Shown: one piece after another, positions 1-58,745 of the stretch
Position numbering within the stretch: the first letter of the stretch is position 1
Layout of the letters: the number at the start of each line of letters is the position of its first letter
Origin: a virus
Taxonomy: Duplodnaviria > Heunggongvirae > Uroviricota > Caudoviricetes
Length of the DNA stretch: 58,745 bases
Reading direction: 5' to 3' (one strand)
IMG/VR virus record: IMGVR_UViG_2531839662_000025
The notes under the pieces: generated by a model
Seen by the model: the letters and a program-made list of their open reading frames with translations, nothing else
Told to the model about the DNA's origin: nothing
The model's database searches: none
Program-made: the position numbers and the translations under genes

Positions 1-567
1 TTATTCCACTATAAAATTCCTAACCGAATTCAAATCCCCCAGACTGCTCAGTTCCTCTTTCAATTCACGCTGACGTTGATAAATCTCGTCATTGCGATCG
101 ACCTGAGCCTGCGCCATTGCAGTAAGCAGCTCATCCAGTTTCTGCATCGACAGTTTCACCTGCTGGTTTTCCGCATCGCCCCATACCATGGTTTTTCGCG
201 CTGTGTCAGACTTTGATGCCATTACTGCCGGATAAAGGCGGGCCAGTGAGTCGGGGCCAGCGTTCCAGGTGCGGCCGTTCCATTCGAACGTGAACGGCTG
301 CGCTTCCTGTTCTGTGCGCCATACCTCAATTTCTCGTTTTTTAGCGTCCTTTGCTGCTTCCAGCATTTCAGGCGTAACAGTGAACGGGGCGATTTCGCCC
401 CATTTGCCGCTTTTCAGTTCCTGCCAGATTTGCTGGCCTGTCGTCGCGGTGTCTTCTGGCGTGGCTGTGTACGGAAGCGGGTCTTCCATTCCTTCAAACA
501 GCACGTCGCAGTCAATCGCACCGGACTCGGTGTAGCGGGGACTGGTGATTTTTTTAATTTGCATCAT
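1..567 (-). CDS. tail fibre assembly chaperone (Tfa-like)
   Basis: 188-aa ORF immediately downstream of a tail-fibre gene (4-bp overlap); stop codon is the first 3 bases of the window. Confidence 0.7.
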   Translation of the reverse strand: MMQIKKITSPRYTESGAIDCDVLFEGMEDPLPYTATPEDTATTGQQIWQELKSGKWGEIAPFTVTPEMLEAAKDAKKREIEVWRTEQEAQPFTFEWNGRTWNAGPDSLARLYPAVMASKSDTARKTMVWGDAENQQVKLSMQKLDELLTAMAQAQVDRNDEIYQRQRELKEELSSLGDLNSVRNFIVE

Positions 568-2558
568 GAAACCCTCACAAACAAAGAAACCAGCCCCCGA
601 TTATAAAACGTGACATCCGGGCCTCCTGATAAAGCGAGATATGTGCCAGGCAGGGTACTTCCGTAGACAAATGACCTGGCAGCGGCACTAAATCCTGAAC
701 CGCGATACTCAGCTTCGAAGACCACCTGCCGGAGCCTTGATCCCGGCACAGGTTGCGTACGAAGTAATGTGACATCACTGCTGCCGCTATCTGGCAGGTA
801 TGCGGCAAGAACCAGGCTACCCGGTTGCGGAGCGCGCTGTGATGTAGTATCTCCTGCACATAACAGTTGTATCAGTCGGTCGCGTGACCAGAATAGCCGC
901 GACCATGCCCCGGGAAGTGTCGCCGAAGACATTGATTTTGTAACCAATACCTGATACTTAGCCGGCCCCTCACCAGTAGCGCCGCTGTATTCGGCATCGC
1001 CATGAAAAGTTATCCACCGGCCTGTTTCTGATTCAATACCGCCTGAACCAATTCCGCATCGTATTTCTATATCTACAAGCCCCCTGAAATAGGGTTGCCC
1101 CCCATCATAAGCAATGATGGGATTATATGAAATGCCACTCCCTCCATATTGTGTTACCGCGTAACGCCCGGGGGTGACTTCGAACACCCATTTCAGAAAT
1201 TCGGCAGGGCCATTTTTGGCGCTGAAATACACCACTTCCGACGAAGAGAACACATGCCCGTATCCGAACGCCCCCGGCAGCGCAACACGGCCTTCCGTGC
1301 TGTCGTAAAGGTCTGTCTGAATGTCCTTTACCGCTGCGCTTTTCAGCTCAAGCTCATTGCGCATGGCTTCCACTGTGGCCTGCGCCAGCAGTGACCGGGC
1401 TTTTTCTGACAGCGGAGACAGTGAAGCATTCCCGTCCTGATTAAAGCACAGAAGGTTATCTGCCCGTTCTTCCAGATTGCTGATTGCGGTTAACACGTCG
1501 CTGAGTGGTTGTTTACCCGCCAGCGCATTCATGATTGTTGTCGCAAAGTTCGGGTCATTACCCAGCGCCGCTGCCAGCTCATTCAGCGTGTCCAGGGCTT
1601 CCGGGGACGAGTCAACCAGCGCAGCAAGCAGTTTGCGGACAAACGCCACGTTCGCCATCTCCAGCCCGACGGCATCATCCGGTGGTGTTGGTGTGGTGGG
1701 CGTGCCGGTGAACGCCGGGCTGTCCAGCGGTGCTTTTGTTTTCGTCTCGTCCATGACGGTTTTGACAGCCTTTGGTGTGGCTGCCAGCTCTTCGCTGTCG
1801 TTGTCCGTATCACTACAGAGTTGCACCAGGCCTTTTTCTGTCGTGGAAGCATTGCTTCCCTTCAGGTCATCAACTATCCGTTGCGCCTCGTCCTTATGCT
1901 GTTTCGCGTTCTGCTCGCTTTTTGCTGCCGCTTCGGCGCTGGCTTTTGCCTCGCCGGTCAGCGTTGCAGCTTCACCGAGTTTATCGACCGCTTTCTTGAC
2001 TATCGTGTCGGCATCCTTGACGGCCTGCTCTGCGCGGGCGGCATCCTGTGTGGCAGATGATGCCAGCTGTGCCACCTGCTTTTTATCTTTGGCAACGGCT
2101 TCTGCATTCTGCTGTACGTTATCCGCCAGCGTCTCGCAGTCGCTCTTAATTTGTTGCGCATCAGCGACGTGTTGCCCGGCCTGTTGTTCGCTTTCCGCTG
2201 CCGCTTCCGCGCTCTGCTGCGCCTGCGCCACCATTTCCTCAAAGCGTTTCACCACGTCGGGTTTGAGGTCGCCTTCATCAAGGGCAGTCAGAAAGTCGTT
2301 CAGCGTACCGGGCCTGGAGTCGTCGTATACAGCAATGTCGCCAACACAGTACTCGTCGCGCCAGTCCTGCTTCAGATATACGCAATATTTTCCGGTTTGC
2401 GCCTTAAAACAGTACTCGCCACAGTTTCCTGTCACCACGTCGGCAACTGTGCGCATCACCACTTCTGAGGTGTTTACCCGGGATTTCAGAATTATGTGGC
2501 ATCCGGACATGGGGATGCCTGCGCCATCTATCAGCGCACCTGATATCACTACAGACAT
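564..2558 (-). CDS. side tail fibre protein
   Basis: 664-aa ORF with long Ala/Gln/Glu-rich coiled-coil stretch and C-terminal receptor-binding-like region, followed by a Tfa chaperone. Confidence 0.75.
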   Translation of the reverse strand: MSVVISGALIDGAGIPMSGCHIILKSRVNTSEVVMRTVADVVTGNCGEYCFKAQTGKYCVYLKQDWRDEYCVGDIAVYDDSRPGTLNDFLTALDEGDLKPDVVKRFEEMVAQAQQSAEAAAESEQQAGQHVADAQQIKSDCETLADNVQQNAEAVAKDKKQVAQLASSATQDAARAEQAVKDADTIVKKAVDKLGEAATLTGEAKASAEAAAKSEQNAKQHKDEAQRIVDDLKGSNASTTEKGLVQLCSDTDNDSEELAATPKAVKTVMDETKTKAPLDSPAFTGTPTTPTPPDDAVGLEMANVAFVRKLLAALVDSSPEALDTLNELAAALGNDPNFATTIMNALAGKQPLSDVLTAISNLEERADNLLCFNQDGNASLSPLSEKARSLLAQATVEAMRNELELKSAAVKDIQTDLYDSTEGRVALPGAFGYGHVFSSSEVVYFSAKNGPAEFLKWVFEVTPGRYAVTQYGGSGISYNPIIAYDGGQPYFRGLVDIEIRCGIGSGGIESETGRWITFHGDAEYSGATGEGPAKYQVLVTKSMSSATLPGAWSRLFWSRDRLIQLLCAGDTTSQRAPQPGSLVLAAYLPDSGSSDVTLLRTQPVPGSRLRQVVFEAEYRGSGFSAAARSFVYGSTLPGTYLALSGGPDVTFYNRGLVSLFVRVS

Positions 2559-2581
2559 AGTTTTTCTCGCGATAAATTAAA

Positions 2582-3127
2582 TCAGGAAGAGGCTTCCGGA
2601 GAGACGGGCCATTCAATGGCGTTATATGAGGTTTTATCAGTGATAATGTTGAAATCCATCGCCTGCAGCGATTTCGCGTAAATGCGGTACGCTTTCAGTT
2701 TCTCCCTGTCTTCGTCACTGATTAATCCCAGCAGCAGGTCTTTTTCCCATTCGCTGGTCATGATGCTGGCCTGTTTTAACAGTGCATCACGCTCATCTTC
2801 CGCTTTAAGTTTGTAGTCAAAAACAAATTCATCATTGCGGTAGAACCAGTAACCAGGCGCGGTAATACGGCGATTGGCGGTAATATCCGGAACTTCAATA
2901 ACACAGGCGTTACGGGGTTCAATGCCTGTCACATCCTTACCGACCCACACCACGCGCCCGTCCCCGGAGTAAACCATTTTTATTGTGTCACTGGCAAAGT
3001 TCTTCTGTTCTTCATACCAGTTTTTGCCGTCTTCCGAAAAAAGCCAGGTGACACCATATTGTTTTGTCAGTTGATATTGTTCCGCGGTTTTCGGATTACC
3101 CGCAGTAATATTTTTTAAATGTAACAT
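2582..3127 (-). CDS. tail fibre assembly chaperone (Tfa-like)
   Basis: 181-aa ORF directly after a tail-fibre gene; Tfa-like length and position. Confidence 0.7.
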   Translation of the reverse strand: MLHLKNITAGNPKTAEQYQLTKQYGVTWLFSEDGKNWYEEQKNFASDTIKMVYSGDGRVVWVGKDVTGIEPRNACVIEVPDITANRRITAPGYWFYRNDEFVFDYKLKAEDERDALLKQASIMTSEWEKDLLLGLISDEDREKLKAYRIYAKSLQAMDFNIITDKTSYNAIEWPVSPEASS

Positions 3128-3129
3128 TG

Positions 3130-4314
3130 TTAAACACTCGCCACGTTATACCAGGTGCCATTAATCAGTTTCTGAAGCGGACGGTAATACACGCCGCCGA
3201 TGTTATCTGCCGAATTACTTCCGGTTTCCTGCACATTAATACCGGATAACCCGTGGCCTGAAGGTGAGCGAAATGTCCAGGATACCTGGTTACCTCCCGG
3301 GTTGTAATACATTTCGGAACCATAACGCACATCCTGCACGCCGCCATTTCGCTGCTGATAGCGGGCATCAAAGTTTCCGTAGTTTGATGGAACCATCTGC
3401 CCGTTTACGGCAAACGTTATGCTGTTATCCGTATTCCTCTGACTGTAAAAATGCCAGCCAGAATCATCACCAAGCTCTGCAACAACAGGCCTTGAGGAAT
3501 TTCCCCATAGATTAAATCTTGCACTCTTCGTGGAAGAACTGTCACACGACAGCGTGAACTTTCTTAAATTGCCGGTCGAGAGATTTTCTAATGCCAGCAC
3601 ACCGTTTTTTGTAAAACGAAAGGCGTTGTGTCCCTCTGCAAACACATTAATAACACCGCGTCCGCCCCACTTAAAACCGGTATTGCTATCACAGAGCGTG
3701 AGTGATTTTTCACCCAGATTGTTCTCATTACCGATGCCAATCCTGTCACCAATAACCACATCGCCCTGGCGCAGGTTAATGGAAATGGGCCGCAGTGGGC
3801 CAATATCGCCATTCTCGCCCTGACCTTCACTGGTAGGGATAAGGTGCAGGCACTCTTCCGAGCGACGAAAAATCAGACCAAAGGCTTCGTTGAAAATCCT
3901 CAGCGCATTAACTCCACGGATTTTTAGTTCTCCGGTCATGGTGTCACCATCACGCTGAACGGCATTTTTTGCCTTATCCACCGTAGGTTTTAATCCGAGG
4001 TTTTCAACAGCCTCATCCTTATCTTCCACATCCGAAAGGTTATTTTTTATCAGCAATGCCTCTTCGTTAATCGCACCGCCCACCAGTAATAATATGGCTT
4101 TATATAGCTGATCGTGTTCTTCTTTATTCAGTTCTATCCCGGCTTTCTCAATGACACCACAGATTTCCTCCTGAATGGCATCCCACATGGCACTGTTCAG
4201 CCAGGTGGCAAGGCGTCCTGTGCGAAGATTTCCGTCAGTAAATCCGTTCTTGCCCGGGCCAAACTTATCTTTTACCGCTGTCAGCGTATCAATCCTGTGC
4301 ATCTTCATCCTCAT
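3130..4314 (-). CDS. tail fibre protein
   Basis: 394-aa ORF after the baseplate genes; conserved phage tail-fibre N-terminal region followed by Gly/Asn-rich distal part. Confidence 0.7.
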   Translation of the reverse strand: MRMKMHRIDTLTAVKDKFGPGKNGFTDGNLRTGRLATWLNSAMWDAIQEEICGVIEKAGIELNKEEHDQLYKAILLLVGGAINEEALLIKNNLSDVEDKDEAVENLGLKPTVDKAKNAVQRDGDTMTGELKIRGVNALRIFNEAFGLIFRRSEECLHLIPTSEGQGENGDIGPLRPISINLRQGDVVIGDRIGIGNENNLGEKSLTLCDSNTGFKWGGRGVINVFAEGHNAFRFTKNGVLALENLSTGNLRKFTLSCDSSSTKSARFNLWGNSSRPVVAELGDDSGWHFYSQRNTDNSITFAVNGQMVPSNYGNFDARYQQRNGGVQDVRYGSEMYYNPGGNQVSWTFRSPSGHGLSGINVQETGSNSADNIGGVYYRPLQKLINGTWYNVASV

Positions 4315-4879
4315 CTGGATAGGAAAATAAAACGACAGTATGTGACGGACATAATTTATTAATCACGCACTCCGCAACCGTATCCCCCCACGTCCGGATC
4401 GGTGTGTTGCAGGCGTCCGTGCATGTCTGCCACTGAGCACCGGCATCCACCGGCAACGTCACACGCCAGAAATAACGCCAGCGATCCCCCCATTCCGGAT
4501 CGGGGCTTGCATCCAGATTCTGGAACTGTTCGATCGTCACGCCGGTATATCCCAGCGCCTCAAGCTGATCCAGGAAAAACTGCTCATTTATGCCGCCAGC
4601 TACATTGGCTTTTGCTTCAAGACGTTGCTGGCGCTGGCGTAATGTCTGGGTTCCGACAGGAGAACAGGAATCAGGTAAACCATACAATTTTTCATAACGT
4701 TCAATCAGCTCTGTGGACTGACCGGGATCGATTTCAATCACCAGTTCATCAGCCCGCTGGTGAACACGCACAAGCGATGGAGCCAGACCGTCAAGTACAC
4801 CGTCGGTATCTGACCATGCAGGTCCCGGCGGCATCAGGCCATACAACAATTTTGTATAATCATCCTGTAACGTATCCAT
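4289..4879 (-). CDS. tail protein, Mu gp48/YmfQ-like
   Basis: 196-aa ORF between baseplate J-like gene and tail fibre, the Mu gp48 position. Confidence 0.6.
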   Translation of the reverse strand: MDTLQDDYTKLLYGLMPPGPAWSDTDGVLDGLAPSLVRVHQRADELVIEIDPGQSTELIERYEKLYGLPDSCSPVGTQTLRQRQQRLEAKANVAGGINEQFFLDQLEALGYTGVTIEQFQNLDASPDPEWGDRWRYFWRVTLPVDAGAQWQTCTDACNTPIRTWGDTVAECVINKLCPSHTVVLFSYPDEDEDAQD

Positions 4880-5961
4880 TATTTACTCCTTACCGGGTCA
4901 TAAGCCTGCCATGTGATCTCCCCGAGTACCGGAAGCTCAGTTTCCCCCAGGTCAATATCCGATGAAGGGTCGATGAGTCGATGGGCCACCTCGCCTGCAG
5001 ATAAACTGATAGCCTCGCTGATTCTGGACAGATACATGCGCCCTTCCGGCACACCATCCCGGAACATCAGCGCATTCAGTTCTGATTTTATTGCCGCCCT
5101 GATTTGCGGTGTGTCTTTCGATAACGCAATCGTCATCGGGATAACTTTTTCTGTGGCACCGAATACATACAATCCGCTTCCGGCAACAGGTGCCAGAGGA
5201 AGGATGTGGTCCCTGACTGCGTTAATCACGCTTTCATCCGGGGCCGGGTGTTCAGGATCGTTCGTCGCCACCATCACGCCAACCGTTCCAATACCTTTCC
5301 AGTGTCTGAAAGTCCATGCACGGTTAATACCCTGAACTTCTTTCGCCCAGATAACATAATCAGGATCTGCGCCCCCCTGTGGAATGTAGTAATAACGTTC
5401 CATAACGCGGGCACGCCATATTTCCAGATTTTCAATATCTTCACCGTCTGTAATGGTGTCAGCGTATCCTGTGGACGGCAGACCACTGACGGGTGTTCCC
5501 AGCTGCATGGCAATACCATCATCCGTATTCCCCGCCGATCCCGGTTCGTCTGCCACAACAGGCACCCGGAGAAGACCATCGGCTGCGGTCACCGTCGCCG
5601 TCGTGGTGAAGGTCACCTGATCATCACGCTGGATCTGCGTTCCCGCTGGCAATACCGGCGTCCCCTCTACGCCATCCCAGCGCACAAATCCCCGGGCTGC
5701 CACCGCATCTTTTCGCGGGCAGCGTTTGATTCTGGCGTGCCGGTACAACCAGTCTTCATCACACATGTCCGGCAACAGATTTCTGGCAAGATAATCGATA
5801 TACCCGTACAACGTGTGTACGGCTGCAGCCTGTACACGGGCATACACTTCCGCATCCATACGACGAAGCAGCGTATCCTGCTCAAAGCGGGTTAATAAAT
5901 CGCTCCGGATCATAGAAATAAGTTGCGGAAGGCCGGGGCGATAAAACTGACTGTCAGCCAT
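4879..5961 (-). CDS. baseplate J-like protein (Mu gp47-like)
   Basis: 360-aa ORF; size and position in Mu-like baseplate cluster. Confidence 0.7.
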   Translation of the reverse strand: MADSQFYRPGLPQLISMIRSDLLTRFEQDTLLRRMDAEVYARVQAAAVHTLYGYIDYLARNLLPDMCDEDWLYRHARIKRCPRKDAVAARGFVRWDGVEGTPVLPAGTQIQRDDQVTFTTTATVTAADGLLRVPVVADEPGSAGNTDDGIAMQLGTPVSGLPSTGYADTITDGEDIENLEIWRARVMERYYYIPQGGADPDYVIWAKEVQGINRAWTFRHWKGIGTVGVMVATNDPEHPAPDESVINAVRDHILPLAPVAGSGLYVFGATEKVIPMTIALSKDTPQIRAAIKSELNALMFRDGVPEGRMYLSRISEAISLSAGEVAHRLIDPSSDIDLGETELPVLGEITWQAYDPVRSK

Positions 5962-6367
5962 TCAGTTCACTCCAGATATCATCAAAAATAATGTTGTGAA
6001 TATTGCCGTCACGCTGGTAAATGGTAATGGCAAGTGCCAGCGAGTCTGTCCCGGTCCGGACAGCGTTAATATCAAGACGGGAAGCAACACCATCCTCCAC
6101 CATCCACGCCAGCGCCTCACGGGCATAATCTCTGGCAAGCTGCGGGGTTTTATTTGTCAGCTTGCTGCGTCGCAACAGATACAGACGCGACCCCGTGCGA
6201 TCATTCTGAACCGCAGGCCAGGTATCTCCCCACCATCCAAATATCTGCGGTGCATCATCATCACGCCCTGCACGCCGCCAGGTAAAAAGCGAAATAATCA
6301 CAGCACGCGTCAGAAGGTCGAGCGAAGCCCCGGTCGACACGGTTCGCCCGTTAACATTAATCATCAT
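5954..6367 (-). CDS. baseplate protein (Mu gp46 / GPW-like)
   Basis: 137-aa ORF overlapping baseplate J start; Mu-like order. Confidence 0.6.
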   Translation of the reverse strand: MMINVNGRTVSTGASLDLLTRAVIISLFTWRRAGRDDDAPQIFGWWGDTWPAVQNDRTGSRLYLLRRSKLTNKTPQLARDYAREALAWMVEDGVASRLDINAVRTGTDSLALAITIYQRDGNIHNIIFDDIWSELNG

Positions 6368-6372
6368 GATTT

Positions 6373-6906
6373 TCAGCCCATCGGTTGATCTGGCGTGTCA
6401 GTGATCCCACCACCATCACCATTTTCGGTGTGTTTGTGGGCATTGTAGGTCTGCCGCATTTGCTGCATGCTGAGTCCGCCACTGTCGCAATTGTCAGTAA
6501 TATCAGCGGTGGATTCGACAGGCATTTCAAAGCGCGCTTTAGGCGCGTTTTGAAAAATAATGGGCTTCCCGCCCCCGTTCACCACAATACCGGAACGAGT
6601 CAGGACAACGGATTGCCCCTGATCGTCATAAAGCGCCACTTCCCCACGTTTCAGTCCTTTCAACCGGTAACGTCTGTCAGCCACGACCACAACCACACCA
6701 TGAGAACGATCGCCCGCCGGGAATAAAGCAACGCCCTCAGCACCGTTCTGTGCAGCAGATGTAAAACCATAAGGCTCAAGGTGCTCAACGTGTTGTTTCT
6801 GATCTCCGGCTATCATTTTCAACCCTACAGACTGACACTTTCTGGCTGAATCCACCGCCGTGATGACAGCCCGGGAAATCAGATTGCGAAGAGAAAACCC
6901 GTTCAT
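6373..6906 (-). CDS. baseplate assembly protein V / spike (Mu gp45-like)
   Basis: 177-aa ORF in Mu-like baseplate cluster. Confidence 0.6.
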   Translation of the reverse strand: MNGFSLRNLISRAVITAVDSARKCQSVGLKMIAGDQKQHVEHLEPYGFTSAAQNGAEGVALFPAGDRSHGVVVVVADRRYRLKGLKRGEVALYDDQGQSVVLTRSGIVVNGGGKPIIFQNAPKARFEMPVESTADITDNCDSGGLSMQQMRQTYNAHKHTENGDGGGITDTPDQPMG

Positions 6907-7961
6907 CAGAAATCCTCCTCAACATTTTTTTTCTTCCTGCCGGTAACAGGCTCGGGGAGATAAGCATCTGCCGGGCCAACCCGTAATTCAGTCGTCGTGC
7001 CCCGGTCGTCCTGGTTATAGGTGACTTCTGCGATCACCAGTTCATCATTATCAAAATTATTCAGCGGGTCGAAAACGATGACAGATAACCCCGGACGCCA
7101 TAACGCGCCACTGCCCTGCCGCCAGCCCTGAACCGTATATGTTGTCTCACGGGTAAGCGCAGCCCGTTGACGCGCTTCAAATTCACAACGGGCCTTACAG
7201 GTTGCTGTCGTTGCTGTGCCTGACTGCTGAATCAACAAAGGGCGATAACGGGTCACACCACTGTCCTGAATGGTCTGACGTATTGCGGCAATGGTGGCCT
7301 CACCAAAATCATCATCGTTGCCCGGGCGCTGCCCACTGACCTGATATTCAGAAAACCGCTCTCTGATGCTTCTTTCCGTATCACAGGAAAGAATATTCTC
7401 TCCCAGCACCAGTGCTGTCGCCGCTTTGCCTGTTCCGGTTTTCCCCAGAACCAGTCGACCGCATTCATCGTCATAAGCCAGCGTCTGAACCTGCCCCAGC
7501 AACCGGTTAAGACAATCGGCAACGGTTTCGCCGTGTTCCGGCTGGGCATCAATCACCGCTGTCTGCGGCACACCGGCGTCAACAACGGTGATGCCAAATG
7601 GCGCAGCCAGTTCACTGACGATTCTGAGCAGGTTTTTTCCGCTCTGCTGGACTGGCAAAGCAGAGCAGTCAACCAGATCGGCTGTTTTGCTTCGCCCGAC
7701 AATTCCCATGCTGACGCTGCTGGCGTCATAACGAAGCGGTAGAGCCTCCACATATCCGGTGAGCACGGGCTCATCCCCGATAAGCACTTCAACCAGCTCA
7801 CCATTTTTTATCCGGGGCTGATAATCCCGGCTTCCGGGCCAGCGGGTGGTAATGGCAACATTAAAATCCCGGGCAATACGGTTAATGCCCGCACTGATTC
7901 GGACGGATGTCCAGCCGCCCCATTCGCGACCAGAAACCCGAAGTAAAACGGTATTATTCAT
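6906..7961 (-). CDS. tail protein, Mu P-like (gp44-like)
   Basis: 351-aa ORF between N-like gene and baseplate genes. Confidence 0.6.
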   Translation of the reverse strand: MNNTVLLRVSGREWGGWTSVRISAGINRIARDFNVAITTRWPGSRDYQPRIKNGELVEVLIGDEPVLTGYVEALPLRYDASSVSMGIVGRSKTADLVDCSALPVQQSGKNLLRIVSELAAPFGITVVDAGVPQTAVIDAQPEHGETVADCLNRLLGQVQTLAYDDECGRLVLGKTGTGKAATALVLGENILSCDTERSIRERFSEYQVSGQRPGNDDDFGEATIAAIRQTIQDSGVTRYRPLLIQQSGTATTATCKARCEFEARQRAALTRETTYTVQGWRQGSGALWRPGLSVIVFDPLNNFDNDELVIAEVTYNQDDRGTTTELRVGPADAYLPEPVTGRKKKNVEEDF

Positions 7962-9349
7962 CTGACGGGTACCCTTAATGCCCTGATCGGAACAAAGCCC
8001 GGATGGGAGATGGCATTTCGATCCAGGATATCAGTTTCACGGGACGCATCGTCGTACCATGACGCAGCCAGAACAAGCGCAGGAAGAACCTCCGCTGGCG
8101 TTCGCTCTGCGGTCTCCTCCGTCTGAACCAGACGGGCCTGAATATCCCGGTTCAGTTCTGTACGTAATGACGTCAGCTGAAAAAACAGCCTGTCATCCGC
8201 CGCACGCCTGAGCTCCTGTTCAATCGCCGCGTTCAGCGATTCGCGTATGATGGTGAGATTTTCCCGCGTGGGTGGTTGCGCGGTCTCATCCTGCTCTGTG
8301 CTGGCTGCCACGCTGTCAAGCGCCGGATGAGAAACATGAATGATATCGGACTGACGTTCAGTGGAACCACCAACAGCCACAACCGCCTGCTGATTTTTCA
8401 CCAGACTTCCGGGTTGCGGCAGTGAAGTGACCGCCCTTGCAGCCTCGCTGATTGCCGTCGTCCGGATGACTGCAGCCACCAGATTTGTCTGCTGTTTTTG
8501 CCTGACAACCGATGCGGAATCTGTGGGCCACACAGCACGCGGTGCCAGTCCTGGATCCAGCGTAATACCTGACATTGTCGTTATGGACTGCACCAGATCC
8601 TGTGTGTTACCCACCAGTCTGGTTCCTGCCCGCCAGGTATCCTGCAACGTATGCACAAAATCACTGGCAACCGACGGCGGCATCAGAATGACGGATAAAT
8701 CGCCCTGCAGTAGTCTCGCTCCGGCAGAAACAGCCGAATTAACCATTTTGAAAGCTGTCTGAACGGTTCCCAGCATATCGGTTGCCCGGGCAATAACATC
8801 GTTCTGAATAAAGTCCGATATTCCCGCGAGATCAAAATCGCCGAACATGTCTTCAATCAGCTCATCCAGGAATCCGGACGACTCCTCCAGTTTTCTGGCG
8901 GTTGCGGCTCCGGCGACCGGGAATGACAGTTCCCCGCTCTCAACAAACTGAAATGAAACCCGGCACATACGGCCTTCCGTGCTGGAATGAGAAACGGTCA
9001 CCTGTCCGTCAATACAACCCTGCATTTCACCGAACTGCGGATGGATCAGTGTCCCCGGCCCGGCGGTTTCAATCGCGGTAATCAGCCTGTCGCGCTGCTC
9101 TGCGTAATCATCACCAACGAGATACGCATTAATCGTCAGCCGTCGCGTGGCACGCCCGAGATCTTCCGTGTACGGTTTGTCACGGTTTGGGTATTCATGG
9201 ACCTGAACGCGGCGTCCGAACGAACCCTCGTCGCTTTCCACCGAAAACGGAACGCCACGAAATGAAGCATCGTAAAGATTATCGCGCCAATTGATACCTG
9301 AAGATGCAGAAAGGAGTGAAGAAAGAGAAGGTAAAGAAGGTAAGTCCAT
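7958..9349 (-). CDS. tail protein, Mu N-like DNA circularization protein (gp43-like)
   Basis: 463-aa ORF following tape measure in Mu-like order. Confidence 0.6.
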   Translation of the reverse strand: MDLPSLPSLSSLLSASSGINWRDNLYDASFRGVPFSVESDEGSFGRRVQVHEYPNRDKPYTEDLGRATRRLTINAYLVGDDYAEQRDRLITAIETAGPGTLIHPQFGEMQGCIDGQVTVSHSSTEGRMCRVSFQFVESGELSFPVAGAATARKLEESSGFLDELIEDMFGDFDLAGISDFIQNDVIARATDMLGTVQTAFKMVNSAVSAGARLLQGDLSVILMPPSVASDFVHTLQDTWRAGTRLVGNTQDLVQSITTMSGITLDPGLAPRAVWPTDSASVVRQKQQTNLVAAVIRTTAISEAARAVTSLPQPGSLVKNQQAVVAVGGSTERQSDIIHVSHPALDSVAASTEQDETAQPPTRENLTIIRESLNAAIEQELRRAADDRLFFQLTSLRTELNRDIQARLVQTEETAERTPAEVLPALVLAASWYDDASRETDILDRNAISHPGFVPIRALRVPVR

Positions 9350-9362
9350 ACTGTCTCCACTA

Positions 9363-9390
9363 TAAAAAAACCGCCAATTTCTGGCGGCTT
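9363..9390 (-). terminator. rho-independent terminator after lipoprotein moron
   Basis: Minus-strand hairpin (CCGCCA/TGGCGG stem) followed by U-run, directly downstream of the 9396-9878 gene. Confidence 0.55.
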
Positions 9391-9395
9391 ATATA

Positions 9396-9878
9396 TTAAT
9401 CATCACTAATATCTTTCATATTCAATTTGCAATTTTCGTAGGTCACTCCAGACTCGCCATTAACATTAACTCCAGCTCTGATATTCCCGTTTTCTTTTAC
9501 ATCTACAAAAAACTGGCCTCTTGGCATCTTGAACACAAATGTAAAACCAACGGTATCTGAATCAAAATCATCATCTTTATATATTGGGATCAGATGTGTC
9601 ATCGTCGCTGGTGATGCATTGTTTGCAAAATCAAATACACCTATACTTTTGCCGAATTCATAAGAAGCTTTTCTCAATATAATCGCACCGCTGGCAGAAG
9701 GGGATGGGCACGATATCCTCAGTTGTCTGAATCCATCTGTATCCAAGTCAACATCATTATATGCAGATGCTTTAACGTTATTAACAAATCGTGAAGCAAT
9801 CTCCGCATTTGTTAGTGTTTTCGCCTGAGCACAGCAAGAGGTTAATATTGCAACTGTCATTAAAAATGGCTTTATCAC
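9396..9878 (-). CDS. predicted secreted lipoprotein (moron in tail module)
   Basis: 160-aa ORF with N-terminal signal peptide and lipobox (LTSC); AT-rich relative to flanking tail genes; own terminator. Confidence 0.6.
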   Translation of the reverse strand: MIKPFLMTVAILTSCCAQAKTLTNAEIASRFVNNVKASAYNDVDLDTDGFRQLRISCPSPSASGAIILRKASYEFGKSIGVFDFANNASPATMTHLIPIYKDDDFDSDTVGFTFVFKMPRGQFFVDVKENGNIRAGVNVNGESGVTYENCKLNMKDISDD

Positions 9879-9945
9879 AAAACAAACTCCATTGTTAGCA
9901 TGTTACGCGATAATTTTGCCTCATCTCTCACCACAAAAAAAGAAT

Positions 9946-11895
9946 TCACCTTTTAAATGGAGAATACCCAACGTCATGGGTGATTTTCATAAAGGGATCG
10001 CCTGTTTTCGGCAAATCGATGACACGCATTCCCGGCGGCGCGTTGTCAAACGTCACCTTAAGTTCGCTGCGGGTTGCCGGTGACGATGAAAGGCTTAACA
10101 GTTGATTCCTTTCCAGTGATACATTCGGGATGTAGCGTTTATCTGGAGATAAATACCCATCACCACGTGGCATCTGCCATCCGGTCATGTCATAGACAAA
10201 ATCATGGAACTGTTTGCCCCACTCGTCGAACTTATCATTCAGACCAAATCCACTATTCAGTGCATCAGCCACAAAATTTTTAACAAGCCAGGGATGTTCT
10301 TTTTCAAACTCCTGCGCCATCATGCCCAGTTCAAGCAATCCACCAATCAGACTGATCTTACCAAGCCCCTTTAATTTCAGCGCCGTTTTTCCTGCCGCCG
10401 TTGTCCATTGATTCTGGGCGACTGTTGCTGCACGAATGGCTGCCACCGCTTTCACACCAATATACAGGGCAGAAACCGTTGCTATTGTTTTTACTGCCTG
10501 TTCCCATCCCCCCATTGCCCTGACAACCTGATCAACCTCCTGCCAGACTTTTTTCACAACCGGCCCGACCGTTTCCCAGTTGTCAATAATGAGATACGCC
10601 CCCGCTACCAGTAACGTAATGAGTCCCTTTGCCGGTGTCATATTCATCACGCTACCCATGATTTTTGTTATGCGTGTCAATGTGCCAATCGCCACGCCCA
10701 TCGTCAGTAATGCCGCACCAGTTTTCGCGATGGTTTTTACGACATCAGGATTTTCTCTGACAAACGTGCGCACTTCTTCCAGAAAAGGCTTCATCTCTTT
10801 TATGCCTTCATTGATTGAAGGCAGGAAGGTTTCCCCCAACGTGGAAGAAATCGCATTGATCTGGTTCTGCAGCAGCAACAACTGATTTTCCGTCGTCGCG
10901 GCACGGGCGGCATATTCTTTCTGCATTGAGCCGCCATACTGCTGCGCATCCGCCACACGATTAAAATTGGTTCGCAACAAATCCAGATTCGTGAGCAGCG
11001 GCGCAATGGCTCCCAGAGACTCCTTCCCGAACAGCGCATTAAGCACAGCAGCCTGTTTTTCTTTCGGCACTTTCGCCAGAGAATCCAGTACGTGCAGCAT
11101 GGCCCCACGGGCGTCTTTCTGCATATCCGCCGCCAGTTTTTTCGGGTCAATGCGCAACAGGCGAAGCGCTTTTTTCTGCGATTTGGTGGCAGAATTCCCC
11201 GCAGTCAGCGACAGCATAAAATTCTTTATCCCCGTCGCAGCAATTTCTGATTCCACCCCCATTCCGGCAATGGTTGCCCCCATTGCGGCAATCTCTCCGG
11301 AGGCCACACCCGCAACACTGCCTAAAGGGCCAATACGGGTCACAACATCAGAAATCTTTTTCGCACTCGCAGGACCGGTATTACCAAGATAGTTAATCTT
11401 GTCCGCAAGCCCTGCCACCTCTCCCTGTGTCAGTTTAAAGGCAGTGCGCCACTGTGCCATCATCTGACCGGATTCTTCCGCCGTGGTGTCAAAGGCCACC
11501 CCCATCTTCACGGCGTCGTCAGTAAACTGCATCAGCTCGTCACGGGCGATGCCAGCCTGACCACCCGCCGCCACGATTTCGGCGATACCTTCCGCCGACA
11601 TGGGCAGTTCTGTTGACAGGTCGCGCACCTGTTCCGTCATTGCCTTAAACGCTTCCGGCGTATCCAGACCATCCACCACTTTCCGGACATCCGCCATTTT
11701 TGATTCAAGGGCAATGGCAGATTTGACCGGGAGCGCCAGCGCCCCCAGTACTGCGGTTCCGGCACCCGCTGCGCCCAGTGACAGGCTGGCAAACTCCTTT
11801 TTAAAACCTTTCAGCTGGCGCTGCATTCCCTTCAGCGGTGCCGATACCTTATCCACGGCAGTGATGATCGCCTTCAGCTGAAAACTGTCAGCCAT
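9946..11895 (-). CDS. tail tape measure protein
   Basis: 649-aa Ala/Gly-rich ORF between tail chaperone and N-like gene. Confidence 0.8.
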   Translation of the reverse strand: MADSFQLKAIITAVDKVSAPLKGMQRQLKGFKKEFASLSLGAAGAGTAVLGALALPVKSAIALESKMADVRKVVDGLDTPEAFKAMTEQVRDLSTELPMSAEGIAEIVAAGGQAGIARDELMQFTDDAVKMGVAFDTTAEESGQMMAQWRTAFKLTQGEVAGLADKINYLGNTGPASAKKISDVVTRIGPLGSVAGVASGEIAAMGATIAGMGVESEIAATGIKNFMLSLTAGNSATKSQKKALRLLRIDPKKLAADMQKDARGAMLHVLDSLAKVPKEKQAAVLNALFGKESLGAIAPLLTNLDLLRTNFNRVADAQQYGGSMQKEYAARAATTENQLLLLQNQINAISSTLGETFLPSINEGIKEMKPFLEEVRTFVRENPDVVKTIAKTGAALLTMGVAIGTLTRITKIMGSVMNMTPAKGLITLLVAGAYLIIDNWETVGPVVKKVWQEVDQVVRAMGGWEQAVKTIATVSALYIGVKAVAAIRAATVAQNQWTTAAGKTALKLKGLGKISLIGGLLELGMMAQEFEKEHPWLVKNFVADALNSGFGLNDKFDEWGKQFHDFVYDMTGWQMPRGDGYLSPDKRYIPNVSLERNQLLSLSSSPATRSELKVTFDNAPPGMRVIDLPKTGDPFMKITHDVGYSPFKR

Positions 11896-11979
11896 GCTTC
11901 ATCTCCTCGTTAATGCGGACGGCCTCGGCTTCCAGTTCTGTAAACTGCGAAATAGCCACCCGTCGCAGCTCCAGTGGAT

Positions 11980-12309
11980 TCAGTTTCCAGAACCAGGCAA
12001 CATTGTAGAGTCGTTTCCGGAGGTGCTTCCCGTCTCCGACTGGGTAAAAAAACGCAGGATCTGCATGCTGGTCTTAAAAATATCCAGTTTTGCCATCTGC
12101 GCCGCCGATGAACGCGGGATCCCCGCCAGCAGCGGGATATATTTCAGTGCCACCTGGCTGTCCAGTTTTATACTGCCCTCACCGGAAATAATGAAAGGAA
12201 AACCCAGGGCCTCGATTTCGTCATACGTGGGTTCACGCAACTCCAGCACATGCAGCGTTTCGTTATGCGCTGTCACCGGTTTTTTTAAAACAATTTCTGT
12301 CACGCTCAT
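11980..12309 (-). CDS. tail assembly chaperone (Mu gp41-like)
   Basis: 109-aa ORF between tail tube and tape measure. Confidence 0.5.
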   Translation of the reverse strand: MSVTEIVLKKPVTAHNETLHVLELREPTYDEIEALGFPFIISGEGSIKLDSQVALKYIPLLAGIPRSSAAQMAKLDIFKTSMQILRFFTQSETGSTSGNDSTMLPGSGN

Positions 12310-12665
12310 TACTGATATCCTCCCTCTTCGCCGTGAAATTCAAGATCTGCCGTACCTTCTTCGGCATTATGGTTTGCTTCGCCATGCAGCCAGGCCGCCG
12401 AAAGCACATACACCATGCCGTTTGCCAGCTCGGCAGTAATCGTCATCTGGTCTGAGGTGGTAATTTTGTCGACCGGAAAATTTTTGGGCACTTTAAACGT
12501 GCCCTTAACGTAAGGTGACCGCCAGGTCTCCTTGTAATCCACATCACCAGCCATGCCGACGACATCATCCCGGACATTGGTGTTCATCGGCACTTCAATG
12601 CCACCTGTCAGCGATAACTGCTGACCATCCACTTTAAAAAAACAGGTTCCGGCGATCTTTGCCAT
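12309..12665 (-). CDS. tail tube protein
   Basis: 118-aa ORF immediately after sheath gene. Confidence 0.7.
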   Translation of the reverse strand: MAKIAGTCFFKVDGQQLSLTGGIEVPMNTNVRDDVVGMAGDVDYKETWRSPYVKGTFKVPKNFPVDKITTSDQMTITAELANGMVYVLSAAWLHGEANHNAEEGTADLEFHGEEGGYQ

Positions 12666-14161
12666 TATGCTGACTCCTCTGAATACTGGAGACGGAACTG
12701 GTTAACCACCGCAAAGACACGTAACTGGTTAACATAATCCGGCGGGAACAGCGTGTTCAGTCGGTTCGGGTTATCCGCATCACGTTCAACTATCAGATAC
12801 TGTTTAAACAGATCGTAATTTTCCACAATACCGGCACGCTCCATCTGACGATATGTCGCCAGAAGCTCCCCTTTGATAACGGCAGGAGTAACAATCGCCT
12901 GCCCAGGACCAAAACGGGTACCATCATTTGCCAGCTTGTGGCGTCCGTACTTGCTTGTGATGACCGATTTCAGTTTGCGAAGAACATATGCGCTGGTATG
13001 CAGTGTTTCACTGTCCAGATAGCTGTTGTCTGCCACGCCATATGCATTCTTTTTGTATGTGGTTACGGAACGCTGGATCCGCAACGTGCCGCCTTCCACA
13101 TAAGCCGTCGCCACGCCGTGAGATAAAAGGGTCTGCTGCTCTGTCATGATGAATCGCTTACCTTTCGGTGCCGGAAGCATCCCCACCAGTTCCCCCGTCT
13201 GTGTCGGACGGGCCGGATCATTGCGGATAAATACCGCTTCACGGGCAAGGCGACTGGCAACCAGTTCATCGACAGGCGACTGGGTTTCTTTTTCGTAACC
13301 GGCAAGCGTGATATGTTGCTGATTATGCATATCTCCGGCATCAACCAGCTCTGACAGCGTTCCCAGTTTTGCGGTATAGACATGCCCGTATAACTGGCGC
13401 GCATAACTCCAGCGACCGCTGCTGTCATTCATTTCGGTCATCATCATATTGATGGAGGCGGCATCGTTGAACGGCAGACCGATAAAGTCGAATGCCTCAT
13501 CGCCCATAGCAGCAACAGCGGCAGTAAGATCAGGCGCGCCACTACCCGCAGTTCCGGCTTCCGTCACAACCTGAAGCCCCGCAGGCAGAATCTCACCACC
13601 ACCAGAACCATAATAATTCAGGCAGACAGGCAACTCGTTACCATACAGCCCCTTATGGCGGGCAGTCAGCGTCACCACACCTGCATCAGATGACGCCGCA
13701 AACGGCAGGGTGATAACCCCGTTTACCGCTTCCTTAATCGCGGTGGCAACCGCAGTAGCATCATCGCCATTCACCACAGGCACCTGTACACGGTAGCGCC
13801 CGACATACAGACTCAGGGTGCCGCTTTCCTCTGCTTCTCCGGTAACTGTCACCCTGACCGTCGCCGCCGCCCCTTTGGCTTCCGGTACTGCAATAACATA
13901 CAGTTCACCGAAAGGATCTGTCTGACGGTAGACGTCAACCATACGCGCCAGCTGGCTCCCGGCCCCACAAATCTGACGGGCATAATCTGCCGACGGCATC
14001 AGCACCAGGCTGTTAACCTCAATGGCGGCATCGTTGCTGGCATGCCCGATCAATAATGCAGGCGCGCTGGTCACTGCTGTATTTGCCGCAGAATTGTCCA
14101 TCTCGGCGTAAAACAACGGCACCAGCGTATTCGACGGAACAGCACTAAAACTTATTGTCAT
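12665..14161 (-). CDS. contractile tail sheath protein
   Basis: 498-aa ORF; Mu L-like sheath size and position. Confidence 0.85.
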   Translation of the reverse strand: MTISFSAVPSNTLVPLFYAEMDNSAANTAVTSAPALLIGHASNDAAIEVNSLVLMPSADYARQICGAGSQLARMVDVYRQTDPFGELYVIAVPEAKGAAATVRVTVTGEAEESGTLSLYVGRYRVQVPVVNGDDATAVATAIKEAVNGVITLPFAASSDAGVVTLTARHKGLYGNELPVCLNYYGSGGGEILPAGLQVVTEAGTAGSGAPDLTAAVAAMGDEAFDFIGLPFNDAASINMMMTEMNDSSGRWSYARQLYGHVYTAKLGTLSELVDAGDMHNQQHITLAGYEKETQSPVDELVASRLAREAVFIRNDPARPTQTGELVGMLPAPKGKRFIMTEQQTLLSHGVATAYVEGGTLRIQRSVTTYKKNAYGVADNSYLDSETLHTSAYVLRKLKSVITSKYGRHKLANDGTRFGPGQAIVTPAVIKGELLATYRQMERAGIVENYDLFKQYLIVERDADNPNRLNTLFPPDYVNQLRVFAVVNQFRLQYSEESA

Positions 14162-14319
14162 GATTCTTTAGCCTTATCCTGTTTAACACGTACCACATCA
14201 CCCGCCGCTATACGGCGGAGCCAGTAGCTGTTTTCTTCCACATTTCGCCCGTCAGAAGGCAAAAGGTCTCCACGGGCAGGGTCAGGAACCGACCGCCCTT
14301 TCAGGGGTTTCACAAACAT
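14158..14319 (-). CDS. small conserved phage protein (53 aa, Mu gp38 position)
   Basis: Hand-translated ORF absent from track (under 60 aa): MFVKPLKGRSVPDPARGDLLPSDGRNVEENSYWLRRIAAGDVVRVKQDKAKES; stop overlaps sheath start (ATGA). Confidence 0.45.
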   Translation of the reverse strand: MFVKPLKGRSVPDPARGDLLPSDGRNVEENSYWLRRIAAGDVVRVKQDKAKES

Positions 14320-14328
14320 GAGGGACTC

Positions 14329-14892
14329 TTATTTCTGAGGGAAACTCATTTCCAGATGGTGCTCAAAGTCACCATCCGGGCCAGTACCAGGATCAATGTA
14401 ATCCACATCAATACTCAGCAGAGATAAATCCGGCAGAGCATTCACGTCCTCTGCCTGTCGCGTGTCTTCTTCCGTGATTTCATACTTCGCCGTAAAATCA
14501 AACTGGTAATACAGTTCGTAACGGTTCAGATCCAGCAGCGTGCCACCGGCATAAACAATCTCGCCCCCCTGCGGGTCCGGCATCCACCCAAGCAGGGCTT
14601 TCCAGAGTTCTCTACGGACATCATGAACGGCGTCATAGGCTGCCCACTGCCCTTTTTCATCACGCTCATTGCTGAGCACAACAATAACGGAGAAGCCTTC
14701 TGTCAAATCCTGCCAGTAATCGGTCTGTGATTTTTGTTCCCCCGGCGCATCGTCAGAGGGGACAACATAGGCAGCAGGCAGACGCAGTTTTCCGGCATCA
14801 GGGATCGCCTTAAACTGCGCTGCACCACCAACACGATTCTCAAAACGCGGGCATCGCTCACGCAACGCCGCAATTATTGTTGTCAGTTTCAT
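14329..14892 (-). CDS. virion/tail-completion protein (Mu gp37-like)
   Basis: 187-aa ORF between neck genes and sheath; function inferred from position. Confidence 0.45.
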   Translation of the reverse strand: MKLTTIIAALRERCPRFENRVGGAAQFKAIPDAGKLRLPAAYVVPSDDAPGEQKSQTDYWQDLTEGFSVIVVLSNERDEKGQWAAYDAVHDVRRELWKALLGWMPDPQGGEIVYAGGTLLDLNRYELYYQFDFTAKYEITEEDTRQAEDVNALPDLSLLSIDVDYIDPGTGPDGDFEHHLEMSFPQK

Positions 14893-15452
14893 TTATGCTT
14901 CCTTTTTACCGGACGTAACGAACACTGCAACTCACGGGACAACAGTTCCTGCGTCCAGTGACGCCGCCGCTCAATAACGTCAGCCATAAAGTTATTACGC
15001 GGAGCCAGCCGGAAAGCCGAAGAATGGTGCTTCTTCTGCCGCTTATCCTTTTTATCCATTCCATAAGCTGAATGGCGAACGCCGTAATACAGAAATGCCG
15101 GATAATAGGGTGCGCCTTCAGGGAAACGGCGATTCCCCTGCCCGTTTTTCTGGTTAGGAGAAATTTTCACCATCAGTCCGGGGCGACGCGTCGTTTTTTT
15201 GGGAACGTAATAACCGATGGAGCGGGCCAGACGCCCGGTCTGATATCCCGGGTTCTCTCCCGGACCGGATCGTCCGCGTTTAATCACCAGACGTCTTGCG
15301 TCGCGCATATAGACGCGCCCGATCTGCACAAATGCCCGACGCAGACGGGCGCGATTAAACTCCAGCTCCTTTGGTTGTTTAAAGTCGACGTGTAAAAATG
15401 CTGTCTGATTCATGGCATTCACCCCGTCGTCGCGCTGTACGCAGTTCTTCAC
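14889..15452 (-). CDS. neck protein (HK97 gp10-like)
   Basis: 187-aa basic ORF in head-tail joining cluster. Confidence 0.45.
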   Translation of the reverse strand: MKNCVQRDDGVNAMNQTAFLHVDFKQPKELEFNRARLRRAFVQIGRVYMRDARRLVIKRGRSGPGENPGYQTGRLARSIGYYVPKKTTRRPGLMVKISPNQKNGQGNRRFPEGAPYYPAFLYYGVRHSAYGMDKKDKRQKKHHSSAFRLAPRNNFMADVIERRRHWTQELLSRELQCSLRPVKRKHK

Positions 15453-15828
15453 ATTCCAGCAATAAAAAACGCCGCTGACCGTTCAGGTCGCGTATTCGCC
15501 GGATCCGGTACTCCTGACCGTAATAAACCACCTCATGATCTGCCGTGATGTCGTGACGGAAACGGATCGTAAAATAATGCGTAACGATATTTTCTGTCTG
15601 CACTGAGCCCTGATAAGCGGCAGCGCCTGGCTGAGCCACCTTTGCCCAGACATCAAACGACTCCGTATATGTCGGCTCCGTACCAAAATCAGCGGTGGGT
15701 TCATCCACCCGAAGGCGGATCTTTATTCGGCGATTCAGCTCTCCGGGATCCGGTAAAAGGTAAGTGGCACTGGTCTGACTTTGCCTGATTTTCATAGCGG
15801 GACAATCCTGTAAGGGCCAGCAAGCCAT
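15379..15828 (-). CDS. head closure / head-tail adaptor protein
   Basis: 149-aa ORF following gp6-like connector. Confidence 0.5.
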   Translation of the reverse strand: MACWPLQDCPAMKIRQSQTSATYLLPDPGELNRRIKIRLRVDEPTADFGTEPTYTESFDVWAKVAQPGAAAYQGSVQTENIVTHYFTIRFRHDITADHEVVYYGQEYRIRRIRDLNGQRRFLLLECEELRTARRRGECHESDSIFTRRL

Positions 15829-16115
15829 CTGAAACTCATTGGCGTTTCCAGCTTCTCCACATCGGTGATCGTTGAGCGATTTTCATAAAAATGACTGACC
15901 AGCATCAGCATTGCCAGACGAACATCATCAGTCAGATGCATCCCGTCAGGATCGTCTTCCGGAATCGTCTCTTCCGGTGCATACAACTTCCTGTTCAGGT
16001 ATGTCTCTGTTCTTTTCTGTACCGCCTGTGCCAGCAGTTTCAGAAAATCGCCGTCACTGTACAAACCATCATCGAGCCGGAGGTGAGATTTAATTTCCTC
16101 TTCTTTCAGGAGCAT
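15792..16115 (-). CDS. head-tail connector protein (gp6-like)
   Basis: Track ORF 15792-16136 uses a TTG start; a strong AGGAGG then ATG at 16115 is the likelier start. Confidence 0.6.
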   Translation of the reverse strand: MLLKEEEIKSHLRLDDGLYSDGDFLKLLAQAVQKRTETYLNRKLYAPEETIPEDDPDGMHLTDDVRLAMLMLVSHFYENRSTITDVEKLETPMSFRWLAGPYRIVPL

Positions 16116-16161
16116 ATTTTCCTCCTGTGCCCGCAATTACGCGGGCACAAAAAAAACCGCA

Positions 16162-17385
16162 TTACGCAGCGGCTTTCTGGCGGGTTGCAGCCCCAATTTT
16201 CATCAGCTTAATCGCCTGAGAATCCACCAGCATACCGCCGGTTCGCTTGGTGGTATAAAAACCCACAAACGGTTTATTGGTGTACGGATCGCGCAGGATA
16301 CGGGTACCGATGCGATCAACGATGGTATAGCCACGTTTGAAGTTACCAAACGCAATGGCTTTTGCATCGGCAGCAATATCCGGCATCTGTTCATTCTCAA
16401 CGATGCCATACCCTGCCAGAGAAGAAGGCTGACCCAGCTCAATACCCGGACGCCACAGATAATTTCCGTCGTTATCCTTCAGCAGACGAATGGCAAACAG
16501 GCTGCTGTTGTTCATCATGAACTTCGCGCCGCTGCGATGCGCCTTGCGCAGGGTGTAAATCAGTTTAATGATCGCATCGGCAGTCACGCCGGAAGCCGCA
16601 CCGGAAGCAATGTGCTGAAGTTTGCCAAACGCACGGGTCTTGTCATCTTCATCGGTGGACTCGTAAGCCAGAAAACCTTTTGGTTTTTTGCTGCCGTCGC
16701 CACTGGTAAAGGCAATTTCTTCCTGTTCGGCAAATTCCAGCGCCAGCTCACTGTTGATCCAGTCTTCCACATTGAAGAAAGCGTCATCGAGCATTTTCTG
16801 GGTGGCCTGCGGGTTGCCGTAGATTTCCCCCATAAAGGGTTCAATCAGACCTAGTTTTGATGTGGCGGTTTCCGGACGAGCATCCGTTTCCCCCACCCAT
16901 CCGGACGTTGTGCCGCCCAGATTTACCAGTTTTTTATAATCCGAGCCACCGAGGGTGATCACAGTGGCTTCCTGGCGCATCACCACCTCATCTTTCAGCA
17001 ACGTCAGAATAGTGCGGTCCAGTTCTTCCGGAATGGCATAACCACCATCTTCATCATTGCCCACCTGCATCGCCTTACGCTCAAGCTCACGCAGGCCATC
17101 TTCACGCCCCTTACGCATAAATCCGATAAACGCTTCTTTATGTTCACCGGCAACTTTATTTTGCGTGCCGCCTGCCGGACGCTTGACTTCAGCCAGTTCA
17201 GCTTCAAGATCGCTTTTCAGATTTTCCAGTTCAGCCAGTTTTCCGTTGAGGGTTTCCACTTCACCAGCAAGTTTTCCCTTTTCCTGCTCGATCGCGTCGA
17301 TACGTTTGTCGTTTTTTGCCTTAAAATCGTCAAACTTCCGCTGCAACTCCTGCGCGACCTGTTCCACATCTTTAACATCAGCCAT
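16162..17385 (-). CDS. major capsid protein (HK97 fold)
   Basis: 407-aa ORF with N-terminal coiled-coil delta-like domain, downstream of prohead protease. Confidence 0.85.
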   Translation of the reverse strand: MADVKDVEQVAQELQRKFDDFKAKNDKRIDAIEQEKGKLAGEVETLNGKLAELENLKSDLEAELAEVKRPAGGTQNKVAGEHKEAFIGFMRKGREDGLRELERKAMQVGNDEDGGYAIPEELDRTILTLLKDEVVMRQEATVITLGGSDYKKLVNLGGTTSGWVGETDARPETATSKLGLIEPFMGEIYGNPQATQKMLDDAFFNVEDWINSELALEFAEQEEIAFTSGDGSKKPKGFLAYESTDEDDKTRAFGKLQHIASGAASGVTADAIIKLIYTLRKAHRSGAKFMMNNSSLFAIRLLKDNDGNYLWRPGIELGQPSSLAGYGIVENEQMPDIAADAKAIAFGNFKRGYTIVDRIGTRILRDPYTNKPFVGFYTTKRTGGMLVDSQAIKLMKIGAATRQKAAA

Positions 17386-17941
17386 TATTTTCTCCTGGTT
17401 AAAATTTAAGATTTTTCAGTGCATTCAGTGCGGCATCCACATCCTCAGCATCACGCAGGGATAAAGCGCCATATCCCCCGGCCATGAATGCTTTGGCCTG
17501 GGTTCGCGAGAGTCCAACATCGCGCAGGACCCGCTCAATAATTTTCTGATCAGGGATCTCCCCACGCGCCAGCGCATTTTTCACATCGCTGATGCGTGCT
17601 TCATCATTGGAAGGAAACGTCACCAGACTGACCTCCCACAGGTCGATCTCTTTCAGCAGGAATACCCCTTTTTCCCGGTCGTACTCCCAGTCTTTCAGGA
17701 TGTAGCCAATAGAAAGGCCGGTTAAAGAACCGGCCTTCATATGGGCATGTGCACGTTTTGCCAGGGGATCATCATCAACGAGTAATCGCCCCCTGACATA
17801 AAGCCCGACATCATCTTCTTTCATTTCGGTGTACACACCGATGGGCTCATCCATGCGGTGCTGCCAGAGCAACGCAGGCAGCGCCTTTTTTTCGCTCCAT
17901 TTCTGGAGTGTTGTGGTAAAGGCACCGGGGACCACCACATC

Positions 17942-18102
17942 ATCGTGGCTGTCCTTAACACCAAAAACAGAACCGTAACCTTACAAACTTCCCCGGAATC
18001 ATCGTACTAACTTCGTATAATGTATGCTATACGAAGTTATTACGATCGTGGCTGTCCTTAACACCAAAAACAGAACCGTAACCTTCAAACTCCCCGGAAT
18101 CA
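17942..18102. repeat. ~60-bp direct duplication of protease coding sequence flanking the lox site
   Basis: 17942-18001 and 18045-18102 are copies of the same sequence; upstream copy has two single-base insertions. Confidence 0.85.
18007..18040. other. loxP recombination site (33/34 match to P1 loxP)
   Basis: CTAACTTCGTATA-ATGTATGC-TATACGAAGTTAT: exact loxP spacer (inverted orientation) and right arm, one mismatch at outermost base of left arm. Confidence 0.85.
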
Positions 18103-18129
18103 CTGACGGATTTCAGGTTCAGCGGTATA

Positions 18130-19371
18130 TCAAGACGCTGTTTTGTCTGCATCTCCACTCTCCTTTTTCTTACCGTTGTCATCGCCAGCAGAGGGACTGG
18201 TGGTCATGTTCATCGGAGTCAGATACACATCACCGCCCGGTCGGGGATTCATATCCTCCAGATCACGGCAGTCATTAGGGGAATAAATCCCCCAGTTGAT
18301 CCCCGTGGCATACGCTTCAAAGCGGGATTTCATGTCGCCACGCAACAATGCTCCGGCATTAAATTTGGCGTAAAATTTTCCCTGCTTGCTCTCCCTGACC
18401 AGCCCTGTATTGATCCGCTGCTCAATACGGGTCAGATACGGCACAAGGGAATAGTTAATGAAACCAAGCCCCAGCTCTTCAATATTGTTGAAGGTGGCAC
18501 GATCGGTGTTCTGCACCATATGCAGCGGCACGCGGAACATGCGACAGATTTCTTCCAGCTGAAACTTGCGGGTTTCCAGGAACTGGCTGTCCTCGGCATT
18601 CAGTGCCACCGTTTTCCAGTCCAGCCCCATTTCCAGAATCATCGGACGATGAGAGTTTCCCAGCCCGACATGCCGTTCCTCAAAATCCTTTTTGATACGC
18701 GCATAAGCCTGGTCAGAAAGTTGTTGATCCGTACGCAACACACCGGATGTTACCGCGCCATTGCCAAACAATCTGGCACCATGCTCCTCGGTTGCCGCTG
18801 CCAGTGAAATGGCCTCGCGCGCATATGCAATGGGATTCAGACCGACAAGTCCATCCAGCGTCAGGGTACGCACATGCCAGATTTCATTCTGGGTCAGCAC
18901 ATCCACAGAACCATCCGGAAACGTCACCTGATAAACCGGCTGCCACTGGCTGTTCAGCTTCGGTTCCACACAGCCCGGATCTATCGGAAGAAGCTCCACC
19001 ACTTCCCCCAGTGCCTTTACCTTGTAGGCGTAAAAATTACCCCGCAGACACAGGCAGACGATAACCAGTTCCCAGAATTCCTGCGGCGTCATGTAGCCAT
19101 TGGGTTTTGCCGAAATCAGCTTATGCAGTCGTTCATCCACTGCCCGTGTTTTAAGAGTGCCGGTGATTTTGTAGAGGCTGCAGGGCAGCATACCAACAGA
19201 CTCCGCCAGCACCCTGACGCAGGAATACACCGCCGTCAGCCGCATGGCCCGCTGACTGCTGATCCGCTTTCCGGTATAGGTGTCGTATGACAACCCAAGT
19301 TCTTCCGCAAGTATCCCGGGCGTTGTGACGGGGGTATTATTTTTACGTTGAAAAAGCCCCTGGAAAAACAT
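18130..19371 (-). CDS. portal protein (HK97 family)
   Basis: 413-aa ORF upstream of protease and capsid genes. Confidence 0.85.
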   Translation of the reverse strand: MFFQGLFQRKNNTPVTTPGILAEELGLSYDTYTGKRISSQRAMRLTAVYSCVRVLAESVGMLPCSLYKITGTLKTRAVDERLHKLISAKPNGYMTPQEFWELVIVCLCLRGNFYAYKVKALGEVVELLPIDPGCVEPKLNSQWQPVYQVTFPDGSVDVLTQNEIWHVRTLTLDGLVGLNPIAYAREAISLAAATEEHGARLFGNGAVTSGVLRTDQQLSDQAYARIKKDFEERHVGLGNSHRPMILEMGLDWKTVALNAEDSQFLETRKFQLEEICRMFRVPLHMVQNTDRATFNNIEELGLGFINYSLVPYLTRIEQRINTGLVRESKQGKFYAKFNAGALLRGDMKSRFEAYATGINWGIYSPNDCRDLEDMNPRPGGDVYLTPMNMTTSPSAGDDNGKKKESGDADKTAS

Positions 19372-19553
19372 TACTCACCTCCGGAGGCGACCCAGTGACC
19401 ACGATCGAGATAACGCGCAACCAGCCACGACCAGCACAGGCACAGCCCCCCGGCAACAACAAAACCTGCCGGGGGATAAATCAGCCATGTGCCATACGAC
19501 AGCAAAAGCGCCCCCAGCACGCCCACCAGTGGCGTGAGAATTATCAGAAACAT
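19371..19553 (-). CDS. small hydrophobic membrane protein
   Basis: 60-aa ORF with two predicted transmembrane stretches between terL fragment and portal. Confidence 0.4.
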
Positions 19554-19564
19554 AATGACCTCGG

Positions 19565-20290
19565 TTAAAGCGAGCGAATACCAACGCTGACCAGATGCTC
19601 AGACAGATCCGGCTCCGGTTCACCGCCATTGACCAGCATCCGGCTCATTGCTGTAAACATCGCAACAGGACCGTCGATTTTGGCTTCCGGCGTGGATTTA
19701 TTCGGGAAGATATTGTTGTTTTTGTCCGGTTTCACCGTAACGTTAGACATCATCCAGTTCATGACCGGGTGATTGCTGTGGTGGAAACGTCCGGCATAGA
19801 CCAGTGATTCCGTTTCCTTCATGGCCTCTGACAGATTGCGGACCGTCTGCGGAACTTCCACCAGCGGTATACCTTCTTCAGCCAGCGCCAGACTGAACTG
19901 CATTGCGCTCCACGGGTCAAATCCCAGTTCCCTGAGGTTTTCACCGCCAATCCATTCCAGTAAGTCACTTTTTATCTGAGCATGATCGATAACATCACCA
20001 TCCGTCAGGATGAGCTTATCCATCTCCGCCCACTTCCGGTAAAGTTCTGCCTGCTGCCGCGAGCATCGCTCCAGCCGTCCTTCCGGAAGCCAGAATTTAA
20101 AATCAGCATGAACATGTCCGTTATCGGTTCGCCAGAGTTTTGCCGCCGCACAGATATCAATCTTATGAGCAAGGTCGACGCCGACCCACATGGGATATGT
20201 TTTCAGCTCATGTTGTGGAGCAATGTATTCGCACTTCTCCCACTTAATCATATCCATCCAGGCAGATTCGGCAGTGACCCACACATTCAT
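19565..20290 (-). pseudogene. terminase large subunit, C-terminal (nuclease) fragment of the host prophage
   Basis: 241-aa ORF aligns by eye with the C-terminal third of the intact TerL at 20817-22478; N-terminal two thirds lie 15 kb away at 35283-36303. Confidence 0.8.
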
Positions 20291-20293
20291 GTG

Positions 20294-20309
20294 TTTGGTA
20301 AGAATATTT
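20294..20309. repeat. putative att core (left junction of satellite)
   Basis: TTGGTAAGAATATTTC; imperfect direct repeat of TTGGTAAAAAAATTC at 35276-35290, located at the terL break point. Confidence 0.5.
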
Positions 20310-20376
20310 CAAGTTTTTTAAAATCACCTGTATATCAATCATTTAACATGAAAAAACAGTCTTTATAAATCATCGA

Positions 20377-20397
20377 GCAATACACAGCGCAATACAC
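20377..20397. repeat. arm-type repeat GCAATACACAGCGCAATACAC
   Basis: Near-identical tandem motif also at 35125-35145 just inside the other satellite end. Confidence 0.5.
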
Positions 20398-20582
20398 GTA
20401 TCTGTATTGTTTTAATGCTGATACACACCGTTTTTTGATACAGTGATTCGACCTACCATCGCGAAGCATTTTTTATTTCTTGTGTGTAACAATCTGACGA
20501 GGTGAGCACTCAAAGAGATAAGAGGCAGTAGAAATTTCGATCCCCCCTGAATGCAATTTTTCGTATATATATACAAAACAGT

Positions 20583-20741
20583 GCGGGTTATGCGGGTTAG
20601 CGGGTTATCTTCGCGTGCTAAGTATTTTTTACTCTTTAATATCAATACGTTAAAAAACAACGTATCTAAATATCAGCCAGAATGTAACCCGCAAGACATT
20701 CAAAATAACCCGCAAACACCACTCAAATAACCCGCAAAAAC
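20583..20741. repeat. iteron cluster (GCGGGTTAT motif), three direct plus three inverted copies around an AT-rich spacer
   Basis: Direct copies at 20584, 20593, 20602; inverted copies at 20686, 20706, 20728. Confidence 0.7.
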
Positions 20742-20816
20742 ATCCCTGAAAGTGGGTGCCGATAATACTGAAAATTTATTCCATTAAATGAGCATTATCC
20801 TCTCTCATCCATTCCG

Positions 20817-22478
20817 TTACACACCATCAAACGTCGCAAGCCGCTCTTTGTGGCTGTCGCTCATATCGAATGCAAATTCCTCATGCTCTGCCTGGAATGT
20901 GCCAAACGCCATCAGCGCCGCAACGCTCGGGTCTATCTTGTTGGATGATTTTTTCTTGTTCGGCTTGATATTGGCGTTCGCGTCACTCTGCATCACAACA
21001 TTACTCATTGACCAGGCCAGCACCGGATCACCACGATGCACAATCACCTTCCGGTTAACAAAAACTTCGAACGATTTCGCCGCCGGACTGAAACGAAGGT
21101 ACGTTTGCGGGAACGGCTCCACCTCAAATCCTGCGCCCTGTAGCTGCGTCCTCAGGTGCGTGGCGTTCCATGTATCGAAACCCACCAGCCTGATATTGAA
21201 ATTCTCTGCATCCGCCATGATGTCATCACGGATACGGTCATAATCAATGCAGTCACCCGGTGTTGTGCGTATCCAGCCCGCCTTTACCCACTGGCGATAG
21301 ATGGCGCGGTTTTTATTGGCGGGGTTCTGTAGCTGAAATTCCGGCAGATAGTGACGGGAAACCAGCATAATCTTTTTACCGACCGGAAAGGCATAGCACA
21401 CGCTGGAAATATCGCTGGTTGATGATAAGTCCAGCCCCGCGTAGCACTCCTGCCCGTATAAATCCGCCTCCGCGAACGTTCCGGCGCACTCCGCCCATGC
21501 ACCGTTACCCATCCACGGCGTGGCCCCCTGACACCAGATATTGAATCGCTTGGTGAGCATTTCCACCCACTGCGACGGAATACCCCGCGCTTTCTGGATG
21601 GTTGAGGCCAGTTTTTCACGATCGACGGAAACATCGATATTGGGATTCGCCTTTATCCACATCGCCGGATCGTCAACCTCGCTTTCATCATCCAGCTCGT
21701 AAATCAGCACGAACATGGATTCGTTCACCTCTTCACCATCCAGTATCTGGCAGCAATAGTCGTAGTGTTGTTTACAGGCTGAAACAACGTTGCTCCCCGA
21801 TGTGGTGATGGCAAATAATAACCCCTCCGGACGCGCCCCCATTCCCAGTTCAAGCGCGGAATAAACCCCGTTGTCAGGGTGCAGGTGATATTCATCCACA
21901 ATGGCAAGACTCGGGTTTGTACCTTCAATGGTTGCCGCTTTTGCTGCCAGTGGCTTTAACAGGCTGTTGGTTTTCGGGTGTATCACCTTGTGTGCCTGAA
22001 TATTTACCCGCTTTCGCAACGGTCGGGATAAAAGGCACATCTGACGCGCATCATCAAACACGATCCGCGCCTGATCACGACTCACGGCGGCGGTGTAAAT
22101 ATCCTGCTGCCCGTTTTCCATAACCAGAAACCAGTTAGCCAGGATAGCGGCGACCGTGGATTTGGCATTTTTTCGCGGCACTTCAATGAATGCGCTGGTG
22201 TATTTGCGCCGTCCGGTGGCCTTAACCTTAAAGCCCAGGATGCACGCAAAGGCGAACTGCTGCCACGGCTCCAGCTCAATGGGGCTACCGCGCATTGCGC
22301 CTTTTACGTGCGGACACACCCTGGAAAAGGCAATAAACCGCTCCACGACCTCCGGATCGAACGTGTAAAGGGGGTTTTCAAGGTCAGAAAAATACCGTTT
22401 AACGGCCTGTTTCAGTCGTTTACAGGCCGTAATTTTGCCGTTTTTTACGCCTTCTGCGTACTCATGCCAGGCGGTCAA
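20817..22478 (-). CDS. terminase large subunit (satellite-encoded, intact)
   Basis: 553-aa ORF with ATPase and nuclease halves. Confidence 0.85.
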   Translation of the reverse strand: MTAWHEYAEGVKNGKITACKRLKQAVKRYFSDLENPLYTFDPEVVERFIAFSRVCPHVKGAMRGSPIELEPWQQFAFACILGFKVKATGRRKYTSAFIEVPRKNAKSTVAAILANWFLVMENGQQDIYTAAVSRDQARIVFDDARQMCLLSRPLRKRVNIQAHKVIHPKTNSLLKPLAAKAATIEGTNPSLAIVDEYHLHPDNGVYSALELGMGARPEGLLFAITTSGSNVVSACKQHYDYCCQILDGEEVNESMFVLIYELDDESEVDDPAMWIKANPNIDVSVDREKLASTIQKARGIPSQWVEMLTKRFNIWCQGATPWMGNGAWAECAGTFAEADLYGQECYAGLDLSSTSDISSVCYAFPVGKKIMLVSRHYLPEFQLQNPANKNRAIYRQWVKAGWIRTTPGDCIDYDRIRDDIMADAENFNIRLVGFDTWNATHLRTQLQGAGFEVEPFPQTYLRFSPAAKSFEVFVNRKVIVHRGDPVLAWSMSNVVMQSDANANIKPNKKKSSNKIDPSVAALMAFGTFQAEHEEFAFDMSDSHKERLATFDGV

Positions 22479-22818
22479 GCTCGTCCTCTTCCTCTGTTTC
22501 CGGTGGATTTCTGCGGCGACTTACCGGGTCAAAACCCAGCAAAGAAGCCATTTTGATCATTATTCTTTCCGCGTCAGCCTTTGCGCTCAGGGCGGGGTTT
22601 CTGCTCTCGCTGCCCTGACTGTTAACAATGCTGAACCCGCGCGTGGCAAGGTCTTCGACGGCTTTGCGGTATATGGAGTAGTTAACGCAATACAGCTCCA
22701 GATTGCTCCAGTCGGCGGGGGTAAGGTCTTCCCGTCCGGAAAGCTGGCGCGATTTTTCCTTCCACTGCCTGACCGCGATTTCATCCAGGTAAGCGGGGGC
22801 TTTTGGTGGTCTTGCCAT
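22462..22818 (-). CDS. terminase small subunit (P27-family-like)
   Basis: Track ORF 22462-22959; likely start MARPPKAP at 22818; upstream of TerL. Confidence 0.65.
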   Translation of the reverse strand: MARPPKAPAYLDEIAVRQWKEKSRQLSGREDLTPADWSNLELYCVNYSIYRKAVEDLATRGFSIVNSQGSESRNPALSAKADAERIMIKMASLLGFDPVSRRRNPPETEEEDELDRLA

Positions 22819-23106
22819 GTTCTTTTTTCGCCCAATTATTTTCAAAAAAAATCCCGTGCACAAAAATTTGAGGAGGCGGTCGGTGTCCGGCAGGGACGGT
22901 TTCGTCCTGAAAACCTCCCCCACCCCCTCTGACAGCCTCACCAGCGATTGCGAAAACATTCCATGACCTCGCGGTCACGGTCGGTTAATCGCTTCGCTGT
23001 GGTGCGTTCTGTGCGCCCTGTCCTGTTAGCTTTGTGCCCTGTCTCCTGTGTCTTCCATAAGTCACGCTGCCTTATCAGTCCACGTATCAGCCTGTTTTGC
23101 TCCTGT

Positions 23107-23547
23107 TCAGTCATCATCGCCATACATCCAGTCGTTACGATGTGCCGCCCGTTCTTCCTGCTCGCGATACATACCCGCCTTACGGTTCGCTTTCGTGGCT
23201 GGATCTTCCCGTGTCGTCTTACGGTTGTGGCACGTCTGGCACAATGCCTGGTGGTTCCACTCAGGCCAGAAGAGAACATCACCGCCGCCATTGATGGGAA
23301 TGATGTGATCCACCACAAGAGCTGGCGTATAAATCCCCTTAGCCAGACAACGCACGCATAACGGGTTTTTGCTCAGGTACAGGGCGCGGTATTTGTCCCA
23401 CTGTCGGGAATACCCGCGCGCGCGGCGGTGTCCCCGTCTGGCATCCTCTGCACGCCATGCAGCCCGCCTGTGCTCTTCACACTTGCCGGACTTCACGCGC
23501 TTATTACAGCCCGGCTCAGTGCATCGCCTTAATGGTTGCCACGGCAT
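23107..23547 (-). CDS. HNH endonuclease (packaging-associated)
   Basis: 146-aa ORF with Cys and His motifs, adjacent to TerS as in HK97-like cos phages. Confidence 0.75.
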   Translation of the reverse strand: MPWQPLRRCTEPGCNKRVKSGKCEEHRRAAWRAEDARRGHRRARGYSRQWDKYRALYLSKNPLCVRCLAKGIYTPALVVDHIIPINGGGDVLFWPEWNHQALCQTCHNRKTTREDPATKANRKAGMYREQEERAAHRNDWMYGDDD

Positions 23548-23846
23548 CAGTACACCCCCACATCACGATAAACCGACCAGAGCGCAGAAATAGCCATAGG
23601 CAGTTCAGACTGCTCCACTGGTGAAACTGCTTCCCTGTTCTCGTACAGGAAAGCGATGTACATCAGGCAACCAACACGCATTGCCGGGGTAAATTCCAGC
23701 CCGTCTTCAAAACGTTTCCCGATATGCTTCTGGCAGGCTTCCAGCGCCGCATCGGTATACATTTTCAGAAGTTCGCCTTCTCCGGAAAAGTCATCAAGGC
23801 GAAGATGTGCCCTGACCTCATCAGGTGTAATTTTTTCTTCACTCAT
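23547..23846 (-). CDS. head-tail connector protein (gp6-like)
   Basis: Track ORF 23547-23927; likely start MSEEKIT at 23846. Confidence 0.6.
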   Translation of the reverse strand: MSEEKITPDEVRAHLRLDDFSGEGELLKMYTDAALEACQKHIGKRFEDGLEFTPAMRVGCLMYIAFLYENREAVSPVEQSELPMAISALWSVYRDVGVY

Positions 23847-25053
23847 CTTTTTCACCTTTAATTTCCACCGTCTGCTTCCATGCCTGGCTGAATTCGTCGC
23901 CACCTTCGCGCGGCGGCATCCCCTCACGTTCGCGGGCTTCGTTCGGATTCATGATCCCGTTCTTAATCCCTTTCTCATACGTGGCGTAACGCTCGGTAGG
24001 GGTGGCGCGCAGTAAATCGGCTGAATCAAACTCAACCAGATAACGGGTACCAGGTACGGGAGAAGCCACCAGCAAAGCGGCCTTGATTTGCTGTTCGAAG
24101 TTCGCCAGCCACGGACGCATTGTCATAGTCAGAAACGCGCGGCTTGCCTCACTGAAATTGCTGTAGGTGCTGTTGCTGTATTCCTGAAGAAAAATCGGCG
24201 ACACGTTGAACATACGGGCAATGTCTTCAATGGAGAAGCGACGGGAGGCCAGCCATTCCGCATCCTGGTTACTCATCCCCAGTTGCCTGTAATCCATGCC
24301 CCCTTCAAGGATTGGCGTTTTTCCGGCATTTTTCGCCCCCTTATAGCGTTCCAGAGCATCTAATGCCTGTTTACCTTTCACGCCGTCCAGCCATTCGCCT
24401 GACGTGATAATCCCTGCCGCCATCATGCCATCTTTCATAATGCTGGCTCCGTGGCGCTGTTGAGCAAGGCCAAGCCCCAGCGCCTCACGGCAAATCGTGA
24501 CAGGGGAGCGCCCCAGAAAGCCATCATCCGAGGCATAGCGGAGATGCAGAACTTCTTCCTGTAAATACGTGCGTACCGTTCCTGTATAGGGTTCGGTGAT
24601 GGTATAGCGGTATTTGTGTGCGCCTGTGCGTTCCGGTACAACACACCCCGGCGCATAAGGATGAAGTGATTTTGGCTGACCGTCCCGCCCCCACTCAATA
24701 ACCGCATAGGCGTTACCGTTCAGCAGGCAGTGACGCATCATTGTGCGTTTAAACTGGTAAGGTGTCTGGCACGAATTAGGCTGCTCATTCAGCAGAATAT
24801 CGACCGGGTGACTGTCCAGCCATTCCCGCGCCTCCCTGCCCTTGTCATTGCGTACCAGATACAGATAACACGGCATCGTGGCCACCGCCTCAGCGATGAC
24901 AGAAACCGCGTTCATCACAGCAGGCAATGATTCAGCCGTCCCGGCAGAAACATATTCTCCGGATCCGGTATTCGGTACGCCGGACAGCGCCAGAAAATCA
25001 TCAATGGACAGGTTACGCAGATCGCTTTTTTTACGACTAAAAGGCCACCACAT
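23839..25053 (-). CDS. portal protein (satellite-encoded)
   Basis: Track ORF 23839-25143; likely start at 25053 abutting protease stop. Confidence 0.8.
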   Translation of the reverse strand: MWWPFSRKKSDLRNLSIDDFLALSGVPNTGSGEYVSAGTAESLPAVMNAVSVIAEAVATMPCYLYLVRNDKGREAREWLDSHPVDILLNEQPNSCQTPYQFKRTMMRHCLLNGNAYAVIEWGRDGQPKSLHPYAPGCVVPERTGAHKYRYTITEPYTGTVRTYLQEEVLHLRYASDDGFLGRSPVTICREALGLGLAQQRHGASIMKDGMMAAGIITSGEWLDGVKGKQALDALERYKGAKNAGKTPILEGGMDYRQLGMSNQDAEWLASRRFSIEDIARMFNVSPIFLQEYSNSTYSNFSEASRAFLTMTMRPWLANFEQQIKAALLVASPVPGTRYLVEFDSADLLRATPTERYATYEKGIKNGIMNPNEAREREGMPPREGGDEFSQAWKQTVEIKGEKDE

Positions 25054-25054
25054 A

Positions 25055-25615
25055 TCACAACCCCGCCAGTTCAGCCCAGCGATGACGATTATTTCCTGTC
25101 GGGCGTAATTCAGGGTGCTGTGCAAACAACGAACGGTGGGCAATCTCCACGCCGGATTCGGGATAAGCAGGCATCGACGTTATCGTGATTTCACGGAGTT
25201 CTGCGGCGGTAACAGTGCGCAGATACGGTTTTTGCGCGATATTCCACTCTTCGCATAATGCGCGAAAGCCAAAGCTCATTCCTGTAATGTCGCCACGCTC
25301 CACCAGCGTAAGCACATCTTTTCCAAGCTGGGTATCAGGCGGTGTCAGTTCAAAACGTAGCCCGGTGTTGTCCTCAGTCAGTACCAGTGTTCCGGATTTG
25401 GTGCGCCCCAGCAGTCGGGTATAGTCATGCTCATACAGGCAGCGCACATCATTACCCGCCGCCAGATAGTCAGCAAAAGCCCCCGGCGTGAACTGTTCGC
25501 GGAATTCGTCCCAGATAATTTCTGAAAGGCTGTTCCAGCGAACGGCATAACCCACCAGTTTTTTATCGCTGGCGGTCAGTTCAGATGTACGGATTTCAAA
25601 ATCGGTATTTTGCAT
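25055..25615 (-). CDS. prohead protease (HK97 family, satellite-encoded)
   Basis: Track ORF 25055-25831; likely start MQNTDFEI at 25615. Confidence 0.75.
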   Translation of the reverse strand: MQNTDFEIRTSELTASDKKLVGYAVRWNSLSEIIWDEFREQFTPGAFADYLAAGNDVRCLYEHDYTRLLGRTKSGTLVLTEDNTGLRFELTPPDTQLGKDVLTLVERGDITGMSFGFRALCEEWNIAQKPYLRTVTAAELREITITSMPAYPESGVEIAHRSLFAQHPELRPTGNNRHRWAELAGL

Positions 25616-25664
25616 CGGTGTACTCCATAAAGCTGAAAAAGGAGGCCGAAGCCCCCTTTGCTCA

Positions 25665-26810
25665 TTACTTGCCAGCCTGAATTTCCAGAATCTTGATGGC
25701 GTTCGAATCCACCACACCACCGCCCAGATATTTCTGGGTATAGATGTTAATGAATCCAGGTTCGCTGAAATCCAGACGGGTACGCGTACCGGTTTCATGG
25801 TCAACGATGAAATAACCGCGCTTAAAGTCACCTACTGCAATCACACCGTCCGGCATAAATTCCAGATATTCAACCGGAAGCCCCAGCAGAGAATCAGGAT
25901 CACCAGCCTGTAAACGATCGCGCCAGATGTAATCACCAGTGGCATTTTTCAGTTTTTGTGCGGAGGCGGCTGTATTTGAGTTCATCACCCATACAGCTTT
26001 TTTGCGGTACTTATTGCGCAGCGTAAATTTCAGGTCAATCAGCATGTCGGCGCTGAGACTGCCAGTAACTTTTTTCGTCTGGAGCGTACCGAAAGGACGG
26101 GTTTTGTCGTTATCCGCAGTGCGCGGAAAAGCCAGGAAACCTTTAGCTTTTTTCTCGCCATCACCGGAAACCAGATCCGTTTCTTCGGTATCAACGAAAG
26201 TGTCGCCAATTTCAGAAGATAACCAGCCCATAATATCGACTTCGGAAAAATCGATAATTTCCTGAGTGGTTTTCGGGTAAGCGTAGATCGGATACAGGCG
26301 GATACTGACTTCATTCAGTTTTGGTGTTGCCGTCTGGTTACGTGCCGCACCTTCTTCGCCGTGTTCAACGACCGCACCCCCGGCAGAAACCAATTGCTTA
26401 AATTCATTGCTGTGAATGGTTTTAACAGTACAGATTTTACGCATCACCGATTCATCAGAAAGCTGACGCATAATTTCTCTGTTCAGTTCCGGGATAACCG
26501 TATAACCACCATCAGCCGGGACACTGCCGGACAGGTTGCGGGTTTCCCCGGTCAGAATGTAAGAGCGCAGTTCGTCTTTGGTTATTTTCTCTTCGACGGA
26601 AACACCAGGCTGGTTACGTTCTTCATCAGCCACAGATTCGAGGCGGGAAATTTCTGTGTCGAGGGAATCGGCTTTTGCACGCAGTTCATCAAACTGTTTG
26701 CCCTCGTCATCGTTCAGGCTGCGGTTTTCACTGTCGGCTTTTTCCAGCAGGGATCGCATCTGGTTTTTCAGGGCGGTTTTTTGCTGGCGGAGTTCGATTA
26801 ATTTCTTCAT
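25665..26810 (-). CDS. major capsid protein (HK97 fold, satellite-encoded)
   Basis: 381-aa ORF with N-terminal coiled-coil; related in pattern to the host prophage MCP. Confidence 0.85.
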   Translation of the reverse strand: MKKLIELRQQKTALKNQMRSLLEKADSENRSLNDDEGKQFDELRAKADSLDTEISRLESVADEERNQPGVSVEEKITKDELRSYILTGETRNLSGSVPADGGYTVIPELNREIMRQLSDESVMRKICTVKTIHSNEFKQLVSAGGAVVEHGEEGAARNQTATPKLNEVSIRLYPIYAYPKTTQEIIDFSEVDIMGWLSSEIGDTFVDTEETDLVSGDGEKKAKGFLAFPRTADNDKTRPFGTLQTKKVTGSLSADMLIDLKFTLRNKYRKKAVWVMNSNTAASAQKLKNATGDYIWRDRLQAGDPDSLLGLPVEYLEFMPDGVIAVGDFKRGYFIVDHETGTRTRLDFSEPGFINIYTQKYLGGGVVDSNAIKILEIQAGK

Positions 26811-27104
26811 GAAGGTTTTCTCGTATTGGTTAAGATTCAGGACGTGAAACCAACACGGAGGGAGCGCCGCCCGACACTCTCGGCATCTCGCAGATCAACC
26901 CGGCATCGCGCAGGGGGTCAGGCGGCATTGTGGCGGCTCACGTCTGAGTGCCACACGCCAACATATACATAAAAATCAGTATGTAAACATCAGCCAGAAT
27001 CACCGAACAACCTGGAACAACCACGAACAAATAATTTACAAAACCTGAAAAAATAAATAAGCTGTTCCGTACATTTTCTGCTCGTCAATCAGGAGGAACG
27101 AACT

Positions 27105-27578
27105 ATGTCAGAAAATGAACTGAAAAAAGCAATGTTCATTCAGCAACGATTGCAGATTCTCCACCTTGGTAAACACTATGATGAGTTCAGCGATTCTTAC
27201 GTGTATGCCTGGGAGGCAGATGTTTATCCTTTCTTGCAGGATGGCGACGGAAGTATTCCTACTCGCCCACATGAAATTTACGAAGAGTTTTTCGGCACAT
27301 CTAAAAACAAAGCTAAAAAGATATACGATCGTCTGTGCAAAGCCTGGCACGACCGGGAGGCGCTCACATTCTATAAACTAGAAAGTGAATATGGTGTAAC
27401 AAGTAGCAGCATGCACGGATGGACACGAAGTGATTTACTTCACATTTGCCGCTATCTGTATCTTGAGGGGTGTTTCGATAAAGATTTCTGGGAAACATTA
27501 CTGGAAAACGGAAAATGCCCAAGCGAAGCACTTTACCTTAGCGATGAATTTAATCGCGATACAGAGATCGACTTCTAA
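27105..27578 (+). CDS. hypothetical protein (accessory cargo gene of the satellite)
   Basis: 157-aa ORF on the opposite strand to all flanking satellite genes, lower GC, own terminator; no family recognised. Confidence 0.6.
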   Translation: MSENELKKAMFIQQRLQILHLGKHYDEFSDSYVYAWEADVYPFLQDGDGSIPTRPHEIYEEFFGTSKNKAKKIYDRLCKAWHDREALTFYKLESEYGVTSSSMHGWTRSDLLHICRYLYLEGCFDKDFWETLLENGKCPSEALYLSDEFNRDTEIDF

Positions 27579-27580
27579 AA

Positions 27581-27614
27581 ATAATGGCCTGGAAAATACC
27601 AGGCCATTATTATT
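27581..27614. terminator. bidirectional rho-independent terminator
   Basis: 10-bp stem AATGGCCTGG/CCAGGCCATT with T/A runs on both sides, between convergent genes. Confidence 0.6.
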
Positions 27615-27902
27615 CTACCGTTTCACGGGATCACGCATTCTGCGCCTTATTTTCCACAGATATTCGATCATCGCTTCCACCTGCTCACGGTTGGTTGCGA
27701 AAATTTCCCCGGTCAGTGAGCTACGCAGAAAATCATGATGATCCACAAAAAATAACGCATCGGAAGAAAGCAGCCGGCGATATTTTTTTACTGTCGTGGT
27801 TTCCAGATCATCAAAACCATGAAACTTTTTATGTTGCTGAACTTCTTCAAATGTCACAGGCATGTTTCCTCCTGCTACCACGATACCAGAAACAGTTAAC
27901 AA
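27615..27902 (-). CDS. hypothetical protein
   Basis: Track ORF; likely start MPVTFEEV at 27863. Confidence 0.4.
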   Translation of the reverse strand: MLTVSGIVVAGGNMPVTFEEVQQHKKFHGFDDLETTTVKKYRRLLSSDALFFVDHHDFLRSSLTGEIFATNREQVEAMIEYLWKIRRRMRDPVKR

Positions 27903-28204
27903 CCGTTATCAATTATCCCCTTTTTTTTCGGGTAGTTCCTGAACATCTCACCGCCAGGTTTCTGTAAGCCCATCCCGGTATGTGTGCGGTTTATGGCCTC
28001 TTTCAGTATTCCGAAATTATCCGGTATGACTGGTTGGCGCGCTGCCTTACGGATACATTCCGCGCGACGCTTTGCCACCTGTTCGCGCTCCTTGTCAGTG
28101 CTCACCAGCCACATAACATCAGCCCAACGTGCCGCCGCTCTCCGGTACAGCCCTTTAGCCTCCAGTTCTTCCGCTTTGCTGTCTTTAATCATGCTGTACC
28201 TCAC
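27896..28204 (-). CDS. PerC-family transcriptional activator homolog
   Basis: About 100 aa containing AEELEAKGLYRRAAARWADVM, the PerC/Pch signature as I recall it. Confidence 0.55.
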   Translation of the reverse strand: MRYSMIKDSKAEELEAKGLYRRAAARWADVMWLVSTDKEREQVAKRRAECIRKAARQPVIPDNFGILKEAINRTHTGMGLQKPGGEMFRNYPKKKGIIDNGC

Positions 28205-28207
28205 TGC

Positions 28208-28633
28208 TTAAAACGGTATCCCGTCCCCGTACGGATCATCGTGCTGGCCTGTCTGTTGTTTTGCCCTGTTCAGTGCGTCAGTAGCCTGGCCCTGCTGGCC
28301 TTTTTTGCCGCCCGGTCGCGCCGTTCGCGCACTGATTACGCTGTCTGCGATGACCTGCCAGCCCTGCCGCATTTCGCCGTTCTGGCCTGTCCACTGGCTT
28401 ACCTGCATGTTACCCGCCACACTCACCAGTTCGCCTTTCTGGTGTTTTGCCAGTGCATCGGCCTGTCTGCCAAACGCCAGGACGGATAACCACATCGTCG
28501 CCGTTCCGTCATCTGCCTGGCTGCACGGCAGGGGAACCGCCATACTCGCCATAGCCATTTGTGTCCCCTTGCTGGTGGTCTTTAACTGCGGGTCAGCCAC
28601 CAGCCGCCCGTAAGCCGCTATCTGTGCTGTCAT
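28208..28633 (-). CDS. single-stranded DNA-binding protein-like
   Basis: 141-aa ORF with Gly/Gln-rich linker and acidic C-terminal tail ending DGIPF. Confidence 0.55.
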   Translation of the reverse strand: MTAQIAAYGRLVADPQLKTTSKGTQMAMASMAVPLPCSQADDGTATMWLSVLAFGRQADALAKHQKGELVSVAGNMQVSQWTGQNGEMRQGWQVIADSVISARTARPGGKKGQQGQATDALNRAKQQTGQHDDPYGDGIPF

Positions 28634-28696
28634 GCTGTCTGTTCTCCGGTTTTAACGTTGATTGTTACGCTTGTTTACACCCTTACGGTGAAATTC

Positions 28697-28820
28697 TGCG
28701 GGTTATAATCGCACTTTTGCGGGTTATAACTGCCGTTTTGCGGGTTACGTGCGGGTTATTGATTTCCTTTTTATTCATACAGTTAATGCACTTATACACA
28801 GGATAACCCGCATAACCCGC
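28697..28820. repeat. putative satellite replication origin: GCGGGTTAT iterons at 21-bp spacing plus inverted copies
   Basis: Direct copies at 28697, 28718, 28739, 28751; inverted at 28803, 28812; immediately downstream of primase. Confidence 0.65.
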
Positions 28821-28843
28821 AACTTTTCACCTCACACAGGGGG

Positions 28844-30964
28844 TTAATCTTCTGCCTCAGGCTGGAACATCAGCACGTAAAAAACATGCTGCTTCCCCCC
28901 AATTTTGCCGAGCGCCTTTTTCTTGTAACGGCGATCGTTACCCGCTTCCAGCATTCCGGCAGCACTCAACGCGCGGGCAAAGTGAGACGGATTAAATCCC
29001 TGTGCTATCTCACCCTCAAATACATGCGGGAACGTGTAAAAACGGAACTCGTCATCTTCGTTTCTGATACTCCCCTTTCTGTATCCGGCAAGCTCTTTAA
29101 TCGGTAAATCACGCTCGTCGGTGTTGGGCCACGGAAGGTATCTGCTGAATCCGAACGACGCTAAAAAAGCCTCTGCCTGTTCAACCATCTGTTTAAACTC
29201 CCTGTTACCCGTGCCGAACTCCTTCACCCAGGCATTAAAATTATGCTGAATGGCATCGCGGCACGCCTGAACATCCCAACCAGTAATATGGACGGAAAGC
29301 ACCAGCGCCGACTCCAGCATGGCGAATCGTTCCCCCACACGGTGAACCTGTTCGCCGTAACTCTCCGGTATCAGGTTGCGCCACCGTTCACGGCATGCCC
29401 TTACCGTATCCTTTGCCTCCTGCTGGTGGTCTGCCAGCCATTTAACCCATTCACGCCCCGCCGCCCCGTGATTTTCTGTCCAGGCATCCTTTAACGCGTC
29501 TGCGTGTGCCTTTCCGGTGCTGTATTCGTGAAACTGCGTGGCTTTTTCCATTGGCACGTTAAGCAGGCGGACAAGCTGCCCCGCCTTGACTTTTATCCCC
29601 TCCGTTTTGAGGAATGTCTCAACGTCCATTTCTCCGGTGCTGATTGCCACCGTGCGCCAGTGTTTGATCTCCCTGTTGCCGCCGTCCTTCGCCCCCTGTA
29701 ATTTCCCCGAACCGTTAAACAGCGTATAAGCCGACGTGGACACTTCCCGCGCGTTTCCGGCCTGACCTATTTCATCTAGGGGTAATAGCCCGTCATTGTG
29801 CGCCTCTGCCTCGTTGGCGATGCCTAACGCTGTACCGTACCAGGTCAGCCGTTGCGCGTCCGGCTCTCCCCATAAACTGGATGCGATGTTCTGTGTGGTG
29901 GTTTTCCCTGCCGATGACTGTTCGAAAAGATGTACCCCGAAGCCGTCAGCGCCCACCAGCCCGATTAATGGTGCAGATAACGATACCGCCACACCCAGCA
30001 TCATGGACGGATTACCACCAGCCAGCCGCGCAACGGTATCGCGCCAGCCCTCCGCCGTTCCTGCCACGGAATAACCATTAACAGCAGCCGTTTTTCCGGT
30101 AAACAGGACTGGCTTTTCGCAATCACCAATGACCGAACCGTCCGGCATGATGTACGCGCCAAAATGCCAGCCCGTTGTTGTGCTTAACTGCCATTCCTCA
30201 TGGTTTCCGCTTAACTGCATCCAGTCAGCCAGGATAGCCCTGTATTTGCCGTTGGTTGTCACGTTCAGGCCGTGGTCTTTCAGCAACCGCCAGCCGTCAC
30301 GGTCGCCAATGCCACCACATGGGATCGCCATTGTGATGACTTCATGGTTTGCTGGCTTTTTCCAGCGCATCACGCGGTAATGCTCTTTACCGATCGTCCC
30401 CGTTCCCAGTAGTTCAAGCGGAGAACATAACCACGTCTCAGGCCGGATAATTTCGCCTGACTGCTTGTCCACTTTTGGCGTTACCCAGAAAACACCATCG
30501 GCGCGGCTTTCAACGCGGGGCTTTAATTCATCATCGCCCTGGCTTTCTGTGATTTTTTTCTTTAAGGGCAACACCAGACTTTCCCCGCGCTCGTATTCGT
30601 CTTTCAGTCGGGCAAGCTGTGGTGTCCAGTCCTCCAGTAAATCGCCGTTCTCGTCACAAAAACAGGCTTCCTTAACACCAGCCACTGCCAGCAGGGTTTC
30701 AATCTGTAGCGCCAGTTTGTCATCCAGTTTTCCGGCACGTCTGACGATGGCGCGTGACCGACCATCATCCACAATACGCAGGTTTTCCAGATTACCCAGG
30801 TCACGCCGTCCGAGATAAACAGGTGGTATTTTGTCGCCGCGCTTTCTGGCTTCTCCGCCCTGCATGTAATGCTCTGCATGGCTGTATGCGTCATCCCCCG
30901 CAAAAATCACTGCATCCTCGCCTTTATCTTTCGGTAACAGTTTTACGTTCGGTGCCAGTTTCAT
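28844..30964 (-). CDS. primase/helicase (P4 alpha-like replication protein)
   Basis: 706-aa ORF with Walker-type NTPase region (SSAGKTT). Confidence 0.7.
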   Translation of the reverse strand: MKLAPNVKLLPKDKGEDAVIFAGDDAYSHAEHYMQGGEARKRGDKIPPVYLGRRDLGNLENLRIVDDGRSRAIVRRAGKLDDKLALQIETLLAVAGVKEACFCDENGDLLEDWTPQLARLKDEYERGESLVLPLKKKITESQGDDELKPRVESRADGVFWVTPKVDKQSGEIIRPETWLCSPLELLGTGTIGKEHYRVMRWKKPANHEVITMAIPCGGIGDRDGWRLLKDHGLNVTTNGKYRAILADWMQLSGNHEEWQLSTTTGWHFGAYIMPDGSVIGDCEKPVLFTGKTAAVNGYSVAGTAEGWRDTVARLAGGNPSMMLGVAVSLSAPLIGLVGADGFGVHLFEQSSAGKTTTQNIASSLWGEPDAQRLTWYGTALGIANEAEAHNDGLLPLDEIGQAGNAREVSTSAYTLFNGSGKLQGAKDGGNREIKHWRTVAISTGEMDVETFLKTEGIKVKAGQLVRLLNVPMEKATQFHEYSTGKAHADALKDAWTENHGAAGREWVKWLADHQQEAKDTVRACRERWRNLIPESYGEQVHRVGERFAMLESALVLSVHITGWDVQACRDAIQHNFNAWVKEFGTGNREFKQMVEQAEAFLASFGFSRYLPWPNTDERDLPIKELAGYRKGSIRNEDDEFRFYTFPHVFEGEIAQGFNPSHFARALSAAGMLEAGNDRRYKKKALGKIGGKQHVFYVLMFQPEAED

Positions 30965-31260
30965 TTTTTACCTCTGGATGCGCTGAGCATGCTTTTTATT
31001 TTCTTAATATTTTCCCGTGCTTTTTCCCTGCTGGTGGGCTTACCGCGTGTTGCGTTCTGTACCAGAGAAAAATCACGCCGGAACTGATAAACAGGCATCA
31101 CGCAGTCATAGCCGTACCCATCACGGCGGTAAGTAACACACCGTCCCGCCACGCTTTTAATCGTTACAGTGCCGCCGTATTTATCTTTGAAAATATCGCC
31201 GGGGCGGATTTCAGGCCGAGCGGGGCCGCTGGCAGTAAAGCCAGAATTTTTCTGTTTCAT
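30961..31260 (-). CDS. hypothetical protein
   Basis: 99-aa ORF overlapping primase start. Confidence 0.45.
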   Translation of the reverse strand: MKQKNSGFTASGPARPEIRPGDIFKDKYGGTVTIKSVAGRCVTYRRDGYGYDCVMPVYQFRRDFSLVQNATRGKPTSREKARENIKKIKSMLSASRGKK

Positions 31261-31265
31261 GGTTT

Positions 31266-31493
31266 TTATTCCGCGTTTATTTTTTTATCGTGAATTTCGA
31301 TCGCTTTATTTAATTCGACGATTACCGTATCGAGTAATGAAATAAACGCACCAGCAAGATTAGATTCACGTTCATCTTCCGGCGCATCACTTAAACCATC
31401 AAGCCAGATAAGCAATATTTGCCGCAAACATTCACTGTTAGTCAGTGCGTTTTCTGCATGGCTCATTGATTTTAAATAACTGTCATCATGCAT
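31266..31493 (-). CDS. hypothetical protein
   Basis: 75-aa acidic ORF. Confidence 0.4.
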   Translation of the reverse strand: MHDDSYLKSMSHAENALTNSECLRQILLIWLDGLSDAPEDERESNLAGAFISLLDTVIVELNKAIEIHDKKINAE

Positions 31494-31689
31494 GGCTCAC
31501 CCCCTGACGAATACGGGCGGCGAATACCATCACACAGCCATCAGGAGATTGCTGGCGTGCTTCCTGTTCGCTGGTGGCCTCGATGTGAATTACGCGCGGT
31601 TGTGCCGTACTCAGGGCGATAAAACGCCAGATATATTTATTCAGGTTGTGCGAGTCCCGCCCTTGCGGGTGTGTGGTATGATTTAACAT
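31486..31689 (-). CDS. hypothetical small protein (67 aa)
   Basis: C-terminal part of the 357-aa track ORF; begins MLNHTTHP just downstream of the divergent promoter region. Confidence 0.35.
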   Translation of the reverse strand: MLNHTTHPQGRDSHNLNKYIWRFIALSTAQPRVIHIEATSEQEARQQSPDGCVMVFAARIRQGVSHA

Positions 31690-31766
31690 AGCTACCTCGA
31701 TACTCTTGCTATCGTTGGTGGTTAGACGCCCTGCATGTGTTGCGAGCACTGCGGGGCGTTGCTTAA

Positions 31767-31867
31767 TTTGAGTGACAAAACTCAAACTGTGCGCACAGAT
31801 TAAAATCATGTGTGCGCACATGTCAATACTTAACATCTCATTTTTTTTGCTGTATTGTGTGCGCCCA
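31767..31867. promoter_or_regulatory. divergent regulatory region with palindromic operator-like sites (TGTGCGCACA)
   Basis: Perfect palindromes at 31788-31797 and 31808-31821, half-site at 31856-31867, inverted repeat at 31767-31786. Confidence 0.5.
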
Positions 31868-31894
31868 TAAAGTCCATTTAAGTGAGGTGCATCA

Positions 31895-32092
31895 ATGTCT
31901 AGCGGTAACACAAACAACAAATCAGCAAAGAAAAATATTCGATTCCCACATGAGCTTATAGATGGGATTGATGCCAGCGTTGAACAAGAAAAATTAACTA
32001 ATCCTAGTGCTAATTTTTCCGCATGGGTCTTAGATGCCTGTGGACGCAAATTAAAATATGAACAGCGCCGGAAGGCCAAAGAATCAGAATAA
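31895..32092 (+). CDS. small putative DNA-binding regulator of the satellite
   Basis: 65-aa ORF transcribed away from the operator-containing promoter region. Confidence 0.4.
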   Translation: MSSGNTNNKSAKKNIRFPHELIDGIDASVEQEKLTNPSANFSAWVLDACGRKLKYEQRRKAKESE

Positions 32093-32134
32093 TCACTATC
32101 AGCGCCGTGGTGTGAGTAACTACGGCGCATTGCT

Positions 32135-32323
32135 ATGCAGGACAACACAATGACCGATAAAGAATTGACCAAAACATTATCACCGACACGGAAAAGACGG
32201 CGCAGAAAGATAGAGCATGAATCAGAAAGATTCGCACCTTGTTCGTTTGCTCTTGAGAAATTCCTTAAAGAGCGCAGGAAAAAGCTCTCGTTGCAAACCC
32301 TGGAACGAACCAAATCTGACTGA
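32135..32323 (+). CDS. small basic hypothetical protein
   Basis: 62-aa ORF followed by a plus-strand terminator. Confidence 0.35.
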   Translation: MQDNTMTDKELTKTLSPTRKRRRRKIEHESERFAPCSFALEKFLKERRKKLSLQTLERTKSD

Positions 32324-32389
32324 TCACATTGCCCACCAGCCGCAAATGTGGCATTGTTGGTGATGCTTTTGTTTTCCCTTGTTCCCACT

Positions 32390-32419
32390 GGCGACCCTTT
32401 TGCGGTCGCCTTTGTTTTG
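32390..32419 (+). terminator. rho-independent terminator
   Basis: GGCGACC/GGTCGCC stem followed by a T-run. Confidence 0.55.
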
Positions 32420-32703
32420 CCTGTTATCCGGCAATAGTGGCGCTTCGTCACCTGTCTGATATAATTCCACAGCTTATATTCATTTTTTGCGCAGTAGGTT
32501 AATTGTTCGCAAGGGCGCTCCGGCAACGGGGCGCTTTTTGTTTTTACCCACCAGCACAATAAAAATCTTCATTTTCCATTTTTGTAAAATTTCATGCTTT
32601 CCGGACGACTGGTCATATGTCATTTTTTAGCAGAAGATTTTGCCTTGCTGGTGGGTAGCTTCCCGGTCAACACGATGTACCGTATAATCAACACCGCGTG
32701 TGG

Positions 32704-33282
32704 TTACTGAATACGCTCACCAAAGTAAAACTCAGGCTGGTATTCACGTATCAGCCTTTTTTCTTCTTCCTCCAGCTCACGCTTTTTGCGCTTACATGCC
32801 TGTAGCTCCCTCCCCTTCTCACTGGCACTTATCTGGTATTGCTCTTTGCGGCGGGAAAAATCCTGTAATGCGCCCCACGGGATACCATAAGCCCCCGTTT
32901 TTCTGATACCCGGTATCACATTTCTGAATACCCAGTTACTGAAACGATGAGCAAATGTGCCAGGCGTCGTTGCTTTGCGGCTGCGGGCTATTAGTTTGTA
33001 GAAACCTGACTCGGAGATAATGCTCATATTCTGATTTCCTCCGGGGGTGTAAGTTAAATTTACTCCCTTTTCGTCATCATCAAGCATCTGCAACGCCGTA
33101 CGCGAATTGGTCAGTTCCAGCGCAGCACAAACATCCTTTGCAACAAACCACGGATCGCCGTTTAGATACACCACACGAACATCCACGCCATCAAAGCGCA
33201 GAACGACCAGATCACGAATATCACAGAATTTTTTCACATGACGTGCGTCACCCTTGCCCGTCACGGCAATATTTTTATTCAT
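32704..33282 (-). CDS. Bro-N domain protein (antirepressor-like)
   Basis: 192-aa ORF with Bro-N-like N-terminal region. Confidence 0.55.
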   Translation of the reverse strand: MNKNIAVTGKGDARHVKKFCDIRDLVVLRFDGVDVRVVYLNGDPWFVAKDVCAALELTNSRTALQMLDDDEKGVNLTYTPGGNQNMSIISESGFYKLIARSRKATTPGTFAHRFSNWVFRNVIPGIRKTGAYGIPWGALQDFSRRKEQYQISASEKGRELQACKRKKRELEEEEKRLIREYQPEFYFGERIQ

Positions 33283-33301
33283 TGCTTTTTACCTCACATA
33301 C

Positions 33302-33328
33302 AAAAAACCCCGCATTGCGTGGTGCGGG
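33302..33328 (-). terminator. rho-independent terminator
   Basis: 7-bp GC-rich stem followed by U-run on minus strand, after the AlpA-like gene. Confidence 0.6.
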
Positions 33329-33339
33329 GTTGTCGGTAA

Positions 33340-33618
33340 TTACTTATTGGCGTTTTTGTATGGGCTGTTTACTTCCTTTACTCCTGGCGGATGCATAACC
33401 CACCAGAGCACATCAGAGAGCAACCAGGAAACAGACACTTTCCCTAAATGAGCACGAGCAGGAAATGCTCCCTCCTGTTCAAGTACCCAACGTCTGCTTC
33501 TTGAAAGCCCGGTACGATTGGCACACTCATGTTCGCGTATACGGCGATCATACGGTTCGCCATGATCTTTCAGAATCTGAATGCGTTCTTCGGGTGTAGG
33601 ATAAATAAATTTTTGCAT
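33340..33618 (-). CDS. AlpA-family regulator / excisionase-like
   Basis: Track ORF 33340-33648; likely start MQKFIYP at 33618; small HTH protein. Confidence 0.55.
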   Translation of the reverse strand: MQKFIYPTPEERIQILKDHGEPYDRRIREHECANRTGLSRSRRWVLEQEGAFPARAHLGKVSVSWLLSDVLWWVMHPPGVKEVNSPYKNANK

Positions 33619-33681
33619 AAAAATATCACCTATAAAAAAACCCGCCAAAAGACGGGTTGATTATATCTCATTTAATTTAGC

Positions 33682-33915
33682 TCAGGGTTTCCATTCACCT
33701 TTTACCCATTCCAGCACCTCAGATAAGCGCCAGACTTTTGTTTGTGGGCCAATACATATTTTTCGTGGAAATTTTCCTTCCTTTTCAAGTAACGATCTGT
33801 GTCTCCTGCCAAGAGCGGTTAACCATGCACATTCATCTTCCTTAATCATCCTGTCGATTGTTTCATCATTTTCAAGTTCTTCACGCGTAACTATTTGAAT
33901 CATTACTGTCACCAC
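33682..33915 (-). CDS. AlpA-family regulator / excisionase-like
   Basis: 77-aa HTH ORF next to integrase. Confidence 0.55.
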   Translation of the reverse strand: MVTVMIQIVTREELENDETIDRMIKEDECAWLTALGRRHRSLLEKEGKFPRKICIGPQTKVWRLSEVLEWVKGEWKP

Positions 33916-35104
33916 TAATTTGCTTATTCAGATAGTCGTACCACCAGTTCATAGCTTCTTTTTTTCTGTCCATATACTGGCTTCTGTTATAAACCCCGGC
34001 AACACCGCCTAATGTGTGCCCAAGCAACTGTTCAACCACATTATGTTCAAAACCATGATCACTTAGTTTTGTGGCAAACACTCTTCGCATATCATGCGCC
34101 GTCCATTTCTCCGAGTGTTTCATCCTTTTCCATGTCTTACCGATAGTTACGCTTGCCGTACACTGACGCATATCAAACCCAATCACATTTTCTTTGTTAC
34201 CTGTTATTTTTTTTAACGTAACTAACCAGTTAAACATGCCATCAGGAATCGGTCTGATTATTTCCCTGCCATTTTTGCTATGATCAGCGGGAACGCGCCA
34301 TAATTTCTTATCAAAATCCCACTCTACCCAGGACGACAGTAATACTTCTGACAGTCGACAACCAAAAACTACCAGGAAACGTAAAATAATTCGGTTTTCA
34401 TATGATAATTCGTGATTGTCATAATCAGTATTAATACTTCGCCATAAATCTCTGATTTCATCATCTGTTAAAACCCTGCTTCTTCGCGCAGACTTTTTTC
34501 CCACATCACAGACCTCAAGATCATCAATTTCATGACTAATCGCGTATTTTCTTACCCTACAAAATTTAAGCGCCTGTTTTGATATACGCAACAAAGCTCC
34601 GGCCTGTACAGGTGCTACTTTTTTTATTTTGTCAAAACACTTAATCCACATAGATATAGAGCAATCACTAAGTGGTACATGACCAATCACCGGATAAATA
34701 TGTTTACCAAAGCACTGCCTGATATGTTCTGCTCCCCTACGCTTATCCATTGCATAATTATCAAGCCAGTATTCAAGTGCCTCACGAACGGTAACAGGTT
34801 GCAAGGTGGCTTCCCGTTCAATTTTTATCTGAATCCGTGGATCTCTGCCCTCCGCAAGCCAGGTTCGACACTGATCGCGCATCTCTCTCGCTGATTTGAG
34901 ACTCAGATCAGGATATTTTCCAAGTGTCAGCCAGATGGGCGCGGTTCCCCTTCCCGCCAGTCTGTAAAAGAAAACAAAACTAACACATCCGTATTTACTG
35001 ACCCGTACCGAAAGCCCGTTACCATCAGCGATGGTTTCCTGCCTCTCACTCCTGCGTCCAAGCAGGGAACGAAGTTTTTTATCGCTCAGTTTGTTTAGCG
35101 CCAT
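33881..35104 (-). CDS. tyrosine integrase (P4-type)
   Basis: Track ORF 33881-35140; likely start MALNKLSDKKL at 35104; P4-type N-terminal arm-binding pattern and C-terminal catalytic region. Confidence 0.8.
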   Translation of the reverse strand: MALNKLSDKKLRSLLGRRSERQETIADGNGLSVRVSKYGCVSFVFFYRLAGRGTAPIWLTLGKYPDLSLKSAREMRDQCRTWLAEGRDPRIQIKIEREATLQPVTVREALEYWLDNYAMDKRRGAEHIRQCFGKHIYPVIGHVPLSDCSISMWIKCFDKIKKVAPVQAGALLRISKQALKFCRVRKYAISHEIDDLEVCDVGKKSARRSRVLTDDEIRDLWRSINTDYDNHELSYENRIILRFLVVFGCRLSEVLLSSWVEWDFDKKLWRVPADHSKNGREIIRPIPDGMFNWLVTLKKITGNKENVIGFDMRQCTASVTIGKTWKRMKHSEKWTAHDMRRVFATKLSDHGFEHNVVEQLLGHTLGGVAGVYNRSQYMDRKKEAMNWWYDYLNKQISGDSNDSNSYA

Positions 35105-35124
35105 GTGATTTATAACCCGTTTTT

Positions 35125-35145
35125 GCAATACACAGTGCAATACAC
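35125..35145. repeat. arm-type repeat GCAATACACAGTGCAATACAC
   Basis: Direct repeat of the motif at 20377-20397. Confidence 0.5.
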
Positions 35146-35275
35146 AAATGATGAAAACAGCCAGAACCTTCCAGAAAAAACAAAAACGACGAACAAGAAA
35201 AAATCTTTTTCTTTCATTTGGTTACTAAAAAAATCAGGACAGGTCGCACTGTTGTTACGGCGTGATGTTACTTTC

Positions 35276-35290
35276 TTGGTAAAAAAATTC
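35276..35290. repeat. putative att core (right junction of satellite)
   Basis: TTGGTAAAAAAATTC at the point where the host terL reading frame is lost. Confidence 0.5.
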
Positions 35291-36303
35291 ACCCGCGCAG
35301 AGACCTGCTCCTTCGCTTTTTTCGCCAGACGACGCAGATCATCCCAGCGTTTACAGATGCCCAGGCCAGGATTCGCTTTCTGCCAGACCGTTTCATCAAA
35401 CGGATCATCTCCCTCATCGAGCGTGTAAATGATCGCAAAGTAGGAGTCGTCTTTTACCGCGCCCTCCACGTCGCTGTTATAGCCTCGCAATACCTTAATG
35501 GCGTAATCGCGCTGCTCGTAGCAAATCCCTTCCTTGTTAAAGCCAGCCGTGGTGATGCCAAATAACAGAGACTGCAGACGGGCACCGGTTGCCGTTTCCA
35601 GAACGTCCCACACGTCACGGGTTTTATGAGCATGCAGCTCATCAATAATGGCGCAGTGGATGTTCAGACCGTCCAGGTTGTTTGCATCCGAGGAAAGCGG
35701 TTCAAATTTTGATGCGCTCTGCTCCTGGTAAATCGCCAGCTTGTTGAAATCAAACAACCGCCCGAGTGTCGACCGGGCTTTTCTGACCATATTTTTGGCG
35801 TCTTCAAACACAATTCTGGCCTGGTCACGCGTGGTTGCGGCTGAATACACCTCAGCACCGCCTTCACCATCTGCCCCCGTCATATACAGGCCGATACCCG
35901 ATGACAGGGTTGATTTTGCGTTTTTACGGGCGACTTCGTTGTACGCCGTCCGGAACCGGCGCACCATCACCGGACGTCCGCTGCCATCGCTGCGTATGAC
36001 AACTTCCCCGGTCTCTTCATTGACCAGCGGAATGACAAAACCAAAAATATTAATGAGGATAAATACATGCCAGTCCATCAGTTCAATGGGCTGGCCTGCC
36101 AGCGCCCCTTTTACATGGGGCACAAATTTGTAGAAATTCAGGATGTGCTGCGCACGGGGTTCACTGAAATAAATCCCCCGCTCTTCGCCGTACTTCAGAT
36201 CATCAAGAAAACGCTGGCAGGCCAGACGGACAAATTCGCCAGCGACAATTTCTCCTGCAACAACACGTTCGGCGTAGCGGATCCCGTCAGCCACTTTTGC
36301 CAT
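35283..36303 (-). pseudogene. terminase large subunit, N-terminal (ATPase) fragment of the host prophage
   Basis: Track ORF 35110-36303: first ~345 aa are TerL-like, then the frame runs into satellite sequence and becomes low-complexity. Confidence 0.8.
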
Positions 36304-36785
36304 CAGTCTCTCGCTTTTAAAAGTTCCGCCAGCGGATCAACATCATCCGGTCCGGCGGTATTTACTTTCGCCCGGCTTGCCGGTGACATACCAAACTCTG
36401 CAAGCATCGCCCGGATCCGCTTCCAGGCATCCGCTTTCATCGCAGCAGCCGGGTGTGCCTTAATCAGCACATCACCGTTCTGCGTTTCCGTACGGTAGGT
36501 ATAACCCTCTGCATCAAGTGTTTCGCAGTGATGCCGGTATTCGGTGTAGGCTTCCACCAGTAACTCGAGTGCACGCGCATCAAGCTGAGAAATGATCCCT
36601 TCCGCATTCAGTTCTTCCGCCATTCGCCTGAACCAGTACTTCCCCTGCGACCCTAAATGCTGCGGAATTTTAGGGAGACCTTTTTCATCCTTTTTAGCGG
36701 TTTTTTTTGGGTCTTTAACGGGGCGCTTTGAGGGGTTGCCTCGTATCAAATGCAGGCGTGGCGGGGTTTTCGGGGGTCCTGACAT
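36303..36785 (-). CDS. terminase small subunit (host prophage)
   Basis: 160-aa basic ORF immediately upstream of terL. Confidence 0.65.
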   Translation of the reverse strand: MSGPPKTPPRLHLIRGNPSKRPVKDPKKTAKKDEKGLPKIPQHLGSQGKYWFRRMAEELNAEGIISQLDARALELLVEAYTEYRHHCETLDAEGYTYRTETQNGDVLIKAHPAAAMKADAWKRIRAMLAEFGMSPASRAKVNTAGPDDVDPLAELLKARD

Positions 36786-36931
36786 AATCGGTTTTACCTA
36801 TCAATCGTTTGATCGCATTCCCAAAAAAAGTTTTCGAACCTGCGGCGATGCGAAGAAGGGTTGGCGGGCGGTCCCGGACAGCCAGGGTTGCAGGGATTTG
36901 ACCCGCCCCTCCCCACAAGTGAGAATAATTA

Positions 36932-37357
36932 TCACCTGATTCGTTCGCGCGCTGTTTTCGCTTTGTGGCAGGGCCAGCACAGACTCTGCAGGTTGCTGTC
37001 TGCGTCTGTTCCGCCATGCGCTTTCGGGATGATGTGGTCGACGGTTTTCGCCTCGCTCACCACACCGATACGCAGACACAACTGACACAGACCTTTATCG
37101 CGCTTCAGAATACGGGCACGAATCACCGTCCATTTTGAGCCATAGCCACGCTGGTGGCGGCTCAGTCCGCGCTGGTGCTGCACCCAGCCTTCACCGCGAT
37201 GCTTATCGCAGTAACCCGAACTGTCTGTTGTTGTGCCTGCACATCCACGCTTACGACAGGCGCGGGGTATTCGTGATGGCATTGGAATCTCCTTAATACC
37301 GGCATTATCGCAGCCCCTCACTGAAGGGCTGCTGTAATGCCTGTTACTCAGTAACAA
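36932..37357 (-). CDS. HNH endonuclease (packaging-associated)
   Basis: 141-aa ORF with Cys and His motifs upstream of TerS. Confidence 0.75.
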   Translation of the reverse strand: MLLSNRHYSSPSVRGCDNAGIKEIPMPSRIPRACRKRGCAGTTTDSSGYCDKHRGEGWVQHQRGLSRHQRGYGSKWTVIRARILKRDKGLCQLCLRIGVVSEAKTVDHIIPKAHGGTDADSNLQSLCWPCHKAKTARERIR

Positions 37358-37643
37358 CTGCGCCTTCCGGTAATTTCATACCGGCAAATACCGGACAGCC
37401 CGGATGGCGATCATCTTCTGTTGCTTCCAGCATTGACTCACCAAACCACTCCGTTGTGGCACGACCATCAGCAGCTTTGTAGTGGAGCAAGTACTGGTTT
37501 TCGCCATCTGCATACTGAGCGCGAGCTTTAACCTCACCCCATTCATCACTGATGCGTACTTCCACCAGTTGTGACAGTTCAAACTTAAACGGTGCAGCAT
37601 CAGCACCAATTACAATCGGTTTGTTTTCTGTTGTTTCCATCAT
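37344..37643 (-). CDS. hypothetical protein
   Basis: Track ORF 37344-37706; likely start MMETTENKP at 37643. Confidence 0.4.
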   Translation of the reverse strand: MMETTENKPIVIGADAAPFKFELSQLVEVRISDEWGEVKARAQYADGENQYLLHYKAADGRATTEWFGESMLEATEDDRHPGCPVFAGMKLPEGAVVTE

Positions 37644-37728
37644 CGTCTCCTGATATCTAATCCCGCCGCCGCACCGGGCGGTGGCGCACCCTTCATTTTT
37701 CAGCAAAATATTCTGCTCTTACAGACGA

Positions 37729-37911
37729 TCAGTTCTGCACACACCGTCGAACGCCATCAATAAGCTGACAGACCTGAGACGCGGTATCGAAAAGCTGGCG
37801 CGCCTTATCCAGGCTGACGCATCCCGCCAATAAAAAAGGCACCAGTATCGCTACCAGTGCCCATTTCGCCGCCACTCGCGGTATTCTGTGTGTCCAGTGT
37901 TTTCTGCTCAT
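37729..37911 (-). CDS. lysis-associated lipoprotein (Rz1/o-spanin-like)
   Basis: Track ORF 37729-37983; likely start at 37911; signal peptide with lipobox LLAGC; sits after the endolysin. Confidence 0.4.
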   Translation of the reverse strand: MSRKHWTHRIPRVAAKWALVAILVPFLLAGCVSLDKARQLFDTASQVCQLIDGVRRCVQN

Positions 37912-37925
37912 AACACACCTGGTTA

Positions 37926-38309
37926 TCAGCGTTTCAACTGAAAGTGAGGTCCGTCTTTCAGTGTTTTCCAGTCCCCGCCCCATTCGATGGCAGTTCCCAG
38001 CTCTGCGGCAGCCTGCTTAAATGCCTGCGCGATTTTCTCGTACAGAGGCCAGTCCCATGACACCTGGCTGTCAACCCAGGCAACAACATCCACCGCATCA
38101 CCGGTCAGGTGGCGGCTGTTCATGGTCTGGCTTTTCCCTTCCGCGACCAGCTGTTTCTGGCGTTCTTTCGTGCGCAGCCCTTCCGTAATACCGAAATCAA
38201 CCTCCGTCAGCTCCAGCGCACGGCGAACGACAGCAACCAGCTGTGGTTTGACACCCTCCAGATTTTTTTCACTGCGACGGCTGAATCTGAATTTACCCGA
38301 CATATTCAC
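37926..38309 (-). CDS. endolysin, peptidase M15-like
   Basis: 127-aa ORF after holin-like genes with a peptidase-like His/Asp pattern. Confidence 0.6.
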   Translation of the reverse strand: MNMSGKFRFSRRSEKNLEGVKPQLVAVVRRALELTEVDFGITEGLRTKERQKQLVAEGKSQTMNSRHLTGDAVDVVAWVDSQVSWDWPLYEKIAQAFKQAAAELGTAIEWGGDWKTLKDGPHFQLKR

Positions 38310-38635
38310 CTCAACAATGGAAAGATTTTTGTGACGTTCCCGCGTGCGCGTATCACCAGCACGCAGAACAGCAGGTTAAAAAACACTTCCAGCCAGCCCG
38401 TTGCTAACGGGCGACCACACAGATAGCTGAGGGGCGCAAAGGCATACAGCAGCATCAGCAGCCAGGCCAGCCATGACATCAGCGGTTTATGTCTGGAATC
38501 ACGGCGACGATAAAAAAAGAGCGTCAGCACGATAACCGTGCATAACGCTACATTCAGCAATCCGGGAATGTTACTTAACATTGCCGCCACCTCCACCCCG
38601 CAGACGGGAGAACAGGCCGGACACCAGTGATGCAA
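38306..38635 (-). CDS. holin-like membrane protein
   Basis: Hydrophobic ORF upstream of endolysin. Confidence 0.45.
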   Translation of the reverse strand: MHHWCPACSPVCGVEVAAMLSNIPGLLNVALCTVIVLTLFFYRRRDSRHKPLMSWLAWLLMLLYAFAPLSYLCGRPLATGWLEVFFNLLFCVLVIRARGNVTKIFPLLR

Positions 38636-38964
38636 TATCCTGCTGGTGGATGAACGAGAGAATCTTCACCGACACCACTGACACCAGTACTGCACACAAT
38701 GCGTCGACAGGTGCACCGTCAAACTCTGTATGCTTTACCAGCCAGGATGCAAGAACCTCTGCGCCCAGTACGCCGATAATGAACGACACCAGAAAATGCG
38801 CCGCCACACGCCAGGCTGAAAGCGCCTGCGGCATCGTTGCCACAAATAACGCCCCGGCGAACGCACCAAACACAATCCCGAAATCCGTTCCGGTAAACAG
38901 CCCGAATACCGTCGCCCCGCCGAGCGCCGCAGCCGTGCCGGAACCGGATAAGGGTTCAGACATA
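38571..38964 (-). CDS. holin-like membrane protein
   Basis: Track ORF 38571-39029; likely start MSEPLSG at 38964; multiple transmembrane stretches. Confidence 0.5.
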
Positions 38965-39052
38965 CTTTTTTCTCCTGTAAATAAAAAAGGGCCACCAGCG
39001 GCCCGTAAAAAACACCCCGTCAAAGGCACCCGCAGATGCCTTTTGTGTGGTG

Positions 39053-39206
39053 CTATTCAGATTTGCGCAGTAAAGGCCGGAGCACGACCAGCGCCATCGC
39101 CACCAGCACACCATCTGCCAGCACCGACATCAGCCGTCCGGTAAAATCCACCACCACAACCAGAAACAGCAGGATGGCAGCCAGAACAAGGCGCGCACCT
39201 TTCACA
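39053..39206 (-). CDS. small membrane peptide (50 aa)
   Basis: Hand-translated ORF, GTG start overlapping the upstream stop (GTGA); hydrophobic VLAAILLFLVVVV core; the track ORF 39057-39317 is in another frame. Confidence 0.3.
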
Positions 39207-39627
39207 GGTACTGCTCCAGTGGTAACTGCAGTGCCTGAGCAATTTTCTTGAGCTGCACTTCTTCATCCGGACCAATACCATCCTGATCAGCAATATCCAG
39301 GCACAGGCACAGCACATTCACCGCGTCGTCTGTACCTGCCACGTCAGCCAGTTCACGCAATGCATGAGCATTCGCGCTACGCGGCGACGCTTCATAACGG
39401 GCGCGAATATTGGCGCTCATTTGTGCAATCTCACCGGAGAACGGCGCAAAGGCAGGGAGTGCTGCAATGGTTTTCTCCAGTACCGCGATTTCTTTCGCAT
39501 CACAGGTGCCGTCGGCGAATGCTATGGAATACGCGCCCCAGACGGTCGCCTCCACTGCGTCGCGGTTCTCCATCTTCTTCACTTCGGTAATGGCCTTGCG
39601 GGTTTTCTTTTTGAAAATACCAAACAT
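39202..39627 (-). CDS. TerB-like domain protein (tentative)
   Basis: 141-aa ORF at the late moron position between tRNAs and lysis genes. Confidence 0.4.
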   Translation of the reverse strand: MFGIFKKKTRKAITEVKKMENRDAVEATVWGAYSIAFADGTCDAKEIAVLEKTIAALPAFAPFSGEIAQMSANIRARYEASPRSANAHALRELADVAGTDDAVNVLCLCLDIADQDGIGPDEEVQLKKIAQALQLPLEQYL

Positions 39628-40270
39628 CGTGACTTTTCCTTTTAGTGGGTGAGCCTCCGCCCGGGGGTGACCAGCCCACAGAGAAAGTCACACTGACCAT
39701 CCCGTAAGCTCACCCCTGAAAGGCTCTGTGGTTTTTGATGTGCGCCGGGCGTGGCGCGAAGAAATGAAATAAAGCTTATCTGAAATTAAGGTTAATACGG
39801 GGATTTAAACCATTTTTAAAGCTTAGTAATATCAACTCGTCTCCTGGAGGAGACCGATGCTTATTCTTCTTCACGGATTTTGTCCCGCGGCTTTAATCCG
39901 ACAACCGCGCTTTTTTTGCGCCATATTCATCACTGACTTACATGGCATTGCCACACGGACATTATCAATGTCCGTGTTTTCTTTTTTCGAATTAAGAATA
40001 AAAAAACCGCCTGGCGCGGCGGTTAAAGATGTATTTCCTGGGTTTGATTGATTTCAACGTGATGCTTACAACATCGGGATGATGCATCACCGGCCCCTGC
40101 CAGAGACATTGCAAATCTCTACCAATAATGCACCATTCCGGTGGCGTAAAAAATGGCACTGGACTGCAATTGGTATCACTCATTACAGAACGGGACGTGG
40201 ATAAAGAGGCCAAAAACCATCCCCACATATATAATGTGTCAGTGCATAACACAATCTCGCCTTACTACTA

Positions 40271-40345
<75 letters not shown>

Positions 40346-40348
40346 ATA

Positions 40349-40424
<76 letters not shown>

Positions 40425-40601
40425 AATGGTTCTTCGGGAGAGCGATATCACCGATGAACAGGAGTTCCCCTCAGAACCGTTGCGCATAATAACGGGCAAA
40501 AAAATTACTTCAACCAAAATAATCCGAAAATAATCCCGGATTTGTAAATATATGCATATGTTTTTATTTTTTCTGAAATAAAGAAATTACCAAATACACA
40601 T

Positions 40602-41648
40602 TTAACGATTATTTTTTATTTCAGTTACAGTCTGATTAAATCTCTCTTCTTCCAGTTCCACGCCAACCGCACGCCTTCCCAGCGATAATGCTGCTTTTAT
40701 TGTTGACCCCGACCCCATAAAAAAATCAGCAACCAAATCACCCGGACGACTGCTGGCCTCAATTATCTGCCGCAACATACCCGCCGGTTTTTCACAGGGA
40801 TGTTTGCCCGGATAAAACTGTACAGGTTTATGCGTCCAGACATCCGTATAAGGAACAGCTGCCGATACGGAAAAATAACGCCGCAGGGATTTGTACTCTT
40901 CCAGCAGGCTGGCATATTGCCGGTTCAGTTCACTGTATGTACTGACCAGCTGATGGTGTGACTTTTCCAGTTCCCCGCGCTGATGTTTTTCTGCCGCAAC
41001 ACGCGCAAACAACGCCTGCAATTTGTTGTAATCACCCTCGTTCGGCAACTGCCACTGACTGGTACCAAACCAGTGTGACGCCATGTTTTTCTTTCCGGTG
41101 GCTTCCGCTATCTGTTTCGATGTTACCCCCAGTGAATCACGCGCATCACGAAAGTAAGAAATCAGCGGGGCCATGACGTGCTGTTTAAGCTCGCGCCCCT
41201 TTGCCGCACAGCCGTCATGTTTGGGCTGATATGGCCCCTGATAATGTTCGGCAAACAGAATGCGCTCTGTTGCCGGGAAATACGCCCGCAGGCTTTCCTT
41301 GTTGCAGCCATTCCAGCGTCCGGACGGCTTCGCCCAGATAATATGGTTCAGCACATTAAAGCGTTCACGCATCATTATTTCGGTATCAGATGCCAGGCGA
41401 TGACCACAGAACAGGTAAAGACTTCCGGCAGGCTTCAGTACACGCCAGAACTGCGCCAGACACTGGTCCAGCCATTTCAGGTAATCATCGTCACCCTTCC
41501 ACTGATTATCCCAGCCCTCGGGCTTCACTTTAAAGTATGGCGGGTCTGTGACTATCAGATCGACAGAGTTTTCCGGTAAGGTCTGGATAAATTCCAGGCA
41601 ATCAGCGTTGATTAACTCACAACTGGATATTTTTACAGTATTAGCCAT
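40602..41648 (-). CDS. DNA methyltransferase (amino-methyltransferase, DPPY motif)
   Basis: 348-aa ORF with DPPY catalytic motif and SAM-binding FMGSGST-like motif; no adjacent restriction gene. Confidence 0.75.
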   Translation of the reverse strand: MANTVKISSCELINADCLEFIQTLPENSVDLIVTDPPYFKVKPEGWDNQWKGDDDYLKWLDQCLAQFWRVLKPAGSLYLFCGHRLASDTEIMMRERFNVLNHIIWAKPSGRWNGCNKESLRAYFPATERILFAEHYQGPYQPKHDGCAAKGRELKQHVMAPLISYFRDARDSLGVTSKQIAEATGKKNMASHWFGTSQWQLPNEGDYNKLQALFARVAAEKHQRGELEKSHHQLVSTYSELNRQYASLLEEYKSLRRYFSVSAAVPYTDVWTHKPVQFYPGKHPCEKPAGMLRQIIEASSRPGDLVADFFMGSGSTIKAALSLGRRAVGVELEEERFNQTVTEIKNNR

Positions 41649-41798
41649 AGATCAATAAGCACTTCTCTGATAGGCTCATACCGCTTTTGCGCAAAGCAGA
41701 TGGGCCTGAGGTTTGCTTGTGACCCCAACGCATGAGCAAATGGCTGGCAGGTGCCGCTAACACCCACCAGCCGCCCATTACCACAAATTAAAAAGCCT

Positions 41799-41996
41799 TC
41801 ACTGCGGAAGGCGTCTGTAACAACCGAACTGATAATCTGCCAGACCCGCCATAACAAGCTGGGTCAGTATTAACTGGCAGCGTTCGCGTGAAAGGTAAGT
41901 ATTCTGCGCAATTTCCCCGACGGTCGCCGGTTCGGTGACGCTTAATTCATTAAACACCACTCTGGCGGTTTCGGTCATATCCTGCTGTTTTAGCAT
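41799..41996 (-). CDS. hypothetical protein
   Basis: 65-aa ORF downstream of the late-promoter terminator. Confidence 0.35.
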   Translation of the reverse strand: MLKQQDMTETARVVFNELSVTEPATVGEIAQNTYLSRERCQLILTQLVMAGLADYQFGCYRRLPQ

Positions 41997-42118
41997 GTCT
42001 TTTTCCTTTTCTGGTTAACGTGACATACCAATAGCTCTTGTCGAAAAAGCCAGCAAGCTGAAAGACCGGTATTCGCAACCATCAGCGCGTTTAACGTCCT
42101 GTACCGTTTTTCAGGCAT

Positions 42119-42146
42119 AAAAAAAACCCGCAAAAAGCGGGCTCTT
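42119..42146 (-). terminator. rho-independent terminator downstream of Q-like gene (tR'-like)
   Basis: GCCCGC/GCGGGT stem followed by U-run on minus strand, ~160 bp after the Q-like stop. Confidence 0.55.
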
Positions 42147-42307
42147 TCAAATGTCCATGTCTGCTATTCGCCTCGCGGTACAGCTTTGCGAAGCGTAGCT
42201 GGATTGAAACAGTTTATGGCTAAAAATACAAGCTTTTTTTTAAAACTGCATAAGCCTTGCCACCAACCAGAAATCCTCTTCGTGCAACAACAAACGCCCT
42301 CCAGACT

Positions 42308-42862
42308 CTAAGCGTCAGTAAAAGAAAATGCATCTCGCATCAGTGGATATAGAATAAACTCAGCTATTCTCAACCACATATCTATACGATTGCGGCATGT
42401 TGCATAGCACCACTCAGGGTGAATCTCATTCAACAATTCAGCCATTTTTCGTTTACTCATCCCCCGCCCTTCGTACCGTTGCCGCAGGATATCAATCAAT
42501 CCAGGATAACTTGCGAGCGCTTTACTTATCACCCCATCAATGCGTAACGCCTCTGCATCAGTACAGTGAGACAGCCAGCTCTTCTGTCTGCCAGCGATCA
42601 TCTCTCGCAAGAATGCTTCCAGTTCAGGTTTATCAATCCCTGATTCTCTGATTTTGCGCATGGCTTCATTGATCGCGGTTTTTGTCAGTTTTTTGGATGT
42701 CAGCAACTGATTGAACATATTTCCTGTTTTGCCACCACCTATATACGACCAACGCCCCCACATACGCAGTTTCCCCTGGAGCCAGACACTTTCCAGCGTT
42801 TTCAGGCGTAAATGCTCACCGCTTTTGCCTGTAATTTCCGGGTATATCATATTTACGCTCAC
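42308..42862 (-). CDS. late antiterminator, Q-like (QuuQ-like)
   Basis: 184-aa ORF between rusA and the late terminator; position matches Qin quuQ. Confidence 0.5.
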   Translation of the reverse strand: MSVNMIYPEITGKSGEHLRLKTLESVWLQGKLRMWGRWSYIGGGKTGNMFNQLLTSKKLTKTAINEAMRKIRESGIDKPELEAFLREMIAGRQKSWLSHCTDAEALRIDGVISKALASYPGLIDILRQRYEGRGMSKRKMAELLNEIHPEWCYATCRNRIDMWLRIAEFILYPLMRDAFSFTDA

Positions 42863-43218
42863 TCACTTTCAATTTTGTAAATCTTCACGCCCAACCGACC
42901 ACCAGGAACGACCTGACCGCGCACAATATTGATTTCATCAAACTGCTCGTCGTCGATAAGCAACCCCGCATGCGTCAACGCATCCAGTGGTGCTTTCAGA
43001 ATATTGTCCAGGTCACGGCGGCGCTTATCCGGTGGCTCTGCAGTAATTTTTATTGCCAGCCTTCCGGACAGGTTTAATCTCAGTCGCTGCTGGCGAACAA
43101 TGAGCGCCACATCACGGCGATAACGCTCACCGGCTTTTGATACAAAATATGTACTGCCACGACGTCGCCAGTAGGTGTTCACCGTCGGCGGGTAAGGCAA
43201 AACAAACTCTATACGCAT
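42859..43218 (-). CDS. rusA: Holliday junction resolvase RusA
   Basis: 119-aa ORF with the conserved DKRRRDLDN motif. Confidence 0.8.
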   Translation of the reverse strand: MRIEFVLPYPPTVNTYWRRRGSTYFVSKAGERYRRDVALIVRQQRLRLNLSGRLAIKITAEPPDKRRRDLDNILKAPLDALTHAGLLIDDEQFDEINIVRGQVVPGGRLGVKIYKIESE

Positions 43219-43230
43219 CAGTAACCTCTT

Positions 43231-44205
43231 TTACCCGAGCACGCCGGTTGCAAAGGCGTGATCAAGAAAACGAAAAATTAAATCAACCTGGGAACCATGC
43301 TTTTCTTCGAACGCCAGCGGATCCGCATGAAGTTCATTGTGATGCTCCCGGCACAGCGGTAACGTGAAAATATCGTGGGCTTTTGTTCCCATTCCACCCT
43401 GACCATGACCAATCAGGTGATGGGGATCGTCGGCTGGCTTACCACAACACGCACACGGCTGTGTCTTCACCCAGCGCGTGTATTTCTCATTCATCCAGCG
43501 GCGACGTTTAGGTCGCCTCATGAAAGATTCAGGAGACTCCGGATCAACGGCAATGCTGACCACCGTCTTTTCCTGTGGCGGGTTTTGCTGGTGGGCGTGA
43601 GGCACCGGCGTAAGATTTTTTGTGCGCTGCTTCAGTATGCTGGTGGCTGTCTGCTCTCCAGGTACGATGTCGCTGTCGCGGTACACTGAGAGGATTTTAT
43701 CCGCACGCAATCCCAGCGAACGACGTAATACTGCCTCCGGTAATGCGTCCGCTACCTGATTGCAGAGCGCCCACCAGGATAATTCAGCCAGCGATAATTC
43801 CCGCTCCTGTGTGCCATTCATTGCGTGACGGATGACGTCAGTCATCCATGCTGACAGGTTTTGATGAGCAAGTTGCCCGAGTGATTCGGAAGTCTGGTCA
43901 CGCAGCTGGTTGTCGCAGTGCCAGCACAACACCATCGCGCCGGTACCGTAACGATGTATGACGGTTTCGCTGTGGTGATAGTCGCCATGAGGCCACTGGC
44001 AGGATTTGACATGACGCAACAGCCAGTCAGAAAGTGCACCAGCGCCGCCAGCAGCACGAATCACCCGTTCGTTACTGAAAAACGGCAGCAATGTTTTGTC
44101 TTCCGCCAGCGGCTGGCGAATGGCAGGAACGACTCCGGACGGCAGACCGCGCATGCTTTTCGGTTCCGGCTCCACCAGCACTCGAGGGTTATGAAATACC
44201 TGCAT
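43231..44205 (-). CDS. DUF968-family phage protein (YdfU-like)
   Basis: Track ORF 43231-44403; likely start MQVFHNPRV at 44205; C-terminal Cys/His cluster. Confidence 0.55.
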   Translation of the reverse strand: MQVFHNPRVLVEPEPKSMRGLPSGVVPAIRQPLAEDKTLLPFFSNERVIRAAGGAGALSDWLLRHVKSCQWPHGDYHHSETVIHRYGTGAMVLCWHCDNQLRDQTSESLGQLAHQNLSAWMTDVIRHAMNGTQERELSLAELSWWALCNQVADALPEAVLRRSLGLRADKILSVYRDSDIVPGEQTATSILKQRTKNLTPVPHAHQQNPPQEKTVVSIAVDPESPESFMRRPKRRRWMNEKYTRWVKTQPCACCGKPADDPHHLIGHGQGGMGTKAHDIFTLPLCREHHNELHADPLAFEEKHGSQVDLIFRFLDHAFATGVLG

Positions 44206-44278
44206 GGATTCACGACCAGGCTTAAGGACCACCAGCCCGAGTTCCGGTACCGGAACAGGTCGAAGCAATACCCGCACG

Positions 44279-44551
44279 TTACCTCCAGATCCGTTGCTGG
44301 AATGTGCGGGACGGACGCGGTGGGCGTTCAGAGTAAGGCAGTCTGACTGAGATGATCCAGTGTCGGAAGTCGAGGCTGAGGTCTTTCTGAAACTCGTAAC
44401 CACGTCTGCGGTAGTTCTGAATCAGCCATTCGGCCTGTTCTTCAGTGCAGGGGTCATGCTGATACCAGTCATATTTGAATGTATGAGAACGCCGCCCGTG
44501 CCTGCTGGCAAGGTCGGTATCAGAATTGTGATGTTTGGTATTGTGCGCCAT
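44279..44551 (-). CDS. hypothetical protein (Rem-like position)
   Basis: Track ORF 44279-44677; likely start MAHNTKHH at 44551. Confidence 0.4.
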   Translation of the reverse strand: MAHNTKHHNSDTDLASRHGRRSHTFKYDWYQHDPCTEEQAEWLIQNYRRRGYEFQKDLSLDFRHWIISVRLPYSERPPRPSRTFQQRIWR

Positions 44552-44620
44552 CGGTTTTCTCTGCTGGCGCAGCAGGTGCCAGTTGTTCAGGCTGGCCTGT
44601 GGATTGTAAACCAGAATACG

Positions 44621-44648
44621 TAAAACAAAAAACCCGCCGAAGCGGGTT
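44621..44648 (-). terminator. rho-independent terminator 3' of hok
   Basis: AACCCGC/GCGGGTT stem with U-run on minus strand. Confidence 0.55.
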
Positions 44649-44717
44649 AAGCGCGGGTGCGTTGAGGATGCCGACACATCAGAGGTGGCGGGAGATTACT
44701 CTCCCGCCTGGTCACTC

Positions 44718-44870
44718 TTACTTCTCAGATTCGTAGTCCACGAAGACAGCAACCTCCGTCTGGCCGGTTCGGATTCGTACCTCACAGAGGTCTTTCCTCG
44801 TTACCAGTGCCGTCACTATGACGGTTAAACAGATGACGATCAGGGCGATTAACATCGCCTTTTGCTGCTT
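44718..44870 (-). CDS. hok: Hok/Gef-family type I toxin
   Basis: 50-aa MKQQKAMLIALIVICLTVIVTALVTRKDLCEVRIRTGQTEVAVF; track ORF extends in frame upstream to 44930. Confidence 0.85.
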   Translation of the reverse strand, partial: KQQKAMLIALIVICLTVIVTALVTRKDLCEVRIRTGQTEVAVFVDYESEK

Positions 44871-45132
44871 CATAGCCTGCTTCTCCTTGCCTTTCGGCAC
44901 GTAAGAGGCTAACCTAGATTTGCCGTTCATAGATTGAGCCTCAGATTAATGTTAAGCGTCTTGCAGGACGCGTAATGTTAACTGGGGCTTTTCTCTATCT
45001 GCCTTTTGGTGTTCATGCCTGAGACAGATAGCCTCAAGCACCCGCAGTCATTCTACTTAACTAAGATTTCCCCGCAAACCGTTTTTGTCCGGCACAGTAA
45101 ATATCCAACTAAACCAATGGCGTTCGCTGTAT

Positions 45133-45351
45133 TTACCGCCAGTATTCAATGCACATGACCGCCATGAACACCCCTAAAAAAAGGGCATTTATATATCCAA
45201 ATATTAATATCAAAACATCAACTTTTTCCATATACCTTGCTGTGAAGATGATGGGCATACATGATACGAACAACCAGAACGCAACAAACAAAAACTGCAA
45301 TGCGTTTTTCATTATTCCTCCTACAATCAATGTGCAATTACATTTAAACAC
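45133..45351 (-). CDS. small membrane protein (moron)
   Basis: 72-aa hydrophobic ORF in an AT-rich segment. Confidence 0.4.
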   Translation of the reverse strand: MFKCNCTLIVGGIMKNALQFLFVAFWLFVSCMPIIFTARYMEKVDVLILIFGYINALFLGVFMAVMCIEYWR

Positions 45352-45964
45352 ACCTCAATTTGGCCGGACATATAAATATCTAAACCAGAAAAAATCACTT
45401 ACATAGCGTTACAAACTCTTTAGTCTAAATATTCATCGTAAAACATTCCCCATACTTATCAGCCCGTTCTGCGCCAGGTAGCTCATTGCCTTATCTGGGA
45501 ATCTGTAATCAGGTTTCCGGATGCTGGTGGATTTTCGCGTTTTAGTTGTTCATAAAAGTGCACAGCTTTAACCAGTTCTTCTGATGTAACCGGGACTGAC
45601 GGGGCAGTGAATAAGGCCTGAATTTCATAGTTCGGCCTGTCGTTACAATCCTCTTTTTTCGGTACATATTTCCAGTCACCAGACCACTACTTCCCCTGAA
45701 AGTCCGTAACGCCTTTTTTTTCACGTAGCGATATCGCCATGCCACTGTTTTTGCTTGCCCCGCCGTTTCATGCCCTTCCTGATAATTAACCTCGCTCATT
45801 CATCGCCCCACTCATCACAATATGCTTCGACCGGAGTTTTTCCTGCTTCATAATCATCACGCCATGCTTCAGCATCAGCAGCACTGCCACCACGTAACTC
45901 TGCATAGTCCATTAACAGTTCATGTCATTCTTCAAAACTGACGTTGTATTTAGTTGAACCAAAA

Positions 45965-46147
45965 TCAGCCATTTTGTTCTTCCTCTTCGTCTTTTATTTC
46001 GTGATATGAGTAACTGCAGTAGTTAAAGAAAATATCTTTTGCTTCGTCATGTATTTCATCAGGCGTCGCATCATCATCCACTTCGAATTCATCCTCGAAA
46101 TCTCCACCGGCTATTCCCGTTTCAATAATTATTTTAAACTTTCGCAT
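45965..46147 (-). CDS. small acidic hypothetical protein
   Basis: 60-aa ORF, highly acidic. Confidence 0.35.
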   Translation of the reverse strand: MRKFKIIIETGIAGGDFEDEFEVDDDATPDEIHDEAKDIFFNYCSYSYHEIKDEEEEQNG

Positions 46148-46240
46148 TTAACTACCGCCCTTTCGGGCGGCCTCCTGATGTTCTGAGGGTGCAGAAATCC
46201 CTCCGGTTAAGGATTAAATTTTTAACAGAGCTAAATTTAA

Positions 46241-46597
46241 TTATTCAGTTCTGGATTTTGTCGCCCTGCGTATCCGCGCTTTCGCGTTACGCTCAATCTG
46301 AATTAACTTTTCTATATTTTTCCGTCTTTCCTGTTCCTCCTGGCGCAATAGCCTTACATCATCTGCCAGTCTGGTTTCTCTTTTCGCCACAGAGAGCATC
46401 CAGTCAAACGACTCCACAACTGCACCGCAGATTTTACAGCGGACCTGACGCTCTTTTTCGTCAACCCGGACAGAGGCGTGATGGCAATATGGTCTTTCCG
46501 ATGGCTCATAAAGAAAATTAACCTGATTACGTGGGTCATCCTCTTTTGCCGGAAATAAAACAATATTACTTAACTCATCTTCTGGTTTTATTTCCAT
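46241..46597 (-). CDS. hypothetical protein with zinc-ribbon-like motif
   Basis: Track ORF 46241-46639; likely start MEIKPEDE at 46597; paired Cys/His motifs. Confidence 0.4.
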   Translation of the reverse strand: MEIKPEDELSNIVLFPAKEDDPRNQVNFLYEPSERPYCHHASVRVDEKERQVRCKICGAVVESFDWMLSVAKRETRLADDVRLLRQEEQERRKNIEKLIQIERNAKARIRRATKSRTE

Positions 46598-46985
46598 ACT
46601 CCTCTCCTTTGATATGAATGCCAGCAATACGTAGTTCATGTTCTAAGTCAGCCAGATAAAGCCAGCAGCCATTTTCTTTAGGTATCATGACGTAGCGCTC
46701 ATCATCATTTATCGGATGTCCATATCGAAGGCCGTAGCGAGTCGGCAAATGAACTTCCCGCGCTTCCAGCTCTTTAATGCGTTCCTCGAGTTCGTAGACT
46801 CTGCATTGTTCTTTATCATCAATCAGATATAACCCAAGACATTCGCTTTCTACCCAGCCACCGAAATCATGATCGTAACGCTCACACGAAAACTCACCAT
46901 CGCTGTCCCTTGTTGGAATGGTGTAACTGTCTAATGGGCCGCCATACGTCGGCACATTGCCCAATTTCGGATGCTCAATCCACAT
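46575..46985 (-). CDS. hypothetical phage protein
   Basis: Track ORF 46575-47105; likely start MWIEHPKLG at 46985. Confidence 0.4.
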   Translation of the reverse strand: MWIEHPKLGNVPTYGGPLDSYTIPTRDSDGEFSCERYDHDFGGWVESECLGLYLIDDKEQCRVYELEERIKELEAREVHLPTRYGLRYGHPINDDERYVMIPKENGCWLYLADLEHELRIAGIHIKGEEYGNKTRR

Positions 46986-47031
46986 GAAAAATGCACGTCC
47001 GGTTATAGGGCAAATATCTGGTCGCCATTGG

Positions 47032-47331
47032 TTATTCACTGTTTGCCTCCTGGAAAATAACTGCATGCCCCAGCTTCTCCGCCAGTGCCAATTCTGCCTT
47101 AGCACCTGCTGACCGCTGCCAGCCTTTCAGCATGTAAATCGCATCCACACAACGAATCATTGCCATGCAAATATCCATGTAGTGTGGCTGTGTCAGCCCG
47201 TCCGGAAGTACTGCCGGGTTTAAGACTGTATGCCCTTCCCGTTTCAGTTCCTCTTCCGCATTGTGGAACGCCTCACGGTTGAAATTTTTATACCCGGTCA
47301 TTGGACCGGCGATATAAACCCTTACCCTCAC
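47032..47331 (-). CDS. DUF4406-like protein
   Basis: 99-aa ORF with YIAGPMTG motif; GTG start overlapping the stop of the upstream IS-disrupted gene. Confidence 0.5.
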   Translation of the reverse strand: MRVRVYIAGPMTGYKNFNREAFHNAEEELKREGHTVLNPAVLPDGLTQPHYMDICMAMIRCVDAIYMLKGWQRSAGAKAELALAEKLGHAVIFQEANSE

Positions 47332-47433
47332 TCCATCACCTCCTGAAAATCTCCCTGATAGAACGCCAGTACACGCTGCATAACCTCACTCTGACGGCAC
47401 TCACGGCAAATTATGTTCTGGTGTCGGTCGTAG

Positions 47434-47441
47434 GGTTGTGC
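47434..47441. repeat. 8-bp target site duplication GGTTGTGC (left)
   Basis: Identical 8-mer at 50147-50154, immediately outside the IS termini. Confidence 0.75.
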
Positions 47442-47471
47442 GTAAGCGGCTCGCCAGAACCGTATTGATAT

Positions 47472-49043
47472 TTACTGAGAGGTCAGATCAACTTTCCAGG
47501 GCAACAGATCGCGTACCCGGTTTGCCGGCCAATCCTGGATATGCTCAATGACGTAACGCAGCCATTTTTCTGGTTCCACATTGTTCAGACGGCATGTGCC
47601 GATCAGCGAGTACAACACCGCCGCATGTTCGCCACCGCTGTCGGAACCCGCGAAGAGCCAGTTTTTCCGGCCTACGGCCACTCCCCGTAAGGCGTTCTCT
47701 GCGATGTTGTTGTCGATTTCCACCCAGCCATTACTGCAGTACACGTTCAGGGCCTCCCACTGTTTCAGCAGGTATGCGAACGCTTTTGCCGTATCCGAGT
47801 GACGCGACAGTGTTTTCATCTGTTCCTGTATCCAGTCATACAGTGACTGCATCAGTGGAGCCGCTCTGGCTTTTCTTGCTGCCAGACGCTGTTCTGCTGA
47901 ACATCCCCGGACTTCTGCCTCGATGACATACAGTTCACCGATACGCTGCAGGGCTTCCGTGGTGATGTCGGTGGGCACTCTTGCATGCACATCGTGGATT
48001 TTTCTCCGGGCATGGGCCATACACGCGGCTTCCGTTATTCTGCCGGATTCGTATAACGCCCGGTAACCACCGTAAGCATCTGCCTGAAGCACACCGCTGT
48101 AACCGGCCAGGTGATTCTGTGGATGGATACCTTTCCGGTCCGGGCTGTACGCGAACCAGACCGCCGGGGGCATCTGTGAACCGGCGTTACGGTCATCACG
48201 GACATAGACCCACAGCCGGGCAGTTCTTGTTTTACCACTGCCCGGCTCCTGGACCGGAACGGGGATATCATCCGCATGGACTTTACCGGGCATCAGCACA
48301 TACTGGCGCAGGACGTCATACAGCGGCTCCAGCAGTTCAGCAACGGCACCTGTCCAGCGCCCCAGCGTGGCGCGGCTCAGCTCCACGCCCTGGCGACGGT
48401 ATATTTCTGACTGGCGGTATAACGGCAGATGGTCTGCATATTTCCCGGTAACAACATGGGCCAGAAGCCCCGCTCCGGCATAACTGCGTGCAATGGGTTT
48501 TGAAGGTACTGTTGCCTGCACGATATGGTCGCACCGACAACAGGCCAGTTTCGGACGTTGTGTTTCGATAACCTTAAAGGCGCTGCTGATAAGCTCCAGT
48601 TGCTCTGACACATCACACCCCAGAGGACTGAGGTCACCACCACAGGCCGGGCAGCATTCCTCTTCCGGCCGGATGACCCGGGTTTCACGGGGAAGTGAGG
48701 CCGGTAACGGTTTACGGGCTGAAGACTGGCGCAGGGCGGATGGCAGTACCGGGTCATATTGCTCACCCAGCGTTTCCGCCATTTCTTCCTGAAGTGCGCT
48801 GATTCGCTCCTGTGCTTCCTGTATCTGCCGTTCGGTTTTAGCGCGAAGTTTTTCTGAGCTTTTACCGAACTGCATGCGCTGCAGTTTCGCAACCAGCGCC
48901 TTCAGCCGGTTGATTTCGGAAGCATAAGCCGCCACCCGCTGTGAGAGCAGGCGGTTGTATTTCGCCATCTGGCGGATGGTGTCCTGTTGCGTCTGCAACA
49001 GTGCCCGCAGGCGGGCATTCTCATGAGCAAGTGAGGTGTCCAT
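47472..49043 (-). CDS. tnpC: IS66-family transposase TnpC
   Basis: 523-aa ORF with N-terminal leucine zipper, CCPACGG zinc motif and DDE-type core. Confidence 0.9.
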
Positions 49044-49062
49044 ATCCTCACTTTACAACGGG

Positions 49063-49411
49063 TTATATGCGGATGCCAGCGCGTTCCGTTCGTTTCGGGT
49101 GCTTCCAGTCGATGCCTTCGAGAAGCATGGACAACTGAGCCGGAGTAAGGTGAACCTTTCCATCGCGGGTGACCGGCCAGACGAAGCGGCCCCGCGTCCA
49201 GGCGTTTGGTGAAGAGGCACAGTCCGTCACTGTCAGCCCACAGCACTTTTATCTGGTCACCCCGGCGTCCGCGGAAGATGAACAGATGCCCGGAGAACGG
49301 GTCATCCTTCAGGACGTTCTGAACTTTTGAGGCCAGGCCGTTAAAGCCATTTCGCATATCGGTGATACCGGCAACCAGCCAGATACGCGAACCGGCAGGG
49401 AGAGATATCAT
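49063..49411 (-). pseudogene. tnpB: IS66-family TnpB, apparent +1 frameshift in a G-run
   Basis: Track ORF 48902-49411 leaves the expected frame after KRL; the shifted frame gives RFVWPVTRDGKVHLTPAQLSMLLEGIDWKHPKRTERAGIRI and stops just before tnpC. Confidence 0.5.
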
Positions 49412-50061
49412 CAGTGGCTGCTCCCTTTCATTTCGCGGATAAGTGTCTGTAATAACGCCGGTGTCAGTTCACCTTTCAGCCTGAGAGTTCCGGCCGGCAG
49501 AACCAGCTCGCAGCACAGACTGTCTGGCAGTGTATTTATCTGTTCAGGTATCTGCACTGGTGCCGGGATTTTATTATCCGGCTCCGGAGTTAACGTCACG
49601 GGAAGTAGCGATGTTTCATGTTCGCCGGGCGGTTGCAGGCCACCGTTACGCCAGAGATGCCGCCAGTTAAAGAGCAGGTTATCGTTAATTCCATTCTCTC
49701 GAGCTATTTGTGCGACACAGGCACCGGGTAAAAGAGTTTGCTGAACCAGTCTCCATTTAAACTCCGGTGAAAATCGGTTCCGGCGGGGTTTCTCTGCTTT
49801 CACAGGCTGAGTCACGGTCGGGGCTGAAGGGTATCGCCCCGGGAAAAGAGCCCGGGCCAGTTGCCCGCAGGAATATTCACCGGAAAGAGGCCAGTCAGTG
49901 AATACCTGGTGAAATCGCCTCACCAGAGAAAAAATGGTGGTTTTGCTGACACCGGTCTGCGCAGAAATGCGCGGGTACGACAGTGACTCGTCAAATCTCA
50001 GCTGTAGCACACGCAGGATCAATTCCGGATTGTCTGCCAGTACCGCTTTTCGTGCATTCAT
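49411..50061 (-). CDS. tnpA: IS66-family accessory protein TnpA (orf1)
   Basis: 216-aa HTH ORF at the start of the IS operon. Confidence 0.7.
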   Translation of the reverse strand: MNARKAVLADNPELILRVLQLRFDESLSYPRISAQTGVSKTTIFSLVRRFHQVFTDWPLSGEYSCGQLARALFPGRYPSAPTVTQPVKAEKPRRNRFSPEFKWRLVQQTLLPGACVAQIARENGINDNLLFNWRHLWRNGGLQPPGEHETSLLPVTLTPEPDNKIPAPVQIPEQINTLPDSLCCELVLPAGTLRLKGELTPALLQTLIREMKGSSH

Positions 50062-50146
50062 CTTAAATGTCCCTTTACTGCGAAAATGGACATTAGTATC
50101 GGAAACAGGAAAGGGAGGCGAAAGACGGTTTAAATGAGACGGTTAC

Positions 50147-50154
50147 GGTTGTGC
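50147..50154. repeat. 8-bp target site duplication GGTTGTGC (right)
   Basis: Direct repeat of 47434-47441. Confidence 0.75.
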
Positions 50155-50442
50155 TCCGGCTTTACCCTGTTTTTGTGCTGGTTTGCGGATAACCCTTGCT
50201 TTTCTTGCCGAACTTGCCAGCCATTCACGGTAAACTCCCTCTGAAAGGAATACCCCTTTTCCGCTGACAACATACACTTCGCCCTGGCTCACCAGCATCT
50301 TCAGGTACCGGCGAATGGAATCATGTGAAGCATATGTTGTCGATGCCAGTTGTGGCATTGTCATACGCCCGTTTTTACGTACAAGGTCAACGATGTGACG
50401 CTGTAATCTTTCCCGCTGTTCTTCGGTATAAATAGCCCCCAT
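50147..50442 (-). pseudogene. winged-helix phage protein disrupted by the IS66 insertion
   Basis: Track ORF 50143-50442 takes its stop codon from the IS terminus; the same frame continues on the other side of the IS at 47441-47328 for 34 more codons. Confidence 0.65.
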
Positions 50443-50484
50443 AAACTCTCCTGAGAAAATAACTTCATAACCTCAAATCAACAC

Positions 50485-51432
50485 TTACCCCCTGAACCCC
50501 GGCGGAATTTCGGTGTCCGGTTCAGAAATGTGATTCACGCAACGCTGTACAGGCGAACGCCCCAGACGAATAACCAGCTCATCCCATTTTTCGCGAAGCT
50601 TTGACGGGCTCATGACGTTTTTTACCCAGAATGGATCCCGCTGTACCCGACCAAACATTTCGCAAATTTGTCTGTGAGTTCTGCCATCCAGCATCCGCAT
50701 TGTGCGCACATCATTGGCCCATGCAGTCCAGTTGGGTTCTTTCGGTCGCATGATTTCGCCATCATCGCTGGCAGCCTGCTCGTAAAGACTCACGATTCGT
50801 CCCCAGATCCACTGCGCACACGCTAAATCTTCCTGGCTGCCCCACTGGCGTTTTTTCGCACTGAACACAACCGCGTCAGGGTGTCGGGTTAAAAAATCCT
50901 GTTCAGCCGTCTGCGAGTCCGGTTGCGAAGCTTCCGGACGAAAAGATCTTTTATCTGACGGATCAGGTTTTAATACTGACGGATCGGGGCCAACCATCGC
51001 CCCCCTAACCGGATGTTTTTTATCAACGGTTGATCCATCAAAATTTGAGGGGTCAATCGTTGAGGGGTCAATATTTGACGGGTCATTTTTTACCGGGTTA
51101 ATTTTTCTTTTCGGTTTATATGCCTCACGCGCCGCCGCTGCTGCTGCTTCGAGTTTTTCCACATTAAGACGGTAGATATTGCTTTCATTACGCCCACCGA
51201 CCTTACGTTCTTCCTTCGTCAGCCAGCCGTTCTTTTCCAGTTCTGCTATCGCAGCTTTAACCGTTGATTCACTCTTTGCCCCAATCTGACGACGAATGGT
51301 CTCCACTGCAGGCCATGACACACCTTCGTCATTGCTGTAATCTGCAAGGCGAGCCATTACTGCCACCCTGGATAAGATCATGCCGGTGAAGGCACACCCT
51401 TCCCAGACAAGACCATGAAGCTTGCTGCTCAT
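50485..51432 (-). CDS. replication initiation protein, lambda O-like
   Basis: 315-aa ORF: N-terminal HTH, internal peptide repeats (DPSNIDPSTIDPSNFDGSTVD) encoded by DNA iterons. Confidence 0.7.
   Translation of the reverse strand: MSSKLHGLVWEGCAFTGMILSRVAVMARLADYSNDEGVSWPAVETIRRQIGAKSESTVKAAIAELEKNGWLTKEERKVGGRNESNIYRLNVEKLEAAAAAAREAYKPKRKINPVKNDPSNIDPSTIDPSNFDGSTVDKKHPVRGAMVGPDPSVLKPDPSDKRSFRPEASQPDSQTAEQDFLTRHPDAVVFSAKKRQWGSQEDLACAQWIWGRIVSLYEQAASDDGEIMRPKEPNWTAWANDVRTMRMLDGRTHRQICEMFGRVQRDPFWVKNVMSPSKLREKWDELVIRLGRSPVQRCVNHISEPDTEIPPGFRG
50954..51106. repeat. origin iterons inside the O-like gene
   Basis: Tandem TTGAGGGGTCAAT / TTGACGGGTCATT / TGACGGATC repeats followed by an AT-rich stretch. 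Confidence 0.6.
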
Positions 51433-51455
51433 AAAAAACTCCGAACACCGTGCTT

Positions 51456-51881
51456 TTAGTGCATCACCACGGCATTTCCCGCCGGACCACCACGATTCAT
51501 CTGATTGAAACCAGCGATCGCCACTGCGACAAAATCATCAGCGTCTCTCACCAGTCGTTCCCGCATCTCCACCAGCTCCCGAAAATAGGCTGAACTGTGG
51601 CTGCGCATTCGGGCCACCAGCAGAGGTGGCATTGCCTTTTCGATCGCCGGTAACAGCGCCTGAATTTTTTTAACCGCATCAGGGGTGTCTTTCTCCACCC
51701 AGCGGAAAATTTTCTGAGTATTGCGAGCCAGGGCTTCCGGATGCCTGTCGTCATATAGCTCCGGGAACGTCATACCAAGCTCAAAATAAGCCTGGGTTAT
51801 TTCAGCTGCCGGAACTTTTTCACCGTCCGGATGCGCCCAGGCATTCATCGCCATGCGGATGTGTTCATGCTTGATTTTCAT
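51456..51881 (-). CDS. YdaT-like protein (CII-like regulator)
   Basis: 141-aa ORF closely resembling Rac YdaT as I recall it. Confidence 0.6.
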   Translation of the reverse strand: MKIKHEHIRMAMNAWAHPDGEKVPAAEITQAYFELGMTFPELYDDRHPEALARNTQKIFRWVEKDTPDAVKKIQALLPAIEKAMPPLLVARMRSHSSAYFRELVEMRERLVRDADDFVAVAIAGFNQMNRGGPAGNAVVMH

Positions 51882-52093
51882 TAATCATTCTTTCCTTCGT
51901 TCGAGGTGCTATCCTGCTTCTTGTAAAGTTCTGGGTTGTATTTCAATTCACCGTTAGTAATTTCATCCAGTTCCATTGCGCGAAGTTTGGGAATAACTGC
52001 TTTCCACCGCACAACAGCCACATGTGAAATTCCAAGAGCCTCAGCTACTAGTCGCTTTTTTTTGAAATAGCGCAGAACATCATCTTTGAACAT
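51881..52093 (-). CDS. Cro-like HTH regulator (YdaS-like)
   Basis: 70-aa HTH ORF divergent from the cI-like gene. Confidence 0.65.
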   Translation of the reverse strand: MFKDDVLRYFKKKRLVAEALGISHVAVVRWKAVIPKLRAMELDEITNGELKYNPELYKKQDSTSNEGKND

Positions 52094-52121
52094 AAAACTC
52101 TCCTGTTATTTCGAGCGGGAT

Positions 52122-52184
52122 GGTAACAATAGTTACATAGCAATGTCAACCATAGCAACATCACTTGGTAGTAACATTGGTTAC
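52122..52184. promoter_or_regulatory. operator sites in the cI/cro-like divergent promoter region
   Basis: GGTAACAATAGTTAC (52122-52136) and GTAACATTGGTTAC (52171-52184); palindromic half-sites GTAAC/GTTAC. Confidence 0.55.
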
Positions 52185-52859
52185 ATGAAAAACACTATCA
52201 GCGAACGTATTCGGAATCGTCGAAAAGACGTTGGATTAACCCAACAGCAGGTTGCGAAAGCAATCGGCATATCTCGTGTATCCGTAACAAAATGGGAAAA
52301 TGGCTCTTCAAAACCTGACGGTGAGAATTTGCATCTACTGTCAAAATTGCTTTCCAAATCTCCTGAATGGATTCTTTATGGAAAGGACTGTCACGATAAA
52401 ACCGATGATCTGCGTCTGAATCAGTACCCTTACATTAGTGACAACATCGCCCGGTTGCCCGTTTTAACGTGGGAACAGGCTGGTTATTGGGATATGAGTT
52501 GTCCAGTAACCGAGATTCCTGGTATTAAGAATTGGGTTGATGTCATGACAAAAACCGCTGAAAACTCTTTTTTATTGCATGTTGAGGGAGATGCGATGAC
52601 AAACTCTAACGGCCTCCCAACCATCCCCGACGGATCTACCGTGCTGATCACACCATGCTCAAGTAACATTAGAGAACTGGTGGGAAAAATAATCTTAATC
52701 CAATTGGAAGGAACGCCAAACGTAACACTAAAAAAAGTTGCGATTGACGGACCAAACATCTATCTGTTGTCACTGAATCCGCTTTACAAACCCATCGAAC
52801 TGAATGGTGGTTACACCATTAAAGGTAAAGTTTCACAAATACATCAATACTTAGACTGA
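52185..52859 (+). CDS. CI-like repressor (HTH plus S24 LexA-like peptidase domain)
   Basis: Track ORF 52086-52859; likely start MKNTISER at 52185 (alternative 52143). Confidence 0.75.
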   Translation: MKNTISERIRNRRKDVGLTQQQVAKAIGISRVSVTKWENGSSKPDGENLHLLSKLLSKSPEWILYGKDCHDKTDDLRLNQYPYISDNIARLPVLTWEQAGYWDMSCPVTEIPGIKNWVDVMTKTAENSFLLHVEGDAMTNSNGLPTIPDGSTVLITPCSSNIRELVGKIILIQLEGTPNVTLKKVAIDGPNIYLLSLNPLYKPIELNGGYTIKGKVSQIHQYLD

Positions 52860-52864
52860 GTCAG

Positions 52865-52891
52865 AACCCGCATTCATTGCGGGTTTTTTAT
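52865..52891 (+). terminator. rho-independent terminator after cI-like gene
   Basis: AACCCGC/GCGGGTT stem followed by TTTTTT. Confidence 0.65.
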
Positions 52892-52930
52892 GCTCTCGAA
52901 TGTACCTTTTGCAACACTGTATTGACTCGA

Positions 52931-52950
52931 AAGGTAACTCTTGTTACCTT
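52931..52950. promoter_or_regulatory. operator, perfect palindrome AAGGTAAC-TCTT-GTTACCTT
   Basis: Same GGTAAC half-site as the cI/cro operators, overlapping a TTGACT -35-like hexamer at the head of the leftward operon. Confidence 0.55.
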
Positions 52951-53050
52951 AACGACATACCAACCCACCCCGCCCCACAGAACGCAGGGCAATACTTCGA
53001 GTTACCAGGCAGTGGTCAGGGGTTAAGTAGCCAGCCCGAGGCGTAAGAAC

Positions 53051-53185
53051 ATGACGGCAGGGTTCAACTTTAACTATGCAGCAGGTTTTTGTTCCGCTAC
53101 CCCGGCGTTAAGGGGAAACAGCACTGAGAGGAATCAGTATGCAGAAACGAGAACCCGTCATCATCGCGCCAGACTATACCGATGA
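53051..53185 (+). CDS. possible small ORF (44 aa, YdfB-like position)
   Basis: Hand-translated MTAGFNFNYAAGF...; overlaps the start of the next gene in another frame. Confidence 0.25.
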   Translation: MTAGFNFNYAAGFCSATPALRGNSTERNQYAETRTRHHRARLYR

Positions 53186-53357
53186 TGAACTTTATGAGTG
53201 GATGCGCCAGAAAATTACGGCAGCGCAGGACCTGAAGTGGGCCAATGAAGCCAGGGCTAAGCAGGCTGAAAATCTGTCCGCTCTGGAGCAGGATATCACC
53301 AGGCTGGAAAAAGCAGCGGCATTAAGCATTGCCAGAATGATTACATACCCGCGTTAA
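53139..53357 (+). CDS. YdfC-like small protein
   Basis: 72-aa ORF resembling Qin YdfC as I recall it. Confidence 0.55.
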   Translation: MQKREPVIIAPDYTDDELYEWMRQKITAAQDLKWANEARAKQAENLSALEQDITRLEKAAALSIARMITYPR

Positions 53358-53492
53358 TAGCTAACCAACGAGGCTAAGGTTGGTAATTAAGGAGTTCTCC
53401 ACGGGTCAGGTGGAGTGCGTGCGCCGGACACGGGTGAGCATCCGGCACGTTCTTTAAAAATCTGGATAGTCCCAACTTATTTAAACGGTTAA

Positions 53493-53927
53493 TTATCTTG
53501 AGTTCATCCAGAACTTATTATTGCAAGCGGGGCAAAAAGTACGAAAATGAGCATCAAAGCGCATTATTTCCATTGGCTGAAGTACAGATATTACCTTTTT
53601 TCCAAAGCATTGTGGGCAAAGATGCACAGTTATCTCAGTATCGCCTATAAATTGCTTCTTGGAATATACAAGGGTTCCAGAATCAAGCTTGTTAAGCTTG
53701 TAACCTTCCGCCTGTCGCTGAAAATCTTCTGTCTCTGCAATTTTTGCTTTGAGATGCATTATCTCTTCATCACGAAAGCGGATCGCATCGCAAAGAGAGA
53801 AGCATTCCGCCTGAAGCGTGATTAGTTTGTTCTGAAGTTCAATAGTTGCGGCTTTAACTTCTGCATCCGTTTTTGCGTCATTAATAACCTTAGCGAGACC
53901 AGCTGTCTCCTTTATCGCAGCCATAGC
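53493..53927 (-). CDS. hypothetical coiled-coil / zinc-ribbon protein (reverse-oriented moron)
   Basis: Track ORF 53493-54068; likely start MAAIKETAG at 53927; C-terminal CPQC...CPAC; AT-rich; antisense to the surrounding plus-strand operon. Confidence 0.5.
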   Translation of the reverse strand, partial: AMAAIKETAGLAKVINDAKTDAEVKAATIELQNKLITLQAECFSLCDAIRFRDEEIMHLKAKIAETEDFQRQAEGYKLNKLDSGTLVYSKKQFIGDTEITVHLCPQCFGKKVISVLQPMEIMRFDAHFRTFCPACNNKFWMNSR

Positions 53928-54249
53928 TGCTGACAGTTCTGCTATCACGTTGAGTACTCTTCTCGTTGTTGGGGATATCCGGATTATACGAATTTCTTGT
54001 TGTTGGGGAATAACAGGAACCACCTCGCCTGACGTGGTTAAAAGCAGGCACACAACGCGAAAGCGCACGGCGAGGTAGCTGGTTCATAGATAGCCTGTCG
54101 TTAAATTTTCGTCGACAGTGCGCTTCCGGTTGTGGCACTCCGCGAAATGGCGCGGCGGTAAGTATGGCGGGGTTATCCTTGCCCCATTAGTGGCACCGGG
54201 TTGTCAGGTTGACCATACGCCTGAGTGACAACCCCGCTGCAACAACCCA

Positions 54250-54306
54250 TGTTGATTACCTTTTTGGCGGCATCAGTTTCATTGCTGGCTGATGTCCGCC
54301 CTTTTT
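54250..54306 (+). ncRNA. dicF: DicF-like small RNA
   Basis: TTTGGCGGCATCAGTTT...CTGATGTCCGCCCTTTTT resembles E. coli DicF from memory, including terminator hairpin and T-run, immediately upstream of dicB; ends approximate. Confidence 0.45.
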
Positions 54307-54489
54307 AAAGTGAATTTTGTGATGCGGTGAATGCGGCTCAGCGCACGCGGAACAGTTAAAAAGGCCAGTTGACTTCCGTATTGGTTCTTATGGGTGGGTT
54401 CTCTGTATCCGGCGTTAATTATTAACTGGTTAACGTCACCTGGAGGCACCAGGCACCGCATCACAAAATTCATTGTTGAGGACGCGATA

Positions 54490-54678
54490 ATGGAAACGTT
54501 ATTACCAAACGTTAATACGTCTGAAGGTTGTTTTGAAATTGGTGTCAGAATCAGTAACCCTGTATTTACTGAAGATGCCATTAATAAGAGAAAACACGAA
54601 CGGGAGTTATTAAATAAAATATGCATTGTTTCAATGCTGGCCCGTTTACGTCTGATGCAAAAAGGATACTGGCAATGA
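54490..54678 (+). CDS. dicB: cell division inhibitor DicB
   Basis: 62-aa METLLPNVNTSEGCFEIGVRISNPVFTEDAINKRKHERELLNKICIVSMLARLRLMQKGYWQ, near-identical to K-12 DicB as recalled. Confidence 0.8.
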   Translation: METLLPNVNTSEGCFEIGVRISNPVFTEDAINKRKHERELLNKICIVSMLARLRLMQKGYWQ

Positions 54679-54878
54679 ATACTGCTATTGCCCTCACTCT
54701 GACTGTTTTTCTTAATACTGGCGAGCCTGTTGACATGGTTATTGACATTTACGGTTCAATGAAAGAATGCATGGCTGCCGCAGCAGAACAAAAAATTCCC
54801 GGTAACTGCTATCCGGTCGATAAAGTTATTCACATGGACAATAACGAAATCCCGGCAGGACTTAAAACAGCACCGTAA
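54675..54878 (+). CDS. YdfD-like small protein
   Basis: 67-aa ORF with hydrophobic N-terminus directly after dicB (ATGA overlap). Confidence 0.55.
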   Translation: MNTAIALTLTVFLNTGEPVDMVIDIYGSMKECMAAAAEQKIPGNCYPVDKVIHMDNNEIPAGLKTAP

Positions 54879-54958
54879 TTAATATCCGGTTTCATTTTTA
54901 TATGCCAGCAATGGCAGGGATTTGTTCACCCTTAAATCTGTAATGAGGTTAAAACAAA

Positions 54959-57439
54959 ATGAGTAAAGTCTTTATTTGCGCCGCCATTCCGGACGAACAG
55001 GCAATAAAGGAAGAAGGTGCAGTCGCTGTAGCCACTGCCATTGAAGCCGGCGACGAACGCCGCGCCCGTGCCAAATTTACCTGGCAATTCCTGGAGCAAT
55101 ATCCGGCTGCTCAGGACTGCGCTTATAAATTTCTTGTCTGCGAGGATAAACCCGGCATGCCCCGCCCTGCCATCGACTCCTGGGATACCGAATATATGCT
55201 GGAAAACCGCTGGGATGAGGAAGGCGCTTCCTTTGTTCCGGTCGAACCAGAATCCGATCCGATGAACGTCAATTTTGACAAGCTGTCCCTTGAAGTACAG
55301 AACGCGGTCCTGGTTAAGTTCGGTACATGTGAAAACATCACCGTTGATATGGTGATTAGTGCACAGGAATTGTTGCAGGAGGACATGGCAACATTCGACG
55401 GGCATATCGTTGAGGCACTGATGAAAATGCCTGAAGTTAACGTCATGTATTCAGAACTAAAGCTGTTCGCCATCGGGTGGGTTAAACATAAATGTAAGCC
55501 GGGCGCAAAATGGCCTGAGATCCAGACAGAATTACGCACCTGGAAAAAACGTCGCGAAGCCGAACGCAAAGAAACCGGGAAATACACGTCTGTTGTTGAT
55601 CTTGCCCGCGCCAGAGTCAACCGGCAGCACACTGAAAACTCAGCAGGAAAAATCAACCCCGCCACTGCCGCCATTCGTCGCGAATACAAGCAGACATGGA
55701 AAACGCTGGATGAAGAACTGGCCTACGCTCTGTGGCCTGGCGATATTAATGCCGGAAACATTGACGGCAGCATCCATCGCTGGGCAAAAAATGAAGTTAT
55801 CGACAAAGATCGCGAAGACTGGAAGCGCATTTCCGCATCAATGCGCAAACAACCCGATGCCGTTCGCTACGACCGTCAGACTATTTTTGGCCTTGTCCGT
55901 GAGCGTCCGATCGACATTCACAAAGATCCCGTGGCACTGAACAAATACATCACTGAATACCTGGTGACAAAGGGCGTGTTTGAGGATGAAGAAACAGACC
56001 AGAACACTACTGATATTCTCCAGCCGTCAGCAGCACAAACTGATGCAGTGGAAACTGAAGTATCTGATACCCAAAAAAATGAAAGCACGCTGGAAACTGA
56101 ACCATCTGTAGAGCGTGAGGGGCCGTTCTACTTCCTTTTCACCGATAAGGATGGCGAAAAATATGGTCGTGCAAACAAACTTTCTGGTCTGAATAAGGCG
56201 CTGGCTGCAGGGGCTACTGAAATCACGAAAGAAGAATATTTTGCCCGCAAAAACGGCACATACTCAGGTTCACAACAAAATACTGGTGCATCTGACACGA
56301 CCGCACAACCGGAGCCGGTAAAAGTTACCGCTGACGAAGTAAACAAAATTATGCAGGCAGCCAATATCAGCCAGCCTGACGCCAATCAGTTGCTTGCTGT
56401 ATCACGTGGTGAATTTGTTGCAGGGATTAGCGACCCGAATGATCCGAAATGGGTGAAGGGGATTGAAACCCGCGATTCAGTGAATCAGAACCAGCAAGAA
56501 ACGGAACAGAACGACCAGAAAGCGGAACAAAACAGCCCAAATGCGTTACAAAACGAGCCAGAAACGAAACAACCTGAGCCAGTAGCGCAACAGGAAGCGG
56601 AAAAAGTCTGCACCGCCTGCGGTCAGACCGGCGGCGGCAACTGCCCTGATTGTGGTGCGGTGATGGGCGACGCAACATACCAGGAAACATTCGATGAAGA
56701 GAATCAGGTTGAAGTTCAGGAAAATGATCCGGAGGAAATGGAAGGCGCTGAACATCCACACAAGGAGAATGCTGGCAGCGCTCAGGACCACGCCAGCGAT
56801 AATGAAACTGGCGAGACGGCAGATCCCTTAATTGCGGTGAACGGTCATCACGTTATCACATCCACCAGCAGAGTGTGGTACCACCTGATGATCGACCTTG
56901 AAACAATGGGAACCAACACCAATGCGCCCATCGTGGTTATTGGTGCGGTTTTCTTCGACCCACAAACAGGGGAAATCGGGCCAGTATTTTATATCGTTAT
57001 CAGTCTGACTGACGCAATGAATACAGGGGCTGTTCCTGACGGTGGAACCATCGAATGGTGGCTGAAGCAGTCCAGTGAAGCCAGAGCTGCCATTTTAACA
57101 GACCAGGTAAAACTGAAGGATGCCCTTTCGCGGTTTCGGGAGTTCATCAACGAATACTCAGATGAAAAATTCGTTCAGGTATGGGGTAATGGTGCAACTT
57201 TCGATAACGCAATTTTGCGCACCTCATACGAACGTCTGGACATCCCCTGCCCGTGGCGCTACTACAACGATCGCGATGTACGCACAATCGTTGAGCTGGG
57301 AAAAACAATCGACTTTGATGCCAGAACAGTTATTCCATTTGAAGGCGTGCGCCACAATGCGCTGGATGATGCCCGTCACCAGGCAAAATACGTTACAGCC
57401 ACGATACAAAAACTGATCCCGAATCCGGTTGATTTTTAA
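54959..57439 (+). CDS. large early-left protein with C-terminal DEDD-type 3'-5' exonuclease domain
   Basis: 826-aa ORF; C-terminal ~200 aa carry exonuclease-like [18 protein letters not shown] and HNALDDARH motifs; internal [16 protein letters not shown] zinc ribbon. Confidence 0.55.
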
Positions 57440-57505
57440 TGTTCACCCCTGATCGCCGTCTCCGAATTATATTGGCGGCGGTCATGCTGTAAGGCACGTG
57501 ACCAC

Positions 57506-57757
57506 ATGTACGAATTAACTCTATCGCCAGCAGAGATTCAAGAGATCACGAAATACGAGCGATACACAAAACAGCAACACCAGTTAAGGCTGCACGGTAT
57601 CCCATTTGTAATCGGTCCTAAAAACGAACCAATAGTTCTTCGCAGGGATATTCCACACGGACTGACTACGATGCCAAAAGCACCTGAACTGGTTTCCGCT
57701 GAACCCGATTTTGAGGCGCTGAACAATGGGAAGACCAAGAAAAAACAAAAAAGATAA
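57506..57757 (+). CDS. putative excisionase (Xis-like)
   Basis: 83-aa ORF immediately upstream of and overlapping the integrase. Confidence 0.4.
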   Translation: MYELTLSPAEIQEITKYERYTKQQHQLRLHGIPFVIGPKNEPIVLRRDIPHGLTTMPKAPELVSAEPDFEALNNGKTKKKQKR

Positions 57758-58745
57758 TGCACTACCACCGCGTGTTAGATCGAATGGTTACAGTTACGTA
57801 TGGAAACCCGAAGGAAGCACAAGAACTATAGGGCTCGGAAGAGTGCGGGAAACCAGCGTAGCTAAAGTCTGGCAAAATTATGAGCTGGAAAAAGCAAAAC
57901 TCCACAACATAATGACAGTAGCTAAATTATGGCACATGTTTATGGACTCCCCTGCATTTACAGAACTGGCCCCCCGAACCCAAAAAGATTATCGGCAACA
58001 TCAAAGGGCATTGTTGGCAGTATTCGGAAAAGTGCTTGCTGATAATGTAAAAATTGAACAGGTAAGAATTTTCATGGATAAGCGAGGACTTGAGAGCAAG
58101 ACCCAGGCAAACCATGAACTGGCAAGTCTGAGCCGTGTATACGGATGGGGATATGAGCGTGGGTATGTGAAAAATAATCCATGCAAAGGAGTCAGAAAAT
58201 TCACACTTAAAGCCCGTACTGTTTACATCACCGATGAACAGTATGCTGCAATATATGCGGAAGCAATTCCACAGTTACGTATTGCAATGGAGATATCCTA
58301 TCTTTGTGCGGCAAGGCTCGGTGATGTACTCGAGCTGAAATGGCAGGATATTATGGATAAAGGGATTTACATTGAGCAAAACAAGACCGGCACTAAACAA
58401 ATCAAGGAATGGTCTCCGCGATTACGTACGGCGATCCAGTTAGCCCGAAATGTATCTTCCGGCACATGCGAGTATGTGATCAACACAACCAAAGGCGGGA
58501 AGGTAATAGCCAAGACGCTGAACAACTGGTGGAATCAGGCTAAACGTGCGGCCGAGCAAAAAGCCGGCGTTCCGTTTGGGTGCAACTTCCATGACATAAA
58601 AGCCAAAGGGATTTCAGATTACGAAGGCAGCAGTCGCGACAAACAAATTTTCAGTGGACACAAAACAGAAAATCAGGTGTTGATTTACGATCGTAAAACC
58701 AAAATCACCCCAACACTGGATTTGCCGCTTGTGGTCAGTAAGTAG
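57726..58745 (+). CDS. tyrosine integrase (lambda-type) of the host prophage
   Basis: 339-aa ORF ending at the window edge; phage-integrase N-terminal SAM-like and C-terminal catalytic regions. Confidence 0.8.
   Translation: MGRPRKNKKDNALPPRVRSNGYSYVWKPEGSTRTIGLGRVRETSVAKVWQNYELEKAKLHNIMTVAKLWHMFMDSPAFTELAPRTQKDYRQHQRALLAVFGKVLADNVKIEQVRIFMDKRGLESKTQANHELASLSRVYGWGYERGYVKNNPCKGVRKFTLKARTVYITDEQYAAIYAEAIPQLRIAMEISYLCAARLGDVLELKWQDIMDKGIYIEQNKTGTKQIKEWSPRLRTAIQLARNVSSGTCEYVINTTKGGKVIAKTLNNWWNQAKRAAEQKAGVPFGCNFHDIKAKGISDYEGSSRDKQIFSGHKTENQVLIYDRKTKITPTLDLPLVVSK

Follow-up and report, generated by a model that had tools for sequence, protein, structure and literature searches.

The DNA analysed here (the window) is a 58,745-nucleotide stretch of IMG/VR record IMGVR_UViG_2531839662_000025, a virus assigned to the Caudoviricetes, and its source species is Escherichia coli. 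All genes from 35.1 down to 20.8 kb lie on the minus strand. They begin with an integrase (33881-35140) and continue through Bro-N, DUF4222 and the DUF927 protein Rep to a repeat array that we call module A, which is followed by SSB, PerC, the major capsid protein, TerL (20817-22478) and a second repeat array, module B (Table 1). The copy in E. coli 042 is 98-100% identical and carries annotations for a prohead protease, portal, head-tail connector, HNH and both terminase subunits. A 301-bp region is matched in 733 of 5,426 complete E. coli genomes.

In E. coli 042, a prophage terL pseudogene is split into two halves, one on each side of the element. Tblastn comparison of the prophage TerL fragments with the island's own TerL placed the junctions in the window at ~20305 and ~35272, and the prophage terL is split at a residue equivalent to ~307-311 of the island TerL. 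The two prophage fragments are at 19565-20290 and 35290-36303, and the island has the same orientation as the gene that it splits. Published work on HE-PICIs lists a terminase insertion site and describes a 'doubled DNA motif' flanking the attP core as unique to these elements (PMC10111431). Both a split prophage terL and such a doubled motif are present here. The element also has the features of a capsid-forming PICI (cf-PICI). It falls within the size range of 10-18 kb, encodes an integrase and a replication module as well as capsid, protease, portal, connector, HNH, TerS and TerL proteins of its own, and has no tail or lysis genes (gene list from the E. coli 042 copy). Judged from its gene content and junctions, the element is a capsid-forming PICI in the helper-embedded configuration. 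It resembles the EcCIEDL933-type cf-PICIs and the HE-PICIs in its size (~15 kb), in having int, rep and the full gene set for an HK97-type head and packaging, and in its insertion in, and co-orientation with, the prophage late gene terL.

Two further observations concern the island and its setting. A 357-residue ORF at 31486-32559 ends in ~45 residues that match an Icd-like cell-division-inhibitor family. This stretch is annotated as several small genes in E. coli 042, and the long ORF may be an artefact of a TTG start. In addition, a sister island (locus L028), whose Rep is 87% identical with a swapped C-terminus, is inserted in terL at the same site, within a prophage whose genes include Shiga-toxin-like ones (RIP and SLT_beta domains; L028:1-403).

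Table 1. Features of the island and its repeat modules. Coordinates are window positions except where a related locus (L number) is named.
Feature	Coordinates	Strand	Remarks
Whole satellite, capsid-forming PICI in prophage terL	20295..35282	-	~15.0 kb; TTGGTAA att cores at 20295-20301 and 35276-35282
Doubled motif GCAATACACAG[C/T]GCAATACAC	20377..20399; partner 35125-35147	.	Just inside both ends; presumed integrase arm sites
Near-palindromic (TA)n box TTTTCGTATATATATACAAAAC	20556..20579	.	Starts 7 bp from the tight iterons of module B
Module B	20582..20737	-	Inverted relative to module A; on the gene strand, three iterons at 22/21 bp, 76-bp AT-rich spacer, three tight iterons at 8-9 bp
SSB gene	28208..28633	-	Part of the replication module; Pfam SSB E = 1.4e-15; annotated as SSB in E. 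coli 042
Module A, distal half	28697..28759	+	Four iterons in opposite orientation, spaced 21/21/11 bp
Module A, AT-rich spacer	28760..28802	.	43 bp, 30% GC; presumed unwinding region
Module A, Rep-proximal half	28803..28821	-	Two tight iterons, TGCGGGTTAT twice on the gene strand, 9-bp spacing, 22 bp past the rep stop
Rep, 706-residue DUF927 helicase-initiator	28844..30964	-	Pfam DUF927 E = 1e-45
Orphan GCGGGTTA modules B	L025:9056-9210; L028:20432-20583; L032:14134-14286; L033:14043-14195		

DUF927 is the sole Pfam match of Rep, in which three parts can be distinguished: an N-terminal region of ~140 residues, a core resembling the AAA+ domains of Cch and the SaPI Reps, and a C-terminal specificity domain of ~100 residues. 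A phmmer search of PDB sequences matched a staphylococcal 'Pathogenicity island protein' (8tch, E = 6.5e-14) and the SCCmec helicase Cch (5dgk, E = 0.002), and a match to the NCBIfam Cch1 family fell below the cut-off. An AlphaFold model of full-length Rep built with 41 homologues has a mean pLDDT of 60, with residues 339-476 and 582-706 below 50, and a Foldseek search with this model returned 5dgk as the sole significant match (E = 3e-8, TM 0.52). The Walker A (G353 K354 T355) and Walker B (D397 E398) residues are invariant in the 41 homologues. On the strength of these matches, Rep is predicted to be a self-loading AAA+ (MCM-like) helicase of the SaPI Rep and Cch family.

The original prediction had named the adjacent gene a primase or primase/helicase. 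No primase domain was detected in Rep by Pfam, NCBIfam or fold search, and therefore 'helicase-initiator' is a defensible name for this DUF927 protein of the Cch and SaPI Rep type, and 'primase' is unsupported. Longer relatives, such as the Rep of a Serratia island (L016), carry Zn_Ribbon_Prim and Toprim_3 domains ahead of DUF927, a module that is absent from the window Rep. The corresponding first 140 residues (30545-30964) match no Pfam family and are ~45% identical to the start of the EcCICFT073 'Pri' protein, whose helicase part is of the D5 type. AlphaFold predicts an alpha/beta fold for this N-terminal domain with good confidence (pLDDT 83-91). Nothing in the PDB matched it significantly, the Argonaute-like hits having E ~0.1. 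The C-terminal domain, modelled separately as residues 540-706 with 20 homologues, has a pLDDT of 47, and a profile search of PDB sequences with this domain gave only a chance match to septin.

Module A is located 22 bp from the rep stop codon (28844-46) and 64 bp upstream of the start of the SSB gene. Its direct copies are TGCGGGTTAT at 28697-28706 and 28718-28727, TGCGGGTTAC at 28739-28748, and TGCGGGTTAT again at 28750-28759, with start-to-start distances of 21, 21 and 11 bp. The inverted copies, ATAACCCGCA, are at 28803-28812 and 28812-28821 with a spacing of 9 bp. The GC content of the intervening AT-rich spacer compares with 50% for the window as a whole. A short T run precedes each copy of the 21-bp-spaced series, which is TTTTG for two of them and TTCTG for the first. 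A repeat-finding program recovered the same repeat families. Direct reading thus bears out the arrangement given in the original prediction, with four direct repeats, three of them phased at 21 bp, then an AT-rich stretch and two inverted copies, and also its position immediately after the gene that was called a primase/helicase. The proposed repeat word held only in part. All six copies share the core GCGGGTTA, the four direct ones included, and the GCGGGTTAT form is present in only three of the four direct copies, the ones that have the final T.

The word GCGGGTTA occurs 14 times in the window, compared with 1.58 occurrences expected and a maximum of five among 100 shuffles, which excludes chance as an explanation for the repeats. 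Twelve of the 14 copies are confined to two clusters. In an alignment of 27 distinct module A copies, taken from E. coli and IMG/VR, invariant positions make up 42 of 48 iteron columns versus 63 of 172 other columns (Fisher p = 2e-10). As judged from this alignment, the iteron columns are under constraint and are far more conserved than their flanks.

Other short elements are found around the array. The gap between the rep stop codon and the first iteron (28823-28843) contains a short motif, CTGTGTGAGGTGAAAAG on the gene strand. Relatives whose iteron words differ have this motif at the equivalent position as YACAYGYGAG followed by an A/T run. Two Chi octamers (GCTGGTGG) are present in opposite orientation, 34 bp apart, at 28571-28578 and 28597-28604 in the 5′ end of the SSB gene, ~100 bp from the array. 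The window contains 28 Chi sites in 58.7 kb. Among 21 related loci, 10 have a Chi site on the rep strand within 600 bp of the rep stop codon, compared with ~3 expected. An Rfam scan of the region from 19.5 to 36.5 kb gave no family match.

Relatives were collected by scanning one genome per GTDB species, which yielded 20 loci from 12 genera with Reps that are 55-77% identical to that of the window. Their hosts include Escherichia albertii, Serratia, Rahnella, Pantoea, Citrobacter, Yersinia, Cedecea and others. A strongly over-represented 8-mer is found just past rep in 19 of the 20 loci, and the twentieth locus ends at the gene. The layout of module A after the homologous gene is likewise the same in 19 of the 20 relatives from other genera. 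Across 21 loci, the module begins +22 to +31 nt after the rep stop codon and is led by the tight pair ('>9>'). In the direction of the gene, the relatives have two or three tight copies spaced by 9 bp, an AT-rich spacer of 52-65 bp, and inverted copies at 11, 21 and 21 bp. This '<11<21<21<' pattern is maintained in relatives with different iteron words. One Yersinia pekkanenii locus (L011) has three GTTGGTTC iteron regions (7152-7412, 11734-11994 and 12915-13205), one of them within the stretch that matches Rep, which suggests that its replication module has been duplicated or disrupted.

Seven classes of iteron word were distinguished: GCGGGTTA (the window), GTGGGTTA, CGTGGTTC, GTTGGTTC, TTGTCCCA/TTATCCCA, YCGGTTCA and TTGTCTCA. 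Among 21 proteins, the closest sequence over Rep residues 612-706 belongs to the same iteron class in 18 of 18 cases, compared with 11 of 18 when the helicase core (residues 160-575) is used. Pairs from different classes are 28-70% identical in the C-terminal domain (median 41%), and their cores are up to 98% identical. Natural domain swaps are among these pairs. For example, the window Rep is 96% identical to the Reps of L028 or L002 in the core, compared with 31-33% in the C-terminal domain, and the iterons are unrelated. Similarly, L005 and L018 have cores that are 89% identical, C-terminal domains that are 43% identical, and different words. For an E. coli protein with 87% overall identity (P0004), the iteron word was predicted from its TTGTCCCA-class C-terminus before the locus was inspected, and the prediction agreed with the iterons found there (GTTGTCCCA). 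Another protein, P0101, has a new C-terminus together with a new word, GTTGTCTCA. Finally, the tight pair GCGGGTTATGCGGGTTA is found in 71 IMG/VR loci, where every A-type module is located 25-30 bp past a GCGGGTTA-class C-terminal domain. In these comparisons, a change of iteron word goes together with a change in the final ~100 residues of Rep, domain swaps included, which supports the assignment of origin specificity to the C-terminal domain.

The original prediction treated the origin as a single array. The array is there, but a second module with the same word was missed, which is inverted and located 8.1 kb from module A at the att-proximal end of the island, beyond the block of genes from SSB to terL. 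In plus-strand coordinates, the tight copies of module B are at 20583-20607 (spacings of 9 and 8 bp), its spacer has a GC content of 30%, and the inverted copies are at 20685-20735 (21/22 bp). Read on the opposite strand, module B aligns with module A unit for unit. The distal end of L028 matches module B with 94% identity, and the orthologue of module B in 12 relatives is the module immediately adjoining module A. In an excised circle, module B would be positioned just upstream of att and int. Across the family, modules B have a fixed design of two or three copies at 21-23 bp, an AT-rich spacer of 51-85 bp and three tight inverted copies, often with one inverted copy ahead of them. A (TA)n box with the form TTTTGTATATATATACGAAAA is found ~7-10 bp past the tight copies. 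The box is invariant in six of seven aligned E. coli distal modules, with L028 having a 9-nt duplication beside it, and it also follows module B in other iteron classes and genera. This box may be an unwinding element.

The position of module B relative to module A varies. The two modules abut in 12 loci, are 170 bp apart in L005, and lie 2.2-8.1 kb from each other in five further lineages, namely the window, L002, L013, L016 and L019; L009 and L010 have module A only. Wherever module B is present, among the GTDB relatives and two loci that were looked up, its word is the same as that of module A. The DNA between the modules differs by lineage. L002 has SSB and PerC there, the Serratia island L016 has Dit-like, baseplate-plug and baseplate-hub tail genes (11970-15093), and the Serratia fonticola locus L019 encodes a PemK/MazF-like toxin (12204-12638). 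Within the GCGGGTTA class in IMG/VR, modules A and B are adjacent in 13 loci, and many others have module A after rep and module B 7-10.7 kb away (in one locus or in two loci on one contig). Another E. coli PICI, located near dinD, has module A after rep and module B 10.6 kb away behind unrelated cargo. A search of a phage database with module B gave only one partial match of 75 nt, and thus there is no sign that a helper phage carries module B iterons. Most likely, module B is a second Rep-binding site that would act as an auxiliary or duplicate origin. Taken together, the sequences indicate that islands of this kind usually carry two inverted origin modules.

Scans for sigma-70-like promoters and for terminators in the regions of both modules gave nothing above background. 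These results bear on the possibility that the repeats take no part in replication and are purely a regulatory operator, where Rep or some other protein encoded by the island binds to control transcription of the downstream SSB-PerC-capsid genes. The array does lie between two co-directional genes, close upstream of ssb, with no predicted terminator, and in relatives a start codon is found within ~25 bp of the module B box. However, neither region has a promoter in our scans, and the arrangement of opposed iterons around an AT-rich core after the gene for a self-loading helicase is the layout of experimentally defined SaPI and PICI origins. We therefore consider an exclusively regulatory function very improbable, whereas a dual role as origin and operator would be compatible with these observations. 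Two more specific candidates near module B were also considered and dropped. The first was a Rep-activated sigma-70 promoter at module B; the (TA)n box lacks a TAnnnT hexamer and no promoter was called. The second was a cos site at the GACGAGG[CT]G motif near module B; EcCICFT073 has a canonical lambda cosN elsewhere and this motif is absent there.

The location of module B just past the terL gene of a capsid-forming island also raises the possibility of a packaging signal, in which the repeats serve as a cos or pac accessory site for the small terminase of the island. However, the same arrays follow rep in relatives that have no capsid, terminase or any other packaging genes, which argues that they are not packaging sites. 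Furthermore, the word tracks the C-terminus of Rep and not the terminase, and EcCICFT073 has lambda-type cos sites whose sequence bears no relation to the repeats. A packaging function is accordingly the least probable of the explanations considered, with hardly any likelihood of being correct.

Satellite P4 provides a more substantial alternative to a start site within module A. In P4, the cis-acting element crr follows directly on the stop codon of the alpha gene and has attP on its other side, and the origin is 4.7 kb away. Both carry the same 8-bp iteron, tight 9-bp pairs included. Because the P4 iteron cluster that directly follows the helicase gene is crr and not the start site, position alone does not identify the start site. 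By analogy, module A might be a crr-like enhancer and replication might start at module B, with Rep bridging the two. The window has two separate clusters of one short word, 8.1 kb apart, one after the helicase gene and one near attP-int in the circular form. As in P4, tight pairs (9-10 bp) and inverted copies flank AT-rich DNA, and module B has the additional (TA)n box, which is highly conserved and easily melted. Nevertheless, L009 and L010 have module A alone, which argues indirectly against a need for both clusters in cis, module A is the one that is invariably coupled to Rep, and module B occurs together with initiators that do not match it. In the family of DUF927 Reps, unlike in P4, modules A and B are usually adjacent, and some members have just one of the two. 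Module A by itself also conforms to the SaPI rule, under which an AT-rich centre is flanked on either side by two or more iterons. The window shares with P4 the separated clusters of a common iteron but not the alpha-type initiator. Rep is not a homologue of P4 alpha, which combines a Zn-ribbon/Toprim primase with a D5 SF3 helicase and a Pox_D5 C-terminus and gave no meaningful BLASTP match to the window Rep. We therefore regard a P4-like two-site replicon as unlikely, although it is the strongest of these competing explanations.

The closest precedents for module A are the origins of SaPIs and of a Gram-negative PICI. SaPI origins are located immediately downstream of rep and contain 6-12 iterons and a central AT-rich region with at least two opposed iterons per side (PMC9371898). 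The SaPI Reps (Rep1 and PriRep5) are self-loading initiator-helicases whose C-terminal winged helix binds the iterons without ATP (PMC9371898). Module A conforms to this plan. It is directly downstream (3ˊ) of the gene for a helicase-initiator, which is an MCM-like AAA+ protein homologous to the SaPI Reps and to SCCmec Cch (5dgk) by sequence and fold, and its six iterons are split by an AT-rich centre into opposed groups, four on the plus strand and two on the minus strand. As in SaPIs, origin specificity appears to reside in the C-terminal domain, here on the basis of covariation. The window system differs from that of SaPIs in its Gram-negative host, in its iterons of 8-10 bp versus 5-6 bp, in the phasing of one side by two helical turns (21 bp), in the presence of a second, inverted module, and in an N-terminal domain that showed no relation to primases in domain and fold searches. 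Comparison with the SaPI winged helix is limited by the model of the window C-terminal domain, which has the pLDDT of 47 given above and falls below 50 for residues 582-706 in the full-length model.

Autonomous replication of a plasmid from Rep plus ori has been assayed by cloning for SaPIs and for EcCICFT073. For EcCICFT073, a pri-ori segment maintained a plasmid, and maintenance dropped on deletion of rep or ori (Fillol-Salom et al. 2018, PMC6092414). The window element belongs to the same satellite class and has the same order of DUF4222, initiator, ori, SSB, PerC and capsid, and the first ~140 residues of the initiator are common to both. We read the EcCICFT073 origin directly; it is likewise downstream of the initiator and consists of a tight 9-bp CTGTCTACC pair, an AT-rich region and inverted copies. 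Unlike the window Rep, the EcCICFT073 helicase is of the P4-alpha type (D5_N/DUF5906/Pox_D5) and not DUF927. Its iteron is CTGTCTACC, and that island is without any GCGGGTTA module. In published text on cf-PICIs and HE-PICIs, the origin of the DUF927 Rep class and a distal second module are not described, and a literature text search for the iteron string found only unrelated primers (both searches covering the searchable text).

The layout expected of a satellite origin, which the original prediction saw in this array, is therefore present in all its sequence-level features, and the repeats are tied to the C-terminal domain of the adjacent protein by comparison. We consider it highly likely that module A (28697-28821) is the cognate replication origin of this helper-embedded, capsid-forming PICI. 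We also infer that it is the actual start site. In the mechanism that we propose, the C-terminal ~100 residues of the DUF927 Rep would read the 8-10-bp iterons, as suggested by homology to the SaPI Reps and by covariation. Rep would bind to the tight pair on one side of the 43-bp spacer and to the helically phased 21-bp copies on the other. The AT-rich spacer would then melt, and Rep might load itself there as a hexameric 3ˊ-5ˊ helicase, with the neighbouring SSB presumably coating the unwound strands. Because no primase domain was detected in Rep, priming would be left to a primase of the host or the helper.

Some modules B are found in islands whose initiators do not match them. Specifically, GCGGGTTA-type modules B with their box are located at the att-proximal end of E. 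coli PICIs that carry a non-matching initiator (Table 1). Four such islands (L025, L074, L076 and L081) have a D5-type Pri, and in the one that was read, L025, the iterons after pri are CTGTCTACC. In two others (L028 and L032), the initiator is a DUF927 Rep of the GTYGTCCCA class with adjacent modules A and B of its own, and a further one (L033) has a truncated pri. Among the resolved cases of module B, 21 are matched to their initiator and seven are unmatched. The presence of this module in PICIs of another initiator class indicates that not every GCGGGTTA copy is serviced by the resident Rep. In the unmatched set, 47 of 48 iteron columns and 13 of 13 box columns are invariant, compared with 111 of 159 other columns (p = 1e-5), although these lineages were perhaps orphaned recently and the column test thus does not prove selection in the orphan state.

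These orphan modules may be kept for a reason that is independent of the resident Rep. One tentative proposal, which we think is rather unlikely to be right, is that module B is a portable, Rep-class-specific origin cassette, found next to att in many E. coli PICIs whatever initiator they encode, that is replicated in trans by the GCGGGTTA-class Rep of a co-resident satellite, or that titrates this Rep. Alternatively, orphan modules B might result from frequent and recent recombination of the distal segment. In a weaker variant of the proposal, the family origin is intrinsically bipartite, and the junction of modules A and B is a recurrent entry point for cargo, five lineages having inserts of 2.2-8.1 kb there.

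Origins of this kind, islands of this kind and their insertion within a late gene of a prophage have all been published before, and the identification of module A in itself adds little, since SaPI and PICI origins of such design have been described and one Gram-negative example has been tested. The additions made here are modest and consist of the family-wide design of modules A and B, the table of C-terminus and iteron pairs, and the orphan modules. This analysis does pin the origin and the specificity domain of the DUF927-class initiators of Gram-negative PICIs, a class that is common in E. coli (733/5,426). The seven pairs of Rep C-terminus and iteron, including natural swaps, provide a resource on how self-loading helicases read DNA. 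If the proposed role of the orphan modules B is correct, they would represent origin sharing or piracy between satellites, and the mismatch between module B and the resident initiator, if functional, would be a new layer of interaction between co-resident satellites.

Follow-up and report, generated by a model that had tools for sequence, protein, structure and literature searches.

Gene content of the satellite and its control region

The window, i.e. the whole stretch of 58,745 nucleotides analyzed here, corresponds to the chromosome of E. coli UMNF18 with 100% identity, and the element at approximately 20.3-35.2 kb is a capsid-forming PICI-type satellite inside the terL gene of a prophage. 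The terL gene of the helper, a lambdoid prophage, is split by the satellite into two parts (35110-36303 and 19565-20290), and the satellite genes lie on the same (minus) strand. The integration and replication genes encode an integrase (33881-35140, minus strand), two AlpA proteins, Bro-N, a DUF927 primase, SSB and PerC, while the late genes encode the major capsid protein, protease, portal, connector, HNH, TerS (22462-22959, minus strand) and TerL (20817-22478, minus strand), the latter two being complete, which is the full set of capsid-forming PICIs. By this gene content and the co-oriented insertion into terL, the element is a capsid-forming, helper-embedded Gram-negative PICI (HE-PICI), an arrangement that the Williams laboratory has reported before (PMC10111431). 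In its prophage part, the window also contains the sok antitoxin RNA of a hok/sok type I toxin-antitoxin system (44868-45043, minus strand; 112 bits with Rfam), and two tRNA genes are found at 40274-40424.

On the minus strand, the integrase gene is followed by the two AlpA genes, Bro-N, the control region, the leftward operon and the genes from capsid to TerL. The leftward operon consists of the Icd-like gene (31486-31689), an ORF of 75 aa, DUF4222, the DUF927 primase-helicase, SSB and PerC. The only satellite genes on the plus strand are the gene of a 65-aa DUF3950 protein (31895-32092) and an ORF of 57-62 aa (orf62, 32150-32323). The original prediction had placed a palindromic operator array between the leftward operon and two rightward small ORFs, and the sites do lie between the start of the Icd-like gene at 31689 and that of the 65-aa ORF at 31895; both rightward ORFs are present in the window, but the second one is not conserved outside E. 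coli.

The Icd-like protein (67 aa; the name is that of RefSeq) is encoded by the first gene of the leftward operon. It matches phrog_1743 (E=1.6e-23), which is also matched by residues 73-137 of the P4 ORF (E=7.5e-21), and this similarity marks it as a homolog of Kil, the C-terminal part of the P4 eta/kil ORF. The gene is preceded by the 5' leader of the leftward transcript (31690-31765, minus strand) with hairpins at 31726-31759 and approximately 31697-31713, the latter adjoining the ribosome-binding site. Five base pairs of the leader show compensatory changes, and the leader is also found in many genera; no Rfam family matched 31690-31765.

A long frame of 357 codons (31486-32559, minus strand), in frame with the Icd-like gene, runs across the leader, the three putative operators described below, both predicted promoters and the antisense strand of both rightward ORFs. 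Of 51 related loci, 45 have this frame open over 150 codons or more, with a median of 300, and loci with swapped cassettes are among them; the other two minus-strand frames are open for 10-50 codons in related loci. PGAP calls its N-terminal part a partial pseudogene, and its pieces are labeled "Icd-like (pseudo)", "hypothetical" or "transcriptional repressor" in public records. A Kil-homologous first early gene nested in a longer in-frame ORF together with a predicted early promoter is the arrangement of P4. The C4 and isrK RNAs, however, had no Rfam match in the window at the gathering threshold, nor at E<=5 in 31200-33400, and 19 related loci likewise had neither, both being detected in the P4 control; P4-type RNA immunity was therefore rejected for these elements. 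The P4 genome, in turn, has no DUF3950 gene.

Three putative operators and two predicted promoters

The first of the predicted palindromes, TGTGCGCACA at 31788-31797, is present and extends to a perfect 12-bp palindrome, CTGTGCGCACAG, at 31787-31798 (site O1), which overlaps the last bases of the leftward -10 element and the predicted +1. The second had been given as the 14-mer ATGTGTGCGCACAT at 31808-31821; this string exists, but it differs from its reverse complement, ATGTGCGCACACAT, and its perfectly palindromic part is the inner 10 bp, another copy of TGTGCGCACA at 31811-31820. The corresponding site O2 (GTGTGCGCACAT, 31810-31821) fills the spacer between -35 and -10 of the leftward promoter. 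What had been taken for a further half-site turned out to be a full site, O3 (GTGTGCGCCCAT, 31856-31867), whose core TGTGCGCCCA at 31858-31867 is a 9/10 copy; O3 overlaps both the predicted +1 and the last bases of the rightward -10, and is presumed to be the autoregulatory site. The centre-to-centre spacings of the three sites are 23 bp and 47 bp.

In the 58.7-kb window, no 10-bp palindrome other than that of O1 and O2 recurs within 100 bp, and any such pair appeared in only one of 300 dinucleotide shuffles. The count of the pattern with one mismatch (five found vs. 2.9 expected) is not significant alone. The real support for the putative operators is comparative rather than coming from chance statistics.

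The inverted repeat TTTGAGT/ACTCAAA, which had been included in the predicted switch, is a perfect 7-bp one with a loop of 6 nt (31767-31773 and 31780-31786). It is disrupted in the 94%-identical PU-1 element (TTTGAGCAATGCAACCCAAA), and no equivalent was seen in other related loci; as it is not kept even in PU-1, it is probably outside the switch, and was dropped as a part of it.

A fourth exact copy of TGTGCGCACA is found at 50701-50710 inside a replication-initiator-like gene of the helper prophage (50485-51432, minus strand); together with the flanking bases, the sequence is TTGTGCGCACAT, which agrees with O2 at 11 of 12 positions. We did not count this copy as an operator, one such match being an event with an estimated chance of approximately 5-25%; it could be due to chance or could be a trans target of the satellite repressor. 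In five loci of several Serratia, Pectobacterium and other relatives (L002, L003, L004, L011 and L017), a perfect DnaA box, TTATCCACA (plus strand TGTGGATAA), adjoins O1 approximately 10 bp to the left; the box is absent from the window.

The predicted leftward promoter PL (31797-31826, minus strand) has the -35 hexamer TTGACA (31826-31821), a spacer of 18 nt and the -10 hexamer TAATCT (31802-31797), which is poor; an alternative -10, TTTAAT, would have a spacer of 16 nt. PL was not found by the promoter scan because of the hexamer rules of the latter. The predicted rightward promoter PR (31830-31858, plus strand), with TTAACA at -35 (31830-31835), a spacer of 17 nt and TATTGT at -10 (31853-31858), was found by the scan with a 9/12 match to the consensus, and O3 begins inside its -10. 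The -35 hexamers of the two predicted promoters are only 3 bp apart. Downstream, the rightward transcript would stop at two hairpins resembling intrinsic terminators (32390-32410 and 32511-32538, plus strand); on the minus strand, a T-run is absent from both.

Conservation of the layout in related loci

The DUF3950 protein has many homologs in Enterobacterales. Using an alignment of these homologs, we retrieved 45 loci from Enterobacterales, Pasteurellaceae and Orbaceae, the genera including Serratia, Rahnella, Klebsiella, Pectobacterium, Enterobacter, Xenorhabdus, Brenneria, Pantoea, Proteus, Morganella, Arsenophonus, Gilliamella, Orbus and others. The DUF3950 protein was the bait for the collection of loci, and its constant presence is thus by design.

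The same layout was observed in approximately 45 loci: a site, 23 bp, a second site, GTCAA, a T-rich stretch, a TATAGT-like -10 and one more site. The 23-bp spacing between O1 and O2 is kept in approximately 39 of 44 related loci, and a third matching site occurs at +33 to +35 from GTCAA in most loci. The GTCAA motif (TTGAC of the leftward -35) occurs unchanged in 38 of the 41 non-redundant loci, and a leftward -10 of the TAanGT type is conserved at the same distance across loci; the rightward -10 of the TATAGT/TATTGT type has the same offset in most loci, and the -35 of PR is poorly conserved.

Relatives from Rahnella, Klebsiella and Erwinia have the same TGTGCGCACA at the same three offsets, O3 being perfect there. 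Over all loci, the edges of the site, (G)TG...CA(C), are conserved and the six central bases are variable, the cores differing by element (for example, TGCGCA, TTTAAA, CAyAwA, GnACCC, TCCGyA, GGCCAC and TGTAGA). The identity of sites is 9.84/12 within an element vs. 7.78/12 between elements, and none of 5000 permutations reached the observed value, although the loci share descent and permutation p-values overstate their independence. The predicted operator array thus proved to be conserved in related elements of several genera as a three-site layout on two predicted back-to-back promoters, though the sequences of the sites differ between elements.

These observations bear on the possibility that the repeats, instead of being protein operators of transcription, serve the primase-helicase as iterons or as an origin of replication, or act as RNA or DNA hairpins on the leftward transcript. 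Origins of P4 and PICIs are built of short repeats (PMC6092414), O2 was flagged by the scan as a terminator-like hairpin on the minus strand, and several relatives have the perfect DnaA box beside O1. Nevertheless, we regard this explanation as most improbable, as in all loci the sites sit exactly on the -35, -10 and +1 positions of the two predicted promoters, the layout persists where the DUF927 replicase is unrelated or absent, and PICI origins have been described beside the rep gene (PMC6092414). Besides, hairpin formation is not a conserved property, because most operator types are non-palindromic (for example, GTGTGAACCCAC).

The DUF3950 protein and the second small ORF

The 65-aa protein (31895-32092, plus strand), the predicted repressor, is named a YlcI/YnfO family protein in RefSeq and matches phrog_949 (E=1.4e-27). 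It belongs to DUF3950 (PF13132; 28.3 bits vs. the cut-off of 25, E=1.6e-6), and PF13132 is matched by all 31 aligned homologs. A ribbon-helix-helix (RHH) fold is the likely one. In profile comparisons, RHH_1 is matched by one of the 31 homologs (E=0.24), the HicB-like antitoxin C-terminal (RHH) region by six of them (E of at least 0.036), and hhalign against Arc yields E=0.011 with a probability of only 3.7%; a PDB profile search with the 65-aa protein gave no match. Hhalign pairs KNIRFPHELID with FNLRWPREVLD of Arc, and the putative specificity residues, carried by the arm/strand ...SAKKNIRFP, come to lie accordingly: positions -3 and -1 before IRFP and the arginine of this motif fall on Q9, N11 and R13 of Arc, which are base-contacting residues. 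The alternate residues -1 and -3 are among those that co-vary with the 6-bp operator core (see below).

In the searchable literature, only passing annotations of DUF3950/YlcI/YnfO proteins or RHH repressors in satellites and no description of DUF3950 function were found; earlier work may exist in both cases. DUF3950 is also present in lambda and many Stx phages. For example, phage O276 (Lambdavirus; locus L055, 200-394) encodes a 43%-identical YlcI/YnfO protein approximately 200 bp from the right end of the genome. No comparable three-site array was seen upstream of the lambda-type YlcI/YnfO gene, and since the lambda homolog is without the array, the operator layout belongs to the satellite subfamily and not to DUF3950 genes in general.

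The second rightward ORF (orf62; 32150-32323, plus strand) encodes a basic protein of 57-62 aa with the motif ERFAPCxFxLEKFLKE that matches phrog_21027, and is probably co-transcribed with the repressor gene. In-frame indels distinguish its homologs in E. coli PU-1 and B19695; they do not tell the coding strand. It is absent from all 45 cross-genus loci, and was dropped as a partner of the sites because of this absence outside E. coli. A hairpin, GCGCCGTGG...CTACGGCGC (32100-32134), separates the DUF3950 stop codon from the start of the second ORF. PU-1 and B19695 retain it in a changed form, and it may serve for attenuation or as a processing site.

Co-variation of the sites with the protein and exchange of cassettes

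The distances between the ten residues preceding the invariant IRFP correlate with the distances between operators (Mantel r=0.68-0.71), and the correlation is retained when the C-terminal part of the protein, both spacers and the left flank are controlled for (partial Mantel r=0.67, p<0.0003, to be read with the above reservation on shared descent). The DNA between O2 and the gene shows no association with the operators (r=0.06), which argues against simple linkage. The information on the operator type is carried by residues -1, -3 and -4 before IRFP, while K(-2) and the arginine of IRFP are invariant. The tetrapeptide before IRFP is matched to the core as follows: xKKN to TGCGCA, x[YF]KG to TTTAAA, xTKG to CAyAwA, AKKH to GnACCC, and [KR]RKD to TCCGyA. 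Most likely, the central six bases and residues -1, -3 and -4 together define many heteroimmune specificity types.

The exchange of the region is seen in close relatives. The elements of E. coli B19695 and O103:H2 12009 are approximately 90% identical to the window until approximately 31760, in the leader, where the similarity between heteroimmune elements stops; this level of identity resumes with the last 35 nt of the gene. Their Icd-like proteins are 92-93% identical to that of the window, whereas their YlcI/YnfO proteins are only 30-34% identical and are accompanied by three matching sites of their own. Among E. coli genomes, 1529 match the leader (31690-31765), and 69 of them also cover the operators. 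In an O157:H7 relative, the place is taken by an unannotated CopG-like protein of 57 aa, a different RHH protein, with ATGGTAATTACCAT palindromes, and other cassettes were also seen. In these E. coli relatives, the operators and the gene are exchanged as one cassette, as is characteristic of immunity regions. The choice of the 65-aa protein as the candidate repressor is supported by both observations, the co-variation of its N-terminal arm with the sites and the joint exchange of the operators and the gene.

The same data were used to assess whether the sites are bound by another factor, be it a host protein, a helper-phage protein or the AlpA, Icd-like or Bro-N protein of the satellite, which we consider quite unlikely. 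AlpA is an established regulator of Gram-negative PICIs (PMC6092414, PMC11773190), but its distances, as well as those of the Icd-like protein and the integrase, do not correlate with the operator distance on the same loci (r of approximately 0). The Icd-like family is labeled "transcriptional repressor" in PHROGs, but this label goes back to the obsolete "cI protein" annotation of P4, whose immunity factor is an RNA, and the repressor function is also contradicted by the conservation of the Icd-like protein across cassette types, with 92-93% identity between elements that have completely different operators. A host factor could not track more than 15 different core sequences across genera, and Bro-N, like orf62, is missing from most loci that keep the layout.

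Several cassette genes are not annotated in public records. The RHH-type small gene of E. coli O157:H7 F8797 (L056, 2615-2788, plus strand) is unannotated, and a long antisense ORF is annotated instead. The same gap exists in Pasteurella phage Pmp7 (L050, 4853-5011, plus strand) and in vB_KppS-Ant (L051, 7364-7549, plus strand); these elements, of 10.7 kb and 16.5 kb, respectively, are deposited as phages, and their gene content is satellite-like.

A putative immunity repressor and its proposed mode of action

Taken together, the sequence comparisons suggest that the three sites are operators of the satellite's own 65-aa DUF3950 protein, most likely an Arc/CopG-like RHH dimer, which would act as an immunity repressor with autorepression. 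We consider this reading quite probable. The protein would be made from PR and would recognize sites of the form (G)TG-N6-CA(C). By binding O2 in the spacer of PL and O1 at its -10 and +1, it would keep RNA polymerase off the strong PL, thus silencing the genes of the Icd/Kil-like protein, the DUF927 primase-helicase, SSB and PerC, and those for capsid formation and packaging farther downstream. Occupation of O3, the weaker site, at the -10 and +1 of PR would limit the repressor's own synthesis.

Relief of repression may come from leftward transcripts starting upstream, from an AlpA-activated promoter or, in the helper-embedded copy, from the late operon of the helper, which would traverse the repressor gene in antisense and cross PL. 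If the long ORF is translated, such read-through transcripts could be protected from Rho, as described for P4 eta; according to PMC10111431, which cites Forti et al. (1999), eta translation on late-promoter transcripts prevents termination in P4. This step, suggested by the open reading frame and the analogy with P4, is more speculative than the rest of the model.

Alternatively, the DUF3950 protein could be a transient Arc- or Cro-like regulator, made after induction and re-silencing the early promoter, rather than a maintenance repressor. P22 Arc, its closest sequence look-alike, acts in this way, shutting the early promoter off again; the poor conservation of the -35 of PR across loci may mean that PR needs activation; and the quiescence of PICIs is currently explained by the lack of AlpA. 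On the other hand, PR in the window, with its 9/12 match to the consensus, has no obvious need for an activator, the gene (with orf62) is alone in being transcribed opposite to the AlpA-driven direction, which fits independent constitutive expression, and heteroimmune diversity of cassettes is typical of immunity repressors. A transient regulator therefore seems unlikely to us.

Returning to the immunity repressor, the original prediction called the region the master switch of the satellite. The operator and repressor part of this claim agrees with our results, while "master" exceeds the evidence, as the experimentally shown master regulator of Gram-negative PICIs is the AlpA activator (PMC6092414, PMC11773190). 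The module is more likely to be the immunity or maintenance half of the control. It might also be only a modulator, because Gram-negative PICIs have been reported to be controlled by AlpA with no need for a repressor (PMC6092414).

Implications

The global repressor of Gram-negative PICIs is described as not identified or unclear (PMC6092414), and no mention of a repressor in Gram-negative PICIs was found in the cf-PICI preprint or in PMC10111431. Repressor/operator switches and RHH repressors as such are familiar; a repressor in Gram-negative PICIs was not found described, and neither was a protein cassette replacing the P4 RNA immunity within an eta-like ORF in the searchable literature, although earlier work may exist on both. 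The module is thus a testable candidate for the missing maintenance or immunity function of Gram-negative PICIs, and suggests a likely role for DUF3950, a domain of unknown function. Satellites may be divided into heteroimmune groups, with consequences for exclusion between satellites and for their co-residence. The natural matched pairs of protein and operator would be a ready set of small orthogonal repressors for engineering. Since several cassette genes lack annotation in public records or have an antisense call in their place, satellite annotations could be corrected.

A broader, tentative picture, which we hold to be possible but on balance doubtful, is that enterobacterial PICI-type satellites (classical, capsid-forming and helper-embedded) carry interchangeable cassettes, in each of which a small RHH repressor is combined with its three cognate operators, in the homolog of the P4 RNA immunity region and antisense in a long eta-like ORF kept open by selection over the promoters, the operators and the gene on the other strand; translation of this ORF on read-through transcripts from AlpA-driven or helper late promoters would override the repressor. 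If so, the cassette types would define the immunity groups of satellites and provide a readable residue-to-base recognition code for DUF3950.

Comparison with known systems

The RHH proteins CopG (pMV158) and omega (pSM19035) serve plasmid copy control, unlike the putative repressor described here, and differ from it in the operator architecture and promoter arrangement. Stl of SaPIs and Rpr of Gram-positive PICIs provide a functional parallel: these are satellite-encoded repressors at a divergent control region, and the replication/packaging operon would in both cases be kept silent until the helper is active. Yet they are larger helix-turn-helix (HTH) proteins released by helper proteins, whereas the predicted fold here is different and no HTH was detected.

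The P4 immunity region (PLE, kil/eta and the CI RNA with seqA/seqC) occupies the same position, between the AlpA/Vis-Bro zone and the primase operon, with a Kil-homologous first gene and an early promoter inside a longer in-frame ORF. The immunity factor of P4 is, however, an RNA, C4 and isrK being detected in P4 and neither here, while the satellite has a putative protein repressor gene with its own predicted promoter, antisense inside the long ORF.

The lambdoid imm434/imm21 regions and the C repressors of P2/WPhi resemble the satellite module in that the repressor and the operators are swapped as a cassette between near-identical elements, leading to heteroimmunity, and in the tripartite operator on divergent promoters with a weaker autoregulatory site. 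The predicted fold of the satellite protein is RHH rather than HTH, and no Cro-like partner is evident, nor is a RecA-cleavable domain in its 65 aa.

Finally, the immI region of P22 (Arc and Mnt at Pant/Pmnt), like the satellite module as predicted here, combines small RHH proteins with operators overlapping two close divergent promoters, one of which drives the regulator itself, and the strand motif NIRFPHEL of the satellite protein is comparable to NLRWPREV of Arc and NFRMPMEV of Mnt. The differences are that DUF3950 is a distinct Pfam family without significant sequence match, that there are three 12-bp sites here and single operators of 21 bp and 17 bp in P22, and that the target is the satellite replication and morphogenesis operon beginning with the Icd/Kil-like gene rather than an antirepressor. 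Unlike P22 immI, the satellite module appears to exist in many heteroimmune variants.

Follow-up and report, generated by a model that had tools for sequence, protein, structure and literature searches.

Does the small Hok/Gef-type toxin gene seen in a lambda-like prophage of Escherichia coli belong to a complete type I toxin-antitoxin module and, if so, where on the opposite strand does its antisense RNA lie? The DNA in question is a tailed-phage record of 58,745 nucleotides (IMG/VR IMGVR_UViG_2531839662_000025), referred to here in its entirety as the window. The original prediction, made by eye, flagged a hok-type toxin locus at 44621-44950, an interval that does hold the locus but cuts off its 5' third (the hok mRNA starts near 45043, with a -10 element at 45055-45050). 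The hok/mok/sok locus occupies ~455 bp of the minus strand, from 45077 to 44623, and so exceeds the flagged interval. It is an ordinary copy of the already known hok/sok system, carried by a lambda-like E. coli prophage, and is very probably a structurally complete module of the hokD/hokW subfamily, located in the nin-equivalent region of a probably defective lambdoid prophage. The minus-strand features claimed for the locus were all found, far above chance expectation, and the locus carries no interrupting IS element or rearrangement, in contrast to K-12 hokD.

The toxin gene, its mok frame and the prophage setting

The toxin gene lies on the minus strand at 44718-44873, with its ATG at 44873-44871 and a Shine-Dalgarno (SD) sequence, AGGAG, at 44887-44883, and encodes a peptide of 51 amino acids (MKQQKAMLIALIVICLTVIVTALVTRKDLCEVRIRTGQTEVAVFVDYESEK), not the 50 first counted; annotated HokW and HokD have the same length. 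Its place in the Hok/Gef family, which the original prediction took to be clear, is borne out by Pfam PF01848 (HOK_GEF; E=1.1e-22, 42 of 42 profile positions covered) and by a 112-bit match of its leader to Rfam RF01794. Against the Hok-family model NF007279 of NCBIfam the protein scores 53.6 bits, which is under the curated cut-off of 73 for that model and well above that of Pfam. It is a small Hok/Gef-family membrane peptide of ~50 amino acids with an N-terminal hydrophobic helix, an identical protein is encoded by 15 other scanned loci, and 42 of 45 diverse Hok homologs, HokD included, were toxic when tested (10.1101/2025.08.07.668861).

Upstream of hok the reading frame stays open, as had been noticed, but for 19 codons instead of 20. 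This extension corresponds to the mok frame (44718-44930, minus strand; 70 codons in the list of open reading frames, in frame with hok), which begins at the AUG at 44930-44928 and has its own SD sequence, GAGG (44942-44939), 8 nt 5' of the ATG. Its counterparts carry the annotations mokW in phage 933W and mokC in K-12, and mok lies in frame upstream of hok in 136 of 198 homologous loci, a +1-frame ORF being present in 9. By analogy, the in-frame extension would act as a regulatory frame, to which translation of hok is proposed to be coupled.

Mapping by blastn relates the window to a prophage of E. coli UMNF18, with 98-100% identity overall and complete identity across the 501 bp queried around hok. 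In RefSeq, the gene order of this prophage runs from cI-like and cro-like genes through ydaT, the replication genes and small ORFs to hok, and from there through a 90-aa ORF, DUF968 (confirmed by Pfam), RusA, DUF1133, tRNAs and holin/endolysin genes to terminase. The toxin locus was predicted to be embedded in the nin region, and it does lie between the replication genes and the DUF968-RusA-DUF1133-lysis genes, co-oriented with DUF968-rusA; this is a nin-equivalent placement, between immunity/replication and late-activator/lysis genes and near a Holliday-junction resolvase gene. Viral-contig data indicate that members of the hokD/hokW subfamily usually sit in this prophage position, 5' of DUF968 and rusA. 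From its position (compare ydfT in Qin), DUF1133 may be a Q-like antiterminator. For the 90-aa ORF that follows hok, neither Pfam nor NCBIfam gave a match, and it bears no similarity to K-12 Rem. Annotation of the UMNF18 host prophage includes an IS679 insertion, a split terL and several frameshifted genes, so that the element looks defective; the sequences on either side of the element inserted in terL were searched for att-like direct repeats and have a single 11-mer in common, which is not decisive.

Ends and long-range pairing of the hok mRNA

The predicted full-length mok-hok mRNA of ~420 nt would run on the minus strand from G45043 to the terminator U-run (44623-45043), and these limits coincide with a block conserved among 90 close relatives, at ~45046-44650. 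A putative hok/mok promoter can be read at 45050-45077 of the minus strand, with a -35 element TTGCGG (45077-45072), a 16-nt spacer and a -10 element TAGAAT (45055-45050). All 53 homologous loci have a TAnnnT -10 upstream of the mRNA 5' end, versus 25% in shuffles, and in 46 of these loci 6-7 nt separate the two; the -35 lacks conservation among close relatives, so only the -10 of this promoter is well supported. At the 3' end, a terminator scan found an intrinsic terminator at 44623-44648 on the minus strand, AACCCGC-UUCG-GCGGGUU followed by UUUUUGUUUU. Its stem (44648-44631) begins 69 nt past the hok stop codon and leads into the U-run, in agreement with the terminator noticed ~70 bp downstream, and K-12 Qin hokD has retained the same terminator sequence.

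Folding of the full-length hok RNA gives a minimum free energy (MFE) of -169.5 kcal/mol (z=-6.8). In this fold the tac element at the mRNA 5' end (GGGUGCUUGAGGC; 45031-45043, minus strand) pairs with the fbi element (CCUCAACGCACCC; 44655-44667, minus strand), which is predicted to lock the full-length mRNA. A tac-like 5' end is present in 53 of 56 non-redundant loci, and in 52 of these 53 the segment that pairs best with the cognate 5' end is located 35-71 nt past the stop codon. Folding of long upstream/downstream duplexes was too noisy (median z -1.7) and was replaced by a 13-nt test of cognate versus non-cognate pairs, in which the cognate tac-fbi duplexes of the 53 loci averaged -21.6 kcal/mol and the non-cognate ones -16.9 kcal/mol (p=3e-20). 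Thus the tac-fbi pairing co-varies across 53 non-redundant loci.

The elements ucb, or anti-SD (AAGCCCC; 44984-44990, minus strand; Rfam consensus helix 1), and dcb (AGCCUC; 44905-44910, minus strand; Rfam consensus helix 3) were placed by the definitions of PMC9841398. The partner of ucb is the mok SD in the closed form, as seen in the full-length MFE, and would be tac in the open form, while dcb, which overlaps the Sok -10 on the opposite strand, would pair with the mok SD once the RNA is 3'-trimmed and open; a published Sok promoter mutation falls within dcb (PMC9841398). The locus sequence fits the Rfam consensus structure, which corresponds to the open form with its tac/ucb and mok SD/dcb stems. 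Removal of the 3' end lowers the cost of this form from +11.1 to +4.1 kcal/mol, and the MFE of the 3'-trimmed RNA shows no spontaneous switch to it. A long-range MFE helix, CUCUUAC/GUAAGAG, was considered as ucb/dcb and ruled out by the element definitions of PMC9841398. As a separate observation, GTAAG overlaps the stop codon in 44 of 56 loci, versus 5% in shuffles, and its partner lies inside the search motif.

Strand and position of the Sok antisense RNA

The predicted Sok antisense RNA, ~72 nt long, lies on the plus strand at 44922-44993. The original prediction expected such an RNA on this strand around 44870-44950; the strand was right and the coordinates were off by ~50 nt. Sok consists of a single-stranded 5' tail (44922-44935), a long hairpin (44936-44990) and a U-run at the 3' end, folds with -31.2 kcal/mol (z=-5.0), and covers by complementarity both the mok SD and the mok AUG. 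The annotated sokW of 933W maps to 44922-44992, and the curated 5' end of sokC agrees with the predicted start within 1 nt. The design of -10, 5' tail, hairpin and U-run is kept in 55 of 56 loci.

The predicted Sok promoter (44887-44915, plus strand) combines a -35 element TTGCCT (44887-44892), a 17-nt spacer and a -10 element TAACCT (44910-44915), and this stretch is base-for-base identical to the sokW promoter of 933W, in which -10 mutations abolish antitoxin activity (PMC8621323). TAnnnT occurs at the Sok -10 spacing in 55 of 56 loci. A check for a plus-strand promoter had been proposed, and a generic sigma-70 consensus scan of 44400-45300 returned none on either strand; it missed the Sok promoter because only 7 of 12 consensus positions match. 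Given this 7-of-12 match, the similar Sok promoter pair TTGCGC/TATCCT of an R1-like locus and the sokW promoter validated by mutation, the null result of the scan is not evidence of absence. Both the hok/mok and the Sok promoter are thus predicted from homology and conservation.

The strand of the antitoxin merits particular care, since Rfam RF01794, the 'sok antitoxin' family, matches the minus strand at 45043-44868 with 112.4 bits (E=8.6e-25, model positions 1-157 of 157; gathering threshold 59 bits). Together with the empty plus-strand promoter scan, this match might suggest a small RNA co-oriented with hok at 45043-44868 and no plus-strand antisense RNA, a reading we consider extremely improbable. 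The match extends from the 5' end of the hok mRNA to the hok start codon, and therefore the model describes the hok mRNA leader, not Sok. RF01794 likewise falls on the hok strand in K-12 (118 bits for the hokC leader) and in 933W, opposite the curated sokC and the annotated sokW, and after calibration on these two systems, hokC/sokC and hokW/sokW, the match was rejected as Sok itself. Because RF01794 reports the hok-mRNA strand over a 176-nt span, annotation pipelines that copy it misplace the antitoxin strand.

In all 50 homologous loci compared, moreover, the plus-strand version of the Sok hairpin is the more stable, by ~10 kcal/mol, with 3.8 G·U pairs on that strand versus 0.02 on the hok strand. 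Covariation within Sok amounts to 27 double-change cells, where shuffled data give 9.2 and none of 500 shuffles reaches the observed value; since MAFFT aligns the inner helix of the Sok RNAs out of register, register-robust pairs alone were counted. The original prediction had also called for a covariance-model search for a Sok-like RNA. A Sok-oriented model built from distant homologs has a single significant match in the window, which covers 44922-44993 of the plus strand (25 bits, E ~1e-4). Thus, every computational test available places Sok on the plus strand at 44922-44993, and the antisense promoter and RNA on which the original prediction hinged are both found, the one identical to that of sokW and the other recovered by the covariance model.

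Known relatives, proposed mechanism and role

The closest known system is hokW-mokW-sokW of Stx2 phage 933W and Sakai prophage Sp5 (AF125520), with 93% nucleotide identity over 440 bp. The two loci have identical Sok promoters, Sok hairpins, tac, fbi and hok SD elements and most of hok in common, and are alike in having a Hok of 51 aa, a Mok of 70 aa and a Sok of ~71-72 nt. They differ in the Sok 5' tail and mok codons 2-5 (MNGKS in the window, MLNTC in 933W), in the Hok C-terminus, which reads VDYESEK in the window allele, and in the terminator sequence of the window locus, which is absent from 933W. The 933W locus also lies near attR, on the strand opposite the late genes, whereas that of the window is nin-equivalent and co-oriented with DUF968-rusA. 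Experimental work has shown that hokW-sokW is a functional pair whose toxicity is counteracted by sokW under its own promoter (Takada et al. 2021, PMC8621323), that it depends partly on RNase III and Hfq, and that it is active at its native locus and alters phage yield (PMC8621323).

K-12 Qin hokD (relF) belongs to the same subfamily, is near-identical to the window in hok, 3' UTR, fbi and terminator, and has a similar neighbourhood of hok, small ORF, DUF968 gene (ydfU) and putative Q. It is, however, truncated to the stretch from hok SD to terminator, relBE-side sequence having replaced the promoter, tac, ucb, mok start and sok, whereas the window locus is complete. The plasmid-stabilising hok/mok/sok of R1 has the same order of tac, ucb, mok SD, mok, dcb/Psok, hok SD, hok, fbi and terminator, and its Sok resembles that of the window in the 5' tail, the hairpin clamped by GCCUC/GGGGC and the U-run; the motif TAGCCTCTTAC-N10-GCAAGGAG is also common to both (R1-like locus L122). 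R1 and the prophage-borne window locus have ~53% nucleotide identity over the locus, HokW and R1 Hok are 44% identical (PMC8621323), and Sok is 72 nt in the window against 64 nt in R1 because its hairpin is longer. In K-12 hokC(gef)/mokC/sokC, mok is in frame and the curated sokC shares 9 nt with the mok start, just the overlap predicted in the window, but SokC is shorter, at 59 nt, and the context is chromosomal, not prophage. An insertion element is reported to have inactivated the K-12 hokC copy (PMC12214031), and in the database record IS186 lies directly beside the locus.

The R1 and hokW literature provides the basis for a proposed mechanism, in which processing, RNase III cleavage, toxicity, editing and biological role would follow these precedents. 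A weak promoter would give rise to a stable hok mRNA of ~420 nt, whose 5' tac pairs with the 3' fbi and whose ucb sequesters the mok SD, so that the closed mRNA would permit neither translation nor Sok binding. Slow 3' trimming would remove fbi, allowing tac/ucb and mok SD/dcb to pair and exposing the mok start region, on which the unstable Sok, transcribed from the opposite strand, could dock via its single-stranded 5' tail. By lying over the mok SD and AUG, Sok would block translation of mok and of the coupled hok and mark the duplex for RNase III. Were the supply of Sok to stop, through loss of the element or a shut-off of transcription such as prophage induction, the trimmed mRNA would be translated and the 51-aa Hok would enter the inner membrane and depolarise or lyse the cell. 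TadA editing of Tyr47 to Cys is probably also required for full toxicity.

A candidate TadA A-to-I site is the heptamer CUACGAA at 44730-44736 on the minus strand, which contains the Tyr47 codon UAC (44735-44733) and is predicted to form a 7-nt hairpin loop. The heptamer is identical to the anticodon loop of E. coli tRNA-Arg(ACG) and to the hokB Tyr29 site, and elsewhere such a tRNA-identical loop has been reported for the heavily edited hokB site alone; K-12 hokD instead has UUACGAA. All 36 Tyr codons at the equivalent position in non-redundant loci read TACG. Editing at this position is published for hokC, hokD and hokE (PMC5630033, PMC12214031), and in K-12 hokD is inefficient, at ~6% (PMC12214031). 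Cys30 of Hok is hard-coded, and a second periplasmic cysteine could arise by editing of Tyr47, for which the sequence requirement is present. TadA editing may therefore act as an efficient gate on the toxicity of the prophage Hok, unlike in K-12 hokD.

Variation within the prophage hokD/hokW subfamily is confined to one stretch, the Sok 5' recognition tail, which is also mok codons 2-5; the 90 close relatives have near-zero diversity elsewhere. The tail comes in ~8 discrete variants with a strong predicted preference for the cognate partner (-20 versus -8 kcal/mol), and these variants may represent orthogonal specificity classes, by which hok/sok prophages could coexist in one cell, their antitoxins giving no cross-protection. 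That both ideas hold jointly, orthogonal tail classes together with efficient TadA gating of prophage Hok toxicity, is a tentative proposition about which we are more doubtful than confident.

Anatomy of this kind need not imply activity. Intact chromosomal hokA (E. coli C), hokB (K-12) and hokC (ECOR24) gave no post-segregational killing, according to the summary in a preprint (10.1101/2025.08.07.668861), and intact anatomy is therefore no guarantee of function. The window locus could likewise be physiologically silent, transcribed but releasing too little Hok, a hitch-hiker in a decaying prophage, as the apparently defective state of the UMNF18 element and the low editing of K-12 hokD might suggest. 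We nevertheless judge silence to be quite improbable. The hokW-sokW system, with its identical promoter stretch, is active in its native setting and changes phage yield, and the editing loop of the window allele is a perfect tRNA-Arg mimic; the conservation of all regulatory elements, the family-wide compensatory changes and the near-zero diversity outside the tail also argue for ongoing selection. A module of the same mechanism might instead have been selected for abortive-infection defence of the lysogen, and not for prophage maintenance or help in lysis. R1 hok/sok on a high-copy plasmid lowers T4 plating and plaque size (work cited in PMC8621323), and hok is ~four-fold enriched in prophages, which are often carriers of defence genes (10.1101/2025.08.07.668861). 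The same survey, however, found no enrichment of hok near defence systems, the sole direct test of a prophage hok/sok showed that the module favoured release of its own phage (PMC8621323), and the window holds nothing bearing on the selected role; a defensive role is thus unlikely.

The preferred reading, a structurally complete hok/mok/sok module, leaves current understanding of hok/sok unchallenged. As the complete counterpart of the truncated K-12 hokD, in the standard prophage position of the subfamily, the locus offers a reasonable native model for the role of hok/sok in maintenance, lysis timing and phage exclusion. RefSeq marks the Hok CDS alone at this locus, as a Hok/Gef family protein, and PGAP names its close relatives hokD; to that single CDS the present annotation adds mok, Sok, both predicted promoters, tac, ucb, dcb, fbi, the terminator and the candidate editing site.

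The hok toxin frame and the strand of RF01794

The toxin is encoded on the minus strand, where reading of 44600-45100 reveals a 70-aa mok-hok open reading frame extending from an ATG at 44930 to a stop codon at 44718. Residues 25-66 match the Pfam Hok/Gef domain from end to end (E=1.1e-22), and an internal ATG at 44873, preceded by an AGGAG motif, gives a 51-aa Hok peptide, as long as HokW of phage 933W and HokD of E. coli K-12 are in their annotations. The original prediction of a 50-aa toxin with 20 further upstream codons was therefore right about the frame and its extension but wrong in the count, which is 51 aa plus 19 codons. The terminator placed about 70 bp downstream of the toxin is present, as a minus-strand stem at 44648-44631 followed by a U-run, beginning 69 nt past the stop codon. 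The flagged interval, 44621-44950, thus reflects a real though slightly miscounted observation that left out the 5' third of the locus.

When the whole window was scanned against Rfam at the gathering threshold, one relevant match emerged, RF01794 ('sok'; 112 bits, E=8.6e-25), at 45043-44868 on the minus strand, that is, the hok strand, with its end on the hok start codon. Read literally as Sok, this match would mean a 176-nt RNA on the wrong strand, a reading excluded by calibrating the orientation of the model on two records in which hok and sok are independently annotated. In the stretch fetched from K-12, hokC is on the minus and curated sokC on the plus strand, while in 933W hokW and sokW are on opposed strands; RF01794 falls on the hok strand in both (118 and 113.5 bits, respectively). 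RF01794 thus models the leader of the hok mRNA, running from the 5' end of that mRNA as far as the hok AUG; it does not represent Sok read in the Sok direction, and automated annotation derived from it ('sok antitoxin') misplaces Sok in strand and length. This strand caveat, together with exact coordinates for Sok and the regulatory elements, is the useful output of the analysis.

The predicted Sok antisense RNA

With hokW-mokW-sokW of 933W the locus shares 93% identity, and the annotated sokW, carried over through the alignment, maps to 44922-44992 on the plus strand. Upstream lie TTGCCT (44887-44892), a 17-nt spacer and TAACCT (44910-44915), followed after 6 nt by G44922, the predicted start, which agrees within 1 nt with the curated start of K-12 sokC. 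The promoter agrees with the consensus at only 7 of 12 positions, and the corresponding TTGCGC/TATCCT pair of an R1-like locus scores no better. Promoter prediction on the plus strand by a generic sigma-70 scan came up empty at the Sok locus; the assignment rests on a stretch identical to that of sokW, in which mutation of the -10 element abolishes antitoxin function (PMC8621323). In its fold (-31.2 kcal/mol, z=-5.0), the predicted 72-nt Sok leaves 9-14 nt single-stranded as a 5' tail ahead of a long hairpin, and a U-run follows. By sequence, Sok can pair with the Shine-Dalgarno sequence (SD) and AUG of mok and not with those of hok, which fits control of hok via mok translation.

Homologous loci were collected by scanning species-representative genomes and viral contigs with the conserved motif TAGCCTCTTAC-N10-GCAAGGAG, present once in the window. 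The scan yielded 198 complete loci in which the Hok-like ORF measures 45-56 aa, and removal of redundancy left 56 with 49-88% identity to the window. On the antisense strand, all but one of these (55/56) possess an identically spaced TAnnnT, a 5' tail with a median of 12 nt, a hairpin clamped by GCCUC/GGGGC and a U-run; the median Sok length is 55 nt, with 64 nt at the R1-like locus. In 50 of 50 loci the Sok strand forms a more stable hairpin than the hok strand does (mean -21.5 versus -11.6 kcal/mol), with 3.8 G·U pairs per hairpin versus 0.02, a strand-specific signature because G·U becomes a C·A mismatch on the complement. In an alignment of 37 distant Sok sequences, from which the window's subfamily was left out, 89% of cells pair, falling to at most 62% when the 3' partners are slid, and 27 cells are changed on both sides, as compared to 9.2 in shuffles (the observed value was reached in 0 of 500). 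A covariance model built from this alignment in the Sok orientation finds exactly one significant match in the 58.7-kb window, on the plus strand at 44922-44993 (25 bits, E ~1e-4), at full length with a 22-nt loop insertion. The covariance-model search proposed originally thus gives a single plus-strand answer, and the expected plus-strand Sok-type RNA is borne out by sokW mapping, conservation and the model, albeit at 44922-44993 and not at the guessed 44870-44950.

Structure, variation and proposed role of the hok mRNA

The RF01794 match begins at G45043, 6 nt downstream of TAGAAT (45055-45050). A TAnnnT precedes the mRNA 5' end in all 53 loci where that end is recognisable, usually with a gap of 6-7 nt (25% in shuffles); no conservation of a hok -35 element was seen among close relatives. 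The full-length RNA (45043 to ~44624) has a minimum free energy (MFE) of -169.5 kcal/mol (z=-6.8), and in this fold its 5' end, GGGUGCUUGAGG, pairs with CCUCAACGCACCC at 44667-44655, corresponding to the tac-fbi closure that defines hok mRNAs (PMC9841398). In 52 of the 53 loci the cognate 13-nt 5' end finds its best partner 35-71 nt past the stop codon, cognate duplexes average -21.6 and non-cognate ones -16.9 kcal/mol (Mann-Whitney p=3e-20), and compensatory tac-fbi pairs are obvious, such as GGGCGCUUGAGA with UCUCAAGCGCCC. The remaining minus-strand elements, named after PMC9841398, are ucb (44990-44984), the mok SD (44942-44939), the mok AUG (44930-44928), dcb (44910-44905, under the Sok -10) and the hok SD (44887-44883). 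The Rfam consensus structure corresponds to the open form, with tac/ucb and mok SD/dcb pairing; enforcing it costs +11.1 kcal/mol in the full-length RNA and +4.1 once the 3' end is removed, the direction that the model predicts, and in folding predictions the open form is not the MFE of the 3'-trimmed RNA.

Close relatives (90 unique sequences with identities of 80% or more) show almost no diversity between ~45046 and ~44650, in agreement with the predicted hok transcript, and a steep rise outside this span. No IS element or rearrangement was found inside the hok/sok locus. K-12 hokD, of the Qin prophage, is alignable only from the hok SD to the terminator, everything upstream having been replaced; thus the window carries the complete form of a locus truncated in K-12.

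The only internal diversity hot-spot among the close relatives is 44914-44943, covering nucleotides 1-14 of the Sok 5' tail and mok codons 2-5, and differences among their Mok peptides are confined to residues 2-5. Thirteen distinct tails occur, about eight of which are common, and they differ at a median of 5 of 14 nt. Duplexes between tail and target are predicted to average -20 kcal/mol when cognate and -7.9 when non-cognate; for the variant in the window, the prediction is -21.0 with its own target and -1.3 to -9.1 with the others. The tail variants may therefore represent specificity classes that limit cross-talk between hok/sok copies of co-resident prophages.

Hok of the window has Cys30 and, at residue 47, Tyr. 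The Tyr47 codon lies inside the heptamer CUACGAA (44730-44736, minus strand), predicted to occupy a 7-nt hairpin loop and identical to the anticodon loop of E. coli tRNA-Arg(ACG) and to the highly edited Tyr29 site of hokB, whereas K-12 hokD and hokC have UUACGAA. In the non-redundant set, Tyr codons at the corresponding position occur as TACG in 36 of 36 cases, while the 20 hard-coded Cys codons vary. The loop match and the invariant TACG suggest that TadA recodes Tyr to Cys efficiently in this allele. TadA editing at the equivalent position of hokC, hokD and hokE is published (PMC5630033, PMC12214031); the perfect mimicry of the tRNA-Arg loop in this allele is the only new point.

The original finding holds and is well accounted for, and its locus is part of a thoroughly characterised system. 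The hok/sok anatomy was tested here in sequence, and for processing, RNase III cleavage and toxicity the account follows published work (PMC9841398, PMC8621323); the molecular mechanism would be that of plasmid R1 and hokW. In the hokW-sokW system, sokW RNA disappears upon mitomycin C induction, HokW is produced in dependence on RecA and phage yield is doubled (PMC8621323). Since hok of the window points the same way as the early-right genes, transcripts that run on from the early promoter once the prophage is induced would be sense to hok and would converge on the Sok promoter, and Sok might plausibly be lost in this way. A locus that is intact but silent stays a rival, given that intact chromosomal hok loci have failed to produce post-segregational killing (10.1101/2025.08.07.668861), but it is judged improbable.

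Prophage context

E. coli UMNF18 matches the 501 bp around the locus at 100% identity, and the whole window is 98-100% identical to the UMNF18 prophage, with some indels and one divergent block. This block, 9353-10543, has no megablast alignment to the UMNF18 prophage between flanks of 98-99.5% identity, which argues that the window derives from a related strain and not from the same assembly; its offset places it in the tail module, probably in the tape-measure/DNA-circularization region. The UMNF18 gene order begins with integrase, exonuclease, dicB, cI-like, cro-like, ydaT and replication genes (with an IS679 insertion), continues with small ORFs, hok, a 90-aa ORF, DUF968, RusA and DUF1133, and ends with a methyltransferase pseudogene, tRNA-Thr, tRNA-Gly, lysis genes and terminase, so that the description of hok as embedded in the nin region is a fair one. 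Eight places in UMNF18 match the locus.

Of 5426 complete E. coli genomes, 4933 contain a match to the locus, as do 79 phage records; hok has been reported in almost 80% of available Enterobacteriaceae genomes, with roughly four-fold enrichment in prophages (10.1101/2025.08.07.668861). Downstream of the viral-contig loci with enough sequence (n=73), the 90-aa ORF is found in 60, DUF968 in 57 and RusA in 47, and a position upstream of 90-aa ORF-DUF968-RusA is standard for the subfamily; in species-representative genomes, 79 of 85 hok loci have none of the three downstream. The 90-aa ORF itself (44279-44551, minus strand, directly downstream of the hok terminator) is matched by neither Pfam nor NCBIfam and does not resemble K-12 Rem, and its recurrence in the viral contigs makes it a conserved unknown partner of the hok-DUF968-rusA arrangement.

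Several other features of the prophage were observed. An IS66-family element (IS679; tnpA, tnpB and transposase) sits at ~47400-50100, where it interrupts a DUF977 gene in the replication region. In UMNF18, genes for replication, the tail terminator and the baseplate are annotated as frameshifted, and an internal stop is recorded in a methyltransferase gene. These lesions make a defective prophage probable, although some may be sequencing errors in the UMNF18 assembly. Two adjacent tRNA genes, annotated as tRNA-Thr and tRNA-Gly (40274-40424, minus strand), are flanked by the DNA-methyltransferase pseudogene on one side and the lysis cassette on the other. Stx phages have their own tRNA genes at this position; the annotation of the related UMNF18 prophage contains no stx genes.

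In the UMNF18 annotation, the large terminase gene of the prophage is split by a ~15-kb element (window ~20800-35100), with flanking terL fragments at ~36303-35276 and ~20312-19569 and only one shared 11-mer at the junctions. The element encodes an integrase, HTH regulators, BRO-N, Icd-like, DUF927 primase-like, SSB and PerC proteins, and also major capsid protein, prohead protease, portal, head-tail connector, HNH, TerS and TerL, with no tail genes. From this gene content, it looks like a capsid-forming, PICI-like phage satellite integrated in the prophage terL.

What the first reader, a model, noticed from the sequence alone, without database searches (positions are those of the whole stretch)
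47434..50154. Recent IS66-family insertion truncating an early phage gene
A 2705-bp element with tnpA, tnpB and tnpC, termini GTAAGCGGCTC and GAGACGGTTAC, and flanking 8-bp direct repeats GGTTGTGC. The host ORF at 50147-50442 reads straight into the IS terminus and takes its stop codon from it; the same frame resumes on the far side for 34 codons and ends overlapping the DUF4406 gene start. The intact target duplication indicates a comparatively recent insertion.
Basis: seen in the sequence. Interest (0 to 1): 0.5.

Follow-up and report, generated by a model that had tools for sequence, protein, structure and literature searches.

The report
IS679-type insertion splitting a prophage gene
A common E. 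coli jumping gene (an IS66-family insertion sequence of the IS679 type) sits inside a small accessory gene of a prophage; this is ordinary, already annotated in a sister strain, and this copy has a broken helper gene.

Summary
A 2705-bp IS66-family element lies at 47442-50146. It has imperfect terminal inverted repeats (17/25) and a perfect 8-bp target duplication, GGTTGTGC. It splits a 133-codon DUF977 ("Ren-like") gene of a Rac-like E. coli prophage. Removing the IS and one repeat copy restores an ORF 133/133 identical to WP_064578958.1, which is uninterrupted in 11 complete E. coli genomes.

The element is the IS679 type. Its TnpC is 98.7% identical to a protein that NCBI names "IS66-like element IS679 family transposase".

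- tnpB is frameshifted by one extra base at about 49196. Otherwise the copy is identical to an intact 2704-bp plasmid copy. It is therefore probably non-autonomous, unless the extra base is an assembly error.
- The insertion is not private. It occurs at the same position in porcine ETEC strain UMNF18, in a 99.5%-identical prophage, and in junction contigs of two other assemblies.

The window matches GCA_000194535.2 at 100%. This is a known element doing a known thing, so interest is low.

The parts
47434..47441 (.). Left copy of the 8-bp target-site duplication, GGTTGTGC
   Evidence: Empty sites L003 and L004 carry a single copy.
47442..50146 (-). IS66-family insertion sequence of the IS679 type, 2705 bp (2704 bp plus 1 inserted base). 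Its genes are on the minus strand, co-oriented with the prophage early operon.
   Evidence: It is 99.7-100% identical to 2704-bp copies in pig E. coli, which have their own 8-bp duplications (GGATAAAT, CCACAGCC, GATTATTC).
47442..47466 (.). Terminal inverted repeat next to the tnpC end (GTAAGCGGCTCGCCAGAACCGTATT)
   Evidence: 17/25 complementary to the other terminus.
50122..50146 (.). Terminal inverted repeat next to the tnpA end (reverse complement GTAACCGTCTCATTTAAACCGTCTT). It supplies the TAA stop of the truncated host ORF.
49411..50061 (-). tnpA, 216 aa, accessory HTH protein
   Evidence: Pfam HTH_Tnp_1. NCBIfam IS66_access_TnpA, 284 bits. 216/216 identical to the pRHB27-C20_4 copy.
49063..49411 (-). 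tnpB pseudogene. A 1-bp insertion near 49196 shifts the frame after codon 71. The mechanical ORF 48902-49411 (169 aa) runs 142 nt past the tnpC start. The C-terminal 43 codons lie in another frame (49063-49230).
   Evidence: The Pfam and NCBIfam TnpB_IS66 profile is split across two frames.
47472..49043 (-). tnpC, 523 aa, DDE transposase (leucine zipper, zf-IS66, DDE_Tnp_IS66 and C-terminal element)
   Evidence: 516/523 identical to the UMNF18 protein named IS679 family transposase, and 523/523 to the plasmid copy.
50147..50154 (.). Right copy of the target-site duplication, GGTTGTGC
50143..50442 (-). 5' part of the interrupted DUF977 / Ren-like gene. It gives a 99-aa product that keeps the winged-helix domain, with its stop codon taken from the IS end. 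The exact protein is on record as WP_000500987.1.
47328..47441 (-). Orphaned 3' part of the DUF977 gene (34 codons plus TGA, and the left repeat copy). Its stop overlaps the DUF4406 start.
   Evidence: The equivalent fragment is annotated as an incomplete DUF977 pseudogene in UMNF18.
47032..47331 (-). Downstream DUF4406 (nucleoside 2-deoxyribosyltransferase-like) gene, intact

Best explanation
An IS66-family insertion sequence of the IS679 type transposed into codon 99 of a 133-codon DUF977 ("Ren-like") accessory gene. That gene lies in the early operon of a Rac-like E. coli prophage.

**Shown**
- The staggered 8-bp cut at GGTTGTGC was repaired into the flanking direct repeats.
- The host protein is cut to 99 residues and ends on a stop codon from the IS terminus.
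- The last 34 codons are orphaned.
- The insertion happened once in an ancestor of a small group of (porcine) E. coli and has been inherited with the prophage.
- This copy has since gained one extra base in tnpB.

**Inferred**
- All three ORFs are reported to be required for IS679 transposition (Han et al. 2001, from memory). This copy is therefore probably unable to move on its own.
- It could still be mobilised in trans by intact sister copies, since its ends and tnpC are intact.
- The IS genes point the same way as the operon, and no convincing terminator is predicted. Read-through to the downstream genes is therefore plausible.
For: - **Anatomy:**
- **Independent copies with the same ends and their own 8-bp duplications:**
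- **Empty sites:** 11 complete genomes carry the uninterrupted site at 95.7-99.0% identity, annotated as DUF977 then DUF4406. The empty-site DNA has one GGTTGTGC, and the rebuilt protein is 133/133 identical.
- **Occupied site in UMNF18:** same position, same duplication and same orientation, with the left flank 742/742 identical. The whole prophage is 99.5-99.7% identical over 46 kb.
- **Other occupied sites:** junction contigs from GCA_002516985.1 and GCA_002231075.1 match at 100%.
- **tnpB frameshift:** it is the only difference from the 2704-bp copy on pRHB27-C20_4. It is absent from 5,522 matching places in 5,426 complete genomes. The 169-aa product is not in the protein collection.
- **Terminators:** counts are not above chance, with 6 found against 3.7 ± 2.2 expected.
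Against: - The extra base could be an assembly error. The source is a draft assembly (L009), and the base lies 2 nt from a CCAGG Dcm site, not in a homopolymer.
- The requirement for tnpB rests on my memory of Han et al. 2001, which could not be opened here.
- The IS679 name is indirect. The exact TnpC is labelled only "IS66 family transposase", and members of the same 90% cluster are labelled ISCro1.
- The UMNF18 copy differs from this one by a 30-difference patch at 47823-48273. That patch needs gene conversion between IS copies, or repeat mis-assembly, to fit a single ancestral insertion.
Confidence: 0.93

Rival explanations
1. The tnpB frameshift is a sequencing or assembly artefact. On this reading the copy is a fully intact, autonomous IS679-type element.
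For: - The allele is found nowhere else.
- It is the sole difference from an intact plasmid copy.
- The source is a draft whole-genome shotgun assembly, in which IS copies are repeats.
- The sister assembly UMNF18 carries many annotated frameshifts.
Against: - The insertion is not in a homopolymer: GGAGCGGGG becomes GGACGCGGGG on the gene strand.
- The record is a second-version assembly and matches the window exactly over 10.3 kb.
- As I recall Han et al. 2001, many natural IS66-family copies carry ORF mutations.
Confidence: 0.3
2. The shared occupied site reflects independent insertions into a preferred IS679 target, not common descent.
For: The UMNF18 copy at the same site differs by 37 positions. 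Thirty of them cluster in a 450-bp stretch of tnpC, as if a different IS variant had inserted.
Against: - Position, orientation and duplication are identical, and the left flank is 742/742 identical.
- The prophages are 99.5% identical, down to the same 15-kb element nested in terL.
- Two similar divergent patches also occur outside the IS, at about 29-30 kb and 50.9-51.3 kb. Patchy recombination or mis-assembly is therefore a general feature of this pair.
- The four known target duplications share no consensus.
- The three contigs that first looked like extra occupied sites are empty sites cut by contig ends.
Confidence: 0.05
3. The repeats and ORFs are a chance resemblance or an assembly chimera, not a real mobile-element insertion.
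For: None found.
Against: - Pfam and NCBIfam scores are far above the curated cut-offs.
- There are thousands of near-identical copies with the same ends.
- The empty site is exact.
- Junction contigs come from independent assemblies.
Confidence: 0.01

Closest known systems
IS679 (IS66 family; Han et al. 2001, plasmid pB171 of EPEC B171)
   Same: - The intact sister copies are 2704 bp, the length I recall for IS679.
- The gene order is tnpA-tnpB-tnpC. The tnpA stop overlaps the tnpB start (TGATG), and a 19-nt spacer precedes tnpC.
- The terminal repeats are about 25 bp, imperfect, and start with GTAA.
- The target duplication is 8 bp.
- TnpC is 516/523 identical to the UMNF18 protein that NCBI names "IS66-like element IS679 family transposase".
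   Different: - This copy is 2705 bp and has a frameshifted tnpB.
- Its exact TnpC is labelled only "IS66 family transposase" by NCBI.
- It could not be compared with the ISfinder or pB171 reference, which is not in the collections.
ISCro1 (IS66 family, Citrobacter rodentium; 24 copies in strain ICC168, PMC3072379)
   Same: It falls in the same 90% protein cluster. TnpC is 511/523 identical to an E. coli protein labelled as ISCro1 family.
   Different: It is slightly more distant than the protein labelled IS679: 97.7% against 98.7%.
The same insertion in E. coli UMNF18 (NZ_AGTD01000001.1, 1097367-1100483)
   Same: - It has the identical site, duplication and orientation, in the same prophage next to yccA.
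- RefSeq annotates it as a DUF977 protein, then tnpA, tnpB and the IS679 family transposase, then an incomplete DUF977 pseudogene.
   Different: - Its tnpB is intact.
- It has a divergent 450-bp patch in tnpC.
- It has homopolymer indels in the flank.
DUF977 family (PF06163) / PHROG 142 "Ren-like exclusion protein": the interrupted host gene
   Same: - The rebuilt 133-aa protein matches phrog_142 end to end, E = 8e-33.
- The 99-aa truncated product matches DUF977 profile positions 4-89 of 134, E = 2.9e-15; the rebuilt protein was not scanned against Pfam.
- It sits directly after the O-like replication gene, where ren sits in lambda (this position is from my own knowledge).
   Different: Its function is untested. 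The truncated product keeps the winged-helix part (HTH_24, residues 11-54) and lacks the C-terminal 34 residues.

Membership tests
IS66 family of insertion sequences | A DDE transposase (TnpC) with the DDE_Tnp_IS66 core, an IS66 zinc finger and a leucine-zipper region | tested here: met
   PF03050 at 347 bits, plus PF13005, PF13007 and PF13817. NCBIfam transpos_IS66 at 475 bits against a cut-off of 180.
IS66 family of insertion sequences | Accessory genes tnpA and tnpB upstream of tnpC in one orientation, with tnpA and tnpB overlapping and a spacer of about 20 nt before tnpC | tested here: met
   NCBIfam IS66_access_TnpA scores 284 bits and IS66_TnpB 90.6 bits. Intact copies show tnpB ending 19 nt before tnpC.
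IS66 family of insertion sequences | Imperfect terminal inverted repeats of about 20-30 bp beginning GTAAGCG or similar | tested here: met
   17/25 positions match. Only 4 of 200,000 random pairs reach this. The same ends occur in four other copies.
IS66 family of insertion sequences | An 8-bp target-site duplication | tested here: met
   GGTTGTGC occurs twice here and once at empty sites. An 8-bp duplication is reported for IS66 in PMC6778807.
IS679 (named element) | At least 95% nucleotide identity, or at least 98% transposase identity, to the ISfinder reference (the ISfinder isoform rule, from my own knowledge) | not testable with these tools
   The reference, pB171, is not in the collections. 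A proxy is available: 98.6% nucleotide and 98.7% TnpC identity to a copy whose transposase NCBI labels as IS679 family.
Autonomous (self-mobilising) IS679 copy | All three reading frames intact. They are reported as essential by Han et al. 2001 (from memory; the paper was not readable here). | tested here: not met
   tnpB carries a 1-bp insertion after codon 71, so its profile match is split over two frames.
DUF977 (PF06163), the host gene | A significant match to the family profile, and an uninterrupted orthologue in relatives | tested here: met
   56.9 bits against a cut-off of 22.1 for the 99-aa part. The rebuilt ORF is 133/133 identical to WP_064578958.1.

The most novel reading that the evidence does not exclude
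The insertion may have been retained because it is useful to the host or to the prophage. It could disable a Ren-like exclusion or regulatory protein, or dampen expression of the downstream early and late-regulator genes. Together with the 15-kb element lodged in terL, this would help lock the prophage into a harmless, domesticated state in a porcine E. coli lineage.
Probability: 0.07. Interest if true: 0.25.

Novelty: already known. Interest (0 to 1): 0.07.

Why it matters
It matters little beyond correct annotation. The DUF977 gene here should be flagged as a pseudogene split by an IS. The IS itself should be flagged as a tnpB-defective copy. The prophage carries at least two mobile-element disruptions, this IS and a 15-kb element in terL, so it should not be assumed inducible. 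The shared insertion is a convenient lineage marker for a small group of strains: UMNF18, GCA_000194535.2, GCA_002516985.1 and GCA_002231075.1.

Tried and rejected
1. **Reference comparison.** I looked for the IS679 reference plasmid pB171 under NC_002142 and AB024946. It is not in the collections, so the name rests on NCBI labels.
2. **Original paper.** I tried to read Han et al. 2001 by DOI and by PMC95320. It is not held. Its PMC id was confirmed only from a reference list.
3. **Literature on TnpB.** A search for newer mechanistic work on IS66 TnpB found nothing relevant.
4. **Extra occupied sites.** The exact-protein look-up returned six contigs. I first read L010-L012 as further occupied sites, one of them in a different prophage background, which would have hinted at a hot spot. 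Reading their last bases showed the empty-site continuation (..CAACC|CTA). They are genes cut by contig ends, selected because the look-up is by exact product. I dropped the hot-spot idea.
5. **Promoters and terminators.** The scan found no promoter-like site, and terminator-like sites were not above chance. It therefore gives no support for an IS-borne outward promoter or for strong polarity.
6. **Phage collection.** No record holds the empty site in full.
7. **Second copy.** There is no second IS copy or stray IS end elsewhere in the window.

Full report
**Observation**

- GGTTGTGC lies at 47434-41 and again at 50147-54, bracketing a 2705-bp segment at 47442-50146.
- The segment's ends, GTAAGCGGCTC... 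and ...GAGACGGTTAC, are imperfect inverted repeats matching at 17 of 25 positions. Only 4 of 200,000 random 25-mer pairs from the window do as well. An 8-bp match at a fixed junction has a chance of about 1.6e-5.
- On the minus strand the segment encodes three proteins:
  - a 216-aa TnpA (NCBIfam IS66_access_TnpA, 284 bits);
  - a TnpB;
  - a 523-aa TnpC with the full IS66 transposase architecture (PF03050 at 347 bits, plus zinc finger, leucine zipper and C-terminal element; NCBIfam 475 bits).
- The host ORF 50143-50442 (minus strand, 99 aa) ends ...GCA CAA CCG TAA. The G of the last codon and the stop come from the IS terminus.

**Empty-site test**

- Deleting the IS and one repeat copy gives a 402-nt ORF of 133 codons. 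Its TGA overlaps the GTG of the DUF4406 gene.
- An 800-bp reconstruction of the empty site is found uninterrupted in 11 complete E. coli genomes at 95.7-99.0% identity. In every one it is annotated as a DUF977 family protein followed by a DUF4406 protein.
- In two of them, Z0117EC0133 and ETEC1732, the site has a single GGTTGTGC. Their DUF977 protein, WP_064578958.1, is 133/133 identical to the rebuilt ORF.
- The two halves are therefore one gene.

**What the element is**

- In E. coli complete genomes and in plasmids, the best matches are 2704-bp elements with the same ends.
- Three sister copies that I examined have their own 8-bp duplications: GGATAAAT, CCACAGCC and GATTATTC. A fourth has none, as expected after recombination between copies.
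- The one complete genome with this same site occupied is the porcine ETEC strain UMNF18. There RefSeq calls the transposase "IS66-like element IS679 family transposase".
- The window's TnpC is 516/523 identical to that protein. It is 511/523 identical to a cluster mate labelled as ISCro1 family.
- From memory of Han et al. 2001 (J Bacteriol 183:4296, PMC95320; not readable here), IS679 is 2704 bp. I also recall 25-bp imperfect terminal repeats, an 8-bp duplication and three essential ORFs.
- I therefore call this an IS679-type member of the IS66 family. The comparison with the reference sequence itself could not be made.

- The Pfam and NCBIfam TnpB profile is split. Positions 1-70 fall in ORF 48902-49411 and positions 66-100 in ORF 49063-49230.
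- Alignment to intact copies shows one extra base near 49196. On the gene strand, CTGGAGCGGGG becomes CTGGACGCGGGG.
- The protein is identical to the 115-aa TnpB for 71 residues. It then runs out of frame for 98 codons, 142 nt past the tnpC start.
- This base is the only difference from the copy on plasmid pRHB27-C20_4, from UK pig faeces.
- The allele is absent from 5,522 matching places in 5,426 complete genomes. Its product is not in the 15-billion-protein collection.
- It is either a very young mutation or an assembly error. It is not in a homopolymer, but it lies 2 nt from a CCAGG site.
- If the base is real, and if tnpB is essential as I recall, this copy cannot move on its own. Sister copies could still mobilise it, because its ends and tnpC are intact. 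This step is inferred.

**Age and spread**

- Window 45143-55442 is 100.000% identical to GCA_000194535.2 contig AFAB02000119.1. No tnpB gene is called there either, so this is very probably the source.
- UMNF18 has the insertion at the identical base, with the same duplication and orientation. The left flank is 742/742 identical.
- The whole prophage, next to yccA, is 99.5-99.7% identical to the window over 46 kb.
- Differences between the two prophages are concentrated in three patches: about 29-30 kb, 47823-48273 inside tnpC (30 differences) and 50.9-51.3 kb. I read these as recombination or gene-conversion tracts, or as repeat mis-assembly in one of the drafts.
- Two short contigs from other assemblies, GCA_002516985.1 and GCA_002231075.1, bridge the junction at 100% identity.
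- Three other contigs returned by the exact-protein look-up are empty sites cut by contig ends, not occupied sites.
- The insertion is therefore young. The duplication is perfect, the split gene has no amino-acid change, and the IS is one base from a circulating plasmid copy. It is nevertheless inherited by a small lineage, not private to this genome.

**Consequences for the prophage**

- The interrupted gene follows the cro-like, YdaT/CII-like and O-like replication genes in the early operon.
- It falls in PHROG 142, "Ren-like exclusion protein" (E = 8e-33). That is an accessory, non-essential category.
- The 99-aa product keeps the winged-helix region and loses 34 C-terminal residues.
- The IS genes are co-oriented with the operon. 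Terminator-like sites are not above chance (6 against 3.7 ± 2.2) and no promoter-like site is found. Read-through to DUF4406 and beyond is plausible but untested.

**Verdict**

This is a correct observation of an ordinary, well-described event. An IS679-type IS66-family element has inserted in a prophage accessory gene, and the same insertion is already annotated in a RefSeq genome. The only additions are the tnpB defect and the lineage-level sharing. Interest is low.

Noticed in passing
window about 20302-35282 (junction cores TTGGTAA at 20295-20301 and 35276-35282): A 15-kb integrase-bearing element is nested inside the prophage's terminase large-subunit gene. The N-terminal part of terL is ORF 35110-36303(-) and the C-terminal part is ORF 19565-20290(-). 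An uninterrupted terL exists in many E. coli genomes, for example strain E9. Going by the annotation of the 99.5%-identical UMNF18 region, the element carries an integrase, HTH regulators, BRO-N, an Icd-like protein, a DUF927 primase, SSB, PerC, a major capsid protein, a prohead protease, a portal, a head-tail connector, HNH, TerS and TerL. It has no tail genes. From memory, that gene set resembles a capsid-forming PICI-type satellite. It would inactivate the host prophage's packaging unless it excises.
   Followed up: partly
window 1-58745: The window is an entire prophage cut at gene boundaries. It starts on a stop codon and ends on the stop codon of the integrase gene (57726-58745). In UMNF18 the same prophage lies next to yccA. 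Window 45143-55442 is 100% identical to GCA_000194535.2 contig AFAB02000119.1.
   Followed up: partly
window about 29000-30000 and 50900-51330: Two divergent patches stand out against the otherwise near-identical UMNF18 prophage. One has 75 differences in the DUF927 primase gene of the nested element. The other has about 55 differences plus indels in the O-like replication gene. They look like mosaic recombination tracts or paralogue mis-assembly.
   Followed up: no
window 44868-45043 (-): There is a full-length match to the Rfam sok antitoxin RNA (112 bits). In relatives it lies next to a Hok/Gef toxin gene, so this is a hok/sok type I toxin-antitoxin module in the nin-like region.
   Followed up: no
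window 40271-40424 (-): Two phage-borne tRNA genes, tRNA-Gly(TCC) and tRNA-Thr(TGT), lie between the DNA methyltransferase gene and the lysis region.
   Followed up: no
L002 (ETEC1738 chromosome, NZ_CP122768.1 3564736-3567439): This 2704-bp sister copy has no matching 8-bp flanks (CAATAATT on one side, CTATTAAG on the other). That is as expected if recombination between two IS copies rearranged the flanks.
   Followed up: no

Follow-up and report, generated by a model that had tools for sequence, protein, structure and literature searches.

Probable CI and Cro operators in a P22/phage 21-type immunity region of an Escherichia coli prophage whose repressor has alanine at the protease nucleophile position

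Around a cI-like repressor gene of an E. coli prophage, which lies between yccA and a tRNA-Ser gene, three palindromes share GTAAC...GTTAC half-sites, and the locus thereby raises the question of whether these are the operators of its immunity switch, which proteins would read them, and whether the switch can still be flipped. The whole stretch of DNA analysed, hereafter the window, is 58,745 bp long. A sequence-only reading had proposed that the three sites define the switch, and comparative evidence supports their role as operators: the sites are conserved, they covary with the DNA-binding proteins, they overlap predicted promoters and they are laid out as in phage 21 and P22. Very probably, then, the palindromes are the operators of an immC region of the P22/phage 21 type and are bound by both CI and Cro. 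The three sites hold, while the switch appears to include at least one and probably two weak sites in addition, OL2 and OR2, which had been missed (Table 1).

The motif GTAACNNNNGTTAC has three exact matches in the entire window, namely OR1, OR3 and OL1, whereas 0.04 matches to GTAAC-N4-GTTAC are expected per window, and none of 100 dinucleotide shuffles contained three. Allowing one mismatch adds only two unrelated matches, at 37334 and 43221, and the motif search proposed along with the original claim finds the motif not to be common elsewhere. With a position-weight matrix (PWM) trained on the sites of relatives only, the window itself being excluded, the same sites occupy the first three ranks among 58,732 positions with 21.9, 20.3 and 18.9 bits, and a 7-bit gap separates them from the fourth-ranked position at 11.5 bits.

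The palindromes had been placed at 52122-52136, 52171-52184 and 52931-52950, which is right to within one base, the G at 52122 being surplus, and each contains the exact motif. The two assigned to the gap between the divergent cI-like and cro-like genes indeed both fall inside these 91 bp, and the third, as described, overlaps a predicted promoter, PL. Two details need revision. The half-site was given as GGTAAC, but the conserved part is GTAAC, as the outer G/C is present in three of the six half-sites and shows no conservation among relatives. The 20-mer at 52931-52950, described as a perfect 20-bp palindrome, consists of two perfect 8-nt arms, AAGGTAAC and GTTACCTT, around the centre TCTT, which is not self-complementary, and is thus an 8-4-8 arrangement. 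The operator core comprises 14 bp, with the 5-bp half-sites GTAAC and GTTAC flanking four centre bases that differ among the three exact sites (AATA, ATTG and TCTT). No description of the exact operator 14-mers was found in a full-text literature search, nor were the operators of ZF40 and mEp390 found described, and the literature searches returned no report of binding, footprinting or transcription starts for this element or its GTAAC-class relatives. While no earlier description of this operator DNA specificity was found, the type of switch itself is an ordinary P22/lambda-style one.

Table 1. Features of the immunity region, with positions in the window.
Feature	Position	Strand	Description
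ydaT-family gene	51456-51881	-	second gene in the PR operon; Pfam YdaT_toxin PF06254, E=9.6e-10; RefSeq 'toxin YdaT family protein'
YdaT-box-like inverted repeat	51871-51888		TTGATTTTCATTAATCAT; cro/ydaT junction; one mismatch to TTGATT-N6-AATCAA
cro-like gene (P22_Cro family)	51881-52093	-	Pfam PF14549 P22_Cro, E=2.8e-16, residues 3-60
PR candidate	52120-52149	-	-35 TTGACA (52149-52144), 18-bp spacer, TG-extended -10 TACCAT (52125-52120)
OR1	52123-52136		GTAACAATAGTTAC; covers PR spacer and 3 nt of PR -10; exact motif, PWM rank 1
OR2 candidate (weak)	52146-52159		TCAACCATAGCAAC; overlaps PR -35; at +23
OR3	52171-52184		GTAACATTGGTTAC; adjoins cI ATG (52185); exact motif, PWM rank 2
cI repressor gene	52185-52859	+	224 aa; HTH_3 and Peptidase_S24; Ala137 at nucleophile position
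Intrinsic terminator after cI	52865-52889	+	8-bp GC-rich stem AACCCGCA/TGCGGGTT, 5-nt loop, T6
OL2 (weak)	52902-52915		GTACCTTTTGCAAC; 6 bp upstream of PL -35; PWM rank 25 of 58.7k
PL candidate	52922-52950	+	-35 TTGACT (52922-27), 17-bp spacer, TG-extended -10 TACCTT (52945-50); read from sequence
OL1	52934-52947		GTAACTCTTGTTAC; arms reach 52931-52950; covers PL spacer and first 3 nt of -10; exact motif, PWM rank 3
ydfC	53139-53357	+	first gene of the operon under PL; RefSeq annotation

The encoded proteins fit such a switch. CI contains the Pfam domains HTH_3 (2e-16) and Peptidase_S24 (9.6e-17), and in phmmer it matches the N-terminal domain of P22 c2 (E=2.5e-12) and the full-length lambda CI (2e-14). 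RefSeq starts the gene at 52143, giving a protein of 238 aa; this start is corrected here to 52185, which is common to all homologues. The extension 'MST...NIGY' is the translated PR -35 and OR3, with the ATGTCAA at its beginning being the complement of the TTGACAT of the PR -35; a stop codon closes it in Hamiltonella, and it is absent from the annotations or gene calls of the more distant homologues. The divergent cro-like gene has an AGGAG Shine-Dalgarno sequence 5 nt upstream of its ATG and is syntenic in 13 aligned relatives.

The arrangement of the OR region is maintained in 14 further GTAAC-class loci with CI proteins of 42-98% identity, found in E. coli, a Salmonella-type relative, Hamiltonella, Arsenophonus, Yersinia and Pantoea and in the phages ZF40, AH07 and Klebsiella phi6.3. 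The relatives were gathered by a protein search, contig look-ups and phage records; when one genome per species was scanned with the CI protein, just two HTH matches came back, neither of them relevant. OR1 is kept at the same place in all 14 loci, its spacing to OR3 is invariably 48 bp, and the gap between OR3 and the ATG is 0-1 nt (0 nt in 13 of the 14). The sequence between OR1 and OR3 diverges in relatives, save for the PR -35 and one half-site. In a scan of 51800-53500 PR was the sole promoter-like site, with 10/12 matches, and it falls exactly where OR1 overlaps its -10; aligning the relatives shows the PR -35 and -10 flank to be conserved. Single-nucleotide polymorphisms in four E. coli alleles avoid the cores of OR1 and OR3, with OR1 free of them despite variable flanks. 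The 4-bp centre of OR3 is conserved in relatives, unlike the centres of the other sites, and OR3 includes the candidate -10 hexamer of PRM, TAACAT (52172-52177), for which no recognisable -35 is present.

On the other side of cI, a hairpin with a T-run stands at the same place after the gene in nearly all relatives shown; an Rfam Trp_leader match at 52799-52892 (26 bits, with a gathering score of 41) turned out to be this terminator only. OL1 lies 75 bp past the repressor stop codon, and together with the weak OL2 it flanks the TTGACT hexamer of PL, as in relatives and in phage 21. The -10 of PL lies below the 4-of-6 threshold of the promoter scanner, and in relatives TTGAC(A/T) and TAC(C/A/T)TT are kept at equal spacing. 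An OL site is located between a TTGAC(A/T) -35 and a TACnTT -10 in 10 of the 11 relatives checked, most of which have an additional recognisable site upstream of the PL -35.

An indication of which proteins read the sites comes from a natural change of specificity. The phages mEp390, YeP1 and Lys8385Vzw have the same layout, with OR1 and OR3 spaced by 47-48 bp, the ATG adjoining and OL1 and OL2 flanking the -35, and their CI proteins are ~39-42% identical to the one studied here and retain the catalytic Ser. However, GTAGG-N4-CCTAC is found at all their OR and OL positions, and the recognition helices differ as well: helix 3 of CI reads RVTVTGWE as opposed to RVSVTKWE, and the Cro helix reads SVSGW or SVSEW as opposed to AV(V/C)RW. 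The operator class thus covaries with the recognition helices of both CI and Cro, with the Lys and Arg lost in the GTAGG class, which is apparently an uncharacterised sister specificity class. The changed CI residue, Lys36 here and Gly in the mEp390 class, aligns with Gln37 of P22 c2, a residue that makes base contacts in the crystal structure (PMC5175364).

Among the closest known switches are the immC regions of phage 21 and P22, which likewise encode an HTH_3 and S24 repressor akin to the N-terminus of P22 c2 and a Cro of the P22_Cro family. The P22 operators also consist of 5-bp half-sites around four central bases, where positions 2-7 and 12-17 are contacted and 8-11 are not (PMC4267663). 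In the phage 21 record the OR sites stand at 0, +22/23 and +48, the last one next to the c2-type ATG (outer sites at 1120 and 1168 and an ATG at 1186 there, 52123 and 52171 and an ATG at 52185 here), and OL1 is similarly located between the -35 and -10 of PL, with OL2 just upstream of the -35. The half-site, however, is TTAAG in P22 (consensus ATTTAAGATATCTTAAAT) and GTAAC here, from which heteroimmunity is predicted, and the recognition helix has Gln37 in P22 c2 and Lys in the present CI. Furthermore, OL3 of the P22 and phage 21 regions has no room here, the cII-type gene is YdaT, ydfC, a DicF-like RNA and dicB are found under PL where the others have an N-type antiterminator, and the nucleophile Ser is replaced by Ala. 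The resemblance to lambda consists of cI and cro genes that diverge, an OR of three parts if the OR2 candidate is counted, whose site centres are ~23-25 bp apart, OR1-type and OR3-type sites that occlude PR and PRM, respectively, in lambda and would do so here, and a homologous C-terminal domain of CI; lambda differs in the HTH subfamily, the fold family of Cro and its 17-bp operators, which are unrelated in sequence. By itself, this is how the regulatory region of a lambdoid prophage would be expected to look.

A mechanism can be proposed on these grounds, in which dimers of CI and of the P22_Cro-family Cro would recognise the 14-bp core, probably without contacts to the four central bases, by analogy with P22 c2. 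OR1 lies within the predicted PR, flanked by its -35 and -10, and OL1 likewise in PL, each supplying the 'TAC' of the -10 hexamer, and due to this location bound CI should exclude RNA polymerase. CI at OR1 and OL1 would then silence both the cro-ydaT-replication operon and the operon of ydfC, the DicF-like RNA, dicB, exo and int, while OR2 and OL2, on the far side of each -35, would probably be filled cooperatively. As OR3 holds the candidate -10 of PRM and directly adjoins the cI ATG, the maintenance mRNA is expected to be leaderless or nearly so, similarly to the leaderless lambda cI mRNA from PRM, and occupancy of OR3 by Cro or by surplus CI would turn cI off. In this scheme physical binding, the points where transcription starts, cooperativity, the order in which the sites fill and an activation of PRM via OR2 are inferred.

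For the weak sites a different view can be taken, in which only OR1, OR3 and OL1 are real, OR2 and OL2 have decayed or were never functional, and the switch is a pair of independent repressions with neither cooperative pairing nor activation of PRM by CI. The OR2 candidate matches 6/10 core positions in the window and ranks 359 in the PWM scan when taken alone, OL2 matches 7/10 and is degenerate as well in the two relatives that are closest, and since OR2 has the PR -35 as its left half, the conservation of that half could be explained without binding. Yet a strong second site is present at the OL2 position, 34-35 bp from OL1, in three other loci (L006, L014 and L015) and in the phages AH07 and Klebsiella phi6.3, and both OL1 and OL2 are unchanged in three of the four E. 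coli alleles, those alignable at OL. The right half of OR2 also follows the operator class, being GTTAC in five loci (Pantoea, Klebsiella, Arsenophonus) and changing along with the other sites to CCTAC or CCAAC in mEp390, Lys8385Vzw and YeP1; GTAAC is present at OR2 in one E. coli allele. The annotated middle operator of phage 21, at the same +23 position, similarly has one good and one degenerate half, and altogether a two-operator OR seems unlikely. A different register for OR2, 52155-68, 32 bp from OR1 as in the OL1-OL2 spacing, was rejected, as it scores -6.2 bits compared to -3.1, its distal half is unconserved in relatives, and the middle sites of the mEp390 class and phage 21 are at +23. 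It is highly improbable that the palindromes instead bind another protein, such as YdaT or one of the host, or that they arose by chance or as structural elements, for example RNA hairpins. YdaT is a DNA-binding regulator also encoded in the region, but its published site, TTGATT-N6-AATCAA, is different and has its match elsewhere, at 51871-88; the palindromes covary with the CI and Cro helices and not with the cII-type gene, and relatives that carry Phage_CP76 in place of YdaT keep the GTAAC sites. Chance is opposed by the expectation of 0.04 matches, and as hairpins the 5-bp stems with 4-nt loops would be too weak, the sites moreover being in promoters and not in transcripts.

A further reading extends the one favoured here, of CI and Cro operators, and is not exclusive of it: the operators would be genuine, but CI would be unable to cleave itself and the prophage would be defective, leaving a locked, domesticated repressor module that holds cro and replication, together with the cell-division inhibitors dicB and the DicF-like RNA, permanently off. 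The nucleophile motif G-[DEN]-S-M reads GDAM in this CI, where Ala137 (GCG, 52593-95) aligns with the Ser of 'GNSM' in lambda CI, which forms the Ser149/Lys192 dyad. The Ser is present in 10 of 13 aligned CI homologues and is reported to be invariant in every S24-type clade of CI from Stx phages (PMC8951638). The general-base Lys and the cleavage site are retained, with Lys183-Lys184 ('TLKKV') aligning with 'TFKKL' of lambda, Lys184 being the residue aligned with the catalytic Lys192, and the cleavage site Ala99-Gly100 ('QAGYW') aligning with 'QAGMF'. Of the 683 E. coli genomes that have the gene, 681 share an identical 63-bp segment that includes the GCG codon, and the Ala137 allele is found in at least 681 complete genomes. 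With Ala at the S24 nucleophile position, SOS cleavage and a RecA-triggered flip of the switch would not be expected, and as the window contains no canonical LexA box (CTGT-N8-ACAG), there is no obvious LexA-controlled antirepressor either. The prophage is also visibly decayed, with an IS66 insertion, pseudogenes including an O-like gene with a frameshift, and another element nested in terL, which suggests that the switch may no longer govern a viable phage. On the other hand, close relatives with CI proteins of 88% and 67% identity keep the Ser, induction may still proceed via an antirepressor or proteolysis, and several of the frameshifts may be assembly errors. The intact and conserved cro, ydaT gene and operators in turn suggest selection beyond one-way repression, and a locked module is a serious possibility that nevertheless falls somewhat short of an even one.

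Joining the two lines, a reading in which one helix-3 position sets the inner bases of the half-site and SOS cannot flip the Ala137 module is possible, if rather doubtful as a whole. If true, it would represent a simple recognition code found in nature, with Lys36 specifying GTAAC, Gly of the mEp390 class GTAGG and Gln37 of P22 c2 TTAAG, and with the Arg-to-Gly/Glu change in Cro paralleling that in helix 3 of CI. The commonest E. coli version, in ~13% of complete genomes, would then have a dead S24 protease and be induced, if at all, by another route, while the module would keep cro and the DicF-like/dicB inhibitors off. The operators and probable promoters are now defined for an immunity type present in about one-eighth of complete E. 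coli genomes, among them ST131, O111:H8 and O55:H7 strains, and its scaffold is shared by prophages of Yersinia, Pantoea, Klebsiella, Pectobacterium (ZF40) and Hamiltonella, a symbiont of aphids. The pair of GTAAC with Lys and GTAGG with Gly offers a natural specificity swap, and a protease-dead CI allele would bear on whether these prophages and their dicB and DicF-like genes respond to DNA damage.

The operon under PL is akin to that of the Qin dicA/dicC region (ydfA-ydfB-ydfC-dicF-dicB), which likewise has ydfC, dicF and dicB downstream of a repressor, although the repressor there is DicA and here a full-length S24-type CI; in both cases repression of a PL-type promoter would keep the cell-division inhibitors off. 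After ydfC the DicF-like RNA, dicB, an exonuclease gene and int follow on the same strand, with an opposite-strand ORF (53493-54068) intervening, and the Rfam DicF-like match at 54250-54301 has 32 bits, which is below the gathering score. The PL leader, 52957-53138, was set aside, being conserved in prophages of other immunity types and having no unusual RNA fold (z=+1.2) and no Rfam match.

In the PR operon, the ydaT-family gene may be the functional counterpart of cII, by analogy with CP-933P of E. coli O157:H7, where YdaT has been described as the CII equivalent (PMC9986795) and is likewise encoded downstream of a cro-like gene (PMC8630535, PMC9986795). CP-933P differs in having PaaR2, encoded in one operon with a ParE toxin-antitoxin pair, as the maintenance repressor instead of an S24-type CI, and in having other operators. 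The inverted repeat TTGATTTTCATTAATCAT lies where the cro-like gene ends, as published for CP-933P (PMC9986795), and could be a control site of a PRE-like promoter; its position is suggestive only. The window contains three YdaT-box-like sites at up to two mismatches, in line with the 3.7 expected by chance. The ydaT side of the region has ~91% nucleotide identity to O157:H7 prophage regions with a RelE/ParE toxin gene.

The motif GTAAC-N4-GTTAC has exactly three matches in the 58,745 bp of the window (OR1, OR3 and OL1), with 0.04 expected from shuffles, and is not common elsewhere, as a tolerance of one mismatch adds just two matches, both unrelated. A sequence-only reading had proposed these palindromes as immunity-switch operators sharing a GGTAAC half-site. 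The palindromes are real, with small corrections: the extra G is present in just three of the six half-sites, and OL1, described as a perfect 20-bp palindrome, is an 8-4-8 inverted repeat with a TCTT centre lacking self-complementarity. A position-weight matrix built from the sites of relatives alone places the three at ranks 1, 2 and 3 of 58,732 positions. Their interpretation as operators is well supported by comparative evidence, namely the conserved spacing and a specificity swap.

Genes and proposed regulatory sites of the immunity region (window positions)
Feature	Position	Strand	Sequence	Basis
YdaT-family gene	51456-51881	minus		family match
cro (P22_Cro family)	51881-52093	minus		family match
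PR	-35 52149..52144; -10 52125..52120	minus	TTGACA, 18 bp, TG-extended TACCAT	promoter scan
OR1	52123-36		GTAAC-N4-GTTAC	exact match
OR2 candidate	52146-59 (+23)		TCAACCATAGCAAC	weak; matrix rank 359
OR3	52171-84		GTAAC-N4-GTTAC	exact match
cI		opposite to cro and YdaT-family gene		HTH_3 and Peptidase_S24 domains
Terminator downstream of cI	52865-89			hairpin and T-run
OL2	52902-15		GTACCTTTTGCAAC	homologous to relatives' second OL site; matrix rank 25 of 58.7k
PL candidate	-35 52922-27; -10 52945-50		TTGACT, 17 bp, TG-extended TACCTT	read from sequence
OL1	52934-47		GTAAC-N4-GTTAC	exact match

The only sigma-70-like site found by the promoter scan of 51800-53500 is taken to be PR, the promoter of cro, and OR1 occupies its spacer and supplies the TAC of its -10 element. 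Past cI, the terminator is followed by the -35, spacer and -10 of the PL candidate, directed toward ydfC, a DicF-like RNA, dicB, an exonuclease gene and int. OL1 is placed there as OR1 is in PR, spanning the spacer to the TAC of the -10, in keeping with the claim that one palindrome overlaps the promoter of the operon beyond cI. The last base of OR3, 52184, directly precedes the conserved cI ATG at 52185, and TAACAT within OR3 (52172-77), 7 nt before the ATG, is a plausible -10. A 13-nt direct repeat, CATAGCAATGTCA at 52136-52148 and CATAGCAACATCA at 52151-52163, 15 bp apart within OR, covers the PR -35 and OR2 and is weaker in relatives.

The overall arrangement closely follows that of phage 21, whose record holds a P22-type immunity region with OR sites annotated at 1120, 1142 and 1168. 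With the candidate OR2 taken as the middle site, the 0/+23/+48 OR layout is common to both, as is a middle site with one good and one degenerate half; the last phage 21 site stops one base short of the c2-type ATG, and annotated OL2 and OL1 lie on either side of its PL -35. P22 operators likewise have half-sites around four central bases, with the outer bases contacted and the central four non-contacted (PMC4267663). The shared layout and operator geometry argue that the region is a P22-type immC of different operator specificity, in which the cII function is supplied by the YdaT-family gene. The published YdaT box TTGATT-N6-AATCAA has a one-mismatch match, TTGATTTTCATTAATCAT, at the cro/ydaT junction (51871-88), a location shared with the box at the cro end in CP-933P; a PRE-like establishment promoter may lie here.

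The comparison set comprised retrieved relatives' loci, with CI identities of 42-98% in the protein search, phage records and four further E. coli alleles. The OR1-OR3 distance is exactly 48 bp in all 14 other loci with GTAAC sites, and OR3 abuts the ATG in these relatives save for a 1-nt gap in one locus. The 14 are two E. coli loci (one the common allele), a metagenomic contig with an 88% identical CI, a Salmonella-type relative, Hamiltonella, Arsenophonus, Yersinia, Pantoea, three further metagenomic contigs, and phages ZF40, AH07 and Klebsiella ST101-KPC2phi6.3. The OR1-OR3 spacer is divergent across relatives apart from the PR -35 and one half-site. Intergenic SNPs in the four E. coli alleles spare the cores of OR1 and OR3, and the OL1 and OL2 cores are unchanged in the three alignable at OL. 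SNPs cluster from the cro Shine-Dalgarno sequence to OR1, and the PR -10 is TACCAT in the window and TACCCT in the common allele (52117-52121). Among complete E. coli genomes, 702 of 5,426 carry 80% or more of the cro-OR-cI-OL segment, whereas the CIs encoded by sequenced phages of the phage collection reach at most 43% identity.

While the three palindromes of the sequence-only reading stand, its list missed the weaker OL2 and a probable OR2. AH07, Klebsiella phi6.3 and three retrieved loci (L006, L014 and L015) have a further strong site just upstream of the PL -35, at a distance of 34-35 bp from OL1. At the OR2 position five relatives have GTTAC as the right half, the swapped class described below has CCTAC or CCAAC, and one E. 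coli allele carries GTAAC there; judged from these sequences OR2 is a probable rather than established operator.

Phages mEp390, YeP1 and Lys8385Vzw, with CIs about 39-42% identical to that of the window, retain the layout (47-48 bp, abutted ATG, -35 flanked by two OL sites), and every site is GTAGG-N4-CCTAC or a near variant. Their CI recognition helix reads RVTVTGWE in contrast to RVSVTKWE in the window, and their Cro helix SVSGW or SVSEW in contrast to AV(V/C)RW. The Lys/Gly position tracks the operator class, since ZF40, with RVTITKWE, has GTAAC sites; it aligns with Gln37 of P22 c2, which makes base contacts in the co-crystal structure (PMC5175364). Parallel change of both proteins and all sites is expected if CI and Cro read the palindromes. 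The kind of switch is already known, and literature searches met no description of the GTAAC specificity class.

In the proposed switch, CI on OR1 and OL1 would occlude the PR and PL -10 elements, with OR2 and OL2 occupied cooperatively, whereas OR3, overlapping the -10 of the maintenance promoter PRM and the start, would mediate negative autoregulation and be a target of Cro. The maintenance cI mRNA would be leaderless or nearly so; lambda cI mRNA is known to be leaderless. RefSeq starts cI at ATG 52143 (238 aa), and the 14 extra codons (52143-52184) are the PR -35 and OR3 translated; homologues begin at 52185, and the annotation is probably over-extended by these codons.

The CI has GDAM in place of the G(D/E)SM of homologues, with codon 137 (GCG, 52593-52595) aligned to the nucleophile Ser of lambda CI, while Lys184 and the Ala99-Gly100 site are kept. 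Self-cleavage is lost in LexA S119A and in Ser149 mutants of lambda CI, and by analogy the Ala137 protein is predicted to be unable to self-cleave in the SOS response. The 63-bp segment with codon 137 is identical in 681 of the 683 complete E. coli genomes carrying cI. The position is Ser in relatives' CIs of 88% and 67% identity, and the nucleophile was invariant in all S24-type clades in a study of Stx-phage CIs (PMC8951638). The window contains no canonical LexA box.

Downstream of PL, a leader of ~160 nt (52955-53116) has about 90% identity in prophages and phages whose immunity regions differ, where it is unannotated; its RNA fold is unremarkable (z=+1.2), and Rfam gave no match to it. 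The operon under the PL-type promoter has, immediately before dicB, sub-threshold Rfam matches to DicF (54250-54301; 32 bits against a gathering score of 48) and to STnc100 (54299-54522; 34 bits against 47).

The window is 100% identical to a chromosomal region of E. coli UMNF18, with the prophage between yccA and a tRNA-Ser gene. Its terminase large-subunit gene harbours a ~15-kb nested element (about 20300-35100) encoding its own integrase, regulators, DUF927 primase, SSB, PerC, capsid, protease, portal, connector, HNH, TerS and TerL; it holds no tail genes and resembles a capsid-forming phage satellite. An IS66-family element (IS679-like; tnpA, tnpB and transposase) at 47472-50061 interrupts an early-region DUF977 gene. 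The O-like replication gene, frameshifted according to RefSeq, contains three tandem TTGAGGGGTCAAT-like iterons (51040-51090), probably the prophage origin.
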